Assembly (NCBI GenBank): GCA_963719125.1
Contig: CAVRAT010000007.1
Location: 63,859 to 127,858, forward strand
DNA: 64,000 bases
From: an uncultured Acidimicrobiaceae bacterium
Lineage (GTDB): Bacteria; Actinomycetota; Acidimicrobiia; Acidimicrobiales; Bog-793
Reading direction: 5' to 3'
The notes under the pieces were generated by a model. It was not told where the DNA came from, made no database searches, and saw only the letters and a list, made by a program, of their open reading frames with translations. The translations under genes were made by a program, and so were the position numbers. This document shows positions 1-64,000 of the stretch, in pieces (positions within the stretch are counted from its first letter, which is position 1; every line of letters begins with the position of its first letter).

Positions 1-275
1 CCGACCTCGCTTCCCTGGTGGATCGTGATGTGCTGCTCCCCGGCGGCGGCGCCCACGTCGGCCACGACGCTCACCCCGCTGCTCCCCGAGGTCGCCGATT
101 CCTCGAAATGAAACGAGCTCTCCCGCTTGGTCGCGGTGACCGCAGCCGCGATTATCTGCGCACCCGACTTCATCTGGACGCCATTGGACGCGGCGGGCCC
201 CCCTGGGGAGCCGCCGCAGCCGGCCGCGAACGCCATCGCGGCAGTCAACGTGACGAAGAGGGGGCGGGCACGCAT
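1..275 (-). CDS. Putative lipoprotein (partial, runs off the window edge; possibly LppX/LprAFG-like)
   Basis: Not in the ORF track. Manual translation gives MRARPLFVTLTAAMAFAAGC-GGSPGG...NGVQMKSGAQIIAAA with an AAGC lipobox. TAGCGT lies 6 nt upstream of the ATG (leaderless pattern). Confidence 0.75.
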   Translation of the reverse strand, partial: MRARPLFVTLTAAMAFAAGCGGSPGGPAASNGVQMKSGAQIIAAAVTATKRESSFHFEESATSGSSGVSVVADVGAAAGEQHITIHQGSEV

Positions 276-370
276 GGCTCGACGCTACCAGTGTGCGTCA
301 CAGCTACTGGTTGTGGTGCCCCGCCGGCTCGGCCGCTGCCCCGGGGCGCACAGCTGGTCTCGGGGCTCGT

Positions 371-1213
371 TCAGCCCACCTCGGCAACGCAGTGGTTCAC
401 ACAGCTGCCGATCCCCTCGATGGCGGTAGTGAGCACCTGGCCGGGCTGGAGGAACACCTGCGGGTCGCGCCCAGCCCCGACCCCCCCAGGGGTTCCGGTC
501 GAGATGAGGTCGCCCGGGCACAAGGTGGCGAACTGGCTGATGTAGCTCACGATCGCGGCCGGCCCGAACAAAAGGTCGGACGTGCGGCCGCGCTGCATCA
601 CGACACCATCAACCTCGCAGCGCACTTCGAGATCGGCAGCATCGCCGATCTCATCGCCGGTGACGAGAACCGGACCGACCGGAGTCGAGGCGTCGAAGGC
701 CTTGCCCTGCAAGAACTGCGTCGTCCTCCTCTGCCAGTCGCGCATCGAGATGTCGTTGACGACCGTGAAACCCGCGATCGCGTGGCGTGCCTCCTCGATC
801 GTCGCGCGCCGGATCTGACGGCCGATCACCACGCCCAGCTCCACCTCCCAGTCGACGGCGTTGCTCACCGACGGCAGGACGAGGTCATCGTGCGCCCCGA
901 TGAGACCGGAGGCGAACTTGGCGAACAGCGTCGGGTAGCCGGGCAGAGCCCTTGACATCTCGAGTATGTGGCCCCGGTAGTTCAGCCCGACGCAAAAGAT
1001 CTTCTCCGGATGCGGAACGAGCGGAGCAAACGACGCCTCGGCGACGACGATCTGTCCGGTCGACTCGAGATCCGCTATCGCATCCATGCGAGACTCCGGG
1101 TCAGTCGAGGCGAGCAGGGTGCCGACATCGCTGACCTTGAACAGGAGCAGGCGATCGCCTTCGAGCCGGGCGGCGCGGGTGCCGTCTGCGGTCCGGACGG
1201 TGGCGAGCTTCAT
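371..1213 (-). CDS. Fumarylacetoacetate hydrolase family protein
   Basis: Motifs KIFCVGLNYRGH, DWEVELGVVIG, NDISMRDWQ, GKAFD, GDLISTGTPGGVG. Confidence 0.95.
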   Translation of the reverse strand: MKLATVRTADGTRAARLEGDRLLLFKVSDVGTLLASTDPESRMDAIADLESTGQIVVAEASFAPLVPHPEKIFCVGLNYRGHILEMSRALPGYPTLFAKFASGLIGAHDDLVLPSVSNAVDWEVELGVVIGRQIRRATIEEARHAIAGFTVVNDISMRDWQRRTTQFLQGKAFDASTPVGPVLVTGDEIGDAADLEVRCEVDGVVMQRGRTSDLLFGPAAIVSYISQFATLCPGDLISTGTPGGVGAGRDPQVFLQPGQVLTTAIEGIGSCVNHCVAEVG

Positions 1214-1317
1214 GTCTCAGCTCCTTACGCGATCTGACAACGGCACGGCTGTGAGCCTAAAGCAGCGCCCGCACCTGCTCGCCGGGAGAGCACACGAACG
1301 AACCTCCCGCGCCGGTG

Positions 1318-2247
1318 CTACTCGCGCCGCAGGCACTCCACGACGAGCTGCGGCTCGGTCTTGGTCGCATGCTCCATCGAGACACCGCAACTCGGTGATG
1401 GCACCTCCCGGCCGACACGCACGTCTGCCCCCCAGACCACCCGCTCCCCGCTCGGGCCCTCGACGACAAGCTCGGTCCGGCCCTCCCCGAGCTCCGCGCC
1501 ACGCCTCGTCATGTCGAACAGCGGCCACCCGAGCTCATAGAGAACGGCACGCTCGAGCGCCTGCACCGCCGGCGAGGCCAGGCCCCCGCAGCCCCGGTAA
1601 CGCGGCAGGAGATCGTCCATCGGCCCGCTTCCCCGCACGACCCTGGTAAGCGCCGCCTTGTCGCAGAACGCCCATGCGCTGCCTTGCGGCAGGACCAGCG
1701 CCGTCGGCGCGAAACGGTGCCCGCCCGTGTGGCTCGTCCTCCACACCCTCACGCCGTCCCCGAGCTGGAGAGGATCCGCCAACAGCTCCTGGGCGAGCGC
1801 GGTCCCGAGCGATCCGCAGCATCGGTCGCGCCTGCCGTGAGTACAGACGAGAACGTCGGTGGTCCCGTCTGTAGTCGGCGGCTCGTGGAGGACCGCCAAC
1901 GCCGCCGCGACGACTTCGTCGGCGCCGACGGCAAGCTCGGCCCGCTCGAAGCGTGCACCTCCGGCGGCCGGCCACCGGTAGGCGATCACGTGGCTCGCCC
2001 CGCCCTCCTGAGCAGGTACCAATCCCTGCAGGCGCATCCCGGCACTCCGGGCACGTTCCCCCACGGGCGCGAGTGCCAGATCGTCCCCCAAGTCACGCGG
2101 CCAGGGCAGCGGCCATTCGACGAGCAGATAGCCTCGATAGCAGCCGGCCGTGCCGATCGGATCGAGATGCTGCTCGCGAGCCCAAGCTGCGCAGAGCGGA
2201 CCGGATCCGGAGCCAGCCGCGCTCTCTTGCCCGATGCCGGTGGTCAT
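1318..2247 (-). CDS. Sucrase/ferredoxin-like [2Fe-2S] protein (Apd1/Aim32 family)
   Basis: VLVCTHGRRDRCCG and SHTGGHRFAPT motifs. Start moved to ATG 2247, with TAGGGT 7 nt upstream. Confidence 0.9.
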   Translation of the reverse strand: MTTGIGQESAAGSGSGPLCAAWAREQHLDPIGTAGCYRGYLLVEWPLPWPRDLGDDLALAPVGERARSAGMRLQGLVPAQEGGASHVIAYRWPAAGGARFERAELAVGADEVVAAALAVLHEPPTTDGTTDVLVCTHGRRDRCCGSLGTALAQELLADPLQLGDGVRVWRTSHTGGHRFAPTALVLPQGSAWAFCDKAALTRVVRGSGPMDDLLPRYRGCGGLASPAVQALERAVLYELGWPLFDMTRRGAELGEGRTELVVEGPSGERVVWGADVRVGREVPSPSCGVSMEHATKTEPQLVVECLRRE

Positions 2248-2358
2248 GGGCGGGACCCTACCCGCGCTCGGACCGCGCCACGGCGCACGACGAGCGAACA
2301 TGACCCACCGTCCGGCACTGCTCGACGTGGCCCTCAGCTGATGGGAGGATTCCTGGCC

Positions 2359-3114
2359 ATGGCAGTCTTCCATCGCCGCCAGGTGCTGCAAGCCGCGGGG
2401 CTTGCCGGCCTCGCAGCGCTGCTCCCACCCGAGCTGCTGGCCGCTTGCAGCACGCCGTCCTCGCCCGCCGCCAGCGGAGCGAAAGGCCAGTCGTTCCTCG
2501 TACTGGACGCACACGAGGCCAAGGTCGTCGAGGAAGCAACGGCCCGGCTCATCCCAGGTCCGAACGAAGAGCCGTCGGAGGCGGGGCACCCCGGAGCACG
2601 CGAAGCCAACGTCACGCGGTACATCGACACCATGCTGGGCGCGCTCGAGCTCAGCCCGCCGAGAATCTTTGCCGGAGGACCGTTCAGCAACAGGGCTGGA
2701 TGGCCCATCGACGACATGGCGAAGTTCCTTGGCCTGACCCCTGCGCAGGTGAGCGGATGGACGTTACGCCTGGCAGGCTTTCGCGCCCGCTACCGCGAGG
2801 GCGTCAAGACGCTCGACAAGATGGCCGGCGGGGACTTCACCGCTGCCGGCCCCGAGAAGATGGACGAGATCCTCGCCCAAGACCCGGGCGGCTTCATGAC
2901 GCTGTTGTTCACGCACGCGATCGAGGGCATGTACTCCGCCCCCGAATACGGCGGCAACGCGGGGCTCGTCGGCTGGCACGAGATCTCCTGGCCCGGCGAT
3001 CGCCAGCCTCGCGGCTACAGCGACTCGGCGGTGAGCCTCTCCGACGGGCCGGACGTCTACGTGCCCACAGGCATCGGCGCGCAGCTGCTCCAGCTGCTGA
3101 GGACGTCACCTTGA
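2359..3114 (+). CDS. Gluconate 2-dehydrogenase subunit 3 family protein, Tat lipoprotein
   Basis: GGAGG RBS; HRRQVL twin-arginine signal with LAAC lipobox; RLIPG..PGAREANVTRYID and EGMYSAPEYGGN..GW..I.WPG motifs. Confidence 0.9.
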   Translation: MAVFHRRQVLQAAGLAGLAALLPPELLAACSTPSSPAASGAKGQSFLVLDAHEAKVVEEATARLIPGPNEEPSEAGHPGAREANVTRYIDTMLGALELSPPRIFAGGPFSNRAGWPIDDMAKFLGLTPAQVSGWTLRLAGFRARYREGVKTLDKMAGGDFTAAGPEKMDEILAQDPGGFMTLLFTHAIEGMYSAPEYGGNAGLVGWHEISWPGDRQPRGYSDSAVSLSDGPDVYVPTGIGAQLLQLLRTSP

Positions 3115-4808
3115 TAGCTCGGCGCGCCCTCGTTGTCGGCAGTGGGCCGGGCGGATCCGTCGCGGCGATGGTGCTCGCACGGGCCGGCTGGGACGTCACG
3201 ATCTTCGAGAAGGGCGCCAACTACTTCACTGATCTGAGCTCCGACCGCCCCGGCACCGTGTTCTCGAACGACGAGCTCAAGATGAGCCGCGCCTTCTCCC
3301 AACCCGACCCGAGCGCCGAACCGCGCGTGTTCCGCTCGTCGCCGCAGGCACAGCCGGTCACCGGTGCGGTGCAGTCCTCGCCCCAAACCGTCGGCGGAGG
3401 CACGGTTCACTGGGACGCGAAGACGCCGAGACTCTGGGACATCGACTTCAAGAAGCTCTCCATGCTCGGTCCCGTCCCGGGAGCAGACATCGCCGACTGG
3501 CCTTTCGACTACGCCGAGATCTCCCCCTACTACGAACAGATCGAAGAGCTCATCGGGGTCGCGGGCGACGTCGATCTCTTCCCGAAAGAGCCGACGCTCG
3601 CCCACGCGCCGCGCGCCAGGCCGCTCCCGATGGCGGCGGGCCCGCCCGAGTACTCGTCCCTACTCGTCTCCGAAGGCTGTAGCCACGTCGGGCTGCATCC
3701 GTTCCTCGCCCCTATGGCGATAAACAGCCGCACCTACCAGGGACGCCCGCGGTGCGACAACTGCGGGTTCTGCTCCGGTTACGGATGCCCGATCCTCGCC
3801 CGGGTGGGTGCGCTCGCGCCCTTGCGCGAGGCGCTGCGGTCCGGCGCGGAGCTGCGTGCCGGCGCGATGGTCGTCAAGATCGAAACGAACGCCCGCAAGG
3901 CGACCGCCGTTCGCTGGCTCGACAACGAGAACAAGCGGCACACCGAGTCCGGTGACCTCGTCGTGCTCGCGGCCAACGCCATCGAGACGGCCAGGCTGGC
4001 ACTGCTCTCCGGACTCCCCGACCCCTACGACCTCACCGGCCGCCGGGTCATGTTCCACTGGTTCTCCGAAGGCTCGGGCATCTTCTTGTCGGAACGGCTT
4101 CACAACTACCGCGGCCGTGACCACACCCACGACATAGACGATTTCGCGGACCCCGACTTCCCCGGTGCCAGGAAGGCCGCGAAAGCCGCCGGCCTACCGT
4201 ATTTCCGTGCCGGCAAGGTTGAGCTCGGTGGGACCCAGCTGCCGCTCGACGAGGCGAGCAGCTACCAGGAGGTCCTGCGCCTGCTCGCACCCCAGAAGCC
4301 CTTCGGGGCGGACTTCAAGAAGCTGATGCGCTCGAGCCTGCTGAGAGACCGGCTCTGCGGCATCGAGCTGATCGGCGAGGACCTCCCGTATGCGACCAAC
4401 CGCGTCGATCTCGACCCCGACGTGCGCGACTGGAGGGGGATCCCGGTGGCGCGCGTCACCTACGGCCCGGGTCCTTCGGAGATCGCCGCCCAGGCCTTCT
4501 ACATGCCCTGGCTGGTCAAGTTGCTGAAGGCGGCCGGTGCCGACGTGGCGATCGCGATTCCAGAGCTCCCCTCCTCCCGGTTCCCCATCGCGCAGGACCA
4601 GGTGCCGGCGACCGAGCACTTGATGGGGGGCATGCCGATGGGGAGAGACCCCAGGACCAGCGTCACTGACCCCGATGGACGCCACCATCACCTCGACAAC
4701 GTCTTCGTGGCTGACGGTGCGGTCTTTCCGACCTCGGGGGGGCACAACCCGACCCTCACGATCATGGCGACGGCGCTGCGTCAAGCGGCGACCTGGGCGA
4801 GCACCTGA
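3111..4808 (+). CDS. GMC family flavoprotein oxidoreductase with Cys-rich Fe-S motif
   Basis: VVGSGPGG FAD motif, VGGGTVHW, CDNCGFCSGYGCP, HLMGG..MG.DP..SV, FPTSGGHNPTLTI. TTG start overlaps the upstream stop (TTGA). Confidence 0.9.
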   Translation: MIARRALVVGSGPGGSVAAMVLARAGWDVTIFEKGANYFTDLSSDRPGTVFSNDELKMSRAFSQPDPSAEPRVFRSSPQAQPVTGAVQSSPQTVGGGTVHWDAKTPRLWDIDFKKLSMLGPVPGADIADWPFDYAEISPYYEQIEELIGVAGDVDLFPKEPTLAHAPRARPLPMAAGPPEYSSLLVSEGCSHVGLHPFLAPMAINSRTYQGRPRCDNCGFCSGYGCPILARVGALAPLREALRSGAELRAGAMVVKIETNARKATAVRWLDNENKRHTESGDLVVLAANAIETARLALLSGLPDPYDLTGRRVMFHWFSEGSGIFLSERLHNYRGRDHTHDIDDFADPDFPGARKAAKAAGLPYFRAGKVELGGTQLPLDEASSYQEVLRLLAPQKPFGADFKKLMRSSLLRDRLCGIELIGEDLPYATNRVDLDPDVRDWRGIPVARVTYGPGPSEIAAQAFYMPWLVKLLKAAGADVAIAIPELPSSRFPIAQDQVPATEHLMGGMPMGRDPRTSVTDPDGRHHHLDNVFVADGAVFPTSGGHNPTLTIMATALRQAATWAST

Positions 4809-4953
4809 GCCCGCGCGGGCCAGGTGGAGGGATCGACAAGTCGCCCCGAAGGCTCACAGCGCCTGCCTCGCCAGGGGCTGTCGTGAACGGCCGGGCCTAA
4901 ACTGAGGCTGACAGGTCTCTTGGAGGTGCGGCAATGGATCACACGACTTCGGG

Positions 4954-5766
4954 TTGTCTCATGGACCCGACCGCGACCTGGCACATGCCGACGCCCTTGA
5001 GGCACGAGAGTCGCAGCGCGTGAGCACAGACGGGCTGCTGGCGACTGATGACGCGCTGAGCCAGGACCTGCGGGGTCCCGACGCAGCTGACCTCGCCGCA
5101 GCCGCGCTCGAAATGGCGCGCCGGTTCGCCTCAGGCGCCACGCTCTGGTGCGCGGCACCTTCGTGGCCTTGGCATGCCCGCCATGTGGCCGTCGAGCTCG
5201 CCCGGCCCACGGAAAACGGCAAGCAAGCCCTTCCCGTCACCACGGTGCCGGATGGCCCGTTCTCCGAGATTCTGCGGCCGCTCGCGCGCGCGGGCGACAT
5301 GCTGCTCGTCATCTCGGGATCCGACGAGCCTTCGCTCGCCGATATCAGGCAACGGGCCCAGGCATGGGGTCTGCTCACCGTGTGGATCGGAGCGGGCCCC
5401 AGGCCGGAACCGGGCTCGGCCGATTACGTCTTGTGGACCGACGGCGACGAGACGGCCGCCTCGTACGGGGGGCGGTTCGCGCTTGTCGTCCACCTCCTCT
5501 CCGAATTCACACTGAGCTGCCTCGAGCATCCTCGCCTCCTCGCCCCGGAGCCGGCCGCGTGCACAAACGAGGTCTGCATCACTTGCTCGGACGAGGGTCG
5601 CCTCGGCGAGGTCGTGGCGATCGGGGCCGACGGGCGCGCCGAGGTCCGTACCCCGGACGGCCTCGAGGCGGTGGACACGACCCTGATCGAACCTGCCCGT
5701 CCAGGTGACCTCGTGCTGATCCACGCCGGCCTCGCGCTGGCGCTCGTCGACAGGTCGCCCAGATGA
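4954..5766 (+). CDS. SIS-like domain fused to C-terminal HypC/HupF-like domain (hydrogenase assembly protein)
   Basis: C-terminal CITCSDEG...VDTTLIEPARPGDLVLIHAG is HypC-like; N-terminal part is SIS-like (HARHVAVE, RAGDMLLVIS). Start uncertain. Confidence 0.8.
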   Translation: MSHGPDRDLAHADALEARESQRVSTDGLLATDDALSQDLRGPDAADLAAAALEMARRFASGATLWCAAPSWPWHARHVAVELARPTENGKQALPVTTVPDGPFSEILRPLARAGDMLLVISGSDEPSLADIRQRAQAWGLLTVWIGAGPRPEPGSADYVLWTDGDETAASYGGRFALVVHLLSEFTLSCLEHPRLLAPEPAACTNEVCITCSDEGRLGEVVAIGADGRAEVRTPDGLEAVDTTLIEPARPGDLVLIHAGLALALVDRSPR

Positions 5767-6479
5767 GCCGGGAAAACTCCGGTCTCCCCCATCAATTCGG
5801 CGATGGTGAGCGGGATCGCCGGGCGTTGCTGGCTGACCTGGCCGCGAGGGCCGAGGCTGAAGCCGAAGAGGCCAGCCGCCTGCGCCGCTCCAGCCTCGAA
5901 GCTCTCGGCAGTGAGCTCGAGCGGGCTGCGCGGGCGATTGCGCAACGCCTCAGCGCCGGCGCCTGCGTGTACAGCTTCGGAGACGGCGAGAGCTCGATTG
6001 ACGCCACTTGTGCGGCGGCATTGTTCAGCCGGTCCCGGGGCGCCTCACTGCCTGCCAGGAGTCTTGTCGCCGACCGGGCGGTGATTACCTCGGCCGGCGA
6101 CGATGCCGACCATGAGCTCGGCTTCTCCCGGCAACTGGCCGCTTCCGCGCGAGCCGGTGACATCGCGATCGGTTACTCGATAGGTCCGGAGGCGGACAAC
6201 GTCGTCGACGCCTTCGAGGAGGCCGGAAAACGCGGCCTTCTGACCGTCGGCTTCACCGGCTGCGCGGGCGGCCAGATGGCGACTCGCGGCGTGCTCGACC
6301 ACTGCTTCGCCGTGCCCTCGCGCGATCTGCACCGGATCCAGGAGGCCGTGATGGCACTCAGCTACGACCTCTGGGCGAGGGTGGAACAACTACCGACGCC
6401 TGACGGCGATCGACAAGCATTGAGCCAGCAGCAGACTGCCGCGGAGCAAGGACTGCTCGTAACAGAGGAGGCACGGTGA
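5763..6479 (+). CDS. SIS domain protein (GmhA phosphoheptose isomerase-like, divergent)
   Basis: FSRQLAASARAGDIAIGYS, GLLTVGFTG..GG, HRIQE motifs; the usual GNGGS motif reads GDGES. Confidence 0.8.
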   Translation: MSRENSGLPHQFGDGERDRRALLADLAARAEAEAEEASRLRRSSLEALGSELERAARAIAQRLSAGACVYSFGDGESSIDATCAAALFSRSRGASLPARSLVADRAVITSAGDDADHELGFSRQLAASARAGDIAIGYSIGPEADNVVDAFEEAGKRGLLTVGFTGCAGGQMATRGVLDHCFAVPSRDLHRIQEAVMALSYDLWARVEQLPTPDGDRQALSQQQTAAEQGLLVTEEAR

Positions 6480-7624
6480 GCGAGGAGGGCGAGGGCGTAG
6501 GCAGTTCGGAAACCACAGCGTCGCCACCCGCGCCAGCGGGTGGGGACCCGAGCGGGAGCGAAGCCGCCGTGCTCGAGCGCATCGAGGCCTTCCGGCGACG
6601 GCGGCCCCGGTTCCGGGATGACTTCGTCACCTTGGCGCACGGCGCCGGCGGCAAGGCATCGGCCGCGTTGATCGACGCCGTGTTCCTGGACGCCTTCGGG
6701 GGTCTCGAAAGGCCGCCGCTGACCGATGCCGCCCTCATCGCGCCCGGCCACGGTGAGATGCTGGCGTTCAGCACCGATTCGTTCGTTGTGAAGCCGCTGC
6801 GTTTCCCCGGCGGGTCGATTGGTCACCTCGCGGTCCACGGGACGGTCAATGACCTCGCCGTGATGGGAGCGCGGCCCCGCTGGCTGTCGGCGGCGTTCGT
6901 CATCGAGGAGGGCTTCGCGATAAGCGAGCTTCGCCGAGTCGTGGCCGACATGTCCGAGGCGGCCGCGGCGTCGGGCGTCACGATCGTGACCGGTGACACG
7001 AAGGTCGTCGGCCGAGGCGCCGCCGACGGGCTGTATGTGACCACGGCGGGCATCGGCGTAGTCCCTCCGGGACGCCGCGTCGGCGCCGATCTCGTCACGC
7101 GCGGCGATCGCGTTCTCATCTCCGGCACGATCGCCGATCACGGCATGGCGGTGATGCTGGCAAGAGGCGACCTGGCCCTCGAGGCAGAGCTCAAGTCCGA
7201 CACCGCCCCGATAAGCGGTCTTGTCGAGGTGTTGTTCGCTGCAGCCCCATCGACCCGTTGGATGCGGGACCCGACCCGCGGCGGTGTCGGGACCGTGTGC
7301 AACGAGCTTGCACACGACACCGGTCTCGCTGTCGTGCTGGACGAATCTGCCCTTCCGATCGATCCCGCCGTCGGCGGGGCCTGTGACCTGCTCGGGATCG
7401 ATCCCCTCTACGTTGCCAACGAAGGCAAGCTCCTGGCAGTCGTCGCCGCCAAGGAGGCCGACGCAGCCGTCGAGGCGTTGCGCGGCCATCCGCTCGGGGC
7501 CCACGCCATGCTGATCGGCGACATCCGCGCCGAGCCGCAGGGCATCGTCGTGCTGCGCACATCGTTCGGGGGAACCCGGATCGTCGACATGCTGGTCGGC
7601 GACCCGTTGCCGCGGATCTGCTAG
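6476..7624 (+). CDS. hypE: Hydrogenase expression/formation protein HypE
   Basis: LAHGAGG, FSTDSFVVKPLRFPGG, GTVNDLA, GDTKVV, MRDPTRGG, ANEG, C-terminal PRIC. Confidence 0.98.
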   Translation: MSEEGEGVGSSETTASPPAPAGGDPSGSEAAVLERIEAFRRRRPRFRDDFVTLAHGAGGKASAALIDAVFLDAFGGLERPPLTDAALIAPGHGEMLAFSTDSFVVKPLRFPGGSIGHLAVHGTVNDLAVMGARPRWLSAAFVIEEGFAISELRRVVADMSEAAAASGVTIVTGDTKVVGRGAADGLYVTTAGIGVVPPGRRVGADLVTRGDRVLISGTIADHGMAVMLARGDLALEAELKSDTAPISGLVEVLFAAAPSTRWMRDPTRGGVGTVCNELAHDTGLAVVLDESALPIDPAVGGACDLLGIDPLYVANEGKLLAVVAAKEADAAVEALRGHPLGAHAMLIGDIRAEPQGIVVLRTSFGGTRIVDMLVGDPLPRIC

Positions 7625-7630
7625 CGCTCG

Positions 7631-9943
7631 GTGAGCGAGTTGCCTCGGCTCACCCAGCGCCGGCGGGTGAGGGTCACCGGGACGGTGCAAGGCGTCGGTT
7701 TTCGGCCTTTCGTGTTCCGCCACGCCGTGTCCCTCGGCCTCGTCGGCTTCGTGCTGAACGACTCCTCAGGTGTACTGATCGAGGTCGAGGGCAAAAAAGC
7801 AGATGTGGCAGAGCTCTGCAGGCTGTTGAGGGAAGACCCGCCGCCGCTCGCCCGGGTCACGTCGGTCGACTGGGCCACGCTGCCCGCGGACGGGAGCTTC
7901 GACAGCTTCCGCATCGTCGAAAGCAGCGCTGATGAGGTCCCGAACGTGGCCGTCAGCGTCGACAGCGCCACGTGCGACGACTGCCTGTCCGAGGTGGACG
8001 ACCCTCACGACCGCCGGTACGGCTATCCCTTCACCAACTGCACGAACTGCGGGCCGCGCTACACGATCGTGCTCTCGGTCCCTTATGACCGGCCCGCCAC
8101 AACCATGGCCGGTTTCAAGATGTGCGCCGAGTGCCAGGCGGAATACGACGACCCGGCGAACAGGAGATTCCACGCGCAGCCGAACGCTTGTGGCAACTGC
8201 GGCCCGCAGATCTCCTTCTACGAGCCGGGCGGCCGTCTTCTGGCCGAAGCCGACGCGGCGCTCGACGCAGTGGCCGAAACGCTCTGCGCAGGCCGGATTG
8301 CCGCGGTAAAGGGCATCGGGGGCTATCACCTGGCCTGCGATGCGACCAGTCACGAGGCGGTGGCCGAACTGCGACGCCGCAAATCAAGAGACGACAAGCC
8401 GTTCGCCCTCATGGTGGCGGACCTCGAGGTGGCAAGGTCCTTGTGCGTGCTCGACCCCGACGCCGAGTCCGCCCTCTGCTCGGTCGCGCGCCCCATCGTG
8501 CTGGCCCGCAGAAGACCGGGCACGGCGGTCGCGCAGGGCGTGGCACCGGGAATGCCCGACCTTGGGCTGATGCTCCCCTACACGCCCCTGCACCACCTGC
8601 TCATGGCCAAGGTTGCACGACCGCTCGTACTGAGCAGCGGCAACCAATCCGACGACCCGATCGCGCAGACGGACGAGGACGCATTCGCCCGCCTCGGGCC
8701 GATGGTCGACGGCGTGCTGGCGCACGATCGCCGGATTCACGTCCGCTGCGACGATTCGGTCGTGCGGGCGTCAGGACGCCGCCTGCAAATGGTGCGGCGG
8801 TCCCGCGGCTATGCGCCGGAAGCCCTGCTTCTGCCACACGGGGCGTCCCGCCAAGTGCTTGCCGTGGGCGCAGAGCTCAAGAGCACGGTCTCGGTCGCCA
8901 AGGAGTCCCTCGTCGTGTGCAGCCAGCACATCGGCGACCTGGAGCACCTCGCCACCTATCAGGCCTTCCTGCAAGCGACTGTTCACCTGTGCCGGTTGTT
9001 CGGGATCGAACCGGAAGTCGTCGCCCATGATCTGCACCCCGAGTACCTCTCCACCAAGTACGCCCTCGACCTCGATCTCGAACCGTGGCCGGTGCAGCAC
9101 CACCACGCCCACATCGCCTCGTGCCTGGCCGAGCACGGGCACACCGGCACGGTACTCGGCATCGCCTTCGACGGCCTCGGCTACGGCACGGACGGGACGA
9201 TGTGGGGAGGCGAGTTCCTTATCGCCGACTTCTCCGGCTTCGAACGGGTCGCACACCTGCAGCCTGTCCCGATGCCGGGTGGTGCGGCCGCCGTTCGCGA
9301 GCCGTGGCGAATGGCGCTCGCCTGGGCGGCGCAAGCCGCGGGCCCGGACGCCGCCGCCCGGCTCGGCACCGGGCTCGACCCACGCTGGAGCCAGGTCCTA
9401 CCTCTCGCTGTTGGTGACGGAGGTCAGCGCCAGTCGATCGTCACCACGAGTGTCGGCCGGCTCTTCGACGCCGTCGCCGCACTGTTGGGCCTGCGCGCAC
9501 GGGTCACCTACGAAGGCCAGGCCGCGATCGAGCTTGAAGTCCTCGCGCGCTCGGTATCTCGGGCGTCGGCTCGGGCGTACCCGAGCGAGATAGCTGAGGC
9601 CGCCAGCCCCTGCGGTCCCGACGTGCTCGATCCGTCACCTTTGATCGCCACGGTGCTGGAGGAGGTGGAACAGGGGACCGACCGCGCCGTGATCGCAGCC
9701 GGGTTCCACGAGGGTCTCGGGCGCGCCACCGCCGCTTTGGCGGCACGCCTCTCCCGCAGGCACGGCCTCGACACGGTCGCCCTGAGTGGGGGCGTGTTCC
9801 AGAACGTGCGCTTCAGCGACATCGTCGAGGACGCTCTTATCGCCGAAGGGCTCACCGTTCTCACACACGAGTCGTTGCCACCCAACGACGGCGGCATAAG
9901 CGTCGGGCAAGCGGCGATCGCCGCCCTCGGCACGCGTCCTTAG
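7631..9943 (+). CDS. hypF: Carbamoyltransferase HypF
   Basis: Acylphosphatase VQGVGFRPF, zinc fingers (CDDC, FTNCTNCGPRY, CAEC, RRFHAQPNACGNCGP), KGIGGYHLAC, QHHHAH, PNDGGISVGQ. Confidence 0.98.
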   Translation: MSELPRLTQRRRVRVTGTVQGVGFRPFVFRHAVSLGLVGFVLNDSSGVLIEVEGKKADVAELCRLLREDPPPLARVTSVDWATLPADGSFDSFRIVESSADEVPNVAVSVDSATCDDCLSEVDDPHDRRYGYPFTNCTNCGPRYTIVLSVPYDRPATTMAGFKMCAECQAEYDDPANRRFHAQPNACGNCGPQISFYEPGGRLLAEADAALDAVAETLCAGRIAAVKGIGGYHLACDATSHEAVAELRRRKSRDDKPFALMVADLEVARSLCVLDPDAESALCSVARPIVLARRRPGTAVAQGVAPGMPDLGLMLPYTPLHHLLMAKVARPLVLSSGNQSDDPIAQTDEDAFARLGPMVDGVLAHDRRIHVRCDDSVVRASGRRLQMVRRSRGYAPEALLLPHGASRQVLAVGAELKSTVSVAKESLVVCSQHIGDLEHLATYQAFLQATVHLCRLFGIEPEVVAHDLHPEYLSTKYALDLDLEPWPVQHHHAHIASCLAEHGHTGTVLGIAFDGLGYGTDGTMWGGEFLIADFSGFERVAHLQPVPMPGGAAAVREPWRMALAWAAQAAGPDAAARLGTGLDPRWSQVLPLAVGDGGQRQSIVTTSVGRLFDAVAALLGLRARVTYEGQAAIELEVLARSVSRASARAYPSEIAEAASPCGPDVLDPSPLIATVLEEVEQGTDRAVIAAGFHEGLGRATAALAARLSRRHGLDTVALSGGVFQNVRFSDIVEDALIAEGLTVLTHESLPPNDGGISVGQAAIAALGTRP

Positions 9944-9964
9944 GGAACGGTCCCGGCTGCAGTA

Positions 9965-11092
9965 CTAACGGGGGCCGCCCATGGTGACGGCGACCTGCCT
10001 GTGAAGGCGGCCGAAGTTGTAGTAGGCCGCACACGCCCCCTCGGAGGAGACCATGCAGGTGCCGATGGGGGTCTCGGGAGTGCACGCGGTGCCGAACACC
10101 TTGCACTCCCACGGCTTGATGGCACCCTTCAGCACCTCGCCGCACTGGCAGGCCTTCGGGTCCGGGACACGCACGCCCGGCACGTCGAAAAGGAGCTCCG
10201 CGTCCCACCTGGCGAACTGCGGGCGCAGCTTGAGGGCGCTCTCGGGTATGAAGCCCAGGCCACGCCACTCGAACTGCGGCCGGACCTCGAAGACCTCGCT
10301 CATGATTGCAAGCGCCCGCGGATTGCCGGCCTCGCTCACACAGCGCGTGTACTGGTTCTCCACACAACAGCGGCCCTCGCTGAACTGAGTCAGAAGCATC
10401 GCTATCGCCTGGAGGATGTCGAGCGGCTCGAAACCAGCCGTCACGAAGGGCTTGCCGTACTCGTCCGCGACGAACCGGTACAGGAGCTGGCCGACAACCG
10501 TCGACACGTGACCGGGCCCGATGAACCCGTCGAGGCGGAGGTCGGGGGACTCGAGGATGGCCCTGAGCGGGGGAACGATCGTCACGTGGTTTGAGAAGAT
10601 GCTGAAGTTCATGACCGCGTCCTTCCTCGCCTTCAGCACCGTTGCCGCGGTCGAAGGAGCCGTGGTCTCAAAGCCAACGGCGAAGAACACGACGGGCCGC
10701 TCGGGGTTCTCGGCGGCGATCCGCAGGGCATCGAGCGGCGAGTAGACGACCCGGACATCGGCTCCCTGCGCCTTGGCACCGAGCAGACTGCCCTTTGAGC
10801 CGGGCACGCGCATCATGTCGCCGAAGGAGGTGAAGATGACCCCGGGCACCTGCGCCACCGCGACGGCGTCGTCGATGCGACCCATCGGGATCACGCACAC
10901 GGGGCACCCGGGGCCGTGCACCAGCTCGACCGACGTCGGGAGAAGGTGCTCGATCCCGTGACGGTAGATCGTGTGCGTGTGGCCGCCGCAGACCTCCATG
11001 AACTTGTAGTGCCCATCTCCTGCGAGCTCGGTGATACGGGACACGAGGGCGCGCGCCGCCGCGGGGTCCCGGTACTCATCGACGAATCGCAT
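9965..11092 (-). CDS. hypD: Hydrogenase formation protein HypD
   Basis: MEVCGGHTH, GPGCPVCV, GFETT, PGHVS, CQCGEVLKG, CMVSSEGACAAYY. Confidence 0.98.
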   Translation of the reverse strand: MRFVDEYRDPAAARALVSRITELAGDGHYKFMEVCGGHTHTIYRHGIEHLLPTSVELVHGPGCPVCVIPMGRIDDAVAVAQVPGVIFTSFGDMMRVPGSKGSLLGAKAQGADVRVVYSPLDALRIAAENPERPVVFFAVGFETTAPSTAATVLKARKDAVMNFSIFSNHVTIVPPLRAILESPDLRLDGFIGPGHVSTVVGQLLYRFVADEYGKPFVTAGFEPLDILQAIAMLLTQFSEGRCCVENQYTRCVSEAGNPRALAIMSEVFEVRPQFEWRGLGFIPESALKLRPQFARWDAELLFDVPGVRVPDPKACQCGEVLKGAIKPWECKVFGTACTPETPIGTCMVSSEGACAAYYNFGRLHRQVAVTMGGPR

Positions 11093-11182
11093 GACATTCC
11101 TCCCTTGTCTGCACGCGAAGCGCCGGAATCCCCGCAGCCGCCGCGACTGCGGTGGCTTCAGCCGCGCCCGCCCCCACCGCCA

Positions 11183-11455
11183 CTACGCGATCTGCGATTC
11201 GATGACCGCTTGAACCTCGTCGGTGTAGGCCTGACCCATCAGCTGGAGGCTCGCCAGAGCTCGTTGCGCCTCGGCCTCGTCGATCTTCGCCATGGCAAAG
11301 CCGACGTGGATGAGAACCCAGTCGCCCGGCGCCACGTTCTCGTCCTCCAACAGGTCGATGTTGATGTTGCGCCGCACGCCGGCGACGTCAACTTTCGCCA
11401 AGTGTGTGTTCGAGTCAAGAAGCTCGACTACCTCACCGGGGATCCCGAGACACAT
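11183..11455 (-). CDS. hypC: Hydrogenase formation chaperone HypC
   Basis: Begins MCLGIPG with a GGAGGA RBS; GDWVLIHVGFAM motif. Confidence 0.97.
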   Translation of the reverse strand: MCLGIPGEVVELLDSNTHLAKVDVAGVRRNINIDLLEDENVAPGDWVLIHVGFAMAKIDEAEAQRALASLQLMGQAYTDEVQAVIESQIA

Positions 11456-11706
11456 CGCTTCCTCCTCCAAACCCGACACTCGACGAGCTCGAGGATCAGA
11501 TCGCTCCCGCCCCTTGTGTAACGAGACTACCGGGCCCGGCGAGGGCGAAAAGCCGCGTGCCCCAGTCGGCGTGACCGTGGGGCGGGCCTGCGTACGCAAC
11601 AGCTGATCACGCACCGGGACCGTCCGGACACTATCCGTCAACATTCCAGTTGCGATGCGGGTACGATCTGAGCACATAGTCGCCTGAGTGACGCGTTGGG
11701 AGCAGC

Positions 11707-12180
11707 GTGAGCTTTGACCGTGAAGTTCGAACCGGGCGGGCCGTAGGTGCGGGTCGTCGCCCAACCGGGCCCGTGGTCAGCCTCGTGATCATCGTCGGTG
11801 CCGCCCTGCTCCTCACCTCAGCGGCCATCCATCTCCACCTTTGGGCCAATGGCTACAGGTACAAAGCGACTATCGGACCGCTGTTCTTCGCCCAAGGTTG
11901 CGTCGGCATCCTGCTCTCGGTGCTGATCTCGCTCATCAGGCGGATCTTCGTCACTGTGCTCGGAGCCCTGTTCGACGCCGGGACGATCACTGCCCTGCTC
12001 GTGTCGGTCCATGTCGGGCTGTTCGGCTACCACACCGACATGAGCGCGCCTTGGGCGAAGACGTCGGTCGTCATCGAAGCGGCGTCGGCCGTCGTGCTCC
12101 TCGTCGGCGGAGCAGTTTCGGTGTGGGTCGAAAGGGCTCACATCCGGCGCTGGCGATCGCTCAAGACACCTGCGACCTGA
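11707..12180 (+). CDS. Hypothetical integral membrane protein
   Basis: About four hydrophobic segments; SAAIHLHLW..GYR...IGPLF pattern recalled from actinobacterial membrane proteins. Confidence 0.7.
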   Translation: MSFDREVRTGRAVGAGRRPTGPVVSLVIIVGAALLLTSAAIHLHLWANGYRYKATIGPLFFAQGCVGILLSVLISLIRRIFVTVLGALFDAGTITALLVSVHVGLFGYHTDMSAPWAKTSVVIEAASAVVLLVGGAVSVWVERAHIRRWRSLKTPAT

Positions 12181-12185
12181 GCCTG

Positions 12186-12629
12186 TCAGGTATTGCCGCT
12201 TATCCGCTGCGGCGTCACGAACACGGCCGTGCGCCCTTCAGCTTGCATTACCCGGTCGAACTCGTCCCAATCCTGGTGAGTGCCGCCGGCGGCGGCGTAA
12301 ACACGCCGGAGCACCCTCGCTAGCTGAGCAGCACCGAAGTCCTCGAGCCGGTCCTCCGGCCCCACGAGCCGGACCGGGCCTTCCACGGCGACCCAGTCCG
12401 CGCCATGGCGGAACACGGCCGCTGCCCGGCCGCTTTCGCGCATGTGCTGAAGCTTGCGGGCGCCCCCGGCCGCGACAAAGCCGACACAGGCCTCCCCGGT
12501 GTCGGGGAAGTCGAGCACGCCGGCTCTCACGACAGATGCGTGGATCGTCCCGTCGGACCGGGTCGTCGTAACTACAGCCAGGGAGTCTTTCCTGGCGAGG
12601 CTCCGGACGTCGTCTAGGTCGTTGGGCAT
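12186..12629 (-). CDS. PPOX-class (pyridoxamine oxidase-like) putative F420-dependent oxidoreductase
   Basis: AVVTTTRSDG..HASVV, WVAVEG, AAGGTHQDWDEFDRVM..EGR. GGAGGA RBS before ATG 12629. Confidence 0.88.
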   Translation of the reverse strand: MPNDLDDVRSLARKDSLAVVTTTRSDGTIHASVVRAGVLDFPDTGEACVGFVAAGGARKLQHMRESGRAAAVFRHGADWVAVEGPVRLVGPEDRLEDFGAAQLARVLRRVYAAAGGTHQDWDEFDRVMQAEGRTAVFVTPQRISGNT

Positions 12630-12758
12630 CGCTCCTCCTCTATCGCTTCGTGCATGATGCCTCAGCGTCGGGGCCGGCGTCGGCCCGTTTGCGCCGGGGC
12701 CCCTGCCCACAGGCCGCCAGGCGAGTGTGCTCGTCGCAAGCCGCTAGCGTCCCGCGAC

Positions 12759-13292
12759 ATGACAGGCACGTGGACAGCTCCACCAGTCGAGCGGACCGAA
12801 CCCGCTCGCGGTGCCGGCGAGCGTGAATCTCTCGAGCAGTGGTTGGACTTCCACCGCGCGACGCTCCTCATGAAATGTGCCGGCCTCAGCTCGGACCAGC
12901 TGAAGGCACGGGCCGTCTCGCCGTCGGGACTGTCGTTGCTCGGACTGGTCCGTCACATGGTCGAGGTCGAGCGTTGGTGGTTCCGCATGCACGCCGGCAA
13001 CGAGCAGATCGGCTTCGAGTACTGCACCGACGCAACCGACAGCTCCGACTTCGACGATCTCGAGGAGGCCGATGCGGCAGCCGACCTCGAGACCTTTCGG
13101 CGGGAGGTTGGCTCAGCGCGCGCTGCGGTGCACGACAAGGATCTCGACGACGTCGTGCCGAGCCGCGGCCATCACCCTGAGCAAGTGCGCAACATACGGT
13201 GGATATACCTCCACATGATCGAGGAGTACGCGCGACACAACGGGCACGCCGACCTGATCCGCGAGTGCATAGACGGCGCGGTCGGAGACTGA
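12759..13292 (+). CDS. DinB family protein (DUF664-like)
   Basis: WLDFHRATLLMKCAGL, SLLGLVRHMVEVERWW, HMIEEYARHNGHADLIRE. Confidence 0.92.
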   Translation: MTGTWTAPPVERTEPARGAGERESLEQWLDFHRATLLMKCAGLSSDQLKARAVSPSGLSLLGLVRHMVEVERWWFRMHAGNEQIGFEYCTDATDSSDFDDLEEADAAADLETFRREVGSARAAVHDKDLDDVVPSRGHHPEQVRNIRWIYLHMIEEYARHNGHADLIRECIDGAVGD

Positions 13293-13343
13293 TAGGTCAT
13301 GCTGGTGACCGCCTGTAGGAAGTCAACTGAGGGTCGGTCGAGA

Positions 13344-14408
13344 ATGTCTCGCAAATCCCTGTTGGGACGCACCGCTCTGTCCGCTCTGGTCGCCTCCGGC
13401 GTCATGACGTTGGTGACGATGGCTTGGCCGGTCGTGCCGGCATCGGCGGGCACCGCCCACGCACAGCCCGGCAAAGGCCTCGTCGGTGTGATCGTCGAAC
13501 CCTCCAAGCTCGGCCTCACGACCGGCATGACGCCGGTCTACGACTTCGTGCTCTCGGCGAAGAAGTCGGTCGACATGACCATGTACGAGCTTGTCGACCC
13601 GACGATGGTGAGCGATCTCGTCGCGGACGAGAAGCGCCACGTGAACGTACGCGTGATCCTCGACACCAACCGCGAGGCGAGCCGCAACGGGACCGCTTTC
13701 CGGACCCTCACCGCAGGCGGCGTCAGGGTTGTTTGGGCCGACACCGCTTACGAGGCGACGCATCAAAAGACCATCACGGTCGACGATTCCGAGTCGCTGA
13801 TACTGTCCGCAAACCTCACCGCCGAGTACTACGCGACGACCCGTGACTTCGGCGTCTTCGACACCGCCCCCAAGGATGTCGCGGCCATCGAGGCCGTCTT
13901 CGACTCGGACTTCGCGCACGAGCCCGTCAAGCCTTCCGACGGTTCCGACCTCGTCTGGAGCCCAGGCTCGCAGGCCCAGATGCTCTCGGTGATCGACGGC
14001 GCCCACCACAGCCTGTCGATAGAGAACGAGGAGATGGGCGACTCGACGATCACCGATGTCATCGTGGCTGCGGCAAGGCGCGGAGTGAACGTCGAGGTCA
14101 CCATGACGCGGGACAGCTCCTACGACGCCGACTGGAGCGCGATCGTCAGTGCCGGGGGTCACGTACACCTCTACAACGAGGGCTACTCGGATCTGTACAT
14201 CCATGCGAAGACAACCATTGCCGATGCCGGCTTCTCCGATCAGAGGATCTACGTCGGGAGCATCAACTTCTCTCGCGCCTCGATGGACGACAACCGCGAG
14301 CTCGGTGTCATCACGACTGACGCGAAGATCGTCAACGACATCAACGTGGTCGTGACAGGGGACTATTCCGACTGCACCGCGGCCACGGACTGCAGCAACT
14401 ACGACTGA
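13344..14408 (+). CDS. Secreted phospholipase D-like protein (two HKD motifs)
   Basis: Signal peptide; HQKTITVDD and HAKTTIAD motifs; GSINFS...NRELG. Confidence 0.88.
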   Translation: MSRKSLLGRTALSALVASGVMTLVTMAWPVVPASAGTAHAQPGKGLVGVIVEPSKLGLTTGMTPVYDFVLSAKKSVDMTMYELVDPTMVSDLVADEKRHVNVRVILDTNREASRNGTAFRTLTAGGVRVVWADTAYEATHQKTITVDDSESLILSANLTAEYYATTRDFGVFDTAPKDVAAIEAVFDSDFAHEPVKPSDGSDLVWSPGSQAQMLSVIDGAHHSLSIENEEMGDSTITDVIVAAARRGVNVEVTMTRDSSYDADWSAIVSAGGHVHLYNEGYSDLYIHAKTTIADAGFSDQRIYVGSINFSRASMDDNRELGVITTDAKIVNDINVVVTGDYSDCTAATDCSNYD

Positions 14409-14460
14409 CCACACGACGGCCCACGATGGGTGGGCGCCTACCCGAAGCCATGGGAGCGAG

Positions 14461-16434
14461 ATGAGGACACCGGAAAGGTGGCAGGGTTCCCTCCGGCGCT
14501 TGAGCCCCGGACGCGGCGCTTACCGACCGGATCGCGGCGATGGCTGGGCACGCTTCATGCCCTTTGCCTCGACCCATGACCCCGCGACAACGGAGAGACG
14601 ATCGATCGGGGTGCCGGCCGCGCAGGGTGACACCGTCGTCGACGCACTGATTGCCAACGGCCAGCGGATCCCCGACCGGCCGGCGATGCGCCATTGCCCG
14701 GCCGAGCGCCGCAGCGAGGGGGAGTGGCAGGCAATCACCTGGGCCGAGTACCTGCTGGCGGCCCGCCAGATCGCCGCGGGCCTGGCCGAGCTCGGAGTCG
14801 GCCGGGGCGGGCGGGTCGCGATCCTGTCGGCCAACCGGGTGGAGTGGCACCTCGCGGACCTCGGGACCCTTCTGAACGGAGCCGTGACGGTGCCCGTTTA
14901 CCCGACGAGCTCACCGTCTCAGGTCGCCTACATCCTCGGGCACGCACAGGTCGAAGTGTGCTTGGTGGACACCCGCGCCCAGCTGGGCAAGCTCATCGGA
15001 ATTCGCGACCAGTTGCCCGCGCTCAAGCGGGCGATCATCGCCGACGGCGCCAGGCGGGCGGGTGACTCCTTCGTCGTCAGCTTTGACGCGCTCCGGGGTG
15101 CCGGCGCGGACCGGCTGAGGCGTGATCCCGGCTCTCTCGATGCGCTGTCCCGTCGGGTCCGGCCCGAGGACCTCGCGACGATCGTGTACACGAGCGGCAC
15201 CAGTGGCCCTCCGCGAGGGGCAATGCTCACCCACTCGAACATCATGTGGGTGCTGCGTAACGTCACGCCCGTCTATGACATCGGCGAGAGCGACCGACTC
15301 CTTTCCTTCCTGCCTCTCAGCCACATAGCCGAGCGCATGATGAGCGACTTCCTGCCGATAGCCGTGGGCGGCGAGACCTGGTTCGCCCGCAACATCGCCA
15401 CCGTCGCCGAGGACCTCCCGGCATGTCGGCCAACCGTGTTCCTGGCGGTGCCACGGATCTGGGAGAAGCTCCGTGAAACAGTGGAGAGCCGAGTGCGGGC
15501 CCAAGCGCCACCGGTGCGCGCTGTCGTGCAGCGCTATGTCGACCTCGGCCTGCGCAAGGTCGCCTGCGAACAGGGAGGCTCCGCCATCAACGGATCCGCG
15601 CTCGCCCTCCATCGAGCCCTCGACCTGACGGTGGGGGTGACCCTGCGCCAGATGCTCGGCCTCGACAGGGCCCGCGTCCTGATCACGACCGCGGCACCCG
15701 CTCATCCCGAGCTCATCAGCTGGTTCCACGCCGTCGGGCTGCCTCTCCTCCAGCTGTACGGCCAGACGGAGGGCTGCGGCCCGACGGCCGCCAACCGAAC
15801 CGCTCGCGAACGGATCGGCACCGTGGGCACTGCTCTTCCGGGAACGAGCGTCAGGATCGCTGACGATGACGAGATCCTCGTGAAGGGCGACAACGTGTGC
15901 CTGGGCTACTGGAACGACCCCGAAGCGACGGCCGAGCTGATCGACTCCGACGGCTGGATGCACACCGGCGACACAGGAGCTCTCGGCGCTGACGGGTCCT
16001 TGCGCATCCTCGGCCGGAAGAAGGACATCATCATCACGGCGGCCGGCGAGAACATCGCCCCGGAGCCGATAGAGGTCGACCTCACCAACCACCCTCTCAT
16101 CTCCGAGGCGGTCGTGGTCGGAGAAGGACAGCGGTACCTCGCCGCCCTTCTCACCCTCGACGCCGATGCGCTCACGCGCTGGGCGCGACGACACAACAAG
16201 CTCGGTGATCTCGAGGCTCTCGCCGCCGACCCCGACCTGCTCACCAAGATCCAAGCCGCCATCGATCAGGTGAATGCCAAGCGGTCGCGTGCGGAGGCGA
16301 TCCGCAAGTTCCGCGTCCTGGCCCATGTGCTGACAGCCGAGGACGGGGAGCTGACCCCGACGATGAAGGTCAAACGAAGCATCGTGTACGAGCACCATGC
16401 GGACGTGATCGCCGAGCTTTACTCCGGCGGGTGA
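14461..16434 (+). CDS. Long-chain fatty acid-CoA ligase (AMP-dependent synthetase)
   Basis: YTSGTSGPPRG, YGQTE, GWMHTGD, GRKKDIIITAAGENIAP, ELTPTMKVKR. Alternative start at 14557. Confidence 0.93.
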   Translation: MRTPERWQGSLRRLSPGRGAYRPDRGDGWARFMPFASTHDPATTERRSIGVPAAQGDTVVDALIANGQRIPDRPAMRHCPAERRSEGEWQAITWAEYLLAARQIAAGLAELGVGRGGRVAILSANRVEWHLADLGTLLNGAVTVPVYPTSSPSQVAYILGHAQVEVCLVDTRAQLGKLIGIRDQLPALKRAIIADGARRAGDSFVVSFDALRGAGADRLRRDPGSLDALSRRVRPEDLATIVYTSGTSGPPRGAMLTHSNIMWVLRNVTPVYDIGESDRLLSFLPLSHIAERMMSDFLPIAVGGETWFARNIATVAEDLPACRPTVFLAVPRIWEKLRETVESRVRAQAPPVRAVVQRYVDLGLRKVACEQGGSAINGSALALHRALDLTVGVTLRQMLGLDRARVLITTAAPAHPELISWFHAVGLPLLQLYGQTEGCGPTAANRTARERIGTVGTALPGTSVRIADDDEILVKGDNVCLGYWNDPEATAELIDSDGWMHTGDTGALGADGSLRILGRKKDIIITAAGENIAPEPIEVDLTNHPLISEAVVVGEGQRYLAALLTLDADALTRWARRHNKLGDLEALAADPDLLTKIQAAIDQVNAKRSRAEAIRKFRVLAHVLTAEDGELTPTMKVKRSIVYEHHADVIAELYSGG

Positions 16435-16472
16435 ACCTCGCGTCGCCGACCCGGTGACTATCGTCTCGCTCG

Positions 16473-17952
16473 ATGCCGAACCACAAAACGCCGCCAACGC
16501 TCGGCCGTGCCCGGTCCGGGCGTCTCTTGGTGCTCGTGGTCGTCGCCACTCTGCTCTCCGTATTGGCGGCGCGCGCAACCGGGCCGGCGGCCGCGGGGCA
16601 GCCGATCGCCAGGCTTGGCGAAGCCCTGCTCGCTCCATCTGCCGCGCGTAGGTCCGTGCAGGCGCCACGAAACCTGCAAGACGTCGCCGGCGCGCCGATC
16701 CCCTTCGGGGCGGCGCAGTATTTCGGCACGCTCGCGCTGAAGGACGCGAGTTACGGAATGGCGGCTATGGCCGCCAGCCAGAACGGACGCGGCTACCTGC
16801 TCGTGACCGGCAGCGGCGGCGTCTTCGGTTTCGGTGATGCCAGGTTCCACGGCAAGGTCGCCGTCTGGCACAAAGCTCATGTGGTCGCGATCGCCGAGAC
16901 CGGCAACGGAGGCGGCTACTGGCTGGCGTGCGCGAGTGGCCAAGTCTTCAGCTTCGGTGACGCCAGGTTCCACGGCTCGCCCGGCGGCCAGCTCAGCACT
17001 CCCATCGTCGCCATGGCGGCCACGCCAGGCGGCCGCGGCTACTGGCTCGCGGCCTCCGGCGGGCGCGTCTTCGCTTACGGAGACGCCGAGGTCTACGGTT
17101 CGGCGACCCCTGAGCTCCACGGTGATCACATCGTGGCCATGGCGGCCACCCTCGACGGCAAAGGCTACTGGCTCGTCACTTCGCGCGGCCGCGTCTTCGG
17201 TTACGGCGACGCCCACCCCTATGGCTCGGCAACCGGTGAGCTCGGCGACGACCGCATCGTGGCCATGGCGGCCACCCCCGACGCCAAGGGCTACTGGCTG
17301 GTCGCGTCGCACGGGGCGCGTCTTCCACTACGGCGACGCCCACTCCTACGGCTCGGCGGCCGGTGAGCTCGGCAGCGATCGCATCGTCGCCATGGCGGAC
17401 ACGCCCGACGGGAGGGGCTACTGGCTGCTGGCGTCGATCCCGCCACCCGTGGGACTCCCGTCACCTGGCCCGGGATTCCTCGCCGGCCACGTAACGGCGA
17501 TCGGTGACTCGGTGATGCTCGACGCCGAACCCGCCCTGGAGGCGGACATCCCGGGCATTGACGTCGAAGCGGCCGTCAGCCGCCAATGGGATGCGGGCAT
17601 CGCTCTCGCCCAGCAGCTCAAGTCCGAAGGCCGCCTCGGGGCGATTGTCGTGATCGACCTGGGCACCAACGGACCCGTGAGCGCGCAGCAGTTCACGGAG
17701 ATGATGAATGTTCTCGCCGGCGCCTCGCGTGTCGTGTTCGTCACCGTGCATCTGCCTCCCGATTACTCCTGGGCGAACTCGGTGAACGTCACCTTGGCAC
17801 AGGGAGTCCAGAGGTACCCACGGGACCGGCTCGCCGACTTCAACAAGCTGGCCGACGCGAACCCGCAATGGTTTTACACAGACGGCGTTCACATGCCGAT
17901 CGGCGGCGTGGGTGCCAAAGCGATGGCCAGACTCATCGAGTCCGAGATCTGA
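16473..17952 (+). pseudogene. Secreted repeat protein fused to OatA-type SGNH domain, +1 frameshift at ~17313-17316
   Basis: ORFs 16473-17366 and 16834-17952 join into one protein if one G is removed from the G4 run (SHG-RVFHYGDA). The C-terminal part has GDSV, SRQW, LGTNG and DGVH SGNH motifs. May be an assembly error. Confidence 0.8.
16760..17430 (+). repeat. Intragenic tandem repeats of ~41-42 aa (GYWLxxSxGxVFxxGDAxxxG)
   Basis: Five full units and one partial, spaced ~123-127 bp apart. Confidence 0.9.
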
Positions 17953-18199
17953 GCACCAGGAGTCAAGGACCGGGGCAGCAGACCAGGTGCACGATCAGCC
18001 CGGGGATGCAGGGCTGGCGAGCGCAGGCATTGCGACGGTGCTCGGCCGCCCGAAAACGCTTGCAAGCCAGTCGCGCCGCCAACAGGGCCAGCTGGCTGGA
18101 CTCCCGGAGAGCACGTGCCGGAGTCGAGCCGGTCACCACGGCGGTCGACATGGAAAGCGGCACAACCACCAAGCCGGGCACCGTACTGCCACTACAGCT

Positions 18200-18602
18200 T
18201 CACGGTTTGCCGCCTGACGGCGATGGCGGAACGTGACCTGTACGAAAGCTGACGCGGCGCGACTGTGGGGCCGCCGCAAGAAGGCGCCACCCGATCATGG
18301 CGGCTCCGAGGAAACACGTCGCCACAAGGACGAAGGCCACTGCCGTCCCCTGGCCGGAGTTCGCCCTGAGGGCCATGCCGAGCGCTACGGTCGAGATCAA
18401 GACCATCAGGCCCCCCGGGACAGACGCTCCGTCGCACCGGCGTTCGGACATTACGAGCCAGCCGTCAACGAGGCCCGAGAGGAATGGCCACGAGGTCGAC
18501 GATGAGCCCGGCGACGCTGATCCCATGGGAGTGGACCACCCGACCGATCCCCACGAAAACAAGAACGGCTACTGCGTCTGCAGCCACTCTCGCCGAGCGC
18601 AT
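18200..18602 (-). pseudogene. DUF3054-like membrane protein, frameshifted at ~18503
   Basis: Frame 1 reads MRSARVAADAVAVLVFVGIGRVVHSHGISVAGL; frame 2 continues STSWPFLSGL...GMALRANSGQGTAVAFVLVA...GWR. One extra base separates them. Confidence 0.75.
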
Positions 18603-18648
18603 TCGGCGAAAAGCCAATGCCAACCGGCCCGATCCCGCGGCCGCCTGC

Positions 18649-18981
18649 TCAGGGCAGCTCAGTGCGAGAGGCGTCGGGAGACGCGGGATTGGCTCTTTTG
18701 ACCTTGCGATCGGTGAATTGTTCCGACTGACACTTTGGGCATCTCCTCAGCGCCGAGCGAATCGCCAGCTGCTCGTTTGCCTCCGATGTCAGCTGCGAGC
18801 CCTCCGCTGAAAGGGTGAGGGCACCTTCGGCGCGGGCAGGCAGCTGCCCGACTGCCCCGATCCCTCCGCCCCTGGCACGGCGCACACGGCGGCGTGGGAA
18901 ACGCGCCTGCTCACTTGTCAGCAACCATGCCGTGCCGCAGGCATCGCAGCGCCGCTCGATGAGCCGCGCTCTTCCGAACAT
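18649..18981 (-). CDS. Small hypothetical protein with two CxxC pairs (putative zinc ribbon)
   Basis: CDAC and CPKC; TACCGT 6 nt upstream of ATG 18981. Confidence 0.65.
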   Translation of the reverse strand: MFGRARLIERRCDACGTAWLLTSEQARFPRRRVRRARGGGIGAVGQLPARAEGALTLSAEGSQLTSEANEQLAIRSALRRCPKCQSEQFTDRKVKRANPASPDASRTELP

Positions 18982-19101
18982 GAGGTCACGGTACCGGTCA
19001 AGACGAGATATGCGGCGCGCAGCTTCCGGTCGTGCCGTGTCACGGAAGGTTCCGTGTTCAGTCATATGGCAGCGACGCGCGTCTTTGATCGCTTCGTGCA
19101 C

Positions 19102-19659
19102 TCACCGGCGATTCTGTCGGAGCCACTCGTACAGCAGCGCCCGGCACTGAACACAGACGAGATCACCAAGGAGCTCGCTTGCTCCGAGCGCGATCGCCGG
19201 GTAGCAAGCGCCGATGGCACGCTCCGGAATGGTCCGGTGCGGAGCCAGCTCTGCGACGACGCCGAAGACGCGCTGACTCGACGACGAGCTGTCTACATCC
19301 CAGCCCGTTCTGTTCAAAGGTTCCAGGGACAAGAAAGGGTCACCGTCGTCCAGTGCGAGCTCCCTTTGTACGATCTTCCGGGCAGTCTCTGCGATCCTGC
19401 CCGGATCCTCGAGCCTGCCCCCCGCAAAATCGAGCGTCGTCCTGCCCACGCCCGGCCTGTACACGCGTGCCGGCAGAACCATCCGGCCGCTCTGAATAGT
19501 GACAATCAGAAGCGAATCAGGCTTCTCCACCCGCCAGTACTCAAGCTCATGTCCTTCTTTGTCCTGCAACCGCTCGCCGATCATCGTCAAGAAGTGGGAA
19601 CGGATCTCCACGACCCGAGACACGACCTTCCATCGCTCCGCGTCGGCCTCTTTCGTCAT
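19102..19659 (-). CDS. NUDIX hydrolase-like protein
   Basis: EYWRVEKPDS, YRPGVG..TLDFAGGR...AETARKIVQREL (degenerate Nudix box). Confidence 0.75.
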   Translation of the reverse strand: MTKEADAERWKVVSRVVEIRSHFLTMIGERLQDKEGHELEYWRVEKPDSLLIVTIQSGRMVLPARVYRPGVGRTTLDFAGGRLEDPGRIAETARKIVQRELALDDGDPFLSLEPLNRTGWDVDSSSSSQRVFGVVAELAPHRTIPERAIGACYPAIALGASELLGDLVCVQCRALLYEWLRQNRR

Positions 19660-19829
19660 GACGTCTCGCCCGAAGAGAAGATCATGGCCTGAGGCTACAG
19701 AGGCGACCGTGAGATCGGCGGTCGATCGGCCCCACGCGGGAACGTCGGTCCTCAAGCGAGAGAATCTCGGGTGTGGCGACACACCCCAGGCAGTCCGATA
19801 AGCGGACGCCCGATCCGCTGCCGACCGAG

Positions 19830-20072
19830 ATGCGAAGAGTGACAGTCCCGACCTGCGTACGGCAATGGGTTGAGCGCCACGCCCGCGCCGGAATCGTGCG
19901 GGTGCGACAACTCCCGGGAGCGTCGTCGACCGCCGTACACGGCATCTCCTTCAACGGCGGCACGCGGCTCGTGCTGAAGAAGTATGCCTGCCACGGTTTC
20001 CTTCGAGACGCGTCGGTGGCGCCACGTCGCGAGCCGGATGCATCGCGTGCTCTCCAGGCGCGTATTCCTTGA
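19830..20072 (+). pseudogene. N-terminal fragment of an aminoglycoside phosphotransferase/kinase-like gene
   Basis: VRVRQLPGASSTAVHG...RLVLKKY...APRRE resembles an APH-family N-lobe; the ORF stops inside the arsR -35 box. Confidence 0.5.
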
Positions 20073-20098
20073 CAGACATATAACTGTTTCAGCATACT
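20069..20098 (+). promoter_or_regulatory. Sigma70-type promoter of leaderless arsR transcript, with operator-like inverted repeat
   Basis: TTGACA (20069-74), 18 nt, CATACT (20093-98), 6 nt, ATG. ACAG-N8-CTGT overlaps the -35 box and spacer. Confidence 0.7.
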
Positions 20099-20104
20099 CA
20101 TCGG

Positions 20105-20404
20105 ATGACCTTTGCCGTGTTGGCCGAGCCCTCTCGGCGGCGGATCCTCGACCTGCTGCGAGAACGGGAACGCTCCGTGAGCGAGCTCGTCGGGGACCTT
20201 CACATGAGCCAGCCCGGCGTCTCCAAACACCTCCGCGTGCTGCGCGAAGCGGGGCTCGTCAAAGCGCGCGTCGACGCGCAACGCCGCGTTTATCAGCTGC
20301 GAGCAGAGCCACTCTCCGAAGTGGACGCCTGGCTCGAACCCTACCGACGCTTCTGGTCGGGGCGACTTGACGCTTTGGAAGCCCACCTCGAAAGAAAGGA
20401 CTGA
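20105..20404 (+). CDS. ArsR/SmtB family transcriptional regulator
   Basis: FAVLAEPSRRRILDLL, SQPGVSKHLRVLREAGLV, AQRRVY. Confidence 0.95.
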   Translation: MTFAVLAEPSRRRILDLLRERERSVSELVGDLHMSQPGVSKHLRVLREAGLVKARVDAQRRVYQLRAEPLSEVDAWLEPYRRFWSGRLDALEAHLERKD

Positions 20405-20407
20405 GTC

Positions 20408-21367
20408 GTGAACGGATCCTTGTCAGACGATGAAGGCCGTTATGTGCTGCGATTCGAGCGACATCTCGGGCACCCCGTGGACCGTGTGTGGCGGGCCGTC
20501 ACCGTCCCTTCCGAGCTTGCCCATTGGTTTCCCGGCGATGTCGAGATCGACTTGAAGGTCGGCGGCAAGGTCACATTCACGAATTCCGGGCTTCAAGTCG
20601 ACTCCGAGCTCCTGCCGACCGGTGGAACCGTCACCGAGCTCGACGCTCCTCGCCTGTTGGCGTTCACGTGGGGAAAGGACCCGCTCCGCTTCGAGCTGAC
20701 GCCTTCTGAGCACGAGTGCACGCTCGTGTTTACCCATGGCTTCGAGAACCGGGCCAGCGCGCCGCGATCGGCTGCCGGATGGAACGTGCGCATCGACTCG
20801 TTCGTCGCCTGGCTGGACGGTGCGGCGCACGCCACGGCCAACTGGGCGGAGTACCACGCGCGCTACGTCGACGAGCTCGGGTCAGACGGTACGTTCACGC
20901 GCGATGGCGACACGGCCGTGCTCCGGTTCGAGCGCTTGCTGGACCGCCCGGTCGGGGAGGTGTGGGGCGCCCTCGTCGAACCGGATCGGCTGCGCTGCTG
21001 ACTGGGGGAAGTCAGCATCGACGCAACGGAGGGCGGGCACGTTGAGCTGCGTCTCGCCAATCCTCCCGGCTACACCGTCACCGGTGTGATCAGGCGCGTC
21101 GACGCGCCCAAAGTCCTGGAATACACCTGGACGAGCCCGGGCGAGCCGGGAGGTGTCGTCAAGTGGCAGCTGATCCCTGTGGGCAAGAGCTGCATCCTCA
21201 TCTTCACCCATAGCCTCGGCGGCCGATGGAACGAGGCGGGCACGCTGGCGGACTGGCATGTGCACCTGTCCCTGTTGGCAACTCATCTGGCCGGCCTGCC
21301 GACTTGGCCGTTCCCCGATACACGCTGGCAGGAGCTTCAAAAGCGTTACGCCGGCGGGCTGAGCTGA
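20408..21367 (+). pseudogene. Tandem SRPBCC/Aha1 domain protein with in-frame TGA at 20999-21001
   Basis: Two SRPBCC domains (LRFER.L..PV..VW.A twice). The frame stays open past the TGA to 21367; the TGA aligns with the Trp of LAHWF in domain 1. Confidence 0.85.
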
Positions 21368-21445
21368 CACAGCTCGACAGCTTCGGTTTCTCCTGCACGG
21401 GCGCACGCCGAGGCCGTGAGGTGCCTCGACTCCTATGATCGCCGG

Positions 21446-23137
21446 GTGGAGTACGCGGACTATGACGTCGTGGTGGTCGGCAGCGGTTTCGGGGGCAGCA
21501 CGGCGGCCCTGCGTCTGACCGAGAAGGGCTACCGCGTCGCGGTCCTGGAGTCGGGTTGCCGTTTCGACGAGACGACATTCCCGAAGACCTCGTGGCGCCT
21601 GCGCTCGTTCTTCTGGGCACCCAGGCTCGGGCTTTTCGGCATACAGCGGGTATCCGTCCTGAGAAATGTGATGGTGCTCTCGGGCGCGGGTGTGGGTGGA
21701 GGATCCCTCGTCTACGGGAACACGCTCTACGAGCCCTTCCCGTCCTTCTTCGCGGATGCCCGGTGGAGCCACATCACCGACTGGCGCGCGGAGCTGACGC
21801 CGTTCTTCGACCAGGCAAAGCGCATGCTCGGCGTTATTGCGAACCCGACCATGACCGCAGCAGATGACGTGATGCGTGCCGTCGCCGCGGAGATGGGTGT
21901 AGCCGAGACATTCGGCCCCACGCCGGTAGGTGTGTTCTTCGGCGAGCCCGGGCGCGAAGTGGACGACCCCTACTTCGGCGGCGTCGGCCCGGCGCGTAGG
22001 GGTTGCACCGAGTGTGGTGAGTGCATGACGGGCTGTCGCCACGGCGCCAAGAACACGCTGCTCAAGAACTACCTGTTCCTCGCCGAACGGGGAGGCGCCG
22101 AGGTGCACCCACTCACGACTGTCACCGGCATCCGGCCACGGGCCGACGGTCGCTACGAAGTCACAACCGAACGCAGTGGTGCATGGGTAGCCAAGCACCG
22201 GAGAACCTTCGTCGCTGCGGACGTCGTCCTGGCGGCAGGAACGATGGGCACCCAGAAGCTGCTGCACTCCATGCGCGACGTCGGGAACCTCCCCAATCTT
22301 TCCCCGCGGCTCGGTGAGCTCACGCGCTCGAACTCAGAAGCCATCATCGGAGCACGCACATTCCGGCGCGCGGTCGACTTCTCCAAAGGCGTCGCCATCA
22401 CGTCGTCGTTCTACCCCGACGAGCAGACCCACATCGAGCCGGTTCGCTACGGGCACGGCAGCAACGCCATGGGGCTGTTGACCACGGCACTTGCCGACGG
22501 CGACGGCCCGTCGCGCCTTGTGACATGGGCGCGCGAAGTGCTGCGCCATCCATTGATGATGGCGCGCAACTTGAGCATGCACAGGTGGTCTGAGCAGACC
22601 ATCGCAACACTCGTCATGCAGACCCGCGAGAACTCGATGATCTGTTACACGGAACCGGGACTCTTCGGCCGACGGCTCACGTCCAGACAGGGCCACGGAG
22701 AGCCGAACCCGACTTGGATCCCGATCGGCCACGACGCGGTTCGACGCATAGCCAGGCGCATCGGTGGATTCCCAGCAGGCGGCTGGAACGATGTCTTCAA
22801 CATCCCGATGACGGCCCACCTCCTCGGTGGCGCGGTGATCGGCGACTCGTCGGAGACCGGAGTGATCGATCCGTACCACCGCGTCTACGGCCATCCCGGC
22901 CTCCACGTCGTGGACGGCGCCTCCGTCTCTGCCAATCTCGGGGTCAACCCGTCGCTCACTATCACCGCACAAGCCGAGCGGGCGGTGGCGCTTTGGCCGA
23001 ACAAGGGCGAACCGGACCAGCGGGCCCGACTCGGTGAACCGTACCGGCGCATCGACCCGGTCGCGCCTCGCGATCCCATCGTCCCCGCCGGGGCTCCTGG
23101 TGCACTGCGCCTGAGGGCGTCGCCGCCGAGCTCGTGA
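21446..23137 (+). CDS. choD: Cholesterol oxidase-like GMC oxidoreductase (ChoD type)
   Basis: VVGSGFGG, GVGGGSLVYGNTLY, CTECGECMTGCRHGAKNTL, THIEPVRYG, TAHLLGG, NLGVNPSLTITAQAERA. TATGAT 6 nt before the GTG. Confidence 0.9.
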   Translation: MEYADYDVVVVGSGFGGSTAALRLTEKGYRVAVLESGCRFDETTFPKTSWRLRSFFWAPRLGLFGIQRVSVLRNVMVLSGAGVGGGSLVYGNTLYEPFPSFFADARWSHITDWRAELTPFFDQAKRMLGVIANPTMTAADDVMRAVAAEMGVAETFGPTPVGVFFGEPGREVDDPYFGGVGPARRGCTECGECMTGCRHGAKNTLLKNYLFLAERGGAEVHPLTTVTGIRPRADGRYEVTTERSGAWVAKHRRTFVAADVVLAAGTMGTQKLLHSMRDVGNLPNLSPRLGELTRSNSEAIIGARTFRRAVDFSKGVAITSSFYPDEQTHIEPVRYGHGSNAMGLLTTALADGDGPSRLVTWAREVLRHPLMMARNLSMHRWSEQTIATLVMQTRENSMICYTEPGLFGRRLTSRQGHGEPNPTWIPIGHDAVRRIARRIGGFPAGGWNDVFNIPMTAHLLGGAVIGDSSETGVIDPYHRVYGHPGLHVVDGASVSANLGVNPSLTITAQAERAVALWPNKGEPDQRARLGEPYRRIDPVAPRDPIVPAGAPGALRLRASPPSS

Positions 23138-23178
23138 CGCTCGGCCACCTCGACGAGCCGGATTGGAAGCCGCGGGTG

Positions 23179-24819
23179 TCAGGTTTGTGGGAAGGGGGCG
23201 ATCCTCAAGGTGTGGTCCCAGACAAGGACGTGATACCGGCCGACCTCGTAGAGATGAGGCGGCGGTCCCCATGTCCTGTCCGCGGCGATCATGTAGCGGT
23301 CGGCGTGTCGCGAAGTGCCATACACGAGGAACTGGAAGCGTTGGCCTGCGTACCAACTGGCAGACGACTGGGACATCATGCGCTGCACACCGTGCCTGCC
23401 GATCGACACGGGCCTCACCGTGACTGCGCCATTGCTCTCGACGGTCGTGATCGCGGCGGACCAGTACCCACCGATCCCATTTGTGAGATCGTGAGCTACA
23501 AGCCAGGTTGCCAAAGAACTGGCGGGCTGTGTCGGCTCAGGACGAGACAATGCGTAGCCGAGCCCGGCTCCGAAACTCAACGACACGGCCAGTCCTGCGA
23601 TCGCGAGTGCACGAGCGGTCCACCCCACCGGGACCTTCGACCACGCCCGGGCGACGATGCGCCCGGTCAGGACGCTGGCGAACACGATCGGCACAACTAG
23701 GAAGTGCACGCCGATCCCATTGGCTCCCGCGAGAATCACGAATATCGCCGACGAGCCGAGCGTTGCGAAAACGAGCATGTCGTCAAGCCGCCAAAGCTCG
23801 GTCCCGGTCGCCGGAGGTGCGTTCCGTGAACGCCCGCGGATGACACCGGCGACGAGGCTCACAAGGGCGACCGACAAGCATGTCAACATGCATAGTGCGC
23901 CCACAGCGTGCACTTCGAGCAGTCCAAGGGGGACCCCGCCAGCGGCGAAAGGGCCGTTCGTCCAACCAACGAGATGGGCCCCGTAGGTGAACAGGTGCCC
24001 AACGTTGGTGACCATCTGGCCCAGGTCGGCGATCCGTAGGGTCGTTCCCGGCTCGAACTTGCCGAACGTGTCGGCGAGGCGAAGCGCGATCTCGCCGATC
24101 CCGCCACTGGCGACGGCGGCCGTGACCTGAGCGATGCCGCTTTGCCACCTTCGCTCGCGCAGCATCGCCGCAAGGCCGGCAGTGAGCAGTGGCGCTACCG
24201 CAAAGGCGACGATCATCAGGTCGCCCAGCATCCCGAAAGCGAGCAGGGCCACCCCAGCCGCCCAGCCCCAGCCGAAGTGCCCCCGGCGCAACGCTGCGAA
24301 CGCGACGAGCGCGTACAGAGCCGTGGCGACATGGAAACCTTTTCCGACGAACCAGTAATCCATGGCTGGAGTGGCAAAGGCAAGAAGAGCCACGACGGCG
24401 ACAGCCCCGGCAAGACCCGCCGCGGCACGCCGCCCCTCGACTGCGAGGAGAACGCCGACGGAAATGGTGACTGCGGTCACGATCGCGGGCTCTGCGTAGA
24501 GGATCCCTGGCCTGAGGCCACCGACGACACGGACCGCGAGAGCGTAGAAGAGCGCGTCGCTGGTCCAGTAACTGCCAGGCGCCAGGATCCAGCCGTGAAG
24601 CAGGAGGTGGCCATTGCTCATGGCCTGGCCTACGAGCATTGTGGTTGCCTTGTCCGAGTCGGCGGCGCCGGTGTGGACCGATGTGCCGTAAAGGAGCGCG
24701 ACAAGACCAGCGAAGCCAACGGCTATCGCTGCCGAGACCACGGAAAGTCGAAGGCGGGGTCGCCTCACCAATCCGGCTCGTGAGTCGGGAGTCGCGCTGT
24801 CGGCGTCGACCGCGGTCAC
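23179..24819 (-). CDS. Polytopic membrane protein, possible GT-C glycosyltransferase
   Basis: More than 10 hydrophobic segments; acidic loop DSD after TM1 and G(H)LLLHGW; C-terminal soluble domain with GYWSA. Directly downstream of the YfhO-like gene. Confidence 0.65.
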   Translation of the reverse strand: MTAVDADSATPDSRAGLVRRPRLRLSVVSAAIAVGFAGLVALLYGTSVHTGAADSDKATTMLVGQAMSNGHLLLHGWILAPGSYWTSDALFYALAVRVVGGLRPGILYAEPAIVTAVTISVGVLLAVEGRRAAAGLAGAVAVVALLAFATPAMDYWFVGKGFHVATALYALVAFAALRRGHFGWGWAAGVALLAFGMLGDLMIVAFAVAPLLTAGLAAMLRERRWQSGIAQVTAAVASGGIGEIALRLADTFGKFEPGTTLRIADLGQMVTNVGHLFTYGAHLVGWTNGPFAAGGVPLGLLEVHAVGALCMLTCLSVALVSLVAGVIRGRSRNAPPATGTELWRLDDMLVFATLGSSAIFVILAGANGIGVHFLVVPIVFASVLTGRIVARAWSKVPVGWTARALAIAGLAVSLSFGAGLGYALSRPEPTQPASSLATWLVAHDLTNGIGGYWSAAITTVESNGAVTVRPVSIGRHGVQRMMSQSSASWYAGQRFQFLVYGTSRHADRYMIAADRTWGPPPHLYEVGRYHVLVWDHTLRIAPFPQT

Positions 24820-24823
24820 AGGA

Positions 24824-27280
24824 CTAGGCCCGTGACCTCGCCCGGAGAGCCTCGCGGCTGGCGATCTCGGCCTTCTCGAGCGCCGGGGCGAGCGACTCGC
24901 CGGCGTCCGCACGCACCAGCTCGGGTCGCGACCTGCGCCGCACAAGTGGCCAGGCCACCCACGCGAGCAGTGCGGCGAGGGCCGCCAGAGCGAGCCATGT
25001 CCCGATCACCAGGCGCTTCGGCATGTACCAGAGGTGGACGACATAACGGCCTGCCGGGACCGGCGCCTTCAGCATGACGCCCTTGTAGAGCGACAAGGGA
25101 CGTGCGCGCCCGTCAATGGTGACGTGCCACCCGGGAAAACCGCTCACGCGCATGATGAGCTGGCTTGGCGTCGAGGCGTCGATAGTGAAGGTCCAGCTGC
25201 TCGTCACGGGATGCTTCACGAAAGACACGACCCCCGAGGCGCCCGAGCCGACATCGGCGACCAAGGAGAAGCGCGCCACACCGGGAACCGCGTACAGGTG
25301 CTCGCCCGCGAACGACCCGACATAGCGCGTGTCCGCCGGTGGCGGCAGGTAAAGCCGCGTCGGCTGCAGGATCCACTGGATCCCGTACTTGCGAGCGAGC
25401 GCGGCGGAGTCGATGTCGGGCTCGACGACGGGCGGCCCGCCCGTGCGCAGGAAGTAAGCCTGCGGAATCACTGGGTCGTAGGCGGCGAACTCGGAGAGCC
25501 CGTAGCCGAGGTTGGCTTCCGGGTAGAAGCCGGCGTGCGCCATCTTCCGCGACTGTGTCGGCGTTCCGGTGTCCACTCCGACAAGGCCTGACCCTACGAC
25601 CGCCTCCAGCCGTGCAATCGCGGGGGTGACCGGGAAGAAACTCTTGCTGTAGGAGTTGATCCCCACGCCGGAGAAGACAAGAAAAGCAGCCTCCGCACCA
25701 AAAAGCAGCGCCACGGCCGCCAGGACCGCAGCTCGGGCGCGCCGACGATGCGCCAGCGTTCGCACGAGGACGAACAGGACACCGGCCAGAACGCATGCGC
25801 CCACAAGCCCGATCGGCCACCACAAGCTGTCGAGCCTGAGCTGGTGCTGCCACGTCGGGAGGTCGTTCTCGACTGCACTGCGCCAGAGAAAGTCAACGAA
25901 TATGGCGACAAGCGCGGTCAGGCCCCAGTACAAGGTCAGCATGCGGCGCTCGCCGCGCACGCGGATGAGAGTCTCGAGCCCCAAAGCAGACAGCACACCG
26001 ACGGGCAGGCCGATGACCGTGCGCATCCGCTTGATCGCCACGCCACGAAGGCTCGAGTGGCTCACGAGGTTCGACACGACATGGAACCACGTCGTCTGGT
26101 AGGAGATCAACATGGTGACCACGACCATGGCGGCAAGCGCGATGACCGCCGGGTGGCGCCACCAACGCAGCACGGCGGCCCCGGCCAGGACGAGCGCGAT
26201 CACCCCGACGTAGACAACCGTCTCGTAGTAGTCGCCGTGCGAGTAGAACAAGGTGCTTCCCTTGATCGGAAGCCCGTAGTACCCGGGAGCGACAAGCAGG
26301 CCGAGAGAGTTCGCGTCGACGCCACGCACGCCCCCAGAACCTGCCGCGCGGTGACTGCCCTTCACGATCTGCAGTCCCGGGAACCACAGCGGCGAGGAGA
26401 GTACCGCTCCCGCGACGATCCCGACAGCGACGCGAATGACGCCAGAGGGTGAGAGCCCGCGCCTTGATGCAAGTGCCAGGACTGCCAGCACGACAAAGAA
26501 GGTCAGGAGCGCCGCCGCGACGAAGAAGTACGCCTCGGGAAACCCGGCGAACACGCAAAAGGCGACCGACAGCGCCAAGAGGATTACGTAAGAGCGTTTC
26601 CCCTTCCAACGGTAGGCGAGGATCGCAAGCGCCATGATCCAGCCGAGCCAGGCCACGACCCCTGACAACGGCCAGGCAAGCCAAGCGGAAAATGCACCCG
26701 ACAACATGAAGATGGTCCCGCCGAACGCCGACGCCAAAGGTCGCAAACCGAGCACACGGCAAAGGACGTAGGCACCGGTCCCTGCGATGAGGAGCTTCAT
26801 CGCCACGACGACGAGGAACGCGAACCGGAGCGGGAAGAGATAGCTGACAAGATCGGGCAGGCTCAGCACGGCCGACTGGAAGTTGAGGAACTGGTTCAAC
26901 CCGAGCAGGCTCAGGTCGTTCCAGAGTGGGAACTGGAGATGGTGGATCGCTGTCCAGTCGAAGGTGTTGAAAGACACCATCTCGCTGACCGAGTCGCCGT
27001 TCAGCCAGTTGTGCGGCATGCCGGGGTACGCGCTTTGGCCGAGTGAGGTGAAGCCGATAACGGAGTCGAAGGCGCCGAAGCTCCAACCGTCTTTGACTGC
27101 CGGCGATAAGTAGGCGAGGACGAAGCCGACAATGGCCGAAAGGCCGAACACATCGCCGCCGCGGCGTGCCCACCAGCTCCCGAGACGTCTACGAGATCGC
27201 GCGTGTACGCCTGTCACCAGATCGACTCCGGTGTTCGCCTGGCTGTCGGGAGTGATTGGTCGGGTGCGAGTCCTGTGCAT
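24824..27280 (-). CDS. YfhO family membrane protein (GT-C glycosyltransferase-like)
   Basis: FPLWN....G......Q, G.PE, YVG motifs and C-terminal FPGWHVTIDG...VPAGRYVVHLWY.P. Start uncertain. Confidence 0.85.
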   Translation of the reverse strand: MHRTRTRPITPDSQANTGVDLVTGVHARSRRRLGSWWARRGGDVFGLSAIVGFVLAYLSPAVKDGWSFGAFDSVIGFTSLGQSAYPGMPHNWLNGDSVSEMVSFNTFDWTAIHHLQFPLWNDLSLLGLNQFLNFQSAVLSLPDLVSYLFPLRFAFLVVVAMKLLIAGTGAYVLCRVLGLRPLASAFGGTIFMLSGAFSAWLAWPLSGVVAWLGWIMALAILAYRWKGKRSYVILLALSVAFCVFAGFPEAYFFVAAALLTFFVVLAVLALASRRGLSPSGVIRVAVGIVAGAVLSSPLWFPGLQIVKGSHRAAGSGGVRGVDANSLGLLVAPGYYGLPIKGSTLFYSHGDYYETVVYVGVIALVLAGAAVLRWWRHPAVIALAAMVVVTMLISYQTTWFHVVSNLVSHSSLRGVAIKRMRTVIGLPVGVLSALGLETLIRVRGERRMLTLYWGLTALVAIFVDFLWRSAVENDLPTWQHQLRLDSLWWPIGLVGACVLAGVLFVLVRTLAHRRRARAAVLAAVALLFGAEAAFLVFSGVGINSYSKSFFPVTPAIARLEAVVGSGLVGVDTGTPTQSRKMAHAGFYPEANLGYGLSEFAAYDPVIPQAYFLRTGGPPVVEPDIDSAALARKYGIQWILQPTRLYLPPPADTRYVGSFAGEHLYAVPGVARFSLVADVGSGASGVVSFVKHPVTSSWTFTIDASTPSQLIMRVSGFPGWHVTIDGRARPLSLYKGVMLKAPVPAGRYVVHLWYMPKRLVIGTWLALAALAALLAWVAWPLVRRRSRPELVRADAGESLAPALEKAEIASREALRARSRA

Positions 27281-28321
27281 CGGAACACCGACAGTTCAGC
27301 GGGTCCGCAACGTCCCCGCCATTCCGGCGCACTCAGCTGGTCGAATTCCGCGCGTGCGAAGGCGGCTCTTGAGCAAGGCGGCTGCTCGACCCTGTGTCGC
27401 TCCCGCGACGATGGGAGCGATCCGGAAACGTCCTTCACGTGCATCGCTCAGACAAGAAGGGAGGCGCGATAGCGCTCACCTTGCCGACGAAGACGACTGG
27501 CCTATCGGTGGTCGTGGTCGTGGCGCCACGCGGCTCATGTCCACATAGGGAGGATGCCGACAGCGCAGGCAGGCACGCTGCTCGCAGCATGCGGCGGTCG
27601 GGCACGGTCCACAGTGTTACAGCTCCACTTCGAGCTGGGCGCGCGGCACCGTCCTCGGCGTCGCGTCTCAAGGATCAGGTCGCGCGGCCCTACGGAAGTT
27701 CATGTGAGTTGTGTAAGGCGCAACGTTGCCGCCGACGCCGCCACGCGCCGATCAACGGCTCAAGTATCAGGGCAGGGGCGGATCTGGAACGGAGCTTCGC
27801 GCAAGGTTCGCCCGGGGTTGTCGTCTGTCAGGCATCACGCCACTTCTCCATCTGACGACGATCCAGAGGTCCCACCGACGATCGCCCGTGACCCTTCGCC
27901 GCCAGTACGGCTCGACATCTCCCGTCGCGTGGTCGTCGAGCGCCACCATAGTGAGATCACGATCGACTCACATCCGACCGGGACCAGAATGCGTGTGCGC
28001 CTCCTTGAGCGTCGTGCGCCAAGCGCTTACCCAACGCGACCTCGTTCCGACAAGAGCTCTCGAACCGAGTCCGAAAGGGCTGGCTGTGGGTGCAGGGGGA
28101 CTTGGGTAGGGTCGAGTATCGAGCGTTCGTCCCACGGGCGTCACCTTGGGCAAGGCTTGGATCTGCGGTACCGACCAGGGGCGGACGTGAGCGCCAGCCA
28201 GGAAAACAGGAGGACTCGCCCTACCGAAACTCACGCCCACGTGGTAGAACACAGCAGAAATTGGTGCGGTGAGAGCGCGGGTCCCCATCGACGAGGTGGT
28301 GCGCGCGAACAGGGGGGAACA

Positions 28322-28783
28322 ATGGGGTTGGGAAAGCTTCGTCGCGGGTTTCTGATCGCGGCGGTTGCCACCGTGATGGCAGCAGTGCCGTGCGTCGCGT
28401 CAAGTGCGGCGACACGAACCTGGCATTCCGCGGGCAGTTCACTCAAGCTCAGCGGACCGACGTCGAACAAGATGGGCGCGCCCTTCGAATACACGATCTC
28501 GGGCACCGCGGTCAGCCCTGCCGACTACGTGGTCGCCTGGGAACAGTTCTACCCGCAGGGAGGTTGTGCGAGTACCTACGCGGCGGAGAGCACACGCGTC
28601 TTCCTGCCTAACACCTGCGGATTGACGCTGTTCGAGAACCGAAGCGTCTCCCAGAACTACTCGATGGTCGAGCACTTCGGCGCGGACCACCTCGGCAAGC
28701 ACGGTGTCTGCGCCTACCTGATCGACCTCGCGACAGGTGACACCTACGCCTATGCCGGTCAGTTCTGGACGAACCATAAGTGA
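28322..28783 (+). CDS. Secreted hypothetical protein
   Basis: GGGGG RBS; signal peptide MGLGKLRRGFLIAAVATVMAA; Cys-containing mature domain. Confidence 0.7.
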   Translation: MGLGKLRRGFLIAAVATVMAAVPCVASSAATRTWHSAGSSLKLSGPTSNKMGAPFEYTISGTAVSPADYVVAWEQFYPQGGCASTYAAESTRVFLPNTCGLTLFENRSVSQNYSMVEHFGADHLGKHGVCAYLIDLATGDTYAYAGQFWTNHK

Positions 28784-28908
28784 GAAGGTCGCCTTGAGGA
28801 CTCAGAGCGCCTGACCTGACGCGTCTGTGAGACCGGTGGACGCCGAGGCATAAGCGCCGCGTTCGGCAACCCGCGTGGACGATGTCCGACCTCAGGCGCA
28901 AGGGCGAC

Positions 28909-28945
28909 CGCATTGGCGAGGTCTCTTGTGCCGCGCCTGCCCTAG
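28909..28945 (+). repeat. Left part of 107-bp repeat copy A (split by IS pair)
   Basis: Joined to 32514-32583 it aligns with 36023-36129 (10 mismatches in 107, manual count). Confidence 0.9.
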
Positions 28946-30645
28946 GAGCGTGGGTCCGAACCGGAAAGCGGTCCTGCCTCGAAGCTCGATGAGGCGAGAT
29001 AGCGAACCCTGACCGGTGGTCGTGGCTTCTCGTTGGTTACGAGGCGTCCGAAGCTGAGCTTGCGAGGGTGCTCCGCACCTCTCATGGTGTCGCGATCGCG
29101 GCCGATCCGCCCGCGTTGGCGAGCTTTCGCAGGTTGTGGCAGACGAGGTGGAGCGTCCATTCGCCCCGTGCTCCATCAAGTCCGCGCAAACGGAGATGAC
29201 CGGCGTGCTGTCGGACCTTCATCTGGCCGAATGCCGGTTCGACGATCGCCTTTCGCCGGGCGTAGTCGGCTCGTCCGGCCTTGGTCCGGAGGCGTCTCGC
29301 CATACGTTGCTTGGCCGTCGTGTTCTTCGGGATGCGCCCTCTCGGTGCGGCCGTGACACGCTCGTCGTGGGTCAGCCGGCCCGTGGCGACGAGTGCGTCG
29401 AGGTCGTCCTCGGCGAGTGCTTCGAGATTGTCCTTCGAGCAGTAACCGGCATCGGCTAACAGCACCTTCGGACGATCTTCGACCCCGGCGCGCACGAGCT
29501 CAACGTCCATCGCCTCGATCATCGGGATCAATTGGTTGACATCGGTGGCTTGTTGGGTAACCACACCGGCGAGGACGACCTGGTTCTTCTCGTCGACGAC
29601 TGCTTGGGCGTTGTAGGCGTAGTGAAATGACCCGTCAGAGGTCTTCATGATGCGCGACTCGGGATCGGTGAAGTTGCGCTGGGCCTTTGCGGCCGGCTTG
29701 GCCTTTTCTCCGGCCTGTTCGGCCGCTTCGGCGATCTCCTCGTCGTTGGTGCGCTCGGCGTTCTTTGCTTGTTTGGCGCCGGCGCGCTCTTTGGCCTCGG
29801 CCTCGATGGCCTTCATTGCCTCACGCATCTTTGCGATGCGCGTCTCGCGTCGGGCGAGCTCGGCAGGTACTTCGTCGCCCCGGCGGTCCGCACCGAAGGC
29901 CTCGTCCTCTTCCCGGTCGATCGCCTCGGCCTCAGCGAGGATCTCGCGCACCTCGGCATCGAGCTGTTCGATCTTCTTTTGCATGTGGTCATAGCTCATG
30001 GCCTTGTGCCTGCTCGCCGAGGCCCGCAGCTTGGTGCCGTCGAGGGCGACCCGTCCGAGCTTTAGGAGCCCGGCTGTTGCGCACAATACGAGAACCTGGG
30101 TGAACAGGTCGTCGAGGGCCCCGAGGTGGCGACGGCGAAAGCGCGCCATCGAGCGGTAGTCCGGTGCGGCGTTCGCCGAAAGGAAGCGGAACGCCACGTC
30201 GGTCACACAGCGCCGCTCGATCTCCCGGGAAGAGGTCACGCCGATCGAGTAGCTGTAGAGCAGGAGCTTCAGCATCATGCGCGGGTCATAGGGAGGTGCC
30301 CCGTCCGCGGTCGCGTAGGAGCCATAGATCACCGACAGGTCGAGCAGACCGTCGACGGCCTCGGAGATGAACCGCGCCTCGTGATCTTCGGGCAGCCAGT
30401 CGTCGAGACTCGGGGGCAGGAGGAAGGACTGGGACGGGTCGTAGTGGCGGAATGTCTTGGCCGTCAAGGCAGAGGGCGTCGTCGCCGTCTTTCGTGGGCC
30501 GACCGCTACCTCGAAGAGCTGGTCGTCAACGGTGCCGTTCTCCATGGCACAAAGTCTTGTCGGTGCTCACGGAAATCGCGAATTTTCACCGCATCACAGG
30601 GATGGGAAGCGCGCGGGGCGGCTCAGGGGGTTCTGACCCACGCAC
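28946..30645 (-). mobile_element. IS1182-family insertion sequence (copy 1)
   Basis: Inverted repeats GAGCGTGGGTCCGAACC / GGTTCTGACCCACGCAC (2 mismatches), flanked by CTAG at 28942-45 and 30646-49. Confidence 0.92.
29082..30545 (-). CDS. IS1182-family transposase
   Basis: LLPPSLDDWLPEDH.ARF, PPYDPRMMLKLLLY, SSREIE, ALDGTKLRASAS, NFTDPESRIMK, ADAGY, Y.RRK.IVEP.FG..K. Confidence 0.95.
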   Translation of the reverse strand: MENGTVDDQLFEVAVGPRKTATTPSALTAKTFRHYDPSQSFLLPPSLDDWLPEDHEARFISEAVDGLLDLSVIYGSYATADGAPPYDPRMMLKLLLYSYSIGVTSSREIERRCVTDVAFRFLSANAAPDYRSMARFRRRHLGALDDLFTQVLVLCATAGLLKLGRVALDGTKLRASASRHKAMSYDHMQKKIEQLDAEVREILAEAEAIDREEDEAFGADRRGDEVPAELARRETRIAKMREAMKAIEAEAKERAGAKQAKNAERTNDEEIAEAAEQAGEKAKPAAKAQRNFTDPESRIMKTSDGSFHYAYNAQAVVDEKNQVVLAGVVTQQATDVNQLIPMIEAMDVELVRAGVEDRPKVLLADAGYCSKDNLEALAEDDLDALVATGRLTHDERVTAAPRGRIPKNTTAKQRMARRLRTKAGRADYARRKAIVEPAFGQMKVRQHAGHLRLRGLDGARGEWTLHLVCHNLRKLANAGGSAAIATP

Positions 30646-30649
30646 CTAG

Positions 30650-32509
30650 GTGGCTGGTGTCTTTCGCGGGCGTAAATGCTCGCGATCCGGTCGCAGCTGA
30701 GAGAGAATTACACATAGGTAATTCTCTACCGGGAGCGATCGATGACCCTGGGCGTGGCTGATAGGCAAGCCAACCTGTTCGACGACGTAGAGCAGTTCTG
30801 CGACAAGGTGCTCGACGAGTCATCGATCTACGCGTTCATGCACCGGGAGCGTGATCGCCTGTTCCCCGACGAGGAGTTCTCCGACCTGTTCGACAACCAG
30901 GGCCGGCGCTCGGTACCTCCGTCGGTGGTGGCGACGGTCATGGTGCTCCAGCGCCTCGAAGGACTCTCAGACCGCGAGGCCGTCGATCGCTACTGCTTCG
31001 ACAACCGCTGGCGCTATGCAGCAGGCGTCGGTGGCTACGACACCGGTGGCTGGACGAGCTTTTCCCACACCGTGCTCGTCGACATGCGCGAACGCCTGCG
31101 ACGATCCGAGCGCCCCGATCGCATCTTTGACGCGGCACTCTATGCGGCCAAAGCTGCGGGGCTCGTCGGCAACCGCCGGGCGCTCGACTCGACGCCGCTT
31201 TATGACGCCGTGGCGACGATGGACACCGTCACTCTTATCCGCTCTGGCATCCGGGCCCTCTTGAAGCTCGCCAGCCGCAAGCTGCGGGCCGAGCTCGGGG
31301 CGTTGCTCACGAGCGGCGACGACTACGCGAGCTCCTCCAAGCCGCAGATCGACTGGGAAGATGCCGAAGCTCGCGAAGCGCTCATCGACAGCCGCGCCAA
31401 GGACGCCTACGCATGCCTCGGCCTTCTCAATGGTCAAAAGCTCGACCCTGTCGTCACCGAAGCCGCCAAGCTGCTCGCCACGGTGACCGGCCAGGACCTC
31501 GTAGAAGGAGACGACGGCGTCTTTCGCGTCGCCCGCAAAGTCGCCAAAGACCGGGTGATCTCGACGGTCGACCCCGAGGCCCGCCACGGGCACAAGACCA
31601 AGACCAGAAGCTTCGACGGCTACAAGGGACATGTGGCTGTCGACCCCGACTCCGAGATCATCACCGCCACGGTCGTGACGCCGGGCAACGCCGGGGACAC
31701 GAGTGTCGCAGAGGACCTCATCTCCGAGCTTCTCGTCGGTGATGACACCGGCCATGACGACCTCGACGAGCACGCGGCCACGGCCGATGTCGACGAGAAC
31801 GACGAAGATGTCACCACTGTCTACGGCGACAACGCCTATGGAACCGGGGCATTCCAGGAACGTCTCGACGGCGCTGGCATCGACTCGCGCTGTAAGACTC
31901 AGCAACCCACCGCACCCGGCGGGCTGTTCACCAAGGACTGCTTCGTCATCGACCTCCACGAAAGCGCCGTCACCTGCCCGGCCGGTGTGACCGTCGAGAT
32001 CCGCCGCCATGGCATGGCCTACTTCGGTGACGCCTGTACCAACTGCCCACTGCGGACCAAGTGCACCACCGCTTCAGGCGGGCGCACCGTCGGGATCAGC
32101 CCCTACGAAGAAGCTCTCGCCCGCGCCCGCAAGCACCAGGCCGAACAAGCCTGGCGCGACGACTATCGCGCCACCCGTCCCAAGGTCGAACGCAAGCTCG
32201 CTCATCTCGTCTACCGCAAGCACGGAGGAAGGCGCGCCCGCATGCGCGGCACCGCCAAGGTCGACGCCGACTTCCGGCTACTGGCCAGTGCCGGGAACCT
32301 CGCTCGCCTCGCGCGCCTTGGACTCGGATGGACCGCTGCCGGGTGGGCGATCGAGTGAGTCGGCCGTCCAGCGCGAGCAAACACCAACGGCTGCCCAACC
32401 CCATGTGGCTTCTGGGCTCGCCTCGCACGGGCCACCCGCGGGTATCCGGCATACGGGCCGCGATGACAGCCACACCATCAACAACAATCCCTCAATTCAC
32501 ACCAGCCTC
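30650..32509 (+). mobile_element. IS1182-family insertion sequence (copy 2, different lineage)
   Basis: Ends GTGGCTGGTGT / ACACCAGCCTC, flanked by CTAG at 30646-49 and 32510-13. Confidence 0.9.
30742..32358 (+). CDS. IS1182-family transposase
   Basis: GRRSVPP, EGLSDREA, LDSTPLYDAVATMDTVT, DRVISTVDPEARHGHK, YGDNAYG, CPAG...CTNCPLRTKCT, RPKVERK. Confidence 0.93.
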   Translation: MTLGVADRQANLFDDVEQFCDKVLDESSIYAFMHRERDRLFPDEEFSDLFDNQGRRSVPPSVVATVMVLQRLEGLSDREAVDRYCFDNRWRYAAGVGGYDTGGWTSFSHTVLVDMRERLRRSERPDRIFDAALYAAKAAGLVGNRRALDSTPLYDAVATMDTVTLIRSGIRALLKLASRKLRAELGALLTSGDDYASSSKPQIDWEDAEAREALIDSRAKDAYACLGLLNGQKLDPVVTEAAKLLATVTGQDLVEGDDGVFRVARKVAKDRVISTVDPEARHGHKTKTRSFDGYKGHVAVDPDSEIITATVVTPGNAGDTSVAEDLISELLVGDDTGHDDLDEHAATADVDENDEDVTTVYGDNAYGTGAFQERLDGAGIDSRCKTQQPTAPGGLFTKDCFVIDLHESAVTCPAGVTVEIRRHGMAYFGDACTNCPLRTKCTTASGGRTVGISPYEEALARARKHQAEQAWRDDYRATRPKVERKLAHLVYRKHGGRRARMRGTAKVDADFRLLASAGNLARLARLGLGWTAAGWAIE

Positions 32510-32513
32510 CTAG

Positions 32514-32583
32514 ACACGCAGTAATACTCATGGTTCCCTATTTGAGCGACGCGCTATGTGCAAACCGGCGGAGGGCACAACGA
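32514..32583 (+). repeat. Right part of 107-bp repeat copy A
   Basis: Matches 36060-36129. Confidence 0.9.
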
Positions 32584-32772
32584 TGCCGAGTCGGGCGCGG
32601 CGACCTGGGGCCCGAGGCCAGTGCGGAGCCGTCATTCTGTGTTGCCGTCGGCCTGGGAGGGCTGCCGGTGAGCGGGTGAAACGGATCGGTCTGGGCGCCG
32701 CCCTGCCACGCAATACCGACAGCGAGTTCAGGAGTCTCTCATCAGCCGCGTGCGCTGGAGCCGGTCCGTTGG

Positions 32773-34047
32773 GTGGAGACTTGGAGGGTGCGTCGAAGTC
32801 TGAGCCGAGACACACGCCTACTTGTTGCGGGACAGGCTGTGCGCGGTCTTGGTTACGGCTTCACCGCGGTGGTGCTGGGGTCCTTACTGGCGGCCAAAGG
32901 AGTCAGCCCGGTGCGGGCTGGTGTGCTGCTGGCAACGCTGATCGGGGGAAGCGCTCTCAGTTCACTGGCGGTCGGGGCATACGGTGACCGATTTGGCCGA
33001 CGGCGCTCCTACGGATTGTTCTTCGTTGGCGTGGGACTGGCAGGTGCGATCGTGGCGACGAACCCTCCGATGTGGCTGTTGTTCGTCGTGGCGGTGACCG
33101 GAACCCTGTCCACCGATGTGGTGGACAACGGGGCGGCGACGACATTGGAACAGGTCATGCTCGCGACCGAAGACGCTGGAACGGGCCGCGTGTACGGGTG
33201 GTACAACGCGGCAGGTGCGGCCTTCGGGGCCTTGGGGGCTCTGGGTGCTGCGCTGGTCGGAATGACCCGAGCAAGTGCTGGCGTGCACGCGTGGCTGTTC
33301 GCGGCGTTGGTACCAGTCGGGTTGGCGGGAGCAATGTGCGCGTTCGGACTCTCGGCGGCGGTCGAGGCTTCGGGTCAAGGATCGACCACTAACGCGGGCA
33401 CGCGGCGCGAGCGGACAAGGCTCGGACCATCACGCCGGGTGGTGCGTCGGCTGGCGGCACTGTTCTCGGTGGATGCGGCGGGCGGCGGCCTTGTGACAAC
33501 GGGGTTCTTGTCTTACTACCTGGCCGAGCGCTACGGGGCGTCCTTGGCCACCCTGGGGTGGTTGTTCTTCGCCGTCTCGGCCATGCAGGCGATGTCGGTG
33601 CTAGTCGCGCCGTTGATCGCCCGCAGGATCGGGCTGGTGCCAACCATGGTAGGTACCCACCTACCGAGCAACGTGTTGTTGGCGTCGATGGCGTTCGCAC
33701 CCACATTCCCGGTGGCGGTCGTCTTGTTGCTGGCCCGCACGACGTTGTCGCAGATGGACGTGCCTACCCGCCAAGCCTTGGTCATGACGGTGACCACACC
33801 CCCCGAGCGCACGGCAGCGGCGGCGACAACGAACGCCGCCCGCTACTCGGTCCGCCCATTTGCGCCGCTGCTGGGCGGTATCTTGCAGCAGGTCAGCCTG
33901 GGAACGCCGCTGCTTGTCGCGGGGGTGGTCAAGGGCGGCTATGACCTGGCGCTGTGGCGATGGGCGCGTCATCTGCCGATGATGGGAGCGGATGGCTCGA
34001 CGAGCACGTCCCGCTCCGCAGAACTAGACGAAGGGGAGCAGCTATGA
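32773..34047 (+). CDS. MFS transporter (type often paired with chromate-resistance genes)
   Basis: DRFGRRR motif; THLPSNVLL...LSQMDVPTRQ; about 12 TM segments; stop overlaps the next start (ATGA). Confidence 0.9.
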   Translation: METWRVRRSLSRDTRLLVAGQAVRGLGYGFTAVVLGSLLAAKGVSPVRAGVLLATLIGGSALSSLAVGAYGDRFGRRRSYGLFFVGVGLAGAIVATNPPMWLLFVVAVTGTLSTDVVDNGAATTLEQVMLATEDAGTGRVYGWYNAAGAAFGALGALGAALVGMTRASAGVHAWLFAALVPVGLAGAMCAFGLSAAVEASGQGSTTNAGTRRERTRLGPSRRVVRRLAALFSVDAAGGGLVTTGFLSYYLAERYGASLATLGWLFFAVSAMQAMSVLVAPLIARRIGLVPTMVGTHLPSNVLLASMAFAPTFPVAVVLLLARTTLSQMDVPTRQALVMTVTTPPERTAAAATTNAARYSVRPFAPLLGGILQQVSLGTPLLVAGVVKGGYDLALWRWARHLPMMGADGSTSTSRSAELDEGEQL

Positions 34048-34502
34048 AATGGATCACCCGAGAGCGGCCTAAGACCGACCGGATCGCCTGCCCGTGGCTC
34101 ATCCGCCGGTTCATCGACCCCGAGGCTGAGTTCATCTACGTTCCGAAGGAGCAGGTGCTTGCCGTGGCGGAACGGACCGGTGGGCACTCGTTTGACGCAC
34201 CTGGCGCCGAATACACCCACACGAAGGCGAGTGATGGTGGCGAGCGATGCACCTTCGAGACCCTAATCGAGGCATATGGTCTCGGAAGAAACCCAGCCCT
34301 GGCGCGTCTGGCGAAGATTGTCCACGCGGCTGATGTCAGCACCGACGTGGACACCGACCCTGCTGGGCGGGGCCTACTGGCCATCGGCGTTGGCGGCTTG
34401 GATGTTGAAGCCGATGATCATCGTCTCTTGGATAGGGCAACCTTCGTCTACGACGCGCTGTACGCATGGTGTGAGCGGGAGACTCAAGAACCACCGCAGT
34501 GA
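34044..34502 (+). CDS. Chromate resistance protein, ChrB C-terminal domain (ChrF-like)
   Basis: MKWITRERPKTDRIACPWLIRRFIDPEAEF, CTFE, IVHAAD, YDALYAW. Confidence 0.92.
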   Translation: MKWITRERPKTDRIACPWLIRRFIDPEAEFIYVPKEQVLAVAERTGGHSFDAPGAEYTHTKASDGGERCTFETLIEAYGLGRNPALARLAKIVHAADVSTDVDTDPAGRGLLAIGVGGLDVEADDHRLLDRATFVYDALYAWCERETQEPPQ

Positions 34503-34567
34503 GCCGCTATCACGAGACAGAACGCCCGCACATGCAGAATGTCCGCTTATGGCCTCGGAGGTGGCGG

Positions 34568-35812
34568 GTGGAGCCACGAGACCCCGAAGAGACGGGGAGC
34601 GCTGAGAACCCGTTAGCCGTCGTCGAAGTCCTGCGGGCGCGGCGACCCCTTGTCGCAACCGGCGCGCTGGCAGTTCTCGGGGGCTCGGCGTTCTGTTTCG
34701 TCACGGGGGAGACCCTGCCCGTGGGGTTGCTACCGATCATCTCCTCCAGCCTGCACACGTCGCTCTCAGCTACTGGCTTGTTGGTGACCGTCTATGCCCT
34801 GGTAGTGGTGGTGGTCTCGGCGCCTCTCACACACCTGACCCGCCACGTCCCTCGCCGCTACTTGTTGTCGGGCCTCTTGGGCGTCTTTGGGGTCGCCACC
34901 CTGGGCGCGGCAGCCGCGCCTGGCTACTGGTGGCTGATGGTCACACGCGTGGTGACCGCCCTCTCCCAGGCGGTGTTCTGGTCGATCGCGCCCGTAACAG
35001 CAGCGGGGCTCTTCCCACCGGAGAAGCGGGGACGGGCTATCGCAGGGGTGCTCGCCGGCGGGCCGCTTGCCATTCTCATCGGGGTGCCCGCCGGCACCTG
35101 GATAGGCCAGCAAGCCGGCTGGCGCGTGCCTTTCGTAGTCCTCTCCGGCCTTGGCTTGGCGGGCGTCGCCGCGGTGGCTCTACTCGTTCCCACCACGAAG
35201 CCGAGCGAGAGCCACGCTGCCGCGGGCACCGCTCCCAACGCCCGGCGCTACTGGATGCTCGTGGCCACAACGGTCCTGGCCGCCACTGGGACCTTCACCG
35301 CCTACACCTACGTCAGCGCCTTCCTCACCAAGGTGAGCGGGCTCCCTGCGAGCGATGTCCCGGCGGTGCTGTTGCTGGGCGGGCTCGGCTCCTTGCTCGG
35401 AGTAGCTTGCACCGCACTGCTCTTGAGCCGCCGGCCGCGGGCGGCAGCGGTTGGCCCGGTCGGCCTCTTGGTCGTCTCGCTGCTCGGGTTGTACTTCTTT
35501 GGGACCACAGGCGCTGCGGCGGCCGGCCTGCAGGCGCTCGAGAGCTTTGGCGTGGCCAGCATCGCAATATCTATGCAGACACGCGTCCTCGTGGTGGCGC
35601 CCCACAGCACCGACATCGCTACGGCTTGGTTCTCGGCTTCGTACAACGCCGGCATCGCCACCGGGCCGGTTATCGGTGGGCTCGTGCTATCTGGCCTCGG
35701 GTTGCGTAGCACGCCCCTAGTCGGCGGGTTGCTTGCGGTCCTGGCCCTGGCGGTGGTCCTCAGCGAACCCCTCGCTGGCAGGGGTGCACTTGAGGGTGGC
35801 AGAACGACCTGA
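34568..35812 (+). CDS. MFS efflux transporter (DHA1/AraJ-SotB-like)
   Basis: GETLPVGLLP, GLLVTVYA, ALSQAVFWS, GVPAGTWIGQ..GWR. GGAGG RBS before GTG 34568; alternative start 34499. Confidence 0.9.
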   Translation: MEPRDPEETGSAENPLAVVEVLRARRPLVATGALAVLGGSAFCFVTGETLPVGLLPIISSSLHTSLSATGLLVTVYALVVVVVSAPLTHLTRHVPRRYLLSGLLGVFGVATLGAAAAPGYWWLMVTRVVTALSQAVFWSIAPVTAAGLFPPEKRGRAIAGVLAGGPLAILIGVPAGTWIGQQAGWRVPFVVLSGLGLAGVAAVALLVPTTKPSESHAAAGTAPNARRYWMLVATTVLAATGTFTAYTYVSAFLTKVSGLPASDVPAVLLLGGLGSLLGVACTALLLSRRPRAAAVGPVGLLVVSLLGLYFFGTTGAAAAGLQALESFGVASIAISMQTRVLVVAPHSTDIATAWFSASYNAGIATGPVIGGLVLSGLGLRSTPLVGGLLAVLALAVVLSEPLAGRGALEGGRTT

Positions 35813-36022
35813 TCTGGAGCTGCTCGGCCTCGACCACCTCAACGCGTCTGACGATACCGATCGACTGATACGGGCGCTGCGGGTTGCCCATCAGTTCCAC
35901 CGCTCGTGCGTTCCGTAGTGTTCAACGAAGTGGCTGACTCTCCCGCGACCTACTGCCGAGTCGATAGCACCTCTCAGCCCAACTGCTCAGGTGCCCGCCC
36001 TCAGGTCCCATTACTGCACAGT

Positions 36023-36200
36023 CGCGTTGGCGAGGTCCCTTGTGCCGCGCCTGCCCTAGACACGCAGCAGTATCCACGGTTCCCTATTTGAACGACGCGC
36101 TATGTGCAAACCGGCGGAGCGCATAACGAATATTTGCGCGCGCTTTCAGCGCCCGACTGCACGACTGACCGACGTTCTGTTCTCGCGATCCGACCCCATT
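36023..36200 (+). repeat. Repeat copy B (left 107 bp shared with A; right ~70 bp shared with 38903-38970)
   Basis: Manual alignments. Contains a single uninterrupted CTAG and CTATGTGC-N10-AGCGCATAA-CGAATA-TTTGCGC. Confidence 0.85.
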
Positions 36201-36229
36201 CATGCGCAAGGTGCGTGTTTGGCAGCATT

Positions 36230-37279
36230 TCAGGCCGCGCGGCGGCGGACCAGCCAGACGGTTGCAGCAATGAGAAGCAGGGAGAGTGCAAGCAGCCAGC
36301 CACCTTCGATGAACTGGAACGGCCAGAAGCGGCTGCCCGGCTGGTAGCTCGTCCAGTTTTTGTAGCCGTGCTGAGCGAGAAACCCGACCGGGTCGAGGAA
36401 CGTCTGGAAGCTGTTTGGCCCAATCTTGATTGCCTTGGGATGGTACTGGTGCAGGACCTGGCTGATCGTGGACTGGCTGACCGGTTTCCCGCTCTTCCCG
36501 GTGTACCACTGGCTCAACACCCACGCGGAACCAGGCAGGTTTTTGGGGTTGCTGGTCACCAGCGGGGCCAGGTAGTGCTCGCGCAGGTACACCGAGGCGG
36601 TGAGGGCGAGCCCGGCGTAGACGGCCAGCGCAGCGGCCAGCGCGGGGACGACCCGGCGGATGAGCACACCGACCAGGGCGCCGATCGCGAAGGCGGCCAG
36701 CGTCCAGGCGGCAAACGCGACTCCACGCAGGTCGAACACCGTGGGAGCGAACGAGGTCTGCTGACCCTCGGCGAGGAAGGGGCCAAAGTACCAGGAGAAA
36801 AGTACGCTGAACGCCCCAGCCGCGGCGGCTACCGCAACAGCGAGCGGGACGAGCTTGGCGGCCGCCCAGCGCCAGCGGCCGAAGCCCTGGCTCCAGGCGT
36901 AGCGGAAGGTGCCGGTCTCGAACTCTCGCGCCAGCACCGGCGCCCCGGCGAAGACCCCGATCAGCGCGGGCACCGCCTGCAGCAGCGCCGCGGTGGCCTC
37001 CGCCCGCGTCCAGTAGGTGCTCGTGAAGTCGCCGATCGCATTCCCACAGGCAATTGAGCTTGCCGGGCGGCAGACGGTCACGGCTGCGTAGGCGTGGTGG
37101 ATCTGTTGGCCCGTGATCAGCAAGTACACCGCCAGCGCGCCGAGCAGCACGACCACACCGGCCAGCGCGACCCGGTGCTGACGCCAGGTGACCCAGGCCA
37201 TCCGCCGCCACGGCAGTGGCCGCAAGCTTGCGTCCTCCTCCGGACGGGCGGGCACGGTCAGCGTGGTCAACGCGGTCAT
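36230..37279 (-). CDS. ABC transporter permease subunit
   Basis: WVTWRQHR, GVFAGAPVLAREFETGTFR..WSQG, YQPGSRFWPFQFIE. Confidence 0.9.
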   Translation of the reverse strand: MTALTTLTVPARPEEDASLRPLPWRRMAWVTWRQHRVALAGVVVLLGALAVYLLITGQQIHHAYAAVTVCRPASSIACGNAIGDFTSTYWTRAEATAALLQAVPALIGVFAGAPVLAREFETGTFRYAWSQGFGRWRWAAAKLVPLAVAVAAAAGAFSVLFSWYFGPFLAEGQQTSFAPTVFDLRGVAFAAWTLAAFAIGALVGVLIRRVVPALAAALAVYAGLALTASVYLREHYLAPLVTSNPKNLPGSAWVLSQWYTGKSGKPVSQSTISQVLHQYHPKAIKIGPNSFQTFLDPVGFLAQHGYKNWTSYQPGSRFWPFQFIEGGWLLALSLLLIAATVWLVRRRAA

Positions 37280-38193
37280 TTCGTCACCTCCGACGGTTCA
37301 GCGTCCCGGCCGCGGGTTGGGCCGGGCAGTGCCGCGGCGCTGGGCTCGCGCAAGTAGGCCAGGGCCAGCTCTTCGAGCGTGAGCGAGTGCGCCTCCCATC
37401 CCGATGGCACCGGATCGGAGGTGCCGTCGAAGCGCACGAGCAGATGCGCCTGCGAAGCGGCACGGCTCGCGTGCACGACGTTCCACTGCTGCGCACACCA
37501 TTCGGACTCTGAAGCTGGGCCGGTAAGCACGCGGTGGCGCGCGAGGAGATCGTCGACCTCGCCCACCACCTGGATGCTGCCGCGCGAGACGAGTACGAGA
37601 TAGTCGGCAACTCGCTCGAGCTCGGCGAGGACGTGTGACGACAGCACGACCGAGACACCGTCGTCCGCGACCGCCATCATCACCGTCGCCATGAAGTCGT
37701 GCCGGGCAATCGGATCAAGCATTGCCATCGGCTCGTCGAGCACGAGGAGCTGCGGCCGGCGCGCCAGCGCGAGGGTCAACGCGAGCTGGGCCTGCTGGCC
37801 GCCTGACATCTTCCCCGCCTTCTGTTGCAAGGCGATGCCGAGCTCGCCGAGGCGATGCTCCGCGTATCCCTGGTCGAAGCGGCGGTTGAGGTTACGGGTC
37901 AGGTGGAGCAGGTCGGCAGCCGAGAGGTTCTTGTACAGCGGCGTGTCCTGAGCCACGAACGCGATTCCGTCGAGCGCGGGCAGAGAACCGGCGCGGCGCC
38001 CGCCGAGCACTGTTAGCTCACCGGTCGTCGGTGTGGCAAGCCCAACGGCGAGGTTCAGCAAGGTCGTCTTCCCGGCGCCGTTCGGACCGACGAGCGCGAC
38101 CACGTGCCCGTCGGGGATCGCCAACGTGCAGTCGTGCAGCGCTTTCGTCGAGCCGTAGGACTTTCCGAGGGCGCGGGTCTCGATGACGTTCAT
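37276..38193 (-). CDS. ABC transporter ATP-binding protein
   Basis: GPNGAGKTT, MSGGQ, LVLDEP, SSH. Confidence 0.96.
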   Translation of the reverse strand: MNVIETRALGKSYGSTKALHDCTLAIPDGHVVALVGPNGAGKTTLLNLAVGLATPTTGELTVLGGRRAGSLPALDGIAFVAQDTPLYKNLSAADLLHLTRNLNRRFDQGYAEHRLGELGIALQQKAGKMSGGQQAQLALTLALARRPQLLVLDEPMAMLDPIARHDFMATVMMAVADDGVSVVLSSHVLAELERVADYLVLVSRGSIQVVGEVDDLLARHRVLTGPASESEWCAQQWNVVHASRAASQAHLLVRFDGTSDPVPSGWEAHSLTLEELALAYLREPSAAALPGPTRGRDAEPSEVTK

Positions 38194-38681
38194 GCCACCC
38201 CCTCTTCCTCGTGTTGCGCCGCGCCGCGCCGGTCGGCAGTGCCCCCGCGACGCTCACGAAAATCCCGCAGCACGTTCGCGACGAGCGCCGCGATCCCGTC
38301 CTCGTCGAGCCCTGCCGCGTCGGCGGCCGCCACCCAGGAGACGAGGGAGCGGCGGAGCTCGGTGAGCTCGGGCAGCGCCACCTGGCCGAGCGTCGCCACG
38401 ATGAACGTGCCCTGGCCCGGTCGCCCGACCGCGAGGCCCTTCGTCTCCAGCTCCCGGTAGGCCTTCAGCACCGTGTTCGGGTTGATCGCCAGCTCCGCGA
38501 CCACGTCTCGGACCTTCGGGAGCTGATCGCCGGGCGCGAGGTAGTCGAGGCGGAGCGCGTGCTCGACCTGATGGACGAGCTGCAAGTAGGTCGGCACGCC
38601 CGAAGCGAGATCGAGGCGGAACTCGATCGGCGAGGCTCGCCGGGGAGCCACCACCTCGCTGTCGTCTTTATCTACTGTCAT
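38190..38681 (-). CDS. GntR family regulator (YtrA type)
   Basis: PTYLQL, PGDQLP.VR, INPNTVLKAYRELE, GQGTF. Confidence 0.93.
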   Translation of the reverse strand: MTVDKDDSEVVAPRRASPIEFRLDLASGVPTYLQLVHQVEHALRLDYLAPGDQLPKVRDVVAELAINPNTVLKAYRELETKGLAVGRPGQGTFIVATLGQVALPELTELRRSLVSWVAAADAAGLDEDGIAALVANVLRDFRERRGGTADRRGAAQHEEEGVA

Positions 38682-38807
38682 GCGACAATACTGCAACGGC
38701 ACGAGTTGCCGTCAACCGCGTCTCGGCGATCGGGATGCGACTAGCCGTGCTCGCGTCGCTCCACCATCCCAAGGCCGTGGGTTCGCGCTGCGTCGAGCTT
38801 GGTCGCG

Positions 38808-38970
38808 CGCCGATCGAATCATCTGTGCGCCGCGCGAGGCGCGTCCTAAGTCACGTCGCGGGCACGTATCGAGGCGGTTCTCGAGCCCCAGAGCGTGAGC
38901 GCCGAATATTTCCGCCCGCTCTCGACGCCCGGAGTGCGACCTGATCGGCGTCCTGTCGCGACGCGACCCG
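38808..38970 (+). repeat. Repeat copy C (left 65 bp shared with D; right part shared with B)
   Basis: 38808-38872 vs 39829-39893: 54/65 identical. 38903-38970 vs 36127-36197: roughly 70-75% with small gaps. Confidence 0.8.
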
Positions 38971-39190
38971 CCCAATGGTGCAGGCTGTGAGCGTCCTTTC
39001 TCTCGAGCCGGGAGGCGGACCGCTTCCGGCGTGCCTAATAGGTGTCTAAATCGAGTCTGTGCCTGCTCAACAGACCAGACAGATCACAGCCGGTAGCGCG
39101 TTTCTGAGACTCGCTCGACGCTATCCACCGCGCCGAAAGACGATCCTCCTAGGCTCGGCGAGCCGACCAGACCGCCCGCTGAGGAACCGG

Positions 39191-39733
39191 ATGAACGAAA
39201 AGCAGTTGATCAAAACAAGATCGCAGGAGTTCCGCGATTTCTTCGATCGGGTCAAGATTGCCACCCGGCTGTCGTCCAGGCTCAGCGAATACTGCTTGGA
39301 CGACCAGGATGCGATTCGAGAAGCCTTCGAGGAGCTGATCGGCAAGCCGGTTGGCGACTCGTTCAACCTCATCCCACCCTTCTACGCGGATTACGGGCTG
39401 AACATCACAGTCGGTCGGGCCGTCTTCATCGGTTACGAGTGCGCGTTTACGGGCCACGCGGCCATCGACATCGCCGACCAGGTGATGATCGCCCACAAGG
39501 TCAACCTGGTCACAGCGGGTCATCCTGTCGAACCGGCCAAACGACGCGAGTACATCACCGCGGAACCGATCACGATCGATACGAATGTGTGGATCGGAGC
39601 TGCGGCAACCGTCTTGCCCGGCGTGCACATCGGCGCAGACGCCGTCGTCGCGGCTGGTGCCGTGGTGACACACGACGTCCCTCCGGCAACGCTCGTCGCT
39701 GGTGTGCCTGCGAAGGTCATCAGGAACCTATAG
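39191..39733 (+). CDS. Sugar O-acetyltransferase (hexapeptide repeat, Maa/LacA-like)
   Basis: PPFYADYGLNI, VWIGAAATVLPGVHIG, VVAAGAVVTHDVP...VAGVPAKVI. Confidence 0.92.
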   Translation: MNEKQLIKTRSQEFRDFFDRVKIATRLSSRLSEYCLDDQDAIREAFEELIGKPVGDSFNLIPPFYADYGLNITVGRAVFIGYECAFTGHAAIDIADQVMIAHKVNLVTAGHPVEPAKRREYITAEPITIDTNVWIGAAATVLPGVHIGADAVVAAGAVVTHDVPPATLVAGVPAKVIRNL

Positions 39734-39828
39734 CGCGGGGCGGCGCTACCGAGCCTCTTCCCTACGTTTTAGCCCTCCCTGCCGAAGAGCCTCGAGCTTG
39801 CGAGCCGCGCCGCGGCCGACCTCCGGGC

Positions 39829-39893
39829 CGCCGATCGAATCATCTGTACGCCGCGCAACGTGCGTTTACAGTCACGTCGAGGGCGCGTAACGA
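39829..39893 (+). repeat. Repeat copy D
   Basis: 83% identical to C-left; ends GGGCGCGTAA-CGA. Confidence 0.85.
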
Positions 39894-40190
39894 CGGCTAC
39901 GCCTGCTGCCTTGAAGGCCGCTCAGGCGACATTAATTTAGTGAACTCTCGTGTTACCGACTTCCCTACTGCCGCACCGGGTGGCCCCATGTCGGCCCCCC
40001 AGGGGGTCCAACCGTCGAAGGCGAGATCGCTGACCCGGGCGCGGTCGCGCTTGCGCTGAGTCTGGCCGTTCTGTGCGTTCCAGGACCGGCGTGAGGAGAT
40101 GCCAGGGTGTGGTGGAAGTGGAAGTGCCCCAGTAGGCTGCCTACCGGGCCAAGCAGAACAAGGTTCCAGTGACTCTTTCTGGGGGGTGTG

Positions 40191-40583
40191 ATGGCCGAGT
40201 TTCCCGCGCTTACTCATGTTGCCGTGACGGTCACCGATCTTGGTCGGAGCCGACGCTGGTATCAGCGATTGTTCGGCATGGATCCGGTGCTCGACGAGGA
40301 CACCGGCCCATTCCACCACGTCGTGTGGCTACTCGGCGGCACGCTGTTCGGCATTCACCAACATGCCCGCCCGTCGAGTGCAGAGTCCTCCGATGAGTTG
40401 CGGCCAGGGCTTGACCACGTCGCGTTCGGTTGCGCGAATCGGGCCGAACTGGTGCAGTGGGAAACACAGCTGAACTCACTTGGCATCGCGCACGGCGGTG
40501 TCGTCGACGCGCCCTATGGTTCGGGCTTGTCGTTCAGGGACCCAGACAACATCGCCTTGGAGTTCTTCGCACCACCCGGATAG
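40191..40583 (+). CDS. VOC/glyoxalase family protein
   Basis: HVAVTVTDL.RS..WY, GLDHVAF, FRDPDNIALEF. Confidence 0.93.
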   Translation: MAEFPALTHVAVTVTDLGRSRRWYQRLFGMDPVLDEDTGPFHHVVWLLGGTLFGIHQHARPSSAESSDELRPGLDHVAFGCANRAELVQWETQLNSLGIAHGGVVDAPYGSGLSFRDPDNIALEFFAPPG

Positions 40584-40897
40584 ACCCCATCCCGGTTCAG
40601 AAGGCCTGGCAAAGCCGTCGTGCTCTCTCGGCGCCGGGCGAGGCGGCAGAAGGACCTTCCGACAAGTGGCTCGGAGCACCCGGACCAACGACGCACCGAT
40701 ATCGACCGATCTCGACGGAGCAGGCACGCCGAACGACGTCTACAGGCGTGGTTGGCAGACCTGGCGGCGTTATGGGCGTGCTTGCGTGTCTACGGCCGGG
40801 CCTTGAGTCGAACCCGACCTGGGTCTTGGCGCCTGCAGCCCGCGAGGTGGCCCGAAGTTCCCGTTCGACTCCAAACCATCGGCTCTAGCCTGACGGC

Positions 40898-41427
40898 GTG
40901 AAGGGCGAGGCGGCTACTGATGCCGTTCGAGTAGCGGCGCCTGCGGAGTTCGACGTCCTACGCGAGATCGAGAAGACGACGGACGGCCTTTCGCCGAGGT
41001 CGGTATGGGTCCATTTGCCGTCTTGGACGAGGAAGACCGCCTAGCCCAAGCCGCGGTCGTGTTCGTCTCGGGGGAGCCACCGGTTGGGTTCGCTTGTGTC
41101 GAGATCGTCGATGGTCTCGCCCACATCTGGCAGCTCTCGGTACTCCAATCAAAAGGTCGGCAGGGCCTCGGGCGCGCTTTGGTCAAAGTCGTTTGCGACT
41201 GGGCGCCGCTGAATCGTCTACCAGCCGTGACTTTGACTACCTTCCGAGAGGTGCCGTGGAACGCACCGTTCTACGCCCGGCTCGGCTTTCGCGTCGTCGA
41301 AGCTCCGCCGCCAGGTCTACAGGCCATTCGCGATCACGAGCGAGACATGGGTGATGACGCTCTGGGCCCTCGAGTCGCCATGCGTATCGACCTGCGAGAA
41401 GGTGCAGCCCACAAACAGCGGCCCTGA
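40898..41427 (+). pseudogene. GNAT N-acetyltransferase with 1-bp deletion at ~40989-40991
   Basis: GTG 40898 (TAGCCT 6 nt upstream) gives ..VRVAAPAEFDVLREIE..DGL; adding one T restores FAEVGMGPF. Downstream QLSV...GRQGLGRAL and TLTTFREVPWNAPFYARLGF. Confidence 0.8.
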
Positions 41428-41474
41428 TTCTCATCTGCGTGTGCCGGCGCCTATTCGTTTCCCAGCCTCCGACC

Positions 41475-41574
41475 CGCCGGATCGATCTGCGTGCGCCGCG
41501 AACAAGACTTTCGCAGCGGTCCCCTAGCGAGCACGGAGCGACGGGGCGGATTCGCCGACTCCAGAACCCCGAGC
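41475..41574 (+). repeat. Degenerate repeat copy E
   Basis: CGCCGGATCGATC..GTGCGCCGCG...GAGCACGGAG-CGACGG-GGCGGATTC..CCAGA resembles C/D; weaker match. Confidence 0.45.
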
Positions 41575-41614
41575 CAGGCCCCTCGACAAAGCCGGCGAAC
41601 CTTCCGATCAGAAA

Positions 41615-42709
41615 GTGTTCATGTGCTGTTCACCACGAGGTCTGAGCCCGTTCACCAGCGCTGGTTACGCTCCCGACCCACTGCCGCCGCAGGGCGGGGC
41701 AACTCTGGTGCACGACACGCCCAAGGGTAAGGAGACGATCTCCAACCCCGACGACATCACCTCGCTCGACTCCGACATCTTCGTTGGTTTCCAAAACGGC
41801 GTCGGTCCGCAGGACCAGGCGAGCACGAAGGGTAATCGGGACAGCACCATTGTGGAGTTCAATCTCAGTGGCCACGCCGTTGATCAGTGGGACGTCGTCG
41901 GCAAGTGTGACGGTCTGACCGCGGCTGCAGCGACGGGCTTGCTCATCGCCACCGTCAACGAGGACGCCCACTCAAGCGTGTACGTCATCGACCCGAGGAC
42001 CGGCGTGATGCCGGTGCATTACCGCTACAACGAATCTCTTCCGAGCAAGGGTGGCACAGACGCCATCTCGTTCTACCGAGGGATGACCCTCATCAGCGCC
42101 TCTGCTCCTGGCAATACCGGGCTGGCAGCACCTCAATCCACCTACCCGGCCGTCTACCGGGTCGTCTTCAACGCAGGGGCCCGAGTCGCCACCGTTCATG
42201 CGCTCTTCTTCGACGAAGCCACGGCGACGATCGCCAACACGAACAGCGCAAACTACGGCAAGGTCGAGCGGTTGGCCCTCACCGACCCGGACTCGAACGA
42301 GGACGTGCCAGCTTTCGCCACTCGGTTCGCAGGTGACTTCATGCTGACCAGCCAAGGTGACAAAGAGCAAATCTTCGTTCACGACGCTGACGGACCCCAT
42401 CAGACTCTCTCGGTCTTGAAGCTGTCCGACTCGGTGGACGACACCGCCTGGGCCTCCGATAGCTCCGGCGCCATCTACACCGCCGACAACTCCGACGACA
42501 CAATCTACAAGATCACCGGCCCGTTCCGCCGCGGGGCGGTGTTCGTGGCTGACACCCCCTGTGACGCCAACGACGCCCCGAACACATGCCCAGGGCCGGG
42601 GTTCCCCGCCAACTACATCGGCCGACTGAACCCGATGACCGGTACGATCACAAAGGTCAACCTGACCGGACCAGCGCCTGCAGCTCAGGGCATGTACTTC
42701 CGGCCCTAG
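41615..42709 (+). CDS. Hypothetical beta-propeller-like protein, probably lacking its native 5' end
   Basis: Long ORF with coding-like codon use from ~41690 (NPDDIT..FQNGVGP..STIVEF..CDGLT..VNED..LTDPDSN); no signal peptide and a poor start. Confidence 0.6.
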   Translation: MFMCCSPRGLSPFTSAGYAPDPLPPQGGATLVHDTPKGKETISNPDDITSLDSDIFVGFQNGVGPQDQASTKGNRDSTIVEFNLSGHAVDQWDVVGKCDGLTAAAATGLLIATVNEDAHSSVYVIDPRTGVMPVHYRYNESLPSKGGTDAISFYRGMTLISASAPGNTGLAAPQSTYPAVYRVVFNAGARVATVHALFFDEATATIANTNSANYGKVERLALTDPDSNEDVPAFATRFAGDFMLTSQGDKEQIFVHDADGPHQTLSVLKLSDSVDDTAWASDSSGAIYTADNSDDTIYKITGPFRRGAVFVADTPCDANDAPNTCPGPGFPANYIGRLNPMTGTITKVNLTGPAPAAQGMYFRP

Positions 42710-42889
42710 GACCGCAACGGGCGTAGCACGCCCGCACCGAACTGCAACGTACCCCGGCAGGATAGCCACACCTGACGAATAGGCGTGTCGCCTGTCAGGT
42801 CTACTACGACAAGAACCGGCCCCCTTGACGGCCGTCGCGTTCCCCATGGCGATCGGCACCGCCGGTCACCCCTGTGAAGTGCTGCTGCT

Positions 42890-43231
42890 TCAGCTGATGA
42901 TTGTCGCCCGTGCTGCGCGGCTCGCCTGGATCGTCGCAAAGCCAAGCCAGCCAAGCAGCCAAACAGTGGCGATACGGGACAAGACAGTCCGCGCCTTGGG
43001 ACCGGGACTAGATACGGCAAGGGCGATCGCGACGAGGACGGGACCGCACCCCGCGATTGTCATCGCCGAAGCAGCGGCCTGATGCCCGGCGTCCCAGGCT
43101 TCATCGCTGCGCAGGGTCGACGGGATGCGGATGCCCGCAAATATGTTCCTCGGCAGGCGCCCCGTCGCCGCCATACGTCCGAGCACGACTACGATCCCGC
43201 CGCTCAATCCAAAACTGATCGCCTTGGACAC
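42890..43231 (-). CDS. SdpI family immunity-like membrane protein
   Basis: GRLPRNIFAGIRIPSTLRSDEAWDAGH motif with three TM segments. Start uncertain. Confidence 0.85.
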   Translation of the reverse strand: MSKAISFGLSGGIVVVLGRMAATGRLPRNIFAGIRIPSTLRSDEAWDAGHQAAASAMTIAGCGPVLVAIALAVSSPGPKARTVLSRIATVWLLGWLGFATIQASRAARATIIS

Positions 43232-43792
43232 GCGTGCCAGACCACACAGGTCCTGATCGTCCGCATCACCAGAACCGTTGTCCTGGCTCGTGAGTCCACT
43301 TCCCCATTGCACTGCTTCTCGCTCGATCATGGTGACCTCCGTCACCCCGATAATGCCACCCAACAGCCTGAGACGATTCGCGTGAAACCGCCGGGACGGT
43401 TTCTTCGGCCGTTCCGGATGGATGTGGCGGTCGACGACCCGATCGTGACGAGGGCGAGCGTCGCGGTTGAGAGTCAGTCATCCAGGGCGCCGGTACAGTT
43501 GCTGTGGAGCGGACGAAATGCGCATCAACGGGAACAATCACGCCGCGGGCCCCTGCGAGAGGGCTCCGGTTCTTTCGAGTTGCCTCCCTTGACGCGTCAC
43601 TACGCCGCCCGCCGGACCCGTCGGTTCGCGGCGCGTCGTGCCCGTCGCGTCGCCTGCCGGACAGCCCGCGTCGGGGGTGCCGGATGCTCCGGGTGCTTGA
43701 TGTACCTGATGGTCCCCGCTCATTGTGCTGCTGTCACTGTGGGCTTCCGTGCTCCGTTGCAAGCGCGAGGTGCGCCGTTGACCGGCTGCCTG

Positions 43793-44560
43793 CTAGGGCA
43801 TCGGCAGTATGAAAGGCTCTTTCGGGACGCCTGAGAGGGTGAAGTCTATTGCCGGAGCGCTCGCTTGCTCGCTGACGAGCCGGTACTTGCTCCACAGGAA
43901 TGCGACGTAGCCGACACCGCTGAAAGTGGCGAGGCGCCCGTCGCGCTTCAGACACCAGGTGTCCTGCCCACTATTGACCGTGACACAAGTCAAAGGCCCC
44001 AAGTCTGACTGTTCAGTGCGGATTGGCAGGCGGTCGTGGGGGGGCATGTTCTCGGCGGCGTAGTTGATCGAATCGAACGCCGTCTCCGGGAGGAACGGGA
44101 TGGTCGCGATTGTGTATCCGATGCCCCCATAGGCCTCCTCGTAGGGCGCGGGGCCGGTGCATCGCAATGATCCCAATGAGCGAAAGGGCATGCAGTCTTC
44201 CAAGGAGCTCCCGCGCACTACCCATTCCACGATCAGCCCGTCTGAAGTCTGCAGCCGGTACGACCACTCGCCCCGCCCGGGGCTCAGCGACGGAGAGGTT
44301 CCTGCTGGCGCGCGTTGCGCGATAGTCAGCGTTGCTTCGCCGCTCGTCGTGCCCGGCGGCCCGCCGCTCAGCTTGTAGACAGCGGAGAAGGTTCCTTCGG
44401 TTCCCAGTTTCGCGAAAGCAAGGACGGACGCAGGTGTCTCGAGTGTCGGTGCGGGCTGCAGGCGAGCACCGCTCAAAGCGAGCACACCGACGCCAACGCC
44501 GATCACGACCAGCACGCTTGCGATGAACATTGTCACGGGGTAGCGGACCTTTGCCATCAT
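43793..44560 (-). CDS. Secreted or membrane-anchored hypothetical protein with four-Cys domain
   Basis: N-terminal anchor KVRYPVTMFIASVLVVIGVGVGVL; two C-x10-C pairs. Confidence 0.75.
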   Translation of the reverse strand: MMAKVRYPVTMFIASVLVVIGVGVGVLALSGARLQPAPTLETPASVLAFAKLGTEGTFSAVYKLSGGPPGTTSGEATLTIAQRAPAGTSPSLSPGRGEWSYRLQTSDGLIVEWVVRGSSLEDCMPFRSLGSLRCTGPAPYEEAYGGIGYTIATIPFLPETAFDSINYAAENMPPHDRLPIRTEQSDLGPLTCVTVNSGQDTWCLKRDGRLATFSGVGYVAFLWSKYRLVSEQASAPAIDFTLSGVPKEPFILPMP

Positions 44561-44771
44561 GCGGCTCTCAACGGGTGACGGCGCTTCCTGGCGACGATAC
44601 CGCTACCAGCCAGTCCGATGACAACAGGAACCGGTTTGGTCTCAGGTTCGACTGACACGGTGGTAGCGAAGGAGCCCGCCCGCGGAGCAAAGACCTGCGG
44701 TGGCAACGACCATCGCGCGGACGTGCACTCTCACAGCTGTCAAGCTCTCACCGAGCCCCCCTGAGATGGGT

Positions 44772-45596
44772 TCACCTGCCAGGTCGCGACAGCCCAGAGA
44801 GCTGCGTCTGCACGCTCGCCGGCGGCGGCCTCGGCTCGGACCCAACGTCCGCTCGCGAGAAAATGCCCGGCGTACAGACGAGCGCGACAACCATGAGAAC
44901 CGCCATTGCCGCGAACAGCCCCGGCCACCACGCCCCCACATTCGTGATTGCCGACCTGCCCGCGATAAGGCTCGTGTTGACGATGAGCGCCGTCCCGCCG
45001 CAAAGGCTCCATGCCGCAAAGGCACCACAGGCGAGCACCATACCGACCAAACCGCCCAGACAGCTCCAGGACAAGCGATTCCAAGCCCAATGATCACGCC
45101 CAGGATCCGCCGCAAGCAGTCCTCCCGGGACGAGCGCGAGAGCACCAACGAGCATGAGCTGACTGGCACCCAGCGCCACTATTGCGGTGGCCGCCTCGCC
45201 CGAGTTGTTGAAGCCCAGGGGAGCCGTCGCCATCGCGTGACCCGTGACGAGGTGGACCAAAACAATCTCGGCTGCTGCGTCGACGCAGGCGGCAATCACG
45301 ACGAGCAGCCGGCGCTGGCGGACAGGCCACACACGGTGGACGAGCGAACCGAACACAAGAAGAACTCCGACGACACCGAGGGCCATCCAGGCATAGAAGG
45401 CCGAACGAGAAGGAAAGCGGTAGCTGGGGGGGGCGCTGTGGTACCACACCTGGGCCGTCGCCGCTGCCTCGAGCCAAAGGGCCGCGACGATGACGAACAG
45501 AAGCAGCGTGGCCTCACTAGTTCCAGGCGACTGACGGACTCGCCGCATCATCGAGGGCTCAGCAGCGGATGCGGGCGAGTCGGCTGGATCTCCCAT
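44772..45596 (-). CDS. Hypothetical polytopic membrane protein
   Basis: About six hydrophobic segments; GGAGG RBS. The 3' end may be frameshifted. Confidence 0.6.
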   Translation of the reverse strand: MGDPADSPASAAEPSMMRRVRQSPGTSEATLLLFVIVAALWLEAAATAQVWYHSAPPSYRFPSRSAFYAWMALGVVGVLLVFGSLVHRVWPVRQRRLLVVIAACVDAAAEIVLVHLVTGHAMATAPLGFNNSGEAATAIVALGASQLMLVGALALVPGGLLAADPGRDHWAWNRLSWSCLGGLVGMVLACGAFAAWSLCGGTALIVNTSLIAGRSAITNVGAWWPGLFAAMAVLMVVALVCTPGIFSRADVGSEPRPPPASVQTQLSGLSRPGR

Positions 45597-45696
45597 ACGC
45601 CCTCCTATGACCTGACCACCGTGACCATCGTCCCACGAAGCTCACCGGCCGAGGTTTCGCGTACTGGTCGAGTCTGAGAGACCGAGATGGACTCGG

Positions 45697-46272
45697 TCAC
45701 TTGGAAGCCACGGGCCGAAACGACTGCATGAAGACCTCGATTGTCGGAAGACGCGCCCCGTTGCCCCTCGCAACCACGACCCATATCACACGGCCTCGCG
45801 AGACTCGCAACCAGCCATAACACCAGTCGGTTCGCTCGGTGCATTGAAAGGCCTCTAACCCTGTTGTCCCTTCGAGAAAGACACGTCTCAGAGCGGATGG
45901 AACGACCCAATCAGGTGTCGAGGCGACGCCACCCACCGCCCAGCCGTCCTCATGCACGTGCCCGGAAGTGGCCGTGATGCCGAACTCCAACGGGCGCGCG
46001 TAGTCGCCGTCCTTCTCGGAGAACCGTAAAAGCACCAGTCGTTCACTGCCGGCCCCCGAAGGGGCGCGAGCGACCCGGCTGGAAAGGCGGCAGTGAACTG
46101 TGCGCCCGGTGCTCCGAGCACAGGAGAGCCTGGTCGTGCGCAGTTTGCGAGCCGCATTGGTGGAACCGGCAGTGCTCCGTCGCCCGTGACCGCGAGCAGA
46201 CCCACGACGACAGAGATGACCGCGAGCGTGGCGAGAACAAAGACTGCGATGGGATGTCGAAGGTCGCGAATG
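45697..46272 (-). pseudogene. Secreted hypothetical protein, frameshift at ~46022, start codon apparently lost
   Basis: Leader IRDLRHPIAVFVLATLAVISVVVGLLAVTG in the 45888-46448 frame continues into the 45697-46035 frame if one base is added. Confidence 0.6.
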
Positions 46273-46778
46273 GTCCGTACCGGTGTGGGTGTGACCACTT
46301 GGAGGCCGGTGGCGGCTACCGCTGGCCGGTCGGACGTTCGTCGCGGCAGCGACGCAGCGGCGCGGGAACTCCCGGGCCGCTTGTCATGCCAGTACTCCTT
46401 CTCCCCTATGGGAGTGAGTTCGTCGCTCATCGAAAGCTCCGTCGGCACTGCTAACGAGGTCGCCAGAGTGTCTGCGTGTATTGCGCGCCTGCGGCTACAA
46501 ACCTACGCCAACCGGGCACCGCCGGTTCACGGCGCTCCACGTTGGCACTGAGACTCGGCTGGTCGCCTGTCGGTTGCGGCAGGGAGTGTGACAACAGCTG
46601 CGCGGCCGTGACTCCCGTGCGGGCCTCGCCGGCTGGTCGGACTCGTGTCCAGCCGTCGTCTTCTTGGAGATGACTCGTCGTTCCCCCTGTCCTGGACCAG
46701 ATGTGGATTGCGCTGCCTGTGTCCCCATGGGAACTCCTTCTCTTTTCTTGTGACCTTGTCACGAGGAGGTGGCTGAGC

Positions 46779-46888
46779 CCGACCTTGATGAAGTCGCTTC
46801 GCAAAGCGCTAGCCCCAGTGTCTGACGAGCAGCCGGCCCGCGGTCTCCCCGACGCCTCAGTCGTCGCGGAGCTGGAGTGGATTGAGTG
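46779..46888 (+). pseudogene. Remnant of a second vapB/vapC junction
   Basis: About 84% identical to 47326-47436 by manual alignment; abuts tRNA fragment 1. Confidence 0.85.
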
Positions 46889-46889
46889 G

Positions 46890-46930
46890 CCAACGGGATT
46901 CGAACCCGTGTCTCCACCTTGAGAAGGTGG
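46890..46930 (-). other. tRNA-Glu(CTC) fragment 1 (att-like; anticodon arm and T arm, acceptor end missing)
   Basis: Reverse complement CCACC-TTCTCAA-GGTGG-AGAC-ACGGG-TTCGAAT-CCCGT-TGG; no D arm or 5' acceptor strand. Confidence 0.85.
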
Positions 46931-47091
46931 GTGGATCACCGCTTAGCAACGCTGAACTGGGCTTTCGGTGCACTCTCAGGCCATTCTGCGGTCGGTGTGG
47001 GGACCTGCGGCGGAAGGTCGGTTGGCGAAATGTTGGCGGGACAGACCTCAAGCAGCGGCACCGGAGAGACCATTCCCGAAACAAGCTTCCC

Positions 47092-47111
47092 GTAGCACGG
47101 CGTGCTACACT
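47092..47111 (+). promoter_or_regulatory. Toxin-antitoxin operator palindrome overlapping the -10 box
   Basis: GTAGCACG-G-CGTGCTAC perfect inverted repeat; TACACT (47106-11) is 6 nt upstream of GTG 47118. Confidence 0.8.
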
Positions 47112-47117
47112 CGCAGC

Positions 47118-47372
47118 GTGGCAAGAGAAATCTCCCAGCGAGAACTGCGCAACCAGAGCGGTGAGATCATGCGTCGCCTAGACAAAGGTGAGACGTTTGT
47201 CGTGACTCGAAACGGAACCCCAGTCGGAGAGCTCGCGCCCTTGAGGAGGCATCGATTTGTGACTGCGGAGGCGGCGCGCGCCCTGTTCCAGGGTGCACCT
47301 GCCGTCGACGTCGCCAAGCTTCGTGCCGATCTTGATGAAGTCGCTTCGCAGAGCGCTAGCCCCCGTGCCTGA
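47118..47372 (+). CDS. vapB: Phd/YefM family antitoxin
   Basis: ISQRELRNQSGEIMRRL..GETFVVTRNGTPVGEL; overlaps vapC. Confidence 0.9.
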   Translation: MAREISQRELRNQSGEIMRRLDKGETFVVTRNGTPVGELAPLRRHRFVTAEAARALFQGAPAVDVAKLRADLDEVASQSASPRA

Positions 47373-47775
47373 CGCGCGCCCTCCCCGCGGTCTCCTCGAC
47401 ACCTCGGTCGTCGTGGAACTCGAGCAGATTGAAGTGACCTCGCTCCCGATCGAAGTTGCCATCAGCGCCATCACAATGGCCGAACTGGCCGCTGGACCCC
47501 ACGCGACCTCCGACGCCGAGGAGCGAGCGCGGCGGCAAGACCGGCTTCAGCGTGCCGAAGCGGCTTTCCACCCCCTCCCTTTCGATGGTGAGGCGGCCCG
47601 CGCGTACGGGCGGATCTATGCAGCCGTCGTCGCCAAAGGGCGCAAAGCCCGCGGTGCTCGCGCTGTAGACCTCCTGATCGCGGCGACGGCGTGTGCTGCC
47701 GAGTTGCCTCTGTACACACGGAACCCCGACGACTTTCGGGGTCTCGAGAAACTCGTCGGCGTCGTCACCGTGTAG
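47365..47775 (+). CDS. vapC: PIN-domain VapC toxin
   Basis: LLDTSVVV, SAITMAEL, LPFD, DLLIAATA...LPLYTRNPDDF. Confidence 0.93.
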   Translation: MPDARPPRGLLDTSVVVELEQIEVTSLPIEVAISAITMAELAAGPHATSDAEERARRQDRLQRAEAAFHPLPFDGEAARAYGRIYAAVVAKGRKARGARAVDLLIAATACAAELPLYTRNPDDFRGLEKLVGVVTV

Positions 47776-47814
47776 AGCTCGCGGGCGAACGCCCAGCACA
47801 GACCGCTCTCTGGA

Positions 47815-47859
47815 TGGCAGCCCCAACGGGATTCGAACCCGTGTCTCCACCTTGAGAGG
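47815..47859 (-). other. tRNA-Glu(CTC) 3' half, fragment 2 (att site; anticodon loop to CCA)
   Basis: Reverse complement C-CTCTCAA-GGTGG-AGAC-ACGGG-TTCGAAT-CCCGT-TGGGGCT-G-CCA; tRNA similarity stops just 5' of the anticodon loop; 35 bp identical to fragment 1. Confidence 0.9.
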
Positions 47860-48068
47860 AATGTGCAGGGGTATGTCGTGACCTGGGGTACTGCTCTAAA
47901 GCCCAGGTGGATTGCTATTTCGCTCTCCGCCCTTGCCCGGATTTGACCGCGTTTGTCACCGGCGACGCGGACTTTTCGCGGACTTCGAGCAGCCGCCATC
48001 TGTCAGCGGCCCTGCCTCCTAGTCCGTCCCTGGAACCTCGGTCGCTAGGTCGCCGTACCATGCCTTTC

Positions 48069-48884
48069 ATGTGGCCGCACGACTTCGCGCCATGTCAGGA
48101 CCTCAGCGCTGCGGAGTGGATAGGGCCACGCCTTCTTCCGTGGGGCACCGAGATGGGCACGCCCGTCACCAGCGTCGTGCCCACAGGCTTCGACGCTTAC
48201 GTCCGCGTCTTTCACCCCGCGGGTGCCCCGGCTCCCTTTGAGACCGTAACCTGGCGGGAGGTCGCCCATTGGAGTGGGCGCAAGTTCCACCCACTGGCCC
48301 AGTTCGAACGGCTGTCAGTTCCCGCAAGGTCCCTTTGGGGGCCACCGCCTTTCGAGCAGGCTCCCTTCAAGGGAACCCTTACCTCAGAGGTCTGTGAGCT
48401 GCTCGTTCGCCAGCTTGCCGGGCTAACTGGGACCCCATCGGCTTGCTATTTCGCCCTGTGGGAAGGTTGGGGCGTCCTCGGCGGTAGCTGGTCCGTGTTG
48501 AAAGCAGTTCACCATTCTGATGACGGACCTGATGCCATCGAAGCCGAGGTTGCCGAGTTTCAACGACAGGTAGCTCTGCTGCCGCGCTTCGAACATCCCC
48601 ACCGGAGCTACATGCTCGGTCGCGGACCGATTGGGGTCGCTTGTGACCTGTACCGCCAGCCCCTTGGCCCTTACCCCTGGCCGAGGTTAGGACTCACGCC
48701 GCAGTTGTGGTGGCCGGAGGACCGGGCCTGGTTGGTCGCGACCGAGGTTGACCTCGACAGCACCATCGTCGCGACCATGAACGCGGAGGCCGAGGCGCTG
48801 CTCAACTGCGAGGGGTTGGAGGCGCTGTTGGTCCCGAGCGACGGACGGCTCGACCTCGACGGTGACGAAATCAACGCGCCCTAG
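48069..48884 (+). CDS. Hypothetical protein (actinobacterial type)
   Basis: VPTGFDAYVRVFHP, FALWEGWG, PQLWWPEDRAWLVATEVD.DST; TACCAT 7 nt before the ATG. Confidence 0.8.
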   Translation: MWPHDFAPCQDLSAAEWIGPRLLPWGTEMGTPVTSVVPTGFDAYVRVFHPAGAPAPFETVTWREVAHWSGRKFHPLAQFERLSVPARSLWGPPPFEQAPFKGTLTSEVCELLVRQLAGLTGTPSACYFALWEGWGVLGGSWSVLKAVHHSDDGPDAIEAEVAEFQRQVALLPRFEHPHRSYMLGRGPIGVACDLYRQPLGPYPWPRLGLTPQLWWPEDRAWLVATEVDLDSTIVATMNAEAEALLNCEGLEALLVPSDGRLDLDGDEINAP

Positions 48885-49415
48885 ATCTTCTTGGTCCGCG
48901 GAACTCGTGACATTGTGACAAGTTTTCTGGACAGCGAAGCGGCGAGGGTGGAAGATAGTTACGGACGGGCATCTCGTTTCGCCTGGGAATATAGACCCCT
49001 TGTGGCGCCCAGGGTCAGCTCAACGAGTGCGAGTCTGCGATATGTGGCGACGCGCCGTCACTTGTTTATAGGCTCGTCAGAAGATGCGCGCGGTCTATCG
49101 CGGGTTCACTAACTTGGGCAGTCCGCCCGAGGGACGGCTTCGCCGGCCCGACAACCTCAACTTGCACGCGGTCGCGTCAGGAGGAGGCCGGGAGGGGGGC
49201 CTGCCCCCCTCCCGCTAATAATACGGCGCTGACAGGTACGTCGCTAGGAGGTCCAAAGCGATTGTGCCCGCGCTCCCCCGCTCGCCCCGCCGCCCGGCTC
49301 CGGTAGACCCTTGTCGAGTACGAAATTCACCGGCTCCCGAGGCAGCTCGAACCGGGCCGGGCCGACGGCTCGCTTGGACGCGGCAGGTCCAACCGCCATC
49401 GGGCAGGATGTAGGG

Positions 49416-49862
49416 GTGACAAAGCCCTACAAGCTCGGACCTACCCGACGTGCAGTCAACATGCTGATGGCCCCGATGGTTCGTCTCGGCATCGGCGGCA
49501 AGTCGAGCTACCTCCTGACCACCACCGGCCGCAAAACCGGTCAAAAGAGGACGACGCCGGTCACTCTGGTTGAAATCGGGGCCGAACGGTGGCTCGTCTC
49601 GCCGTACGGAAATGTGAGCTGGGTTCACAATGTGCGCGCTTTGCCCGAAGTGTCGCTCCGGCAAGGCAACAGAACCGAAGAAATGCATACCCAAGAGGTC
49701 GGACCCGAAGCGGCGGGACCGGTCCTTCAGAGCTACGTCCGAAAAGTGCCAGTAACTGCTCCGTTCTTCGATGCCAAGCGCGACGACCCGGTGGCGAGGT
49801 TCGTGGAGGAAGCACCCAAGCACCCCGTCTTCAAGCTCATAGCCGGGTCCAACGCACCCTGA
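49416..49862 (+). CDS. Deazaflavin (F420)-dependent nitroreductase family protein
   Basis: LLTTTGRKTGQKRTTPV, LVSPYG..SWVHNVRA, HPVF. Confidence 0.88.
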   Translation: MTKPYKLGPTRRAVNMLMAPMVRLGIGGKSSYLLTTTGRKTGQKRTTPVTLVEIGAERWLVSPYGNVSWVHNVRALPEVSLRQGNRTEEMHTQEVGPEAAGPVLQSYVRKVPVTAPFFDAKRDDPVARFVEEAPKHPVFKLIAGSNAP

Positions 49863-49915
49863 GCCTTCATCTTCCTTCTCAAACGTCATGCTCCAAGCCA
49901 CCAGGTGGACCTCAC

Positions 49916-50098
49916 CTACACCTGATGGTCGTGGCACTCGTCCTGGGCGTTCTCGCTGACTAGCCTGTCGGGGTCCTCGCCGAGTTGGGTCATGGTGTCG
50001 CGCCACATCGCCATGGCAGCGACCTCCTGCTCGCCCTGGGTCATGTCGAGGTAGTGCTTGGGGACGCGCAAGAAGAATCGCTTGTCGCGCGTAGGCAT
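49916..50098 (-). CDS. Small hypothetical protein
   Basis: 60-aa ATG ORF with GC3-rich codons, filling the gap between genes. Confidence 0.5.
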   Translation of the reverse strand: MPTRDKRFFLRVPKHYLDMTQGEQEVAAMAMWRDTMTQLGEDPDRLVSENAQDECHDHQV

Positions 50099-50268
50099 AG
50101 TCGTCCCATCGAACTCGGCGTTGGCACCGCGCTCTGAGCCGGTTGCCGCAGGGTCATCGGGCCGAGTCCCTCACCTGCTCTGGATGGTTGCGGTGGCGAT
50201 GATACCGGTCATGACACCGATGCAGCCCGGGCCCTGCACTCGGGCGCGTTCGCTCTCGTGGTGGCACG

Positions 50269-50616
50269 ATGGCAATGATGGACTCATCGGTCGGGGACCC
50301 GTGGCGGGCTACCGTCTGCCTTCACCTTCGGATACGCGTCGCGACAGAACGCCAATCTGAGTTCCGCTCATTTCTCCGGGAAGCAATACCCTTCTACGAA
50401 GCTCCGGGCGGCATTCGCGTCCGTCTCTTGTCGAAGGACACGGAACCAGAACGCTTCATTGAACAAATCGAGTACGTCGACGAGCGCACTTACCAAGAGG
50501 ACGACGAGCGCACCCGGTCCGACCCCACCATGGCGCAGTTCCTTGCACAATGGCGGTCCTTGCTCGCTGAGCCTCCGGTTGTGGAGATCTATCGCGAAGC
50601 CCCTCTAGCACCCTGA
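50269..50616 (+). CDS. Hypothetical protein, possibly dimeric alpha-beta barrel (NIPSNAP/ABM-like)
   Basis: FLREAIPFYEAPGGIRVRLL...FIEQIEY...WRSLL..PP.VE.Y. Confidence 0.65.
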   Translation: MAMMDSSVGDPWRATVCLHLRIRVATERQSEFRSFLREAIPFYEAPGGIRVRLLSKDTEPERFIEQIEYVDERTYQEDDERTRSDPTMAQFLAQWRSLLAEPPVVEIYREAPLAP

Positions 50617-50718
50617 GGGCGGCGTCACGCGTCTAGTCGCGGCGTCGTGGTCATGATGCGCCTCGGGTTTGGGAGCGGTAGGTGTATCGGACCGGCAGAG
50701 GCCGACGGCCCGGTCGAG

Positions 50719-51342
50719 CTAGCCCCCGCCACTCGCGTACAACGGCCATGGCGCGTAGGACTCCGAGTACAGCAGCGCATCACCCTCCCCGAGAATCCTC
50801 ACGGTGGCTGTAGACGCAGGCTCCCATGCCGCAATCCATGCGCCGATTGGGGATTCGAGTGGTGCCCGTTCGACACGACCCCCGGTCTCTACCTCGATGA
50901 AGCGGGCAGCGGTCCCGGTGATTCCGTATGGGGCCAGGCAGCAATCGCCCTCACCGTGCATGCCAAACTCGCGCGTCTCCGCTGCACCGATGAGGTCTGA
51001 GCGTTCGAGCAGCGCCGAGTACCAGCCGGAACCACCGCGTGCGTTCCCCTCCCGCCACACGCCATCCACCCGGTAGAAACAGGTGACCTCGGAGGCGAGA
51101 AAGTCATCGTCCTCGGGGGCGCGGTGGTGAGCATCACTGTCGTCGTGCTCCCACATCCACTGGACATGGAGTAACGCACCGACCGTGCTGCCTACCCAGC
51201 GCGCGACGAGAGCGGACTCACCCTTCTTGACCGAGACGGGCAAGTCTGGCAAGCCGTTTTCAAGCACCCACAGGCTCCATTCGTCCATGTGGTCTTCGTC
51301 GAAGGAAGCCGGAGCGGCGGGACCTGACACGCCATCTACCAT
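50719..51342 (-). CDS. Hypothetical protein
   Basis: Acidic, Trp-rich ORF with normal composition from M at 51342. Confidence 0.6.
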   Translation of the reverse strand: MVDGVSGPAAPASFDEDHMDEWSLWVLENGLPDLPVSVKKGESALVARWVGSTVGALLHVQWMWEHDDSDAHHRAPEDDDFLASEVTCFYRVDGVWREGNARGGSGWYSALLERSDLIGAAETREFGMHGEGDCCLAPYGITGTAARFIEVETGGRVERAPLESPIGAWIAAWEPASTATVRILGEGDALLYSESYAPWPLYASGGG

Positions 51343-51427
51343 CGCGCATCCGCGAACCCGCAGTGACCGAGTGCCGCGGCCGGGCACGTCCTTGTTGGCG
51401 GTCAACCTACGATGAAGGCTCAGCCCT

Positions 51428-51850
51428 ATGTCGACGGACGATGACCTCAACCGTCTTTCAACCATGCCCGCCGATGAGGCGCTTCTCGAACTCGCCAAGA
51501 GGGAACCCCGTCTGCTGCTGTTGGCGGAAGACGTGCGACTGGGCAACCTCGGCAACATGCCGGACCCGGAATATCTCTCCGAGTTAACACGCTCCATGTC
51601 GGACCTTTCTCCACTCAGGAAGAAGTTCGCGCGGGGACAAGCGGCGCGGGAGATAGCCGCACTTTGGCGAGGCGTTGCCACGGTAGAGGAGAACCTTGAG
51701 CGCAGAGTTGAGCCGCTCGTCGGACCAGATGCGGACACCGCCGACGAGATTCTCAAGTCGATTGTGGTCTACAACATCGTCTCCAGCCACTTGCGCTCGC
51801 TGTTGCCACGGCCGACCGACCCGCTCCCCCAGTTTCCTCGCCGAGGCTAA
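51428..51850 (+). CDS. Hypothetical protein
   Basis: Helical-looking 140-aa ATG ORF. Confidence 0.6.
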   Translation: MSTDDDLNRLSTMPADEALLELAKREPRLLLLAEDVRLGNLGNMPDPEYLSELTRSMSDLSPLRKKFARGQAAREIAALWRGVATVEENLERRVEPLVGPDADTADEILKSIVVYNIVSSHLRSLLPRPTDPLPQFPRRG

Positions 51851-51934
51851 CGTTCACCCGTCGCCACCAAACCCGGAGATGGTCAAGGCCCGGTCCTCAG
51901 CGTTGGTCAGGTTGATTGCCCTACCCTGGCGCTG

Positions 51935-52627
51935 GTGACGATGACGGTCTGGGACGAGCTGAAGGTTGTCCTGCTGGAACTGGAAGGCAAGGGAACGCTC
52001 GTCATGTACCCCGACCCCCGCGTCGATGACAACCGCCAGCCGCCGTTCCAGATTCATCTCCAGGCCTGGGCCACGGACGCGGCCGAGTCACTGCACCGTC
52101 GATTCGGTGACGATGTGGAGCTGGTCGTCGGCTTCCTTCGATACCCGCAGCGCCAGCCGCGGAGGCAGCACACGGGTGCGCGAGATGACATCCCGGACAT
52201 GGACCCTACGTTGATGACCGTGGAGCTGGACGCGCCCATCGTCGTTGCGTCCGGCCACACCGTGCGCGGGGCCTTGCGCGTCCACAACCTGAGCGCCGAC
52301 ACCATTGTCATCTGTACCAACGGACACGTAACCGCTCAGGTTCTGGACCCTGACACACGGGCTGTCGTTGGCTGTTTTGCCGGTGGGCAAATCCTCCCCG
52401 GCATCTACTTCCGGGCCGCTCCGGGCGAGACCGTGGTCGTGCCCGTGCTCGTCGGCACCGCCAGCTTCTCCCCTGACCTCGGCTATGTCGTCCCTGCGGG
52501 GGAATGGGCAATACAGGTCATTCTCGAACTTGAAGATGAGAACGCCACGGGGTGGCAGCGCGGCACCAACAGACCAGGACGCCGCCGGGTGCGTACACCG
52601 CTGCTGCCCATCACGGTGACGGGCTGA
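51935..52627 (+). CDS. Hypothetical protein with possible Ig-like C-terminal domain
   Basis: 230-aa ORF with coding-like codon use (LRVHN...APGETVVVPVLVGTAS...PAGEW). Confidence 0.7.
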   Translation: MTMTVWDELKVVLLELEGKGTLVMYPDPRVDDNRQPPFQIHLQAWATDAAESLHRRFGDDVELVVGFLRYPQRQPRRQHTGARDDIPDMDPTLMTVELDAPIVVASGHTVRGALRVHNLSADTIVICTNGHVTAQVLDPDTRAVVGCFAGGQILPGIYFRAAPGETVVVPVLVGTASFSPDLGYVVPAGEWAIQVILELEDENATGWQRGTNRPGRRRVRTPLLPITVTG

Positions 52628-52683
52628 ACCTGCCGCGTCGGACAATTGGCCTGGTGAATCGTGTTGGGGCGTCGCGCTAGACA

Positions 52684-53088
52684 GTGTGGCCACCGGCGAG
52701 CACACTGATGGTCATGGCCATGTCCCGGCCAAGTCCGCGAGTCTCTGAGGCTTGGTTCAGCGACCAGCGCTCCCCGTCTCGACGGCTACACGTTTCCTGG
52801 CACGGGGCCGAACGTTTAATCGTGCTGAGCGTCTGGCATGAAGACCGGTGTACTGCGAGCTTCCGCATGCCGGTACAGGACGCGGGCAATCTCATCGCCA
52901 CGATTGCGGACGCAATGAGCCGAGCACTCAGCCTGCCGAGCCGCCATACCGAACAAGTCCAACCGCAACGGTGGCGAGCGGCGCTGAAGCGCCTTCAGAT
53001 GCTGCTCAGGCATCGACTCTCTGGACTGCGAAGACTGCCATCAGATGGTGGGCTACGAGTCGTGCGAGATAAGGACGAGGGCGCTTAA
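52684..53088 (+). CDS. Hypothetical protein (actinobacterial type)
   Basis: DQR...RRLHVSWH...LIVLSVW....CTASFRM pattern. Start uncertain. Confidence 0.65.
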   Translation: MWPPASTLMVMAMSRPSPRVSEAWFSDQRSPSRRLHVSWHGAERLIVLSVWHEDRCTASFRMPVQDAGNLIATIADAMSRALSLPSRHTEQVQPQRWRAALKRLQMLLRHRLSGLRRLPSDGGLRVVRDKDEGA

Positions 53089-53173
53089 CGGGGCGGTGGT
53101 GGTTCGCACGCCGCTGCTGCGTATCACGGTCACGGACTGAACCCTTTGGCCCTAAACACCCGTCATCACGAAG

Positions 53174-53512
53174 TCAGCCTCGCGCGCGATTCCACCAGTC
53201 CCGGATGGCCGCCTCGGTCTGGGCCGCTGCCTCGGGGCTTGGTTCGGCGGCGTTGGCCTTTGAAACCAGGTCTCGAACGCCGTCCAAGATGCGGAAGACC
53301 TCCGCCTGCCCGGTTTCCGTTGGCACCCTGACTACGACCTGCGTCCGGCCGGGAACCTCCTGAACCTGGGCGCGTGAGTCTTGTTCACGGAGGTGCTTCA
53401 TGAACCAGGTCAGCCACTGTTTGCTCACTTCACCGACCAGCGGAATCGTGACAACCAACTCGCCTTCGGCCTGGTGAACTTCGATGTCGGCATCAGTATC
53501 AATATCGGCCAT
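53174..53512 (-). CDS. Hypothetical protein
   Basis: 112-aa ATG ORF with normal composition. Confidence 0.65.
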   Translation of the reverse strand: MADIDTDADIEVHQAEGELVVTIPLVGEVSKQWLTWFMKHLREQDSRAQVQEVPGRTQVVVRVPTETGQAEVFRILDGVRDLVSKANAAEPSPEAAAQTEAAIRDWWNRARG

Positions 53513-53659
53513 GTTCTCAATCCTGCCCGTCTCGTCCTGAGGCCGGGGCCTCGTTCCCCTCTACGGTATGGCGTGGACCATTGCCGCCGATCTCGGGAAC
53601 TCCCCACTCTCGAGCACTGAAATTCCCCAGTTGATCACCGGGGTGGGTTGTAGCTGAGA

Positions 53660-54451
53660 CTACTTGTCGTCCGGTGGCGTCACCCCCTTGCGTAGGTGCT
53701 CGGAACGAGCCCGGTGGGCGCGCATGCGGTAGCTGTCGCCGTCGATGTTGAAAACGACACTTCGGTGCAGCAGCCGGTCGAGCATCGCCGCGGCCACCAT
53801 TGGGTCGTCGAAGATCTTTCCCCACGAAGCGATGCCGAGATTGGTCGTCAAGACCGTCGAGGACTTCAAGTACCTGGTGGTGATGACCTGGAACAAGGCG
53901 GCTGCGGCCTCGTTGGCGAGCGGCAGGTAGCCGACTTCGTCAATCACCAACAGGCGTGGTCCGGCGAAAAAGCGCATCGTCGTCGCCCACCGGCCTTCGA
54001 GGGCGGCTCGGTGGCAACGCGCCACGAGGTCGGCCGCGGTCGTGTAGTAGGTGCGATAGCCGGCGTCGATCGAGGCCCAGGCGAGCGCGATCGCGAGCAT
54101 GGTCTTTCCCACTCCGGGCGGGCCGATGAACAGCACGTTGGTTGCGTCCTCCAAAAACCGCAGCGTGCCGAGCTCGTTGACCATCGCCCGGTCGATCGAC
54201 GGCTGGGCGTCGAAGTCGAAGTCCTGAAGACGCCAGGGCGAGGGCAACGAGGCGAAGCGTTCCAGACTGGCGCGCCGGCGCACCTCGACGGCGTCCACCT
54301 CGACGGCCAACAACCGTTCCAGAAAGGCACTGTGACCAAGCTTGTTCGCCTTGGCATTCTCGAGCTCTGCCGGGAGCGCCTCTGAGGCCGCTGCGAGGCG
54401 CAGGTAGGCGAGGTGGCTCCGCAGCTGTTGATAGATCGAGGCCTCGCTCAT
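53660..54451 (-). CDS. istB: IS21 helper ATPase IstB
   Basis: GPPGVGKT, LVIDEVGY, LTTN, AAMLDRLLH, GDSYR. Confidence 0.96.
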   Translation of the reverse strand: MSEASIYQQLRSHLAYLRLAAASEALPAELENAKANKLGHSAFLERLLAVEVDAVEVRRRASLERFASLPSPWRLQDFDFDAQPSIDRAMVNELGTLRFLEDATNVLFIGPPGVGKTMLAIALAWASIDAGYRTYYTTAADLVARCHRAALEGRWATTMRFFAGPRLLVIDEVGYLPLANEAAAALFQVITTRYLKSSTVLTTNLGIASWGKIFDDPMVAAAMLDRLLHRSVVFNIDGDSYRMRAHRARSEHLRKGVTPPDDK

Positions 54452-55752
54452 GCGATCACCTCGGCGAGCTCGGCGTATCGGGCAAGGTCGACGACGACCT
54501 CCCGGCCTTCTCGGCCCATGAGGCGTGCGGCTTCGGCGAGGGACTCCTTGCCCGGTGACCGGTTGGCCTTTCGGTCACAGGACCGCTCGGTGCTGAACGC
54601 AGCGAGCACGGCCGCCTCGAGTGCCTGGTGGTCCTCGGGCGTGCGCTTGATGAGACCGGCGCCCGCAAGAGCGAGCTGGTGGCGCGATAGCAGGCGGCCC
54701 GACAAGGCGTGGATCTCGAGTGTCGGAGTCGACAGGCGGTGGCGGACCTCGACCACAGTTGCGGAGAGCCCCGGCGGCACCGAGTAGCGGTTGCCCCTGA
54801 AGGCGACGGTGGCGTTGTCCGAGACGGTGCGCTCGACACAGATCGTCGCCGGGTAGGGCGCCCATGGCAGCGCCATGAGCGGCTCTCGGTCCGCGAGGGT
54901 CCCGACGGTCGTGCGGACTCCGTCTTGGTCACGGCGCTCACGGCTGTCGCCGGTCGTGGCCAAGAAGCGGTCGAGGGAGACCTGGGCCGACTCCGGGTCG
55001 CGCGCGGTCATGGTTCGCCACCACCGCCCCGAGCAGAACCGCACCGAGGACTCGACCGAGCCCTTGCGGTTCCCGCGCCTCGGCGGGCAGCACTCGACGA
55101 TTGCCCCGTAGTGCTTGGCGACCGGGGCGAAGCTGGGCTGGACGTCACCTGTGCCCGGCGTGATCACCGTGGCAAGCCGGTCGGTGCGCCAGACGTGCGC
55201 AGTGCCACCGAGGCGGCGCATCACGAGGTCCATCGCTTCTATGAGATGGGCCTGGTCCATCTTCTCTGCGAGCACGCCACGAATGCGTCCCGAGTGCGGA
55301 AGCGTGCCCAACAGCACATATGCGGTCGCGCCCCAGGGTGCATTGCGCCGCTCGAACCAGTCCCACTGGATCTCCTCGCCGGCGGGATGGCAGATCTCGA
55401 TGGTGTCGCGGCCCTTCACGCCCCGGCACGCCTCGCAGTGAGGTCGCAGGCCCCGCAAGCGGATCTGGCGGACAAAGCTCGGGTAGCTGAGGGAGTACCC
55501 GAGTGGGACCACCTCGTCATAGAGAGCGCTTGCCCAGACGTGACAGTCGTCGGCGAACCGAAGCCGGACATAGTTCTCGACGACGGCCAGCGGGTCGGCC
55601 TTCTGGTTGCGGCGCACGCCCGGTTGGCGTTCTCCGTTCAGATAGCCCCGGATGGTCTTGCGGTCGTGACCTTGGTGGCGGGCGATGGCTGAAATCGACC
55701 AGCCCCGCTCTCTCAAAGCATGTGCTTCCACGTCTTCCCCTTGTGTGAGCAT
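54448..55752 (-). CDS. istA: IS21 transposase IstA
   Basis: N-terminal HTH GWSISAIAR..G.DRKT, QWDW, TDR, RKGSVE, GNRYSVP; overlaps istB (ATGA). Confidence 0.94.
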   Translation of the reverse strand: MLTQGEDVEAHALRERGWSISAIARHQGHDRKTIRGYLNGERQPGVRRNQKADPLAVVENYVRLRFADDCHVWASALYDEVVPLGYSLSYPSFVRQIRLRGLRPHCEACRGVKGRDTIEICHPAGEEIQWDWFERRNAPWGATAYVLLGTLPHSGRIRGVLAEKMDQAHLIEAMDLVMRRLGGTAHVWRTDRLATVITPGTGDVQPSFAPVAKHYGAIVECCPPRRGNRKGSVESSVRFCSGRWWRTMTARDPESAQVSLDRFLATTGDSRERRDQDGVRTTVGTLADREPLMALPWAPYPATICVERTVSDNATVAFRGNRYSVPPGLSATVVEVRHRLSTPTLEIHALSGRLLSRHQLALAGAGLIKRTPEDHQALEAAVLAAFSTERSCDRKANRSPGKESLAEAARLMGREGREVVVDLARYAELAEVIA

Positions 55753-55912
55753 GACGGGTGGGTCCCTTCGACCTGGTAGGCGTAGGAACCGCCAGTCTCG
55801 AAGGGGCCCACCGCGAAACGGTGGACCGTCAGTCCAACCCGGTGCTCAAAGGTGGGGAATTTCGCTGATCATCTATGGGGAGTTTCAAAAATCGCGGGCA
55901 CCATCTGGGCGT

Positions 55913-56129
55913 TGGTCGGGATGGTCGGGTTGGTCGGCCTCTGGAACACACACAGGCCCCGGCGCGCGACTGGCCATCAACCTTGACTAACGCCTCTGTC
56001 TCCTACTCCTCTTTCCCTGTATAAACCCGACCAAATCGACCAATTGACGAGAAGTACCAGGTCGAAAGGGTAAGGCGCTGGTCGGTTGGCAGCCGGGAGG
56101 CCGACCAGTTAGTCGGTGAAACCCGACCA
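55913..56129. repeat. Cluster of CCGACCA/TGGTCGG heptamers (iteron-like)
   Basis: Exact copies at 55913, 55922, 55931, 56027, 56079, 56101, 56123; near copy at 56036. Confidence 0.7.
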
Positions 56130-56131
56130 GT

Positions 56132-56578
56132 TCAACCTTGGCCGTAGTTGTCGATGAGCCAAGGGCCATTTCCCAGGCGATGCATATCGATACCCCAAAA
56201 TGAGTCAGGATTACCCTCGTCTGCGGCCTGCGACTCTCTAAACGTGCATTGGACCTGGGCGTCGGTGGCTGTTTCGCTAACAAGGCCGCAGTGCAGGTGC
56301 GAGAAGGATGGCCATCCTGAAGTGTTTCCGCCACCCCAGTCCATCATGTCCCGTGTCGTCGGTTCAAAGTATGCGACGGCTGCCGAATAGTCCTTCTTAT
56401 TCACCGACTTGAACCACCCATAGGCTGTCTGAACGGGTGACTGCGGTGTGATTGCGTGGGCCGTCGTGTTCGTCAAGTCTGAAGTCCCCGTCGCAACGAG
56501 CACACCGACTCCGATACCGATGACCACTAGGACGGCCACGACGAACATGGCGATGGGGTGGCGGAGCGTGCGCATCAT
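56132..56578 (-). CDS. Secreted small protein, DUF4829/NTF2-like
   Basis: Leader MMRTLRHPIAMFVVAVLVVIGIGVGVL; SP......WF..VN.KDY; ends WLIDNYGQG; ATGA overlap with the upstream gene. Confidence 0.7.
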   Translation of the reverse strand: MMRTLRHPIAMFVVAVLVVIGIGVGVLVATGTSDLTNTTAHAITPQSPVQTAYGWFKSVNKKDYSAAVAYFEPTTRDMMDWGGGNTSGWPSFSHLHCGLVSETATDAQVQCTFRESQAADEGNPDSFWGIDMHRLGNGPWLIDNYGQG

Positions 56579-57134
56579 GCTGCCCCCACCGAGTCCAAGA
56601 TGGTCCTGGCGACCATGCCGTTCCCAGTCAACCCGATGGAGACGAAGACCGGCTTGTCGCGTCCGGGCACGTTTACCCTGAGAACGAGGATGGAGTAGGC
56701 GGGCGCGGTAGCCGGGCACGATGTCAGACCGTGGAGGACGAGGCAGTGAGCCGAAAGGGAGAGTGTCACCGTCGACTCGGTGCGTAACCCCGAATCCACC
56801 TGGACCCCATTCTCCGGCTGCTGGGGAGTCGGTCGAATGAGGGGGCAGGGCGGGCGGAGCAATGGACGCGCATCGGTGCTCAACGTCACTGACGTGTCCC
56901 AGAATGCCACGCCCTGTTCCCCACAGATGGCTCCTAGACCAGGGGTCACCTGGGTCCGATTGACCGGCCAGTTTGCTGGGGCCGAAAAACGCAGCCCGGC
57001 CAAGGTCACCTGTTGCCATGACGACGGGATTGCCGGTGAAGACCCTGGTGCGAGTACGACCGAGCGCGGTGACCAGGTGAGTGTGTGCAGGACTCGCTGG
57101 CCGAGTGGCCCGTCGACTGTGATTTCAACGCTAA

Positions 57135-58400
57135 GGGCTCACGCCGAGTTTGATTGAGCGTTGACGGTGTAGTTCCACTCGCCGTGAAAGTCGTGACGGT
57201 GGAGCGGAACCGCAGCCAGTTCCTTGTTGGTGACCTTGACGCCGGTTGGGTACCAGTTGGGGTCGTAGTCGGCTTGGATGGTGAGCCCGGTGCTGGTGGC
57301 GGTGGCGGAGATGAGCTCGATTATGGTGCGCAGGCTGGTAAGGGGTCGACCCCGCCAGTTAATGGTGATGAAGCTGAACATGCGGTGCTCGATCCGGTTC
57401 CACTTGGAGGTCCCCGGGGGGTAGTGGCACACCGTGATGGAAAGACCGGTCTCGGCGGCGAGACGAGCGAGCTGCACCTTCCATGTCCGAAGCCGGTAGC
57501 CGTTGGAGCCACCGGCATCTGCGGTGATCAAGATCCGCTGAGCGTCAGGGAACCGGGCGCGTCCCATCTGGTTCCACCATCTCCGGATGGACTCGACGGC
57601 GAACTCGGCTGTGTCGGCGGTGTCGCCGACATTGACCCAGCCCTCGTCATTGGCCACGTCGTAGATCCCATAGGGGATGGCCTTGGCGCGTTCGCCAAGG
57701 GCACGATCGGCGAAGTCGTGGACGTTCACGCGCTCGGGCTCGCCCGTGGGTGACCATTCGGCACCGCCATTGGCGTAGTTGCCGATCAGCTCCTTCTTCT
57801 TGGTGTCGACCGAGATCACCGGCTGGTCATCTGTGATGAACGCCCCTGCCATGTCGTTCAGGTAATGGAACTGGGCGTCGCGATCGGGATGCTGGCGTCC
57901 TTCGGTCACTTTGGCATTGGCCTGCAAGGAGTAGCCGAGACGGTGCAACAGCCGCAACACCGTGCGCGACGACACCTCGAAGCCTTGGAGGACGAGCTCG
58001 TCGGCCAGGTTCGTCGACGACTTCGATGTCCAGCGCAGCCGCGACATCGGGTTGCCCCTAGTCTCGGGATATACGAGCTCGTCGAGCGCGGCGAGGAGGC
58101 CAGGCTGACGTTCAATCAAAGGTTTGTCACCACCACCCGGTGCGCGCAGACGGGCCGCCGGCTCGATACCCGCCGTCACTTCGGACTCGGCCTTGATCAC
58201 CGTGTTGCGGCTCATGCCAGAGGCCGTCGCCACCGCGGTCTTACCGCCGCGGCCCAGCATCTCCGATGCCGCACCGGCCACGACGCGTCGCTGCACCTCG
58301 TTCATGTGCGGCAGCACCACTTCGAAGAATCGCGCGAGCGCCTCCTCAGTGACCTCCACACGGCCAGGATACTACGCGCGCACTAACCTGGCGTGGACCC
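57135..58400 (-). mobile_element. ISAzo13-family insertion sequence
   Basis: Inverted repeats GGGCTCACGCCGAGTT / AACCTGGCGTGGACCC; TAA duplication at 57132-34 and 58401-03. Confidence 0.93.
57139..58359 (-). CDS. ISAzo13-family transposase
   Basis: LRWTSKS, GYSLQAN, HPDRDAQF, ISVDTKKKE, ITADAGGSNG, PPGTSKWNRIEHRMFS, FHGEWNY. Confidence 0.96.
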   Translation of the reverse strand: MEVTEEALARFFEVVLPHMNEVQRRVVAGAASEMLGRGGKTAVATASGMSRNTVIKAESEVTAGIEPAARLRAPGGGDKPLIERQPGLLAALDELVYPETRGNPMSRLRWTSKSSTNLADELVLQGFEVSSRTVLRLLHRLGYSLQANAKVTEGRQHPDRDAQFHYLNDMAGAFITDDQPVISVDTKKKELIGNYANGGAEWSPTGEPERVNVHDFADRALGERAKAIPYGIYDVANDEGWVNVGDTADTAEFAVESIRRWWNQMGRARFPDAQRILITADAGGSNGYRLRTWKVQLARLAAETGLSITVCHYPPGTSKWNRIEHRMFSFITINWRGRPLTSLRTIIELISATATSTGLTIQADYDPNWYPTGVKVTNKELAAVPLHRHDFHGEWNYTVNAQSNSA

Positions 58401-58914
58401 TAAGCGATGGAACCAGGTAACTGCTCTGCGGTCCCGTAGGGTAGGGGTACACGAAGATGTCGTTGATGACCTCTGGGTGACCGAGGACGGTGCTGTGTGG
58501 AGACGTTGGCGGTCCGAACCTGACCGTGGTGCTCGGACCGGGAGCGGTCTCCAAAGGACAGGCGAAGACTCCAGGGGGTGGATTGACGAATACCTCTCCT
58601 GGCGGCGAGCCAGTAGGGCACGGCGGCGAGTTGTAGAGCACCCACCAGGTCGGTGGCACGGACACCTGCGCGTTGCCGAAGGCGACCGGTACCCATCCGG
58701 TCGGTGTGGTCAAGAAGTCAACCGCGGGGAGCGCCTTGGCCGTGGTCGGCACCGTTGTTGTAGCGAAGGTCTGCGAGCTAGTGAACACGCTGAGCGCTAC
58801 GGCTATGACCACCATCGCGAGCGCGCGCAACTTCATTGTCGTCATGCTCCCATGAAGCCGGGACGGAACAGGTTCGCGTACGACGCCTACACCCCCATCA
58901 AGACGGCGCGGTCA

Positions 58915-60246
58915 TCACTTAAGTAAACAGACCACTTCGACACCCGGTGTCTTCTTCCCGGCCCTGACACGCACAGGTTGGTCCGCCGCGCATGTCCCCT
59001 CCACTCCGTTGACCGAGAACATCGGACTGTGCCCGGTGAGTCGGTACAACCCTGCTGGCAGCCAGAGCACGAACTTGCCGCTCTTGGCAACCGCCACCGT
59101 GAACTTGTGCCCGGCTGAGTTCTGGGCCGTCACCTGACCCGGCAGCGGTCTAGGTGAACCGGGGGCTGGGCCTCCTACCGCGACGAAGCTGCCCGTGACC
59201 GAACCGAGAGCCCCGCTCGAAGACGCGGCCCGCAATGAGTACAGGATGGTCCTGGCGGTCATGCCGTTGCCTGCCAAGCCGATGGAGAAGAAGACCGGCT
59301 TCTTGTGCCCCGGCACCGTGACGTTGAGGACGAGGATGGAGTACGCGGGCGTGGTCGCCGGGCACGCCGTCAGGCCGTGAAGGTCAAGGCAATGAGCCGA
59401 GAACGCCAGGTGCAAACCCTCCGTGGCGAGTTCGCTGAGCGTATTGGACCCGGTGTCAACTTCGACACCGTCTCCTGGGTAGACGGGTGGTCCCGGAGTC
59501 CCTGATTCGTTCGGGCACGGGAAGGCGGCCAAGCCGCTGTCGGTGCTCAGAACCACCTCTCCCCCGCCCACTCCTTCGTTGAAGAAGCTCACACCTGGCG
59601 ACGAGGCGCAGGGCGTGTCGACGCCGTAGTTGAGCAAAGTCCGGGTTACCGGCCACCACGCGGGCGATGTGAACGAAAGCCCATGGAAGGTCAAGGTGTG
59701 CCAGCCGTACGGGACCACAGGTCCTGGGCCAGAAGCCAGAGCGATGACACGAGGCGAGCGGGTCAGGGTGTGCAGGACCCGTTGCGCAAGCGGCCCGCTA
59801 GCGCCGAACTCAAGGCGAAGCGATGGAACGAAATAGGTTCCGAGGTCGTCGTAAACCGAGAACCCGTTGATGACCGTCTGATGCTTGTAGCCGCTCCCTA
59901 CCTTCGCAAGCAAGGCCATCCAAACCACGTTCTTCGGCCCTCGACCGGCCGTCTCATTCGCGCCGCAGACTCCTGGATTGACGAGGACCTCTCCCGGCGG
60001 CGAACCAGTTGGGCACCCCGAGGAGTTGTAGAGGACCCACCAGGTCGAGGGCACCGATATCTGCACATCTCCGTAGGCCACTGGTATCCATCCGCCTGGT
60101 GTGGCAGAGAGGTCTACGGCAGGGAGCGGTTTGGTTGTGACCACCGTCGTGGTAGTGGTTGTAAAGACCGTCTGGGAGCTGGTACATGCAGCGAGGACCA
60201 GCGTCAGGACCACCAGCACGAGGGCGCGCAACCTCACTGTGGTCAT
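58915..60246 (-). CDS. Lipoprotein with C-terminal carboxypeptidase-regulatory/Ig-like domain
   Basis: LAAC lipobox, Thr-rich linker, Cys-rich body, C-terminal G.VTG...VGGPAPG.PRP..G.V...G.F...LP.G.Y.L domain. Confidence 0.8.
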   Translation of the reverse strand: MTTVRLRALVLVVLTLVLAACTSSQTVFTTTTTTVVTTKPLPAVDLSATPGGWIPVAYGDVQISVPSTWWVLYNSSGCPTGSPPGEVLVNPGVCGANETAGRGPKNVVWMALLAKVGSGYKHQTVINGFSVYDDLGTYFVPSLRLEFGASGPLAQRVLHTLTRSPRVIALASGPGPVVPYGWHTLTFHGLSFTSPAWWPVTRTLLNYGVDTPCASSPGVSFFNEGVGGGEVVLSTDSGLAAFPCPNESGTPGPPVYPGDGVEVDTGSNTLSELATEGLHLAFSAHCLDLHGLTACPATTPAYSILVLNVTVPGHKKPVFFSIGLAGNGMTARTILYSLRAASSSGALGSVTGSFVAVGGPAPGSPRPLPGQVTAQNSAGHKFTVAVAKSGKFVLWLPAGLYRLTGHSPMFSVNGVEGTCAADQPVRVRAGKKTPGVEVVCLLK

Positions 60247-60294
60247 CGTTCCATGAAGTCGAGAGAGGACGGGTTCGCGCACCGTCGCCAGTCT

Positions 60295-60624
60295 CTAGTC
60301 ACGGGTGTCGAAGAAGTCGGCAGTGACCCTGTAGCCAGCCCGTACCGCCACACCCTTGGAACCTCACCAACCCGTTACGCGGTACGTCCCAGGACTGACT
60401 GAGAACCGGTACTGGCTACCTGAGCGGACCGTCTCGGAGGCGGCAAGGCTCGGCCCTGAATAGAGGCTCACCTTGACATGCAGAACGTCACCAGGCGGGA
60501 GTGCGAGTCCCTGGCAAGCGTAGGCAACCCCGGTCACGACGCCGATGGGCTTGGCGGTGCTCGTCGTGCAGGCGCCCAGCATTAGCGTCACGACCACCAT
60601 CGCGACTGCCACGAGCTTGCGCAC
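60295..60624 (-). pseudogene. Small lipoprotein (carboxypeptidase-regulatory-like) with in-frame TGA at 60364-60366
   Basis: LGAC lipobox; ..YRFSVSPGTYRVTGW*GSKGVAVRAGYRVTADF.. continues to TAG 60295. Confidence 0.7.
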
Positions 60625-60660
60625 CGTGGTCTCAGGTCGAACCCAGCGACGTAGGCGCTC

Positions 60661-61644
60661 TCATGGGTCGACGCTGACGACAGTCCCGACGAACGGGCCG
60701 TTGCCGGTATCGAGTTGCCAGGAGAACTTCACGACCCGTACCTGCGACACCTTCGGCACCGTCATCTCCATCGCGAACCTTGCCGTCTTGCCAGCTTCGA
60801 GGCGACCGATGGCCCGACAGTGAAGTTCGTAGGACCAGGTGTGGAGCTGAACCTTTGAGCCTTTGGTCAAGGTGAGGAACTCGGTGTAGCCGGGGCACGG
60901 CGAGAACGTCACTGCTCGGGAGCCTGGGTTCGAGAGGACAACGGTGTAGTGGAGAACCTGACCACCCTCGATACGAACGGGGGGTTCGACCCTCGCCTGT
61001 AGGGAGGCGAGCGTGCCAGGCACCGGGACGAAGACGCCAGGGACAGGAGGCGTGACCCCGAGCTGGCTCTCCCAGAACCCGTCCGTGTAGCCGCACGGCG
61101 GAAAGCTCTTGGTGGTGAAGGAACCCGCGTTGTTCGGCAAGCTAATGACTACGGCTCGATAGACGACGGGAGGCGCTGTCGTTGTCGGGTTGAAGCACTG
61201 GTCCGTTCCGGCAAGAAGGAACTCCCCTCTGGCACCCGGTCGCAGGTTGGCGGCTGTCATGTTCCCGAAGTAGGTGCCGTGTTCCGGTTTCAGCGAGACG
61301 CGCGCACCGGAGGTCGTGATGGCGGTCAAGGTCGGATAACCAGATAGGCGGCAGATCACCTTTCCCACGTTTGTCATGTAGAAGTTGTTGGCGATGTTGC
61401 CCATCCCGACACCGCCAGTACCTGCCCGTATGCGCAGGGCTGAGGTCGAGCACGGCAGCGCGGGGGCAAGCGTCGTCGTGGTGTTAGTGGTCGATGTCGT
61501 CTGCGGTGCCGGGGTCGATATCCAGGCAACAACTCCTGTCATGGTGCGGTGAGGTGGGGTCGAGGAACCGGTACAGGCGGCGAGGACCACACCGGAGACC
61601 ATCAAGGTCATGGCCACTGCCGCGACTGCAAAGAGCTTGCGCAC
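60661..61644 (-). CDS. Lipoprotein with DUF4232-like domain plus second beta domain
   Basis: LAAC lipobox; C..SAL....G..GVGMGN......TN....C.LSGYP; second domain Y.V.L.N.......F.PCP.Y. Confidence 0.8.
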   Translation of the reverse strand: MRKLFAVAAVAMTLMVSGVVLAACTGSSTPPHRTMTGVVAWISTPAPQTTSTTNTTTTLAPALPCSTSALRIRAGTGGVGMGNIANNFYMTNVGKVICRLSGYPTLTAITTSGARVSLKPEHGTYFGNMTAANLRPGARGEFLLAGTDQCFNPTTTAPPVVYRAVVISLPNNAGSFTTKSFPPCGYTDGFWESQLGVTPPVPGVFVPVPGTLASLQARVEPPVRIEGGQVLHYTVVLSNPGSRAVTFSPCPGYTEFLTLTKGSKVQLHTWSYELHCRAIGRLEAGKTARFAMEMTVPKVSQVRVVKFSWQLDTGNGPFVGTVVSVDP

Positions 61645-61651
61645 AATGGTC

Positions 61652-63442
61652 CTAAAGCAAACCCATTGACGGACACTGGACTTTGCCCCACAGGTTTGGA
61701 AGAAGGGGGCCTGTCCACGGCTTCGGTTTCGCTGGCAGAAGGAAAACCGACTTGGACTCGGTCAGCGCCAACGAGACCAGCTCAAGCCGACTGGAGCCGA
61801 CGAACCACTCAGCGTCGAAGGCCAGTTGTCCTGTCTTCGTGAGACAGAGGACGACGCCTTCGGCTTGGATGTTCAGGATGTTCAGACACCACAGGCGACG
61901 CCCGAGCACCGTTCGGTGGGACAAGACCAGCGGGCCGAGGATGTTGGTGCTGAGGTTCTCCATGACCCACATGGGCATCCGGTATCCCTCAACCTGCATG
62001 ATTTGCCCGATGCTCTGCGGGCCGAACGGCCCGACACATTTCCAAGCCCTCCGTGGGGCCGTTTCCAGGCACTCGTAGTCGCCGCCCCTACCAGTCTGGA
62101 TGAAGCGGAATGTCCCCCGGCCGAACGGGGTCTCGTAGACGAAGTTCCCCTCGGGGTCAGAACCCACCGCAGGCTCAGACCAGACCGCAAAGCTAGGAAT
62201 CTCACCTGGCAGGATGTCCAGCGGAGGGACGAATCGGTAGGTGGCCTCGAACGGCTCACGCAGCCCCTGGTGGGCCAGGGCCACGAATCGGGACAGGTCT
62301 GCGCGGCTGACGGTCGCCGTGGCGGTCACAGTTGGGGCTTTTGCTGACTGCCACGAGCGCCCGCCGTTGGTGGTGCGCCACATCAAGTAGGGAGGGTTGG
62401 GTCTATAACCTGAGAATCCGAGCACCAGCCACATTGTCGCGCTGGCGAGAGCCACTTCGCAGCTGTATTCGGAACTGTGAGGGATTCGCAACAGGGTAGT
62501 GAAGTGTTTGCCGCCATCTCGGGCGAGCCACACGTCCTCAGCGAGCACATAGAACATCGCCTCGCTATCTGAGGTGGGATATATCTGAACGCCATTCGAG
62601 ACGCCCCACGGAGACTCTAGGGTGACGAACTCCCGCCCTCCGTCGGTGGAACGAATCGCGTAGCCGCCGTTGCCGGTCACACAGAAGCCCCAGAGAGTAA
62701 CGGGCGACGTAGCGGTCAAATCACATCCGAACCCGCCTATGTAGCCGCCGGGTATCAGTTTGGCGAAAGTCCTGCCCCCATTATGGGAGACGAGCAGACG
62801 GGTGCTGCTGACCCCCCAGGTCAGGAGCAGCCACACGTTCGACCCAAAGACTGTCCAGCCGAACTGGTTCTCAGCTTCGATTGCCGTCACCGGCAATCGC
62901 CGGGTCATCCATCGGTCGCTCGTCACTGGCGATGAGGCGAGTTCGGATGACTTGCACTGACCTTCTCTTGAGCAGTTCCGGGAAACGAGCGCGTAGGCAC
63001 GCCCCCCTGTAAGGACGACTGGGGCTTGGAATCTGGCAAGTACAAGTCGCCAAGCCCTTCCCCCGTCGTCGGTCCAGTAGAGGTGGGCTGGGTTATCTTG
63101 GAAGTCCGCGCTGTACGCGTAGCCGTCCTGACGGTTTGCGAACTCGATGCCGTACATGCCCACAGGAGGCGAGCCGACCCGTACCCAGGATTGCCCGCCG
63201 TCGGCGCTTCGCATGAGCACAGGACAGGTCCCGGTGGAACATGGGTACGTCCCCAACATCCACAGGTAACCCGCGGCACCGGTCACGGCGGTAGGGGTAA
63301 CGCGCGCTCCTGTCGCCGACGTAAGGTCGAAGCCCTCGGTGACCCTCGCCGTCGTCGGGCGGCTGGCCGAGCTTGTCCCGGCAGCGACCATCAAAGTCAT
63401 GGTCACTGTCGCGACTGCCACGAGCTTGCGCACCGTGCGCAT
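61652..63442 (-). CDS. Secreted BNR/Asp-box repeat protein with C-terminal four-Cys domain
   Basis: Repeated S/T-x-D/N-GG-x-x-W/F motifs (SADGGQSW, TDDGGRAW, SHNGGRTF, STDGGREF, ARDGGKHF, TTNGGRSW). Confidence 0.85.
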   Translation of the reverse strand: MRTVRKLVAVATVTMTLMVAAGTSSASRPTTARVTEGFDLTSATGARVTPTAVTGAAGYLWMLGTYPCSTGTCPVLMRSADGGQSWVRVGSPPVGMYGIEFANRQDGYAYSADFQDNPAHLYWTDDGGRAWRLVLARFQAPVVLTGGRAYALVSRNCSREGQCKSSELASSPVTSDRWMTRRLPVTAIEAENQFGWTVFGSNVWLLLTWGVSSTRLLVSHNGGRTFAKLIPGGYIGGFGCDLTATSPVTLWGFCVTGNGGYAIRSTDGGREFVTLESPWGVSNGVQIYPTSDSEAMFYVLAEDVWLARDGGKHFTTLLRIPHSSEYSCEVALASATMWLVLGFSGYRPNPPYLMWRTTNGGRSWQSAKAPTVTATATVSRADLSRFVALAHQGLREPFEATYRFVPPLDILPGEIPSFAVWSEPAVGSDPEGNFVYETPFGRGTFRFIQTGRGGDYECLETAPRRAWKCVGPFGPQSIGQIMQVEGYRMPMWVMENLSTNILGPLVLSHRTVLGRRLWCLNILNIQAEGVVLCLTKTGQLAFDAEWFVGSSRLELVSLALTESKSVFLLPAKPKPWTGPLLPNLWGKVQCPSMGLL

Positions 63443-63540
63443 CTTGACACTGACCACCAGCGTCGGGGCGTCGCGGGAAAAGGTGGCTGTCCATCTCGGC
63501 GTCAGGGAACCTCCCCCAGCACGTCGGGCATGATGAAGCC

Positions 63541-63795
63541 ATGACGGATAAATGGTCATGTCAGCACTTCTCCCTCGCCAACCCGCTAAACCGGGGAGCC
63601 ACCGACCTGCCCAGGCTGCTCCGGCGTGTGGCCACCGAGATTGAGAAGCGCGACATCGGCCCCATGGACCTCCTGGACCTGACAATCCATCAGGAAATGA
63701 CCGGCGACGGGCCATGGTGGTCCGCGACGGTCTACTGGTCACCTGACAGCCCGGCGGATGGGGGTCTCGGCAAAGACGAGGGTGACAGCCGGTGA
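63541..63795 (+). CDS. Small hypothetical protein
   Basis: HFSLANP....DLPRLLRRVA..IE...WWSATVYW; CATGAT 6 nt upstream of the ATG. Confidence 0.7.
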   Translation: MTDKWSCQHFSLANPLNRGATDLPRLLRRVATEIEKRDIGPMDLLDLTIHQEMTGDGPWWSATVYWSPDSPADGGLGKDEGDSR

Positions 63796-64000
63796 CCCCA
63801 TGACCGGCTGGGCACCACCCTTGCCTCGCCAGATGACGCCCGGTGCGCAGACGACCACAACGAGGACATCATGGTCCGATGATGGAACTGGGCCGCGGAA
63901 GTCGCACCGAAGCCCCGGCAAGCGCACCTCGTTCCGCAACCCGTAGGAGTAGCCGCACACGCACAGCGCCGCGACCGTTCTTCCGGCCGACGCGACCTAC

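Follow-up and report, generated by a model that had tools for sequence, protein, structure and literature searches.

In staphylococci, SCC composite islands (SCCmec, pseudo-SCC, and ACME arrays) occupy orfX/rlmH, one fixed locus served by Ccr serine recombinases. CIMEs, such as those of the ICESt1/ICESt3 family, each derive by decay from a single ICE family and sit at a single tRNA or gene site. Complete integrons carry IntI beside an array of mostly single promoterless ORFs in one orientation, and their attC sites have an inverse core and a core (RYYYAAC ... GTTRRRY) at either end of an imperfectly palindromic sequence that folds when single-stranded. The pdif sites are 28-bp XerC-spacer-XerD sequences with TTATG-type arms in alternating orientation, while RIT (recombinase-in-trio) elements carry a row of three tyrosine recombinase genes with long inverted repeats on both sides. 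Integron gene cassettes and CALINs (Cury et al., 2016; PMC4889954) are small recombinase-less cassettes between recombination sites, with accessory and resistance cargo.

Here, we analyze a window of 64,000 nt, meaning the whole stretch of DNA under study, from an uncultured Acidimicrobiaceae bacterium (GCA_963719125.1 CAVRAT010000007.1:63859-127858; window coordinates are prefixed w where needed). Its gene array resembles SCC islands in its tandem resistance cassettes, many without their own recombinase, in a chromosomal site at or just past the 3' end of a conserved gene, and in a direct copy of a short integration-site sequence at every junction. It differs from them in that the arms are conserved blocks of 70 to 100 nt of several types, the cassettes are much smaller (1 to 5 kb), and several chromosomal landing sites are implied, as opposed to the single SCC locus. 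As in CIME and IME accretion, integrase-less elements with att boundaries are trapped in tandem, with mobilization presumed in trans, but unlike in CIMEs many different small cargos share the same arm pair across the genus. Integrons and CALINs likewise have arrays of small recombinase-less cassettes separated by sites. Here, however, there is no IntI, it is the sequence of the sites that is conserved and not a fold, their halves are not complementary, the crossover would fall mid-site, and a cassette may carry as many as four genes, facing either way, along with regulators of its own.

A variable island of resistance and detoxification modules

The island (w28893-42836, about 14 kb) consists of resistance and detoxification gene modules linked via short conserved end sequences and lies between a conserved 409-aa gene on the left (27554-28783) and an SdpI-family gene on the right (42890-43363). 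Its limits come from comparison with relatives, and it is absent as a whole from two congeners: in G008:C1, w28892 is joined to w42837 with 17 nt between, and in G003:C6, w28776 is joined to w42835 with 93 nt between. A further relative (G018:C67) has 6.7 kb of other DNA separating w28793 from w40024. An initial annotation of the sequence had proposed testing whether synteny breakpoints map to its repeats, and in the congeners they do map to the block edges.

Pfam returned the same gene order between the repeats as that annotation. Module 1 (32839-35812, plus strand) encodes an MFS transporter, a ChrB C-terminal domain protein (ChrB_C), and another MFS transporter, the last being Cmx/CmrA-like below the NCBIfam cut-off (206.8 bits versus 400). 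Module 2 (36230-38702, minus strand) comprises an ABC-2 permease (36230-37279), an ABC ATPase (37276-38193), and a GntR-family regulator (38190-38702). A hexapeptide-repeat O-acetyltransferase, similar to maltose/galactoside acetyltransferases but below the NCBIfam cut-off (118 bits versus 314), makes up module 3 (39191-39733, plus strand). Module 4 (40188-41427, plus strand) pairs a glyoxalase/VOC protein (40188-40583) with a GNAT acetyltransferase (41005-41427) in a region, w40024-41410, that is 82% identical to G018:C67. The last island gene is an ORF of 364 aa (41615-42709, plus strand) with a good coding score, its family being unknown after Pfam and NCBIfam searches without a match. As had been supposed, the array lacks its own recombinase: there is no Phage_integrase match among the window ORFs scanned, which, together with multigene cassettes in both orientations, speaks against an integron array.

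Mosaic junctions sharing a common core

The intergenic repeats A to D named in the initial annotation were recovered by a repeat search at 83 to 95% identity, as pairs at 28909-28945 and 36023-36059 (37 nt, 95%), 32509-32583 and 36055-36129 (75 nt, 89%), 38808-38872 and 39829-39893 (65 nt, 83%), and 36127-36155 and 38903-38931 (29 nt, 83%). Searches of the whole assembly with blastn and nhmmer agreed with the mosaic composition proposed for them (A, L1; B, L1 plus R1; C, L2 plus linker plus R1; D, L2) and located more copies on C18 (two), C11, C17, and C12. The L2 on C17 is an orphan, 167 nt from a tRNA 3' end. The repeats, regarded earlier as one family, are instead distinct left arms (L1, L2, E, and Z) and right arms (R1/R2 and R3) joined at a core.

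The two halves of copy A (28909/32583) belong to a single L1, into which two IS1182-family elements, both overlooked before, have inserted in tandem at one CTAG. The 5' part (28909-28945, plus strand) is 95% identical to w36023-36059 and is likewise found 3' of the orthologous gene in G018:C67; the 3' part (32514-32583, plus strand) is 89% identical to w36055-36129 and in register with other junctions. CTAG recurs around the two elements at 28942, 30646-30649, and 32510-32513. The first element (28946-30645, minus strand; NCBIfam IS1182, 345.8 bits, cut-off 270; Pfam DDE_Tnp_1/DUF772) has 22-nt terminal inverted repeats, CTAG on its flanks, and a transposase of 487 aa (29082-30545, minus strand), with four more copies in the assembly at 99.8 to 100% identity and one at 88%. 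The second, in the same CTAG (30650-32509, plus strand; NCBIfam IS1182, 300 bits, cut-off 270), encodes a transposase of 538 aa (30742-32358) and has four full copies at 99.7 to 99.9% identity plus one that is interrupted. The L1 of copy A terminates in the core GGGCACAACG (32573-32582), after which arm comparison identifies an R3-type right arm starting with TGCCGAGTCGGGCGCGGCGACC (32584-32620, plus strand); this arm is also 3' of the core in G015:C76 (L075), at C18:153260 (L010 1261-1274), and in the empty site of G001.

The L1 of copy B is uninterrupted (36023-36129, plus strand, from the repeat search and junction alignment), with one CTAG (36056-36059) and the terminal core GCGCATAACG (36119-36128). 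Fused directly to that core is a degenerate R1 (36127-36200, plus strand; nhmmer E value, 2.6e-9) that abuts the permease gene stop codon, and the CHAP gene that G005 and G016 have at this position is missing in the window. At junction C, repeat search and block alignments define an L2 (38760-38872, plus strand) with a conserved core block at 38808-38872, a long form starting near 38760, and the terminal core GCACGTATCG (38862-38871). A linker between the two cores of the junction (38873-38891, plus strand), which sequence comparison also finds in G005:C33, L087, and L111, leads to an R1 (38892-38982, plus strand; nhmmer E value, 4.6e-24) with the 5' core-like sequence AGCGTGAGCG. The orthologous operon of module 2 in G005 has the same R1 and L2 flanks. 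Alignment places an R2 block, present 3' of R1 in a subset of R1 copies, at 38978-39055 (plus strand), 83.5% identical to a block beside a permease 3' end in G010:C4. Copy D is an L2 (39827-39893, plus strand, from repeat and profile searches) with the terminal core GCGCGTAACG at 39883-39892.

Block E (41465-41545, plus strand) is a diverged L2-type arm joined to the GNAT gene and was delimited by comparison with a paralogue on C12; the duplicated stretch, w41186-41544 versus C12:6860-7220, is 86% identical and includes the 3' part of that gene. The earlier reading of E as approximately L2 plus linker is weak. The C12 paralogue, 85% identical to E, fits the L2 profile (15 bits; E value, 5e-6). 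With 1.2 bits, the copy in the window falls short of the top score among 500 shuffles (4.4), and E is a distant L2 relative only.

L blocks end and R blocks begin with a common core, GCGCRTAACG. That L1 and L2 end alike had been seen before; the core is real and also starts R1 in independent copies. It is present at every arm switch: of 20 junctions aligned, 18 share CGCRT-AACG in the same register where one arm gives way to a different one, the combinations including L1.R3, L1.R1, L2.Y, Z.R3, B.R1, and B.B', and flank comparisons agree. All junction cores are in direct orientation, and the two cores of a given unit resemble each other without being identical. Taken by itself, the 14-nt core pattern is no commoner in the window than chance would have it (six matches at up to two mismatches, 7.2 expected), and the significance of the core is its position at block boundaries, not its frequency. 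The inverted CTATGTGC-like motif reported before the core gave no signal, and single-strand folding there is not in excess.

Polar units across the genus

Among the related genomes, which are not independent samples, there are 48 distinct R1 and 25 distinct L2 copies. R1 followed by L2 within 7 kb bounds a module of 1,012 to 4,785 bp in all 13 distinct cases (23 raw), and no R1/L2 pairs on opposite strands were found within this distance. L2-R1 junctions are adjacent in three distinct arrays; the reverse order, L2 before R1, is found on two contigs, with 1.7 and 4.6 kb between. Cargo is varied, lies in either orientation, and includes a rifamycin phosphotransferase (1510 bits, cut-off 999), ABC exporters under GntR- or PadR-type regulators, a CocE/NonD hydrolase, and a hexapeptide acetyltransferase. 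Among 11 units scanned, there was no recombinase or transposase inside, and R1 and L2 are bounded as sharply toward the cargo as away from it.

One cassette is nearly identical across species. In G016:C7, it is 95 to 96% identical to counterparts in G006:C37 and G018:C43/C92, while a flanking gene is 76% identical, and the G018 contigs carrying it break inside R1 and L2. Since the same cargo also occurs without L2 (G015:C50, where module 3 is common up to w39827), with an R1 3' stub only (G006:C37 and G010:C2), or with an R2-like block only (G014:C30), blocks can be lost or gained independently of cargo.

The blocks are not coding, not RNA-like, and not hairpins, and have no Rfam match. R1, L2, and L1 show no excess folding on either strand (junction DNA fold z-scores, -0.65 to +1.83), and an alignment of 20 R1 copies has about 50 nearly invariant positions with no conserved pairing (alifold, -7 kcal/mol; covariation term near zero). 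R1 against reverse-complement L2 reaches a local score of 16, as do 66 of 300 shuffles, indicating no terminal inverted repeats, and the flanks of 11 units have no target-site duplications. The score within shuffles and the fold z-scores speak against attC sites of integrons or CALINs, the missing inverted similarity and flank duplications a MITE or mobile insertion cassette, and the missing excess folding an IS200/IS605-type or other hairpin-dependent element.

With pdif modules and IMEX elements, which use a host-encoded tyrosine recombinase (XerC/XerD), the locus has recombinase-less modules and short boundary sites in common. In contrast to pdif, all sites here are direct, a TTATG-type arm was not seen, and long flanking arms are conserved; with no convincing inverted arms around a 6-bp spacer either, the dif/pdif- or RIT-like ends suggested by the initial annotation are not supported. 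Against pdif/Xer modules are the absence of opposite-strand R1/L2 pairs within 7 kb and the 24-nt site, in which only GCGC...GCGC is symmetric. No canonical dif-like site for comparison was found in the assembly, which is 85% complete.

An unoccupied chromosomal site and neighboring recombinase genes

Six congeners have, without a cassette, a single-copy sequence that ends in the core and about 20 nt of R1 (CCGAWTAT..GCGC). It consists of the last ~60 nt of a helicase-like gene (weak UvrD_C_2 match) and ~90 nt before the core, which places the site about 90 nt past the stop codon. In G005 and G016, the same sequence continues into a full R1 and a cassette, but what stands before the site there is no more than the terminal ~60 nt of the helicase-like gene, and these copies are therefore not the native locus. 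An attB-like site at or just past the 3' end of a conserved gene, unoccupied in relatives, is what SCC- or CIME-like systems have, as is the direct core copy at element boundaries in the 18 junctions above. Neither an empty-versus-filled pair for a single cassette nor an excised circle or a recombinase-site pairing was seen among the data compared, in which the public runs were represented by short contigs.

Repeat copies beside tyrosine recombinase genes, which the initial annotation had proposed to look for, were found outside the window. Such genes lie within 1.5 kb of a junction on C18b, C11, G002:C14, G016:C7, L094, L099, and L113. They are not one family, most pairs being 24 to 41% identical or without a match and the closest (L094 versus L113) 93% identical over 122 aa. 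The metagenome contig L099 has two adjacent recombinase genes, with a stop codon 12 nt before the R1 core, and ends upstream; no RIT element was found in the window. In G010:C4, an integrase fragment takes the place of the L2.R1 junction.

Discussion

With middling confidence, we favor the reading that recombinase-less cassettes were integrated by site-specific recombination into arrays, in the manner of SCC or CIME accretion and not of integrons. L1, L2, or E on one side and R1 (with or without R2) or R3 on the other would together form a two-part attachment site, L-core-R, of which they would be the left and right arms, with CCGA-N6-GCGC coming after the core GCGCRTAACG. A cassette of 1 to 5 kb, without its own recombinase, would carry one such site when excised as a circle, L2-core-R1 then being contiguous. 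Conservative site-specific recombination at the core, the presumed crossover point, would insert the cassette into a like site on the chromosome or into that of a cassette already in place, leaving core-R1 at its left end and L-core at its right. Repeated integration could have built the array at w28.9-42.8 kb, with a recombinase acting in trans that is probably a tyrosine recombinase. In favor of this reading are the uniform polarity of the R1-to-L2 units and their varied cargo, the core at the arm switches, the unoccupied chromosomal sites, the presence or absence of the island, the cassette nearly identical between species, the tyrosine recombinase genes near junctions, a TrwC relaxase gene whose end lies 66 nt ahead of an R1, and the noncoding, unstructured nature of the blocks. 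Weighing against it are the mixed families of the neighboring integrases, the unequal cores of single units, the sharp inner block edges, cargo that occurs with blocks missing or truncated, the non-native copies in G005 and G016, the two contigs with L2 before R1, and the ordinary frequency of the short core. Of the non-integron system gathering modules by site-specific recombination that was first proposed, the module array with junctions at shared-core mosaic repeats is thus observed, and the recombination is what we infer.

Alternatively, the blocks may be att relics left where larger integrative elements (islands, ICEs, or plasmids) accumulated at hot spots and degenerated. The small modules would then be immobile themselves and would be shuffled by RecA-dependent recombination between the 70- to 100-nt repeats and by deletions. 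This is possible, if rather doubtful. Around the blocks are diverse integrases, the relaxase mentioned above, group II introns, and IS elements, and the orphan L2 near a tRNA, the R1 stubs, and the loss of L2 beside otherwise identical cargo would all suit such decay. Exchange within or at repeats would also fit the breakpoints at R1 copy C, where homology to G005 ends at the right edge (w38982) and that to G015:C50 starts at the left (w38897). Against it, all 13 units are compact, polar from R1 to L2, and without recombinase genes, arms switch at the 10-nt core and not anywhere along their length, and in G018 it is within R1 and L2 that the cassette of recent exchange stops.

We consider it improbable that the blocks serve as terminators, insulators, promoters, or operators, conserved in cis and traveling with accessory operons, and have no role in mobility. 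R1 is usually past the 3' end of a convergent gene, its positions are highly conserved, and relatives retain the unoccupied version past the end of a chromosomal gene, as this explanation would have it; yet which side of its cargo R1 occupies, 5' or 3', varies between units, the blocks do not include the promoter and operator of the GntR gene, and neither structure, covariation, nor an Rfam match was found. Very improbable are ends of a non-autonomous, transposase-moved family (MITE, mobile insertion cassette, or IS200/IS605- or IS91-like): the discrete ends bounding cargo, low copy number, IS-rich genomes, and IS110-family transposase gene adjoining one R1 (L065) are consistent with it, but terminal inverted repeats, target-site duplications, subterminal hairpins, and a transposase inside any unit scanned are all lacking.

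Under site-specific accretion of recombinase-less cassettes, the recurrence of these conserved ends across the genus suggests a so far undescribed mode of gene collection and exchange.

Repeat copies and the island that holds them

Five intergenic repeat copies (A to E) had been described by the initial annotation, and this observation as a whole is confirmed. A repeat search of window positions 27000-43500 recovered copies A to D where they had been placed, as four pairs: two of the left arm L1 (28909-28945/36023-36059, 95% identity, and 32509-32583/36055-36129, 89%), one of the left arm L2 (38808-38872/39829-39893, 83%), and one of the right arm R1 (36127-36155/38903-38931, 83%). The gene order claimed between the copies agrees with Pfam. 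Searches of the arms against the source assembly (3.92 Mb, 34 contigs) by blastn and nhmmer confirmed the repeats and added three R1 copies (C18:200517-200592, C18:156596-156666, and C11:242383-242452), one L2 copy (C17:3673-3761), and one copy of E (C12:7102-7220).

Copies A and E differ in part from how they were first described. As proposed, A is a single L1 unit, but two IS1182-family insertions split it at CTAG. Copy B reads ...GCCTGCCCTAGACACGCAG..., with CTAG present once, and copy A has the order CTAG-IS-CTAG-IS-CTAG, the tetranucleotide lying at 28942-45, 30646-49, and 32510-13. Each insert carries a transposase gene of the IS1182 family (345.8 and 300 bits; cut-off 270). Elsewhere in the assembly, the first recurs four times at 99.8-100% identity and once at 88%, and the second four times in full at 99.7-99.9%, with one further copy interrupted. 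Copy E, described as L2-like, belongs to a duplication (41186-41544, 86% identical to C12:6860-7220) that includes the 3' part of a GNAT gene. On the L2 profile, the C12 copy of E scores 15 bits (E value, 5e-6), whereas the window copy, at 1.2 bits, falls below the best of 500 shuffles (4.4 bits). Given the gene-linked duplication and the profile scores, E is an L2-type arm, though a distant one, and is attached to its gene; that it is the upstream region of paralogous genes was rejected, as the downstream ORFs are unrelated.

Synteny was analyzed by a 20-kb blast against the genus and subsequent pairwise blasts. Position 28892 is joined to 42837 in G008:C1 (a contig of a related genome, as are the others so written) with 17 nt between, and 28776 to 42835 in G003:C6 with 93 nt between. 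At the island position, G019:C54 has 0.9 kb of other DNA, while in G018:C67 the conserved gene before the island (27554-28783) is still followed by the 5' part of L1 and then by 6.7 kb of other DNA up to 40024. These joins define the entire stretch 28893-42836 as an island, starting with L1. Within it, module breakpoints fall at block edges. Homology to G005 begins at the permease stop codon, takes in L2, the linker, and R1, and ends at 38982; homology to G015:C50 runs from 38897, the start of R1, through R2, a second conserved block that follows R1 in some copies, and the acetyltransferase gene to 39827, one base short of L2, which is missing there. Against a simple picture, three genomes have the same operon with no L2 and with a left end reduced to a remnant (G006:C37 and G010:C2 keep a 3' stub of R1, G014:C30 an R2-like block).

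Elsewhere in the window, the stretch from ~43 to 60 kb around a tRNA-Glu(CTC) gene (46884-46950, minus strand) looks like a second variable region, with a PIN-domain gene, an IS21 pair (53660-55752), and an ISAzo13-type transposase gene (57139-58359). Hydrogenase maturation genes (HypC-like, AIR-synthase-related/HypE-like, HypF, and HypD) occupy 4954-11092.

A shared core and polarized units

The arms meet at a common core. L2 terminates in GGGCGCGTAACG and L1 in GAGCGCATAACG, and about two-thirds of R1 copies have GCGC-N-(G/T)-A-(A/T) before them and then CGCCGAATATTTGCGC. We aligned 20 junctions, with L1, L2, the short L2-like Z, a chromosomal arm (B), or unique flanks on the left and R1, R3, or unique flanks on the right. 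In 18 of them, CGCRT-AACG-CCGA is in register exactly at the arm switch. Within the window, copies A (L1 joined to R3) and B (L1 joined to R1) are alike through AACG and different beyond. The 14-nt core pattern alone is not rarer than chance (6 matches in the window, 7.2 expected); the evidence for the core is positional.

Wherever R1 precedes L2 within 7 kb, the two lie on the same strand, with no opposite-strand pairs. The resulting R1-cargo-L2 units number 13 distinct (23 raw) and span 1,012-4,785 bp; the window holds two in tandem (36127-38872 and 38892-39893). L2 is followed immediately by R1 in three distinct arrays. The counter-order, L2 before R1, occurs on two contigs, L111 and L121, with the blocks 1.7 and 4.6 kb apart. 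Cargo, which may face either way, comprises three kinds of GntR-ATPase-ABC2 permease operon (one with a CHAP-domain gene), PadR-ATPase-FtsX, a hexapeptide acetyltransferase, a CocE/NonD hydrolase, and, in G005:C33, a rifamycin-inactivating phosphotransferase (NCBIfam, 1510 bits; cut-off, 999). No recombinase or transposase gene was found inside any of the 11 units scanned, a set that excludes L086 and L087. In public read runs (21, as short contigs, best share 0.38; four examined), the sides of the joints are at most 35 letters long and lie inside conserved ABC motifs, which is neutral as to circles.

Upstream of GntR, one operon type has a conserved operator-like sequence, TTTATCTAACGTCATAAGACAAGG, and another the palindrome ATCTAGATTCCTAGAT. 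Neither sequence (window 38704-38740; G016:C7 locus L059, 7690-7750; metagenome contig L099, 960-1010) falls within the L or R blocks.

An unoccupied chromosomal site

A stretch of ~145 nt on the left side of R1 in G016:C7 and G005:C33 is present in one copy each in G001, G002, G007, G008, G011, and G017. In G011, the stretch comprises the last ~60 nt of a 509-amino-acid ORF with a weak UvrD_C_2 match plus ~90 nt. It ends ...GTGAGCGC(A/G)T(A/T)(A/T)CGCCGA(A/T)TA...GCGC in all six congeners, that is, with the core and about 20 nt of R1, and beyond this the flanks diverge and there is no cassette; the G001 allele has an R3-type arm. Set against the R1-joined copies, the conserved empty stretch has the signature expected of attB and attL. 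In G005 and G016, however, no more than the final ~60 nt of the gene precede the site, and this truncation indicates that their copies are not at the native locus. No second core copy that could serve as attR was found within 4 kb beyond L2 in G016:C7. On G011:C12 (L127, 1801-3000), a gene of the virginiamycin B lyase family starts ~180 nt past the unoccupied core, which adds to the resistance-type genes seen at the landing site.

Distribution and transfer between species

R1 is present in 12 of 20 congeneric genomes, in one of four from other genera of the family, and in none of 16 from other families of the order; L2 is present in 11 of the 20 congeners. An exact R1-pattern scan returned 33 loci in metagenome contigs, none in IMG/VR, and 11 in species-representative genomes, these being titled Acidimicrobiaceae or Acidimicrobiales MAGs except for one "Thermoleophilia" and one "Planctomycetia" MAG. 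The former (L087) is 92% identical to G005:C33 over 5.9 kb, both cassettes included, and the latter (L090) matches R1 weakly; both cases point to binning errors or else to transfer. PLSDB gave no match by distant blastn with window 38760-39060. Over all fetched sequence, nhmmer found 84 R1 matches (48 distinct) and 45 L2 matches (25 distinct). A full-text literature search, at the depth of titles and abstracts, found no description of such cassettes.

The G016:C7 cassette is 95% identical to G006:C37 over 3.5 kb and 96% identical to two G018 contigs, which end inside R1 and inside L2, whereas these genomes share a neighboring gene at no more than 76% identity. A near-identical cassette beside a diverged neighbor is what recent transfer would leave.

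Recombinases at junctions and the decayed-att alternative

The initial annotation had suggested a search for copies beside tyrosine recombinase genes, and seven loci have such genes at most 1.5 kb from a junction: C18b (frameshifted) and C11 of the source assembly, G002:C14, G016:C7, L094, L113 (a fragment), and L099, where two adjacent genes (1187-3519) end 12 nt before the R1 core. In addition, G010:C4 has an integrase fragment in place of the L2-R1 junction of G005. The junction-side integrases are not one family, most pairs being 24-41% identical or without match; the one close pair, from L094 and L113, is 93% identical over 122 amino acids. No tRNA genes were found beside integrases in eight loci. 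In the source genome, recombinase homologues are clustered in twos or threes on C21 (99235-102567), C26, and C29, and these clusters may be RIT-like elements. In G016:C7, three tandem 10-bp repeats, GACCGTTTTG (L059, 8156-8191), lie between L2 and the 3' end of an intact integrase gene; they are possibly arm-type binding sites. Other neighbors of R1 include a TrwC relaxase gene ending 66 nt before one copy, an IS110-family transposase gene adjoining another, and group II introns (Rfam group-II-D1D4-6, with a reverse-transcriptase ORF) 0.2-0.9 kb to the left on two unrelated contigs (G002:C14 locus L056, 8329-10150; L093, 5100-6802).

The diversity of these integrases would be accounted for, as would truncated blocks, if the blocks were att regions of larger elements that had decayed and been shuffled through homologous recombination. 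This is the main rival explanation, which we consider less likely than the cassette model; it leaves unexplained both the uniform R1-to-L2 polarity and the switching of arms at the core.

Structural tests of the blocks

A decayed coding gene or a MITE, the alternatives that the initial annotation itself had raised, is unsupported: column entropy lacks the clear 3-periodicity that would be expected of a coding relic, and neither inverted ends nor target duplications around units were found. R1 and L2 share no inverted or direct similarity longer than ~10 nt, and no TIR- or attC-like complementarity was detected between block ends. Single-strand DNA folds of R1, L2, L1, and junction C on both strands were not better than shuffles (z, -0.65 to +1.83), and alifold detected no covariation with either 4 or 20 R1 copies and no consensus structure with the 20. 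Permissive Rfam scans of 35800-41700 and of three empty-site loci had no matches, and a gathering scan of the window yielded only a tRNA and a SAM riboswitch (RF00162, 54.3 bits; 50103-50190, minus strand), the latter directly upstream of a 60-amino-acid ORF (49916-50098, minus strand). Together, these negatives leave decayed genes, RNAs, MITEs, attC-like hairpins, and IS200/605-like ends unsupported. The blocks fail the structural tests for attC, pdif, MITEs, and hairpin-dependent ends alike. The interpretation in the initial annotation stands in part: a non-integron module array is upheld, the blocks lacking the complementary ends and excess folding of attC, but the likeness to dif/pdif is not.

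On C17 (L007, 3655-4167), an orphan L2 stands 167 nt past the 3' end of an 85-nt tRNA gene. SRP RNA and dnaX follow this tRNA gene, and in G010:C17, the same L2 is 1.4 kb from that tRNA. L2 is not part of either RNA, both being at least 167 nt away on C17 with no overlap. No canonical dif-like site was found in the source assembly. The near-palindrome CCGCATAA-GTCCGC-TTATGC at C17:89952, the sole exact ATAA-N6-TTATG match with symmetric flanks, is possibly an unusual dif-like site.

A cassette model and its implications

The best-supported model, to which we give an even chance, is that cassettes without a recombinase of their own carry a bipartite L-core-R site, integrate site specifically, and become stacked into arrays. 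Its enzyme, excised form, and exact point of crossover are inferred. In mode of working, such cassettes resemble SCC composite islands and CIME accretion, whereas the likeness to integrons is only loose. More tentatively, and with the odds somewhat against it, we propose a cassette system owned by the genus, with a conserved site and matching chromosomal sites, arrays, passage between species, and a cargo of antibiotic-inactivating and efflux genes, which would fill the role of integrons or SCC with unrelated sites.

Even under the decayed-att explanation, the blocks are useful markers, since they bound accessory modules and cause the assemblies of these MAGs to break. Should the cassettes prove to be mobile, they would constitute a third cassette-collecting platform beside integrons and SCC-type islands, and the first in the host phylum, where integrons have reportedly not been found. 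There would then be a defined site of 25-30 bp and a short list of candidate recombinases, and cassette mobility would explain how rifamycin phosphotransferase, exporters, acetyltransferases, and other resistance and detoxification genes are exchanged among peat and soil Acidimicrobiaceae.

Follow-up and report, generated by a model that had tools for sequence, protein, structure and literature searches.

Gene families in which a single leader heads many different bodies are well characterised in host-associated pathogens (Borrelia, Mycoplasma, Staphylococcus) and are interpreted there as antigenic variation. Lineage-restricted N-terminal export elements on diverse proteins are also familiar from signal peptides of the YSIRK-G/S and KxYKxGKxW types. 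Lineage-restricted N-terminal family domains are borne by diverse mycobacterial PE/PPE proteins (PMC4770551), and the Vpma genes of Mycoplasma agalactiae and Vsp genes of M. bovis form clusters of lipoprotein genes with conserved signal-peptide regions and diverse mature parts (PMC2268961). The lpl genes of Staphylococcus aureus are lipoprotein genes clustered in tandem and in one orientation; a conserved nucleotide stretch within every reading frame is the site of homologous recombination, and the evolving unit therefore runs from the 3' part of one gene across the spacer into the 5' part of its neighbour (Tsuru and Kobayashi 2008, PMC2568036). Here, we studied an array of genes in one window (the whole stretch of DNA that was analysed, 64,000 nucleotides) from the genome of an uncultured peat actinobacterium. 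We read it as part of a genus-specific family shaped by cassette shuffling over evolutionary time through ordinary recombination, in which one leader was spread onto unrelated bodies, and we give this reading a probability of about 0.7.

The initial annotation described an array of six co-oriented genes that reuse signal-peptide DNA (Table 1). The orientation stands: all six genes lie on the minus strand, each leader copy has its own start codon, and the intergenic spacers measure 7, 36, 117, and 69 nt. The gene that begins at 58845 (g5), however, is split by a 1274-nt ISAzo13-family element (Pfam DDE_Tnp_ISAZ013, E 2.5e-136) that had been missed, and its two fragments match consecutive parts of an intact orthologue in a related genome (G020). 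Identical copies of this element occur on the same contig at a distance of 10 kb, as well as on contigs C8 and C9, and contigs from three peat DNA runs join 57131/57132 to 58403 with the element absent; the IS21-family element has a 99.96% identical copy on contig C13. The sixth gene has a different kind of N-terminus: its transmembrane segment (RHPIAMFVVAVLVVIGIGVGV) is of a class distinct from the g1-g5 leader, one that also heads other bodies in a second array and in a relative, G011. Both the window's array and this second one (contig C18) are tandem, and their contigs measure 338 kb and 271 kb. A consensus scan returned one promoter-like site (1.2 expected) and three terminator-like sites (4.4 expected). 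No inverted leader repeats were found in a repeat comparison of the window's array.

Table 1. Features of the array and its surroundings (positions in the window)
Feature	Position	Strand	Description
g1	61652..63442	-	596-aa secreted protein; ORF
g1 leader	63356..63442	-	contains g3-identical 29-nt patch and g2-like 48-nt stretch
g2	60661..61644	-	327-aa DUF4232 lipoprotein; GTG start; leader VRKLFAVAAVAMTLMVSGVVLAAC
g3	60364..60624	-	86-aa small lipoprotein; GTG start; leader VRKLVAVAMVVVTLMLGAC; ORF
g4	58915..60246	-	443-aa lipoprotein, no Pfam match; leader MTTVRLRALVLVVLTLVLAAC
g5 5' fragment	58405..58845	-	leader MTTMKLRALAMVVIAVALSVF-TSS
ISAzo13-family insertion sequence	57131..58404	-	406-aa transposase; interrupts g5
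g5 3' fragment	56575..57130	-	continuation of g5 beyond the insertion sequence
g6	56132..56578	-	148-aa protein; N-terminal TM segment, second shared class MMRTLRHPIAMFVVAVLVVIGIGVGV
g2-g3 block	60349..61649	-	1301 nt; near-identical to second array, contig C18
IS21-family element (istA, istB)	53580..55900	-	bounds array downstream

The leader, about 27 codons long, has the form of a Sec-type signal peptide with the consensus TVRKLGAVAxVxMTLMLAAC-TSS, and a linker rich in Thr, Ser, and Pro usually comes after it. Both nucleotide matches reported at the outset are real: 63409-63437 in g1 and 60600-60628 in g3 are identical at 29/29 positions (direct reading and blastn), and the g1 and g2 leaders agree at 43/48 nt (89.6%, blastn). 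The exact run shared by g1 and g3 covers 25 nt within the coding sequence, or 29 nt with four upstream bases, against at most 15 nt for unrelated pairs of leader candidates in the genome, measured over the first 75 nt in 27,730 pairs of 236 candidates (234 lipobox-like N-termini plus g1 and g5). These local patches are exceptional, but overall identity is not; across the whole 66-nt leader, g1/g2 and g1/g3 are 74% identical, which places them in the top 10.7% of the genus' different-body pairs. Similarity among g1, g2, and g3 starts 4-9 nt upstream of the start codon. The AGG-ACC and GAG-ACC variants noticed in two internal genes were confirmed; they precede the GTG start codons of g2 and g3 by 9 nt, at a place where relatives carry ATG-ACC (MTTVRKL...).

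The retention of the lipobox Cys in three genes and its loss in two was read correctly in the initial annotation. Using [LVI][ASTVI][GAS]C within about 35 residues as the lipobox criterion, g2 (VLAAC), g3 (MLGAC), and g4 (VLAAC) have the charged n-region, hydrophobic h-region, and lipobox of a Sec/SPase II lipoprotein, and g1 and g5 do not: in the g1 leader (MRTVRKLVAVATVTMTLMVAAG-TSSASRP) the Cys is absent (VAAG), and in g5, as in its orthologues, Phe takes its place (LSVF). The genome encodes Lgt (PF01790, 113 bits) and LspA (PF01252, 106 bits), both above cut-offs. The suggestion of anchored and released versions fits the recurrence of Cys-bearing and Cys-less leaders throughout the genus, and the variants at the lipobox position (Cys, Gly, or Phe) probably produce both lipid-anchored and non-lipidated forms.

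The initial annotation described the mature parts as unrelated. This holds for g1, g2, and g3, whose BLASTP similarity is confined to the first 26-38 residues with none beyond, but not for g4 and g5, which are full-length paralogues (51% identity). The g1 body comprises a propeller-like N-terminal part (Pfam Sortilin-Vps10, E 1.1e-7, and BNR, E 1.4e-4, both under curated cut-offs) and a C-terminal domain; in a relative, G019, its counterpart is two genes, and the C-terminal domain is a separate lipoprotein gene. DUF4232 in g2 exceeds its cut-off (E 2.9e-10), and g2 orthologues at 71-79% identity occur in five genomes of the genus. No Pfam family matches g3 itself, and only two of its scanned orthologues match CarboxypepD_reg, weakly and under the cut-off (E 2.8e-5 and 1.4e-6); the family, with nine members in one strict BLAST family, is probably a CarboxypepD_reg-like beta-sandwich. 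The strict body family of g4 has seven members.

The leader family is specific to one uncultured genus of Acidimicrobiales. A leader profile matched all 21 of its genomes at E<=0.1, with 1 to 31 matches each and a best E<=3.3e-7 in 18/21; beyond the genus it gave a single weak match in one of five sister genera (21.5 bits) and single weak matches in 2/80 other genomes of the order (23-29 bits). Within the source genome, the form RKL[VFLGA] occurs at 5/234 lipobox-like starts, of which four belong to the two arrays and the fifth (VRKLLVALGLVAVGIGASAC, contig C18) lies elsewhere, and a related VRRL form heads one gene on contig C30. Several arrays per genome are the rule in the genus. Across 29 loci, 101 ORFs of 50 aa or more carried the leader; 98 of them had a body of 40 aa or longer and fell into 35 strict body families. 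Among 89 non-identical leader-bearing proteins, Pfam identified 22 with DUF4232 and 21 with BNR/Sortilin/PSII_BNR-type domains (two of them with both), together with 3 DUF6923, 2 CarboxypepD_reg, and one each of Vgb_lyase, Trypsin_2, and SGL; 40 had no match.

Judged by their codons, the leader copies on unrelated bodies are homologous DNA, because synonymous agreement exceeds the expectation from codon usage. At sites where leaders on different bodies encode the same residue, 0.55 of codons are identical versus 0.37 expected; this is the value found for bodies that are 50-55% identical, with bodies 20-40% identical giving 0.39. Locally, g1 and g2 agree at 10/13 codons (P 0.007) and g1 and g3 at 11/16 (P 0.014). 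Position-specific selection on the 5' mRNA may add to the excess. Between genomes, leader identity is 0.674 when the bodies are the same and 0.631 when they differ; within one genome, leaders on different bodies reach 0.620. Leaders within one genome are thus no more alike than leaders between genomes, and there is therefore no general homogenisation; leader and body move together on average.

Gene order, which the initial annotation proposed to compare between strains, varies: in 15 of 16 upstream contexts the body family that comes next differs between genomes, with 2 to 6 families per context, and the slot behind a divergent GntR regulator holds six body families in seven loci, differing between genomes. 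To locate the joints, we used triplets composed of a gene, a partner with the same upstream region, and a partner with the same body. In 41 such triplets, the ratio of upstream-like to body-like informative sites was 444:76 at -60..-30, 144:146 and 122:152 in leader codons 1-18, and 103:462 at +115..150, although triplets and pairs are not independent and several loci are near-identical between MAGs. The change from similarity with the upstream partner to similarity with the body partner falls inside the leader. Where only the upstream flank is shared, leader identity by thirds (0.717/0.693/0.586) barely exceeds background (0.68/0.645/0.567), and therefore many breakpoints may sit at the 5' edge of the leader or just upstream. 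BLAST matches ended within the leader in 59/86 pairs, a result that is partly trivial because all leaders resemble one another. Individual hybrids were also recovered. In G011, g3-type 5' DNA extends to the shared TCGCGATGGTGGTC(AT) and is followed by a g5 leader and body; g1 has a 5' flank and h-region like those of another gene family, fam8, in G008 and G019 (86.5%, -398 to +65); and the g2 copy in the second array carries the flank of a GntR-adjacent first gene and is g2-identical from 5 nt before the start. With junctions inside the leader and three recombinant leaders, the idea of the leader as a recombination handle is borne out in part, tempered by the average tendency of leader and body to stay together.

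We favor the following sequence of events for shuffling by ordinary recombination. The six genes belong to a multigene family of cell-envelope lipoproteins and secreted proteins that is headed by one short export module, which precedes many unrelated bodies (DUF4232, BNR-type propellers, a small beta-sandwich, unknown folds). A single ancestral leader DNA would have spread onto pre-existing bodies inside this genus, and the genes would be transcribed as operons. Because the genes sit in tight co-oriented arrays, the leader copies constitute short direct repeats, between which homologous recombination (unequal crossover, deletion, conversion) could remove, duplicate, or replace whole units of a body plus the next leader. 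Such exchange would create new leader-body and promoter-body joints.

The likeness of the leaders might instead reflect constraint alone, if the lineage requires a particular signal peptide (for example, for a dedicated sorting step) and has strongly GC-biased codon usage; leaders would then have no special part in recombination, and gains and losses would be whole-gene events. The persistence of the consensus over 35 body families and its usual company with its own body are compatible with this, and conserved signal peptides on unrelated proteins do exist (for example, the YSIRK type), but against it stand the synonymous identity of 0.55, exact runs of 25-29 nt where the genome background stops at 15 nt, homology that reaches 4-9 nt upstream of start codons, the mid-leader hybrid in G011, and the graded switch across the leader, and we consider it improbable. 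Leader repeats could also have misled assembly or binning, in which case the mosaics and the second array would be only apparent. The sequence comes from a 34-contig MAG (85% complete, 2.3% contamination), and the g2-g3 block, which opens 5 nt ahead of the g2 start codon and ends 15 nt beyond the stop of g3, is identical between C7 and C18 at 1300/1301 nt (the sole difference is at 61596) between flanks that are unrelated upstream and about 70-75% identical downstream; this near-identity could be an assembly or binning effect. As an account of the arrays as a whole, however, artefact is extremely unlikely: contigs from three independent peat metagenomes bridge the g1-g2-g3 order across both junctions (g1/g2 and g2/g3), arrays of this kind occur in 21/21 genomes of the genus assembled by different projects, several arrays per genome are usual there, and read pairs are longer than a leader (60-80 nt).

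Taken strictly, the cassette system proposed in the initial annotation would be a dedicated switching device, in which frequent leader-to-leader recombination within a population would swap the body expressed behind one promoter and give phase-variable surfaces. The varied occupants of the GntR-adjacent slot and the junctions in or at the leader are what such a switch would leave, and peat contigs contain alternative joints (58881 to 60293 in three runs, 58880 to 63510 in one); the former joint, though, is the arrangement of the paralogous C18 array, the latter comes from one contig at depth 5, and no joint in the peat metagenome contigs fell inside a leader with a side of at least 30 letters. 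A Pfam scan of the larger flanking ORFs found no tyrosine or serine site-specific recombinase beside the window's array, only insertion-sequence genes (DDE and rve transposases and IstB); the second array has a truncated Resolvase domain (profile positions 64-144 of 145) at a distance of 2 kb. Silent cassettes were not found. Array recombination would not be reversible because all genes are co-oriented and deletion takes the place of inversion, each copy has its own start codon, and within-genome homogenisation is absent. A programmed switch is therefore very unlikely, and that part of the proposal is not supported. A looser version, in which the leader is a portable export module that originated in this genus, the arrays serve as a recombination-driven library, and leader crossovers by the general machinery, frequent in populations, change the body in the regulated first slot behind the GntR-type regulator and its anchored or released state, is speculative and in our view unlikely; were it true, the benefit would be that a free-living soil bacterium gains surface heterogeneity without a dedicated recombinase.

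The present case is a large and clean example of a one-leader family in an uncultured, free-living peat actinobacterium, with breakpoints mapped to about 80 nt. A short signal-peptide repeat would act both as an address label and as a homology arm for gaining and losing unrelated surface domains. Going by their N-termini, annotation pipelines will cluster such genes wrongly, and for this genus the leader can mark the repertoire of secreted proteins and lipoproteins.

Among known systems, the Erp family of Borrelia burgdorferi (OspE/OspF/Elp, with its "upstream homology box") resembles this one in having a leader of single origin on many independent mature parts and frequent recombination between members. 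Erp genes, however, occupy allelic sites on cp32 prophage plasmids of a host-associated spirochaete and each have a conserved promoter and operator, whereas here the arrays are chromosomal, tandem, and co-oriented in a free-living peat actinobacterium, and g1, g2, and g3 become similar only just before the start codon. YSIRK-G/S, KxYKxGKxW, and PE/PPE elements are defined by their protein sequence and belong to a known sorting or secretion pathway; the present copies are alike at synonymous sites as well, and we know of no dedicated route for them. The Vpma and Vsp clusters share with the present array the grouping of lipoprotein genes, the common signal-peptide region, and the diverse bodies, but they vary by site-specific inversion, with an adjacent tyrosine recombinase (Xer1) acting on 5' UTR sites of about 72 nt and one promoter per locus; the present array has no such recombinase, no inverted copies, and no conserved 5' UTR. 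The lpl cluster offers the same picture as the 41-triplet switch, with joints at a conserved stretch, although the average signal here is weak. Its members are full-length paralogues around a central conserved stretch, whereas here only the leader is common, the bodies are unrelated, and g4 and g5 alone are paralogous.

The window array comprises six genes in one orientation on the minus strand, from 63442 to 56132, and the orientation and extent given in the initial annotation stand, but g5 is split by an insertion element that had been missed. Its two fragments align with consecutive stretches of an intact orthologue in a relative (G020), and identical copies of the interrupting element lie at other sites of the genome. 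Upstream of g1, outside the window, lie a gene for an IS3-type integrase and another ISAzo13 copy. The stretch around the array is rich in insertion sequences, and the two ISAzo13 copies are identical, similarly oriented and 10 kb apart (second copy at 67393-68666 of the same contig). Spacers from g1 to g5 measure, in order, 7, 36, 117 and 69 nt, with an ATGA overlap between g5 and g6; because of this gene spacing, transcription as a single operon is plausible. A consensus scan of the array for promoters and terminators returned chance-level results. An Rfam search of 55900-64000 gave nothing at E<=0.1, so the conserved DNA of the leader (the signal-peptide-coding DNA heading array members) is not explained by a known RNA element.

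Genes of the window array and the insertion elements that interrupt or border it
Feature	Position	Strand	Description
g1	63442-61652	-	596 aa; Pfam Sortilin-Vps10 (E 1.1e-7) and BNR (E 1.4e-4), both below curated cut-offs
g2	61644-60661	-	327 aa; Pfam DUF4232 (E 2.9e-10), above cut-off
g3	60624-60364	-	86 aa; no Pfam match
g4	60246-58915	-	443 aa; no Pfam match
g5	from 58845	-	split gene; no Pfam match
g6	56578-56132	-	148 aa; no Pfam match
ISAzo13-family element	57131-58404		1274 nt; interrupts g5; transposase Pfam E 2.5e-136
IS21-family element	53580-55900		downstream border of array; 99.96% identical copy on another contig (C13)

The reported leader matches were reproduced: 63409-63437 (g1) and 60600-60628 (g3) are identical at 29/29 positions, the g1 and g2 leaders agree at 43/48, and the mature parts of g1, g2 and g3 are, as described, unrelated, with BLASTP likeness confined to the first 26-38 residues. 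These matches are not due to chance. Among lipobox-like N-termini of the whole genome (3.92 Mb, 34 contigs; 236 candidates, first 75 nt, 27,730 pairs), no exact run shared by unrelated pairs exceeds 15 nt, and the 17 pairs with a run of at least 24 nt comprise copies of repeats, the duplicated array, two further duplicated genes, and g1/g3, whose run within the coding sequence is 25 nt. Over 66 nt, the g1/g2 and g1/g3 leaders are 74% identical, which ranks them no higher than the top 10.7% of different-body pairs ("body" being the mature part after the leader). Their exceptional feature is local patches: over the first 29 nt, g1 matches g3 at every base, with silent-site differences afterwards, and g1 and g2 use the same codon at 10/13 same-residue positions. 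The AGG-ACC and GAG-ACC seen earlier ahead of the GTG starts of g2 and g3 do align with ATG-ACC of relatives (leaders MTTVRKL), so the homology reaches a few codons upstream of the present start codons. The lipobox cysteine is retained in g2, g3 and g4 and replaced by Gly in g1 and Phe in g5, in agreement with the initial annotation. The Phe of g5 is conserved in orthologues from other genomes, Cys-less leader ends recur among the 29 leader-bearing loci (..LAASPSVASS, ..VVAGTSSASPP, ..LAAWSGSSASAVA), and the genome encodes Lgt and LspA.

Within the array, g4 and g5 are paralogues end to end (51%, BLASTP among array proteins). A weak alignment joins g3 to the C-terminal domain of g4 (58915-59220; 23% over 82 residues, E 0.014), of which g3 may be a free-standing copy. 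An AlphaFold2 model of g4 from an 11-sequence alignment was discarded as unusable (mean pLDDT 44, pTM 0.35), and in the ESM Atlas g4 matched only unnamed actinobacterial clusters, with scores <=0.84.

The close relatives are uncultured Acidimicrobiales and Acidimicrobiaceae MAGs from bog, peat and soil, and the window DNA is present in peat metagenomes. A 27-position profile built from the leader alignment matched 21/21 genomes of the same genus at E<=0.1 (best E<=3.3e-7 in 18 of them), with 1-31 matches per genome, clustered in arrays; it matched one of five genomes from sister genera of the family (21.5 bits), and two of 80 other genomes of the order gave single matches of 23-29 bits. The leader is confined to one genus. 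Its bodies are diverse: the 29 loci contain 101 leader-bearing ORFs of 50 aa or longer, and the 98 whose body is 40 aa or longer fall into 35 strictly defined families, 16 of them with at least two members. The strict criterion replaced loose single-linkage clustering, which was abandoned when multi-domain fusions and Thr-rich linkers lumped 60, then 44, genes. A Pfam census of bodies from 89 non-identical proteins found DUF4232 in 22, propellers of BNR, Sortilin or PSII_BNR type in 21 (mostly below cut-offs; two match DUF4232 too), DUF6923 in three, CarboxypepD_reg in two (the g3 family), Vgb_lyase, Trypsin_2 and SGL in one each, and no match in 40. On DUF4232, the portions of the literature consulted hold single passing mentions only.

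Array bodies have also been shuffled among themselves. In G019 (L020 3771-6114), g1 corresponds to two separate lipoprotein genes, each under its own leader; one G015 gene joins a g4-like part to a BNR-type propeller (L019 8446-10677 and L025 10847-12541 cover these fusions); and DUF4232-BNR-type propeller fusions occur in G015 and G016. At L015 9816-12055 of G020, an ECF-sigma-like gene is followed by one for a TM protein with a propeller-type outer part, in which a g1-type propeller (63% to g1 residues 44-389) is fused to the g4 C-terminal domain (85%); array bodies are also found here as the sensor domains of an anti-sigma-like protein. A second common N-terminal module, a TM segment (R/L)RHPI..F..AVLVVIGIGVGV, heads g6 (56132-56578), a YncE/lactonase-type propeller and another body of no known family in the array on contig C18 (L001 7934-9157, 9255-9800), and two G011 genes (L017 ~10712-12029), with likeness restricted to 24-35 residues (57-81%).

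Whether the leaders are homologous DNA or merely similar peptides can be judged from the share of identical codons at leader positions where both genes encode the same residue. This fraction is 0.557 for different bodies in different genomes and 0.544 for different bodies in the same genome, against 0.37 expected from residue-specific codon usage in leaders and 0.665 for same-body orthologues; the conservation thus exceeds what codon usage explains (0.55 vs 0.37), and part of the excess could come from position-specific selection on the 5' mRNA. Calibrated on bodies, where the fraction is 0.39, 0.48, 0.58 and 0.71 at 20-40%, 40-50%, 50-60% and 70-80% amino acid identity, the silent-site divergence of leaders on unrelated bodies is about that of bodies 50-55% identical. 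The leaders would then be much younger than any relationship among the bodies themselves, which is undetectable. The silent-site data, together with the restriction to one genus, argue that a single leader sequence spread to bodies that already existed, at or close to the stem of the genus.

Concerted evolution within genomes, suspected from apparent genome 'flavours' of the leader, was rejected: over 66 nt, mean leader identity between different bodies is 0.620 within genomes (384 pairs) vs 0.631 between them (3418 pairs), a difference reached by 885/1000 label shuffles, and codon identity likewise has no within-genome excess. Same-body leaders in different genomes average 0.674 (191 pairs), an excess reached by 0/1000 shuffles; by and large, leaders and bodies are inherited together. 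The outliers, different-body leader pairs at least 85% identical, number 21/3802; one example comes from G001, where genes of the DUF4232, BNR and Trypsin_2 types on three contigs have leaders 91-92% alike.

Gene order varies between genomes: when genes were grouped by at least 150 nt of homologous DNA within -400..-20, 15 of 16 upstream contexts preceded two to six different body families, and the slot after the divergent GntR gene is occupied by DUF4232 (in this genome, on C18), fam3, fam6, fam8, fam18 or fam2. In 86 pairs with homologous upstream DNA and unrelated bodies, BLAST matches stop short of the leader in 25, reach a point between +8 and +96 of it in 59 and run past it in two; ends within the leader are weak evidence alone, because leaders all resemble one another, and in upstream-sharing, body-differing pairs leader likeness barely exceeds background. 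A sharper test compared 41 triplets (a gene, a partner sharing its upstream DNA and a partner sharing its body); because near-identical loci recur among them, the triplets are not independent. Counts of informative sites, upstream-like to body-like, are 444:76 at -60..-30, 372:123 at -30..0, 144:146 in leader codons 1-9, 122:152 in codons 10-18, 103:274 in codons 19-27, 133:451 at +81..115 and 103:462 at +115..150, placing the switch in similarity inside the leader or at its 5' edge.

Individual genes show such junctions. The G011 gene following g2 has upstream DNA and leader start of g3 type (PETMMRRLVVVAMVV) and becomes g5 leader and body past the common TCGCGATGGTGGTC(AT), a hybrid best read as a deletion between two leaders. 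Window g1 combines a 5' flank and h-region that match those of a fam8 gene in G008 and G019 (86.5%, -398 to +65) with a body of its own; the likeness breaks off after ..GTCGCTGCC, where the lipobox lies. In the C18 copy of g2, the sequence up to ..ATGATTCC is the GntR-side flank of a gene that opens its array, and from CCATTGTGCGC onward it is g2.

The paralogous array on C18 consists of a divergent GntR regulator, copies of g2 and g3 (g2', g3'), a g5 copy (g5'), and two genes in which the g6-type TM start precedes other bodies. It differs from the window array by one base over 61649-60349 (1301 nt), a block running from 5 nt ahead of the g2 start to 15 nt beyond the g3 stop; upstream flanks are unrelated, and downstream flanks are ~70-75% identical. 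The block would represent either a very recent conversion or duplication with the leader as its left edge, or an assembly effect. An IS with a DDE_Tnp_1 transposase cuts g5' exactly at the leader end. Both g5 copies of the genome are thus IS-interrupted, by different elements (ISAzo13-family in the window, DDE_Tnp_1 at L001 ~5075-7000).

Taken strictly as a dedicated cassette system, the proposal of the initial annotation finds no support: no site-specific recombinase adjoins the window array, only a truncated resolvase lies near the C18 array, and there are no inverted leader copies. That serine-recombinase gene (L001 1148-1609, ~2 kb upstream of the array) covers profile positions 64-144 of 145, lacks the catalytic N-terminus and is probably a mobile-element remnant. 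The four peat runs compared are assembled contigs, which carry no rates, starts or strand, and no ongoing switching in the population was seen in them. In three DNA runs, contigs bear out g1-g2-g3 as the gene order and contain the g5 site free of the IS; they also include a joint lacking g4, the same as the C18 arrangement. Contigs from the RNA library of run X17 overlie portions of g4, g5 and g6, with likeness mostly in the 90-95% range; they come from relatives and do not attest transcription of this array, and stretches that lack RNA cover are uninformative. Joints 57038 -> 60216 (side 25) and 60558 back to 59221 (side 36) could derive from paralogues or from different organisms. A joint of 58880, just upstream of g5, to 63510, 68 nt upstream of g1, which skips g1-g4, was seen in a single contig of one peat run (depth 5, side 58); it could belong to a different strain or species or be a deletion variant. 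The proposal of the leader as a recombination handle is right in its evolutionary core: the leader would act at once as address label and homology arm, with bodies exchanged behind it.

Our search of the literature on lipoprotein families with conserved signal peptides found nothing on Acidimicrobiia, which is not proof of absence. The Mycoplasma Vpma/Vsp loci, like the peat array, have a conserved signal-peptide region; in the sections consulted of PMC2268961, a dedicated recombinase switches them at 5' UTR sites, and neither an adjacent recombinase of that kind nor inverted members were found for the window array. The S. aureus lpl cluster works by the same mechanics: the sections seen of PMC2568036 describe a conserved stretch in every tandem gene as a crossover site, so that the evolving unit extends over two genes, but lpl members, unlike those of the peat array, are paralogues. 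The closest described parallel is the Borrelia Erp family, in which, according to the portion consulted of PMC10016077, one leader sequence was joined to bodies with numerous separate origins, which recombine often; unlike the peat array, Erp genes have a conserved promoter block and a prophage-plasmid location. What is new here is such an arrangement in a free-living peat actinobacterium, with a leader restricted to one genus and an unusually wide range of bodies.
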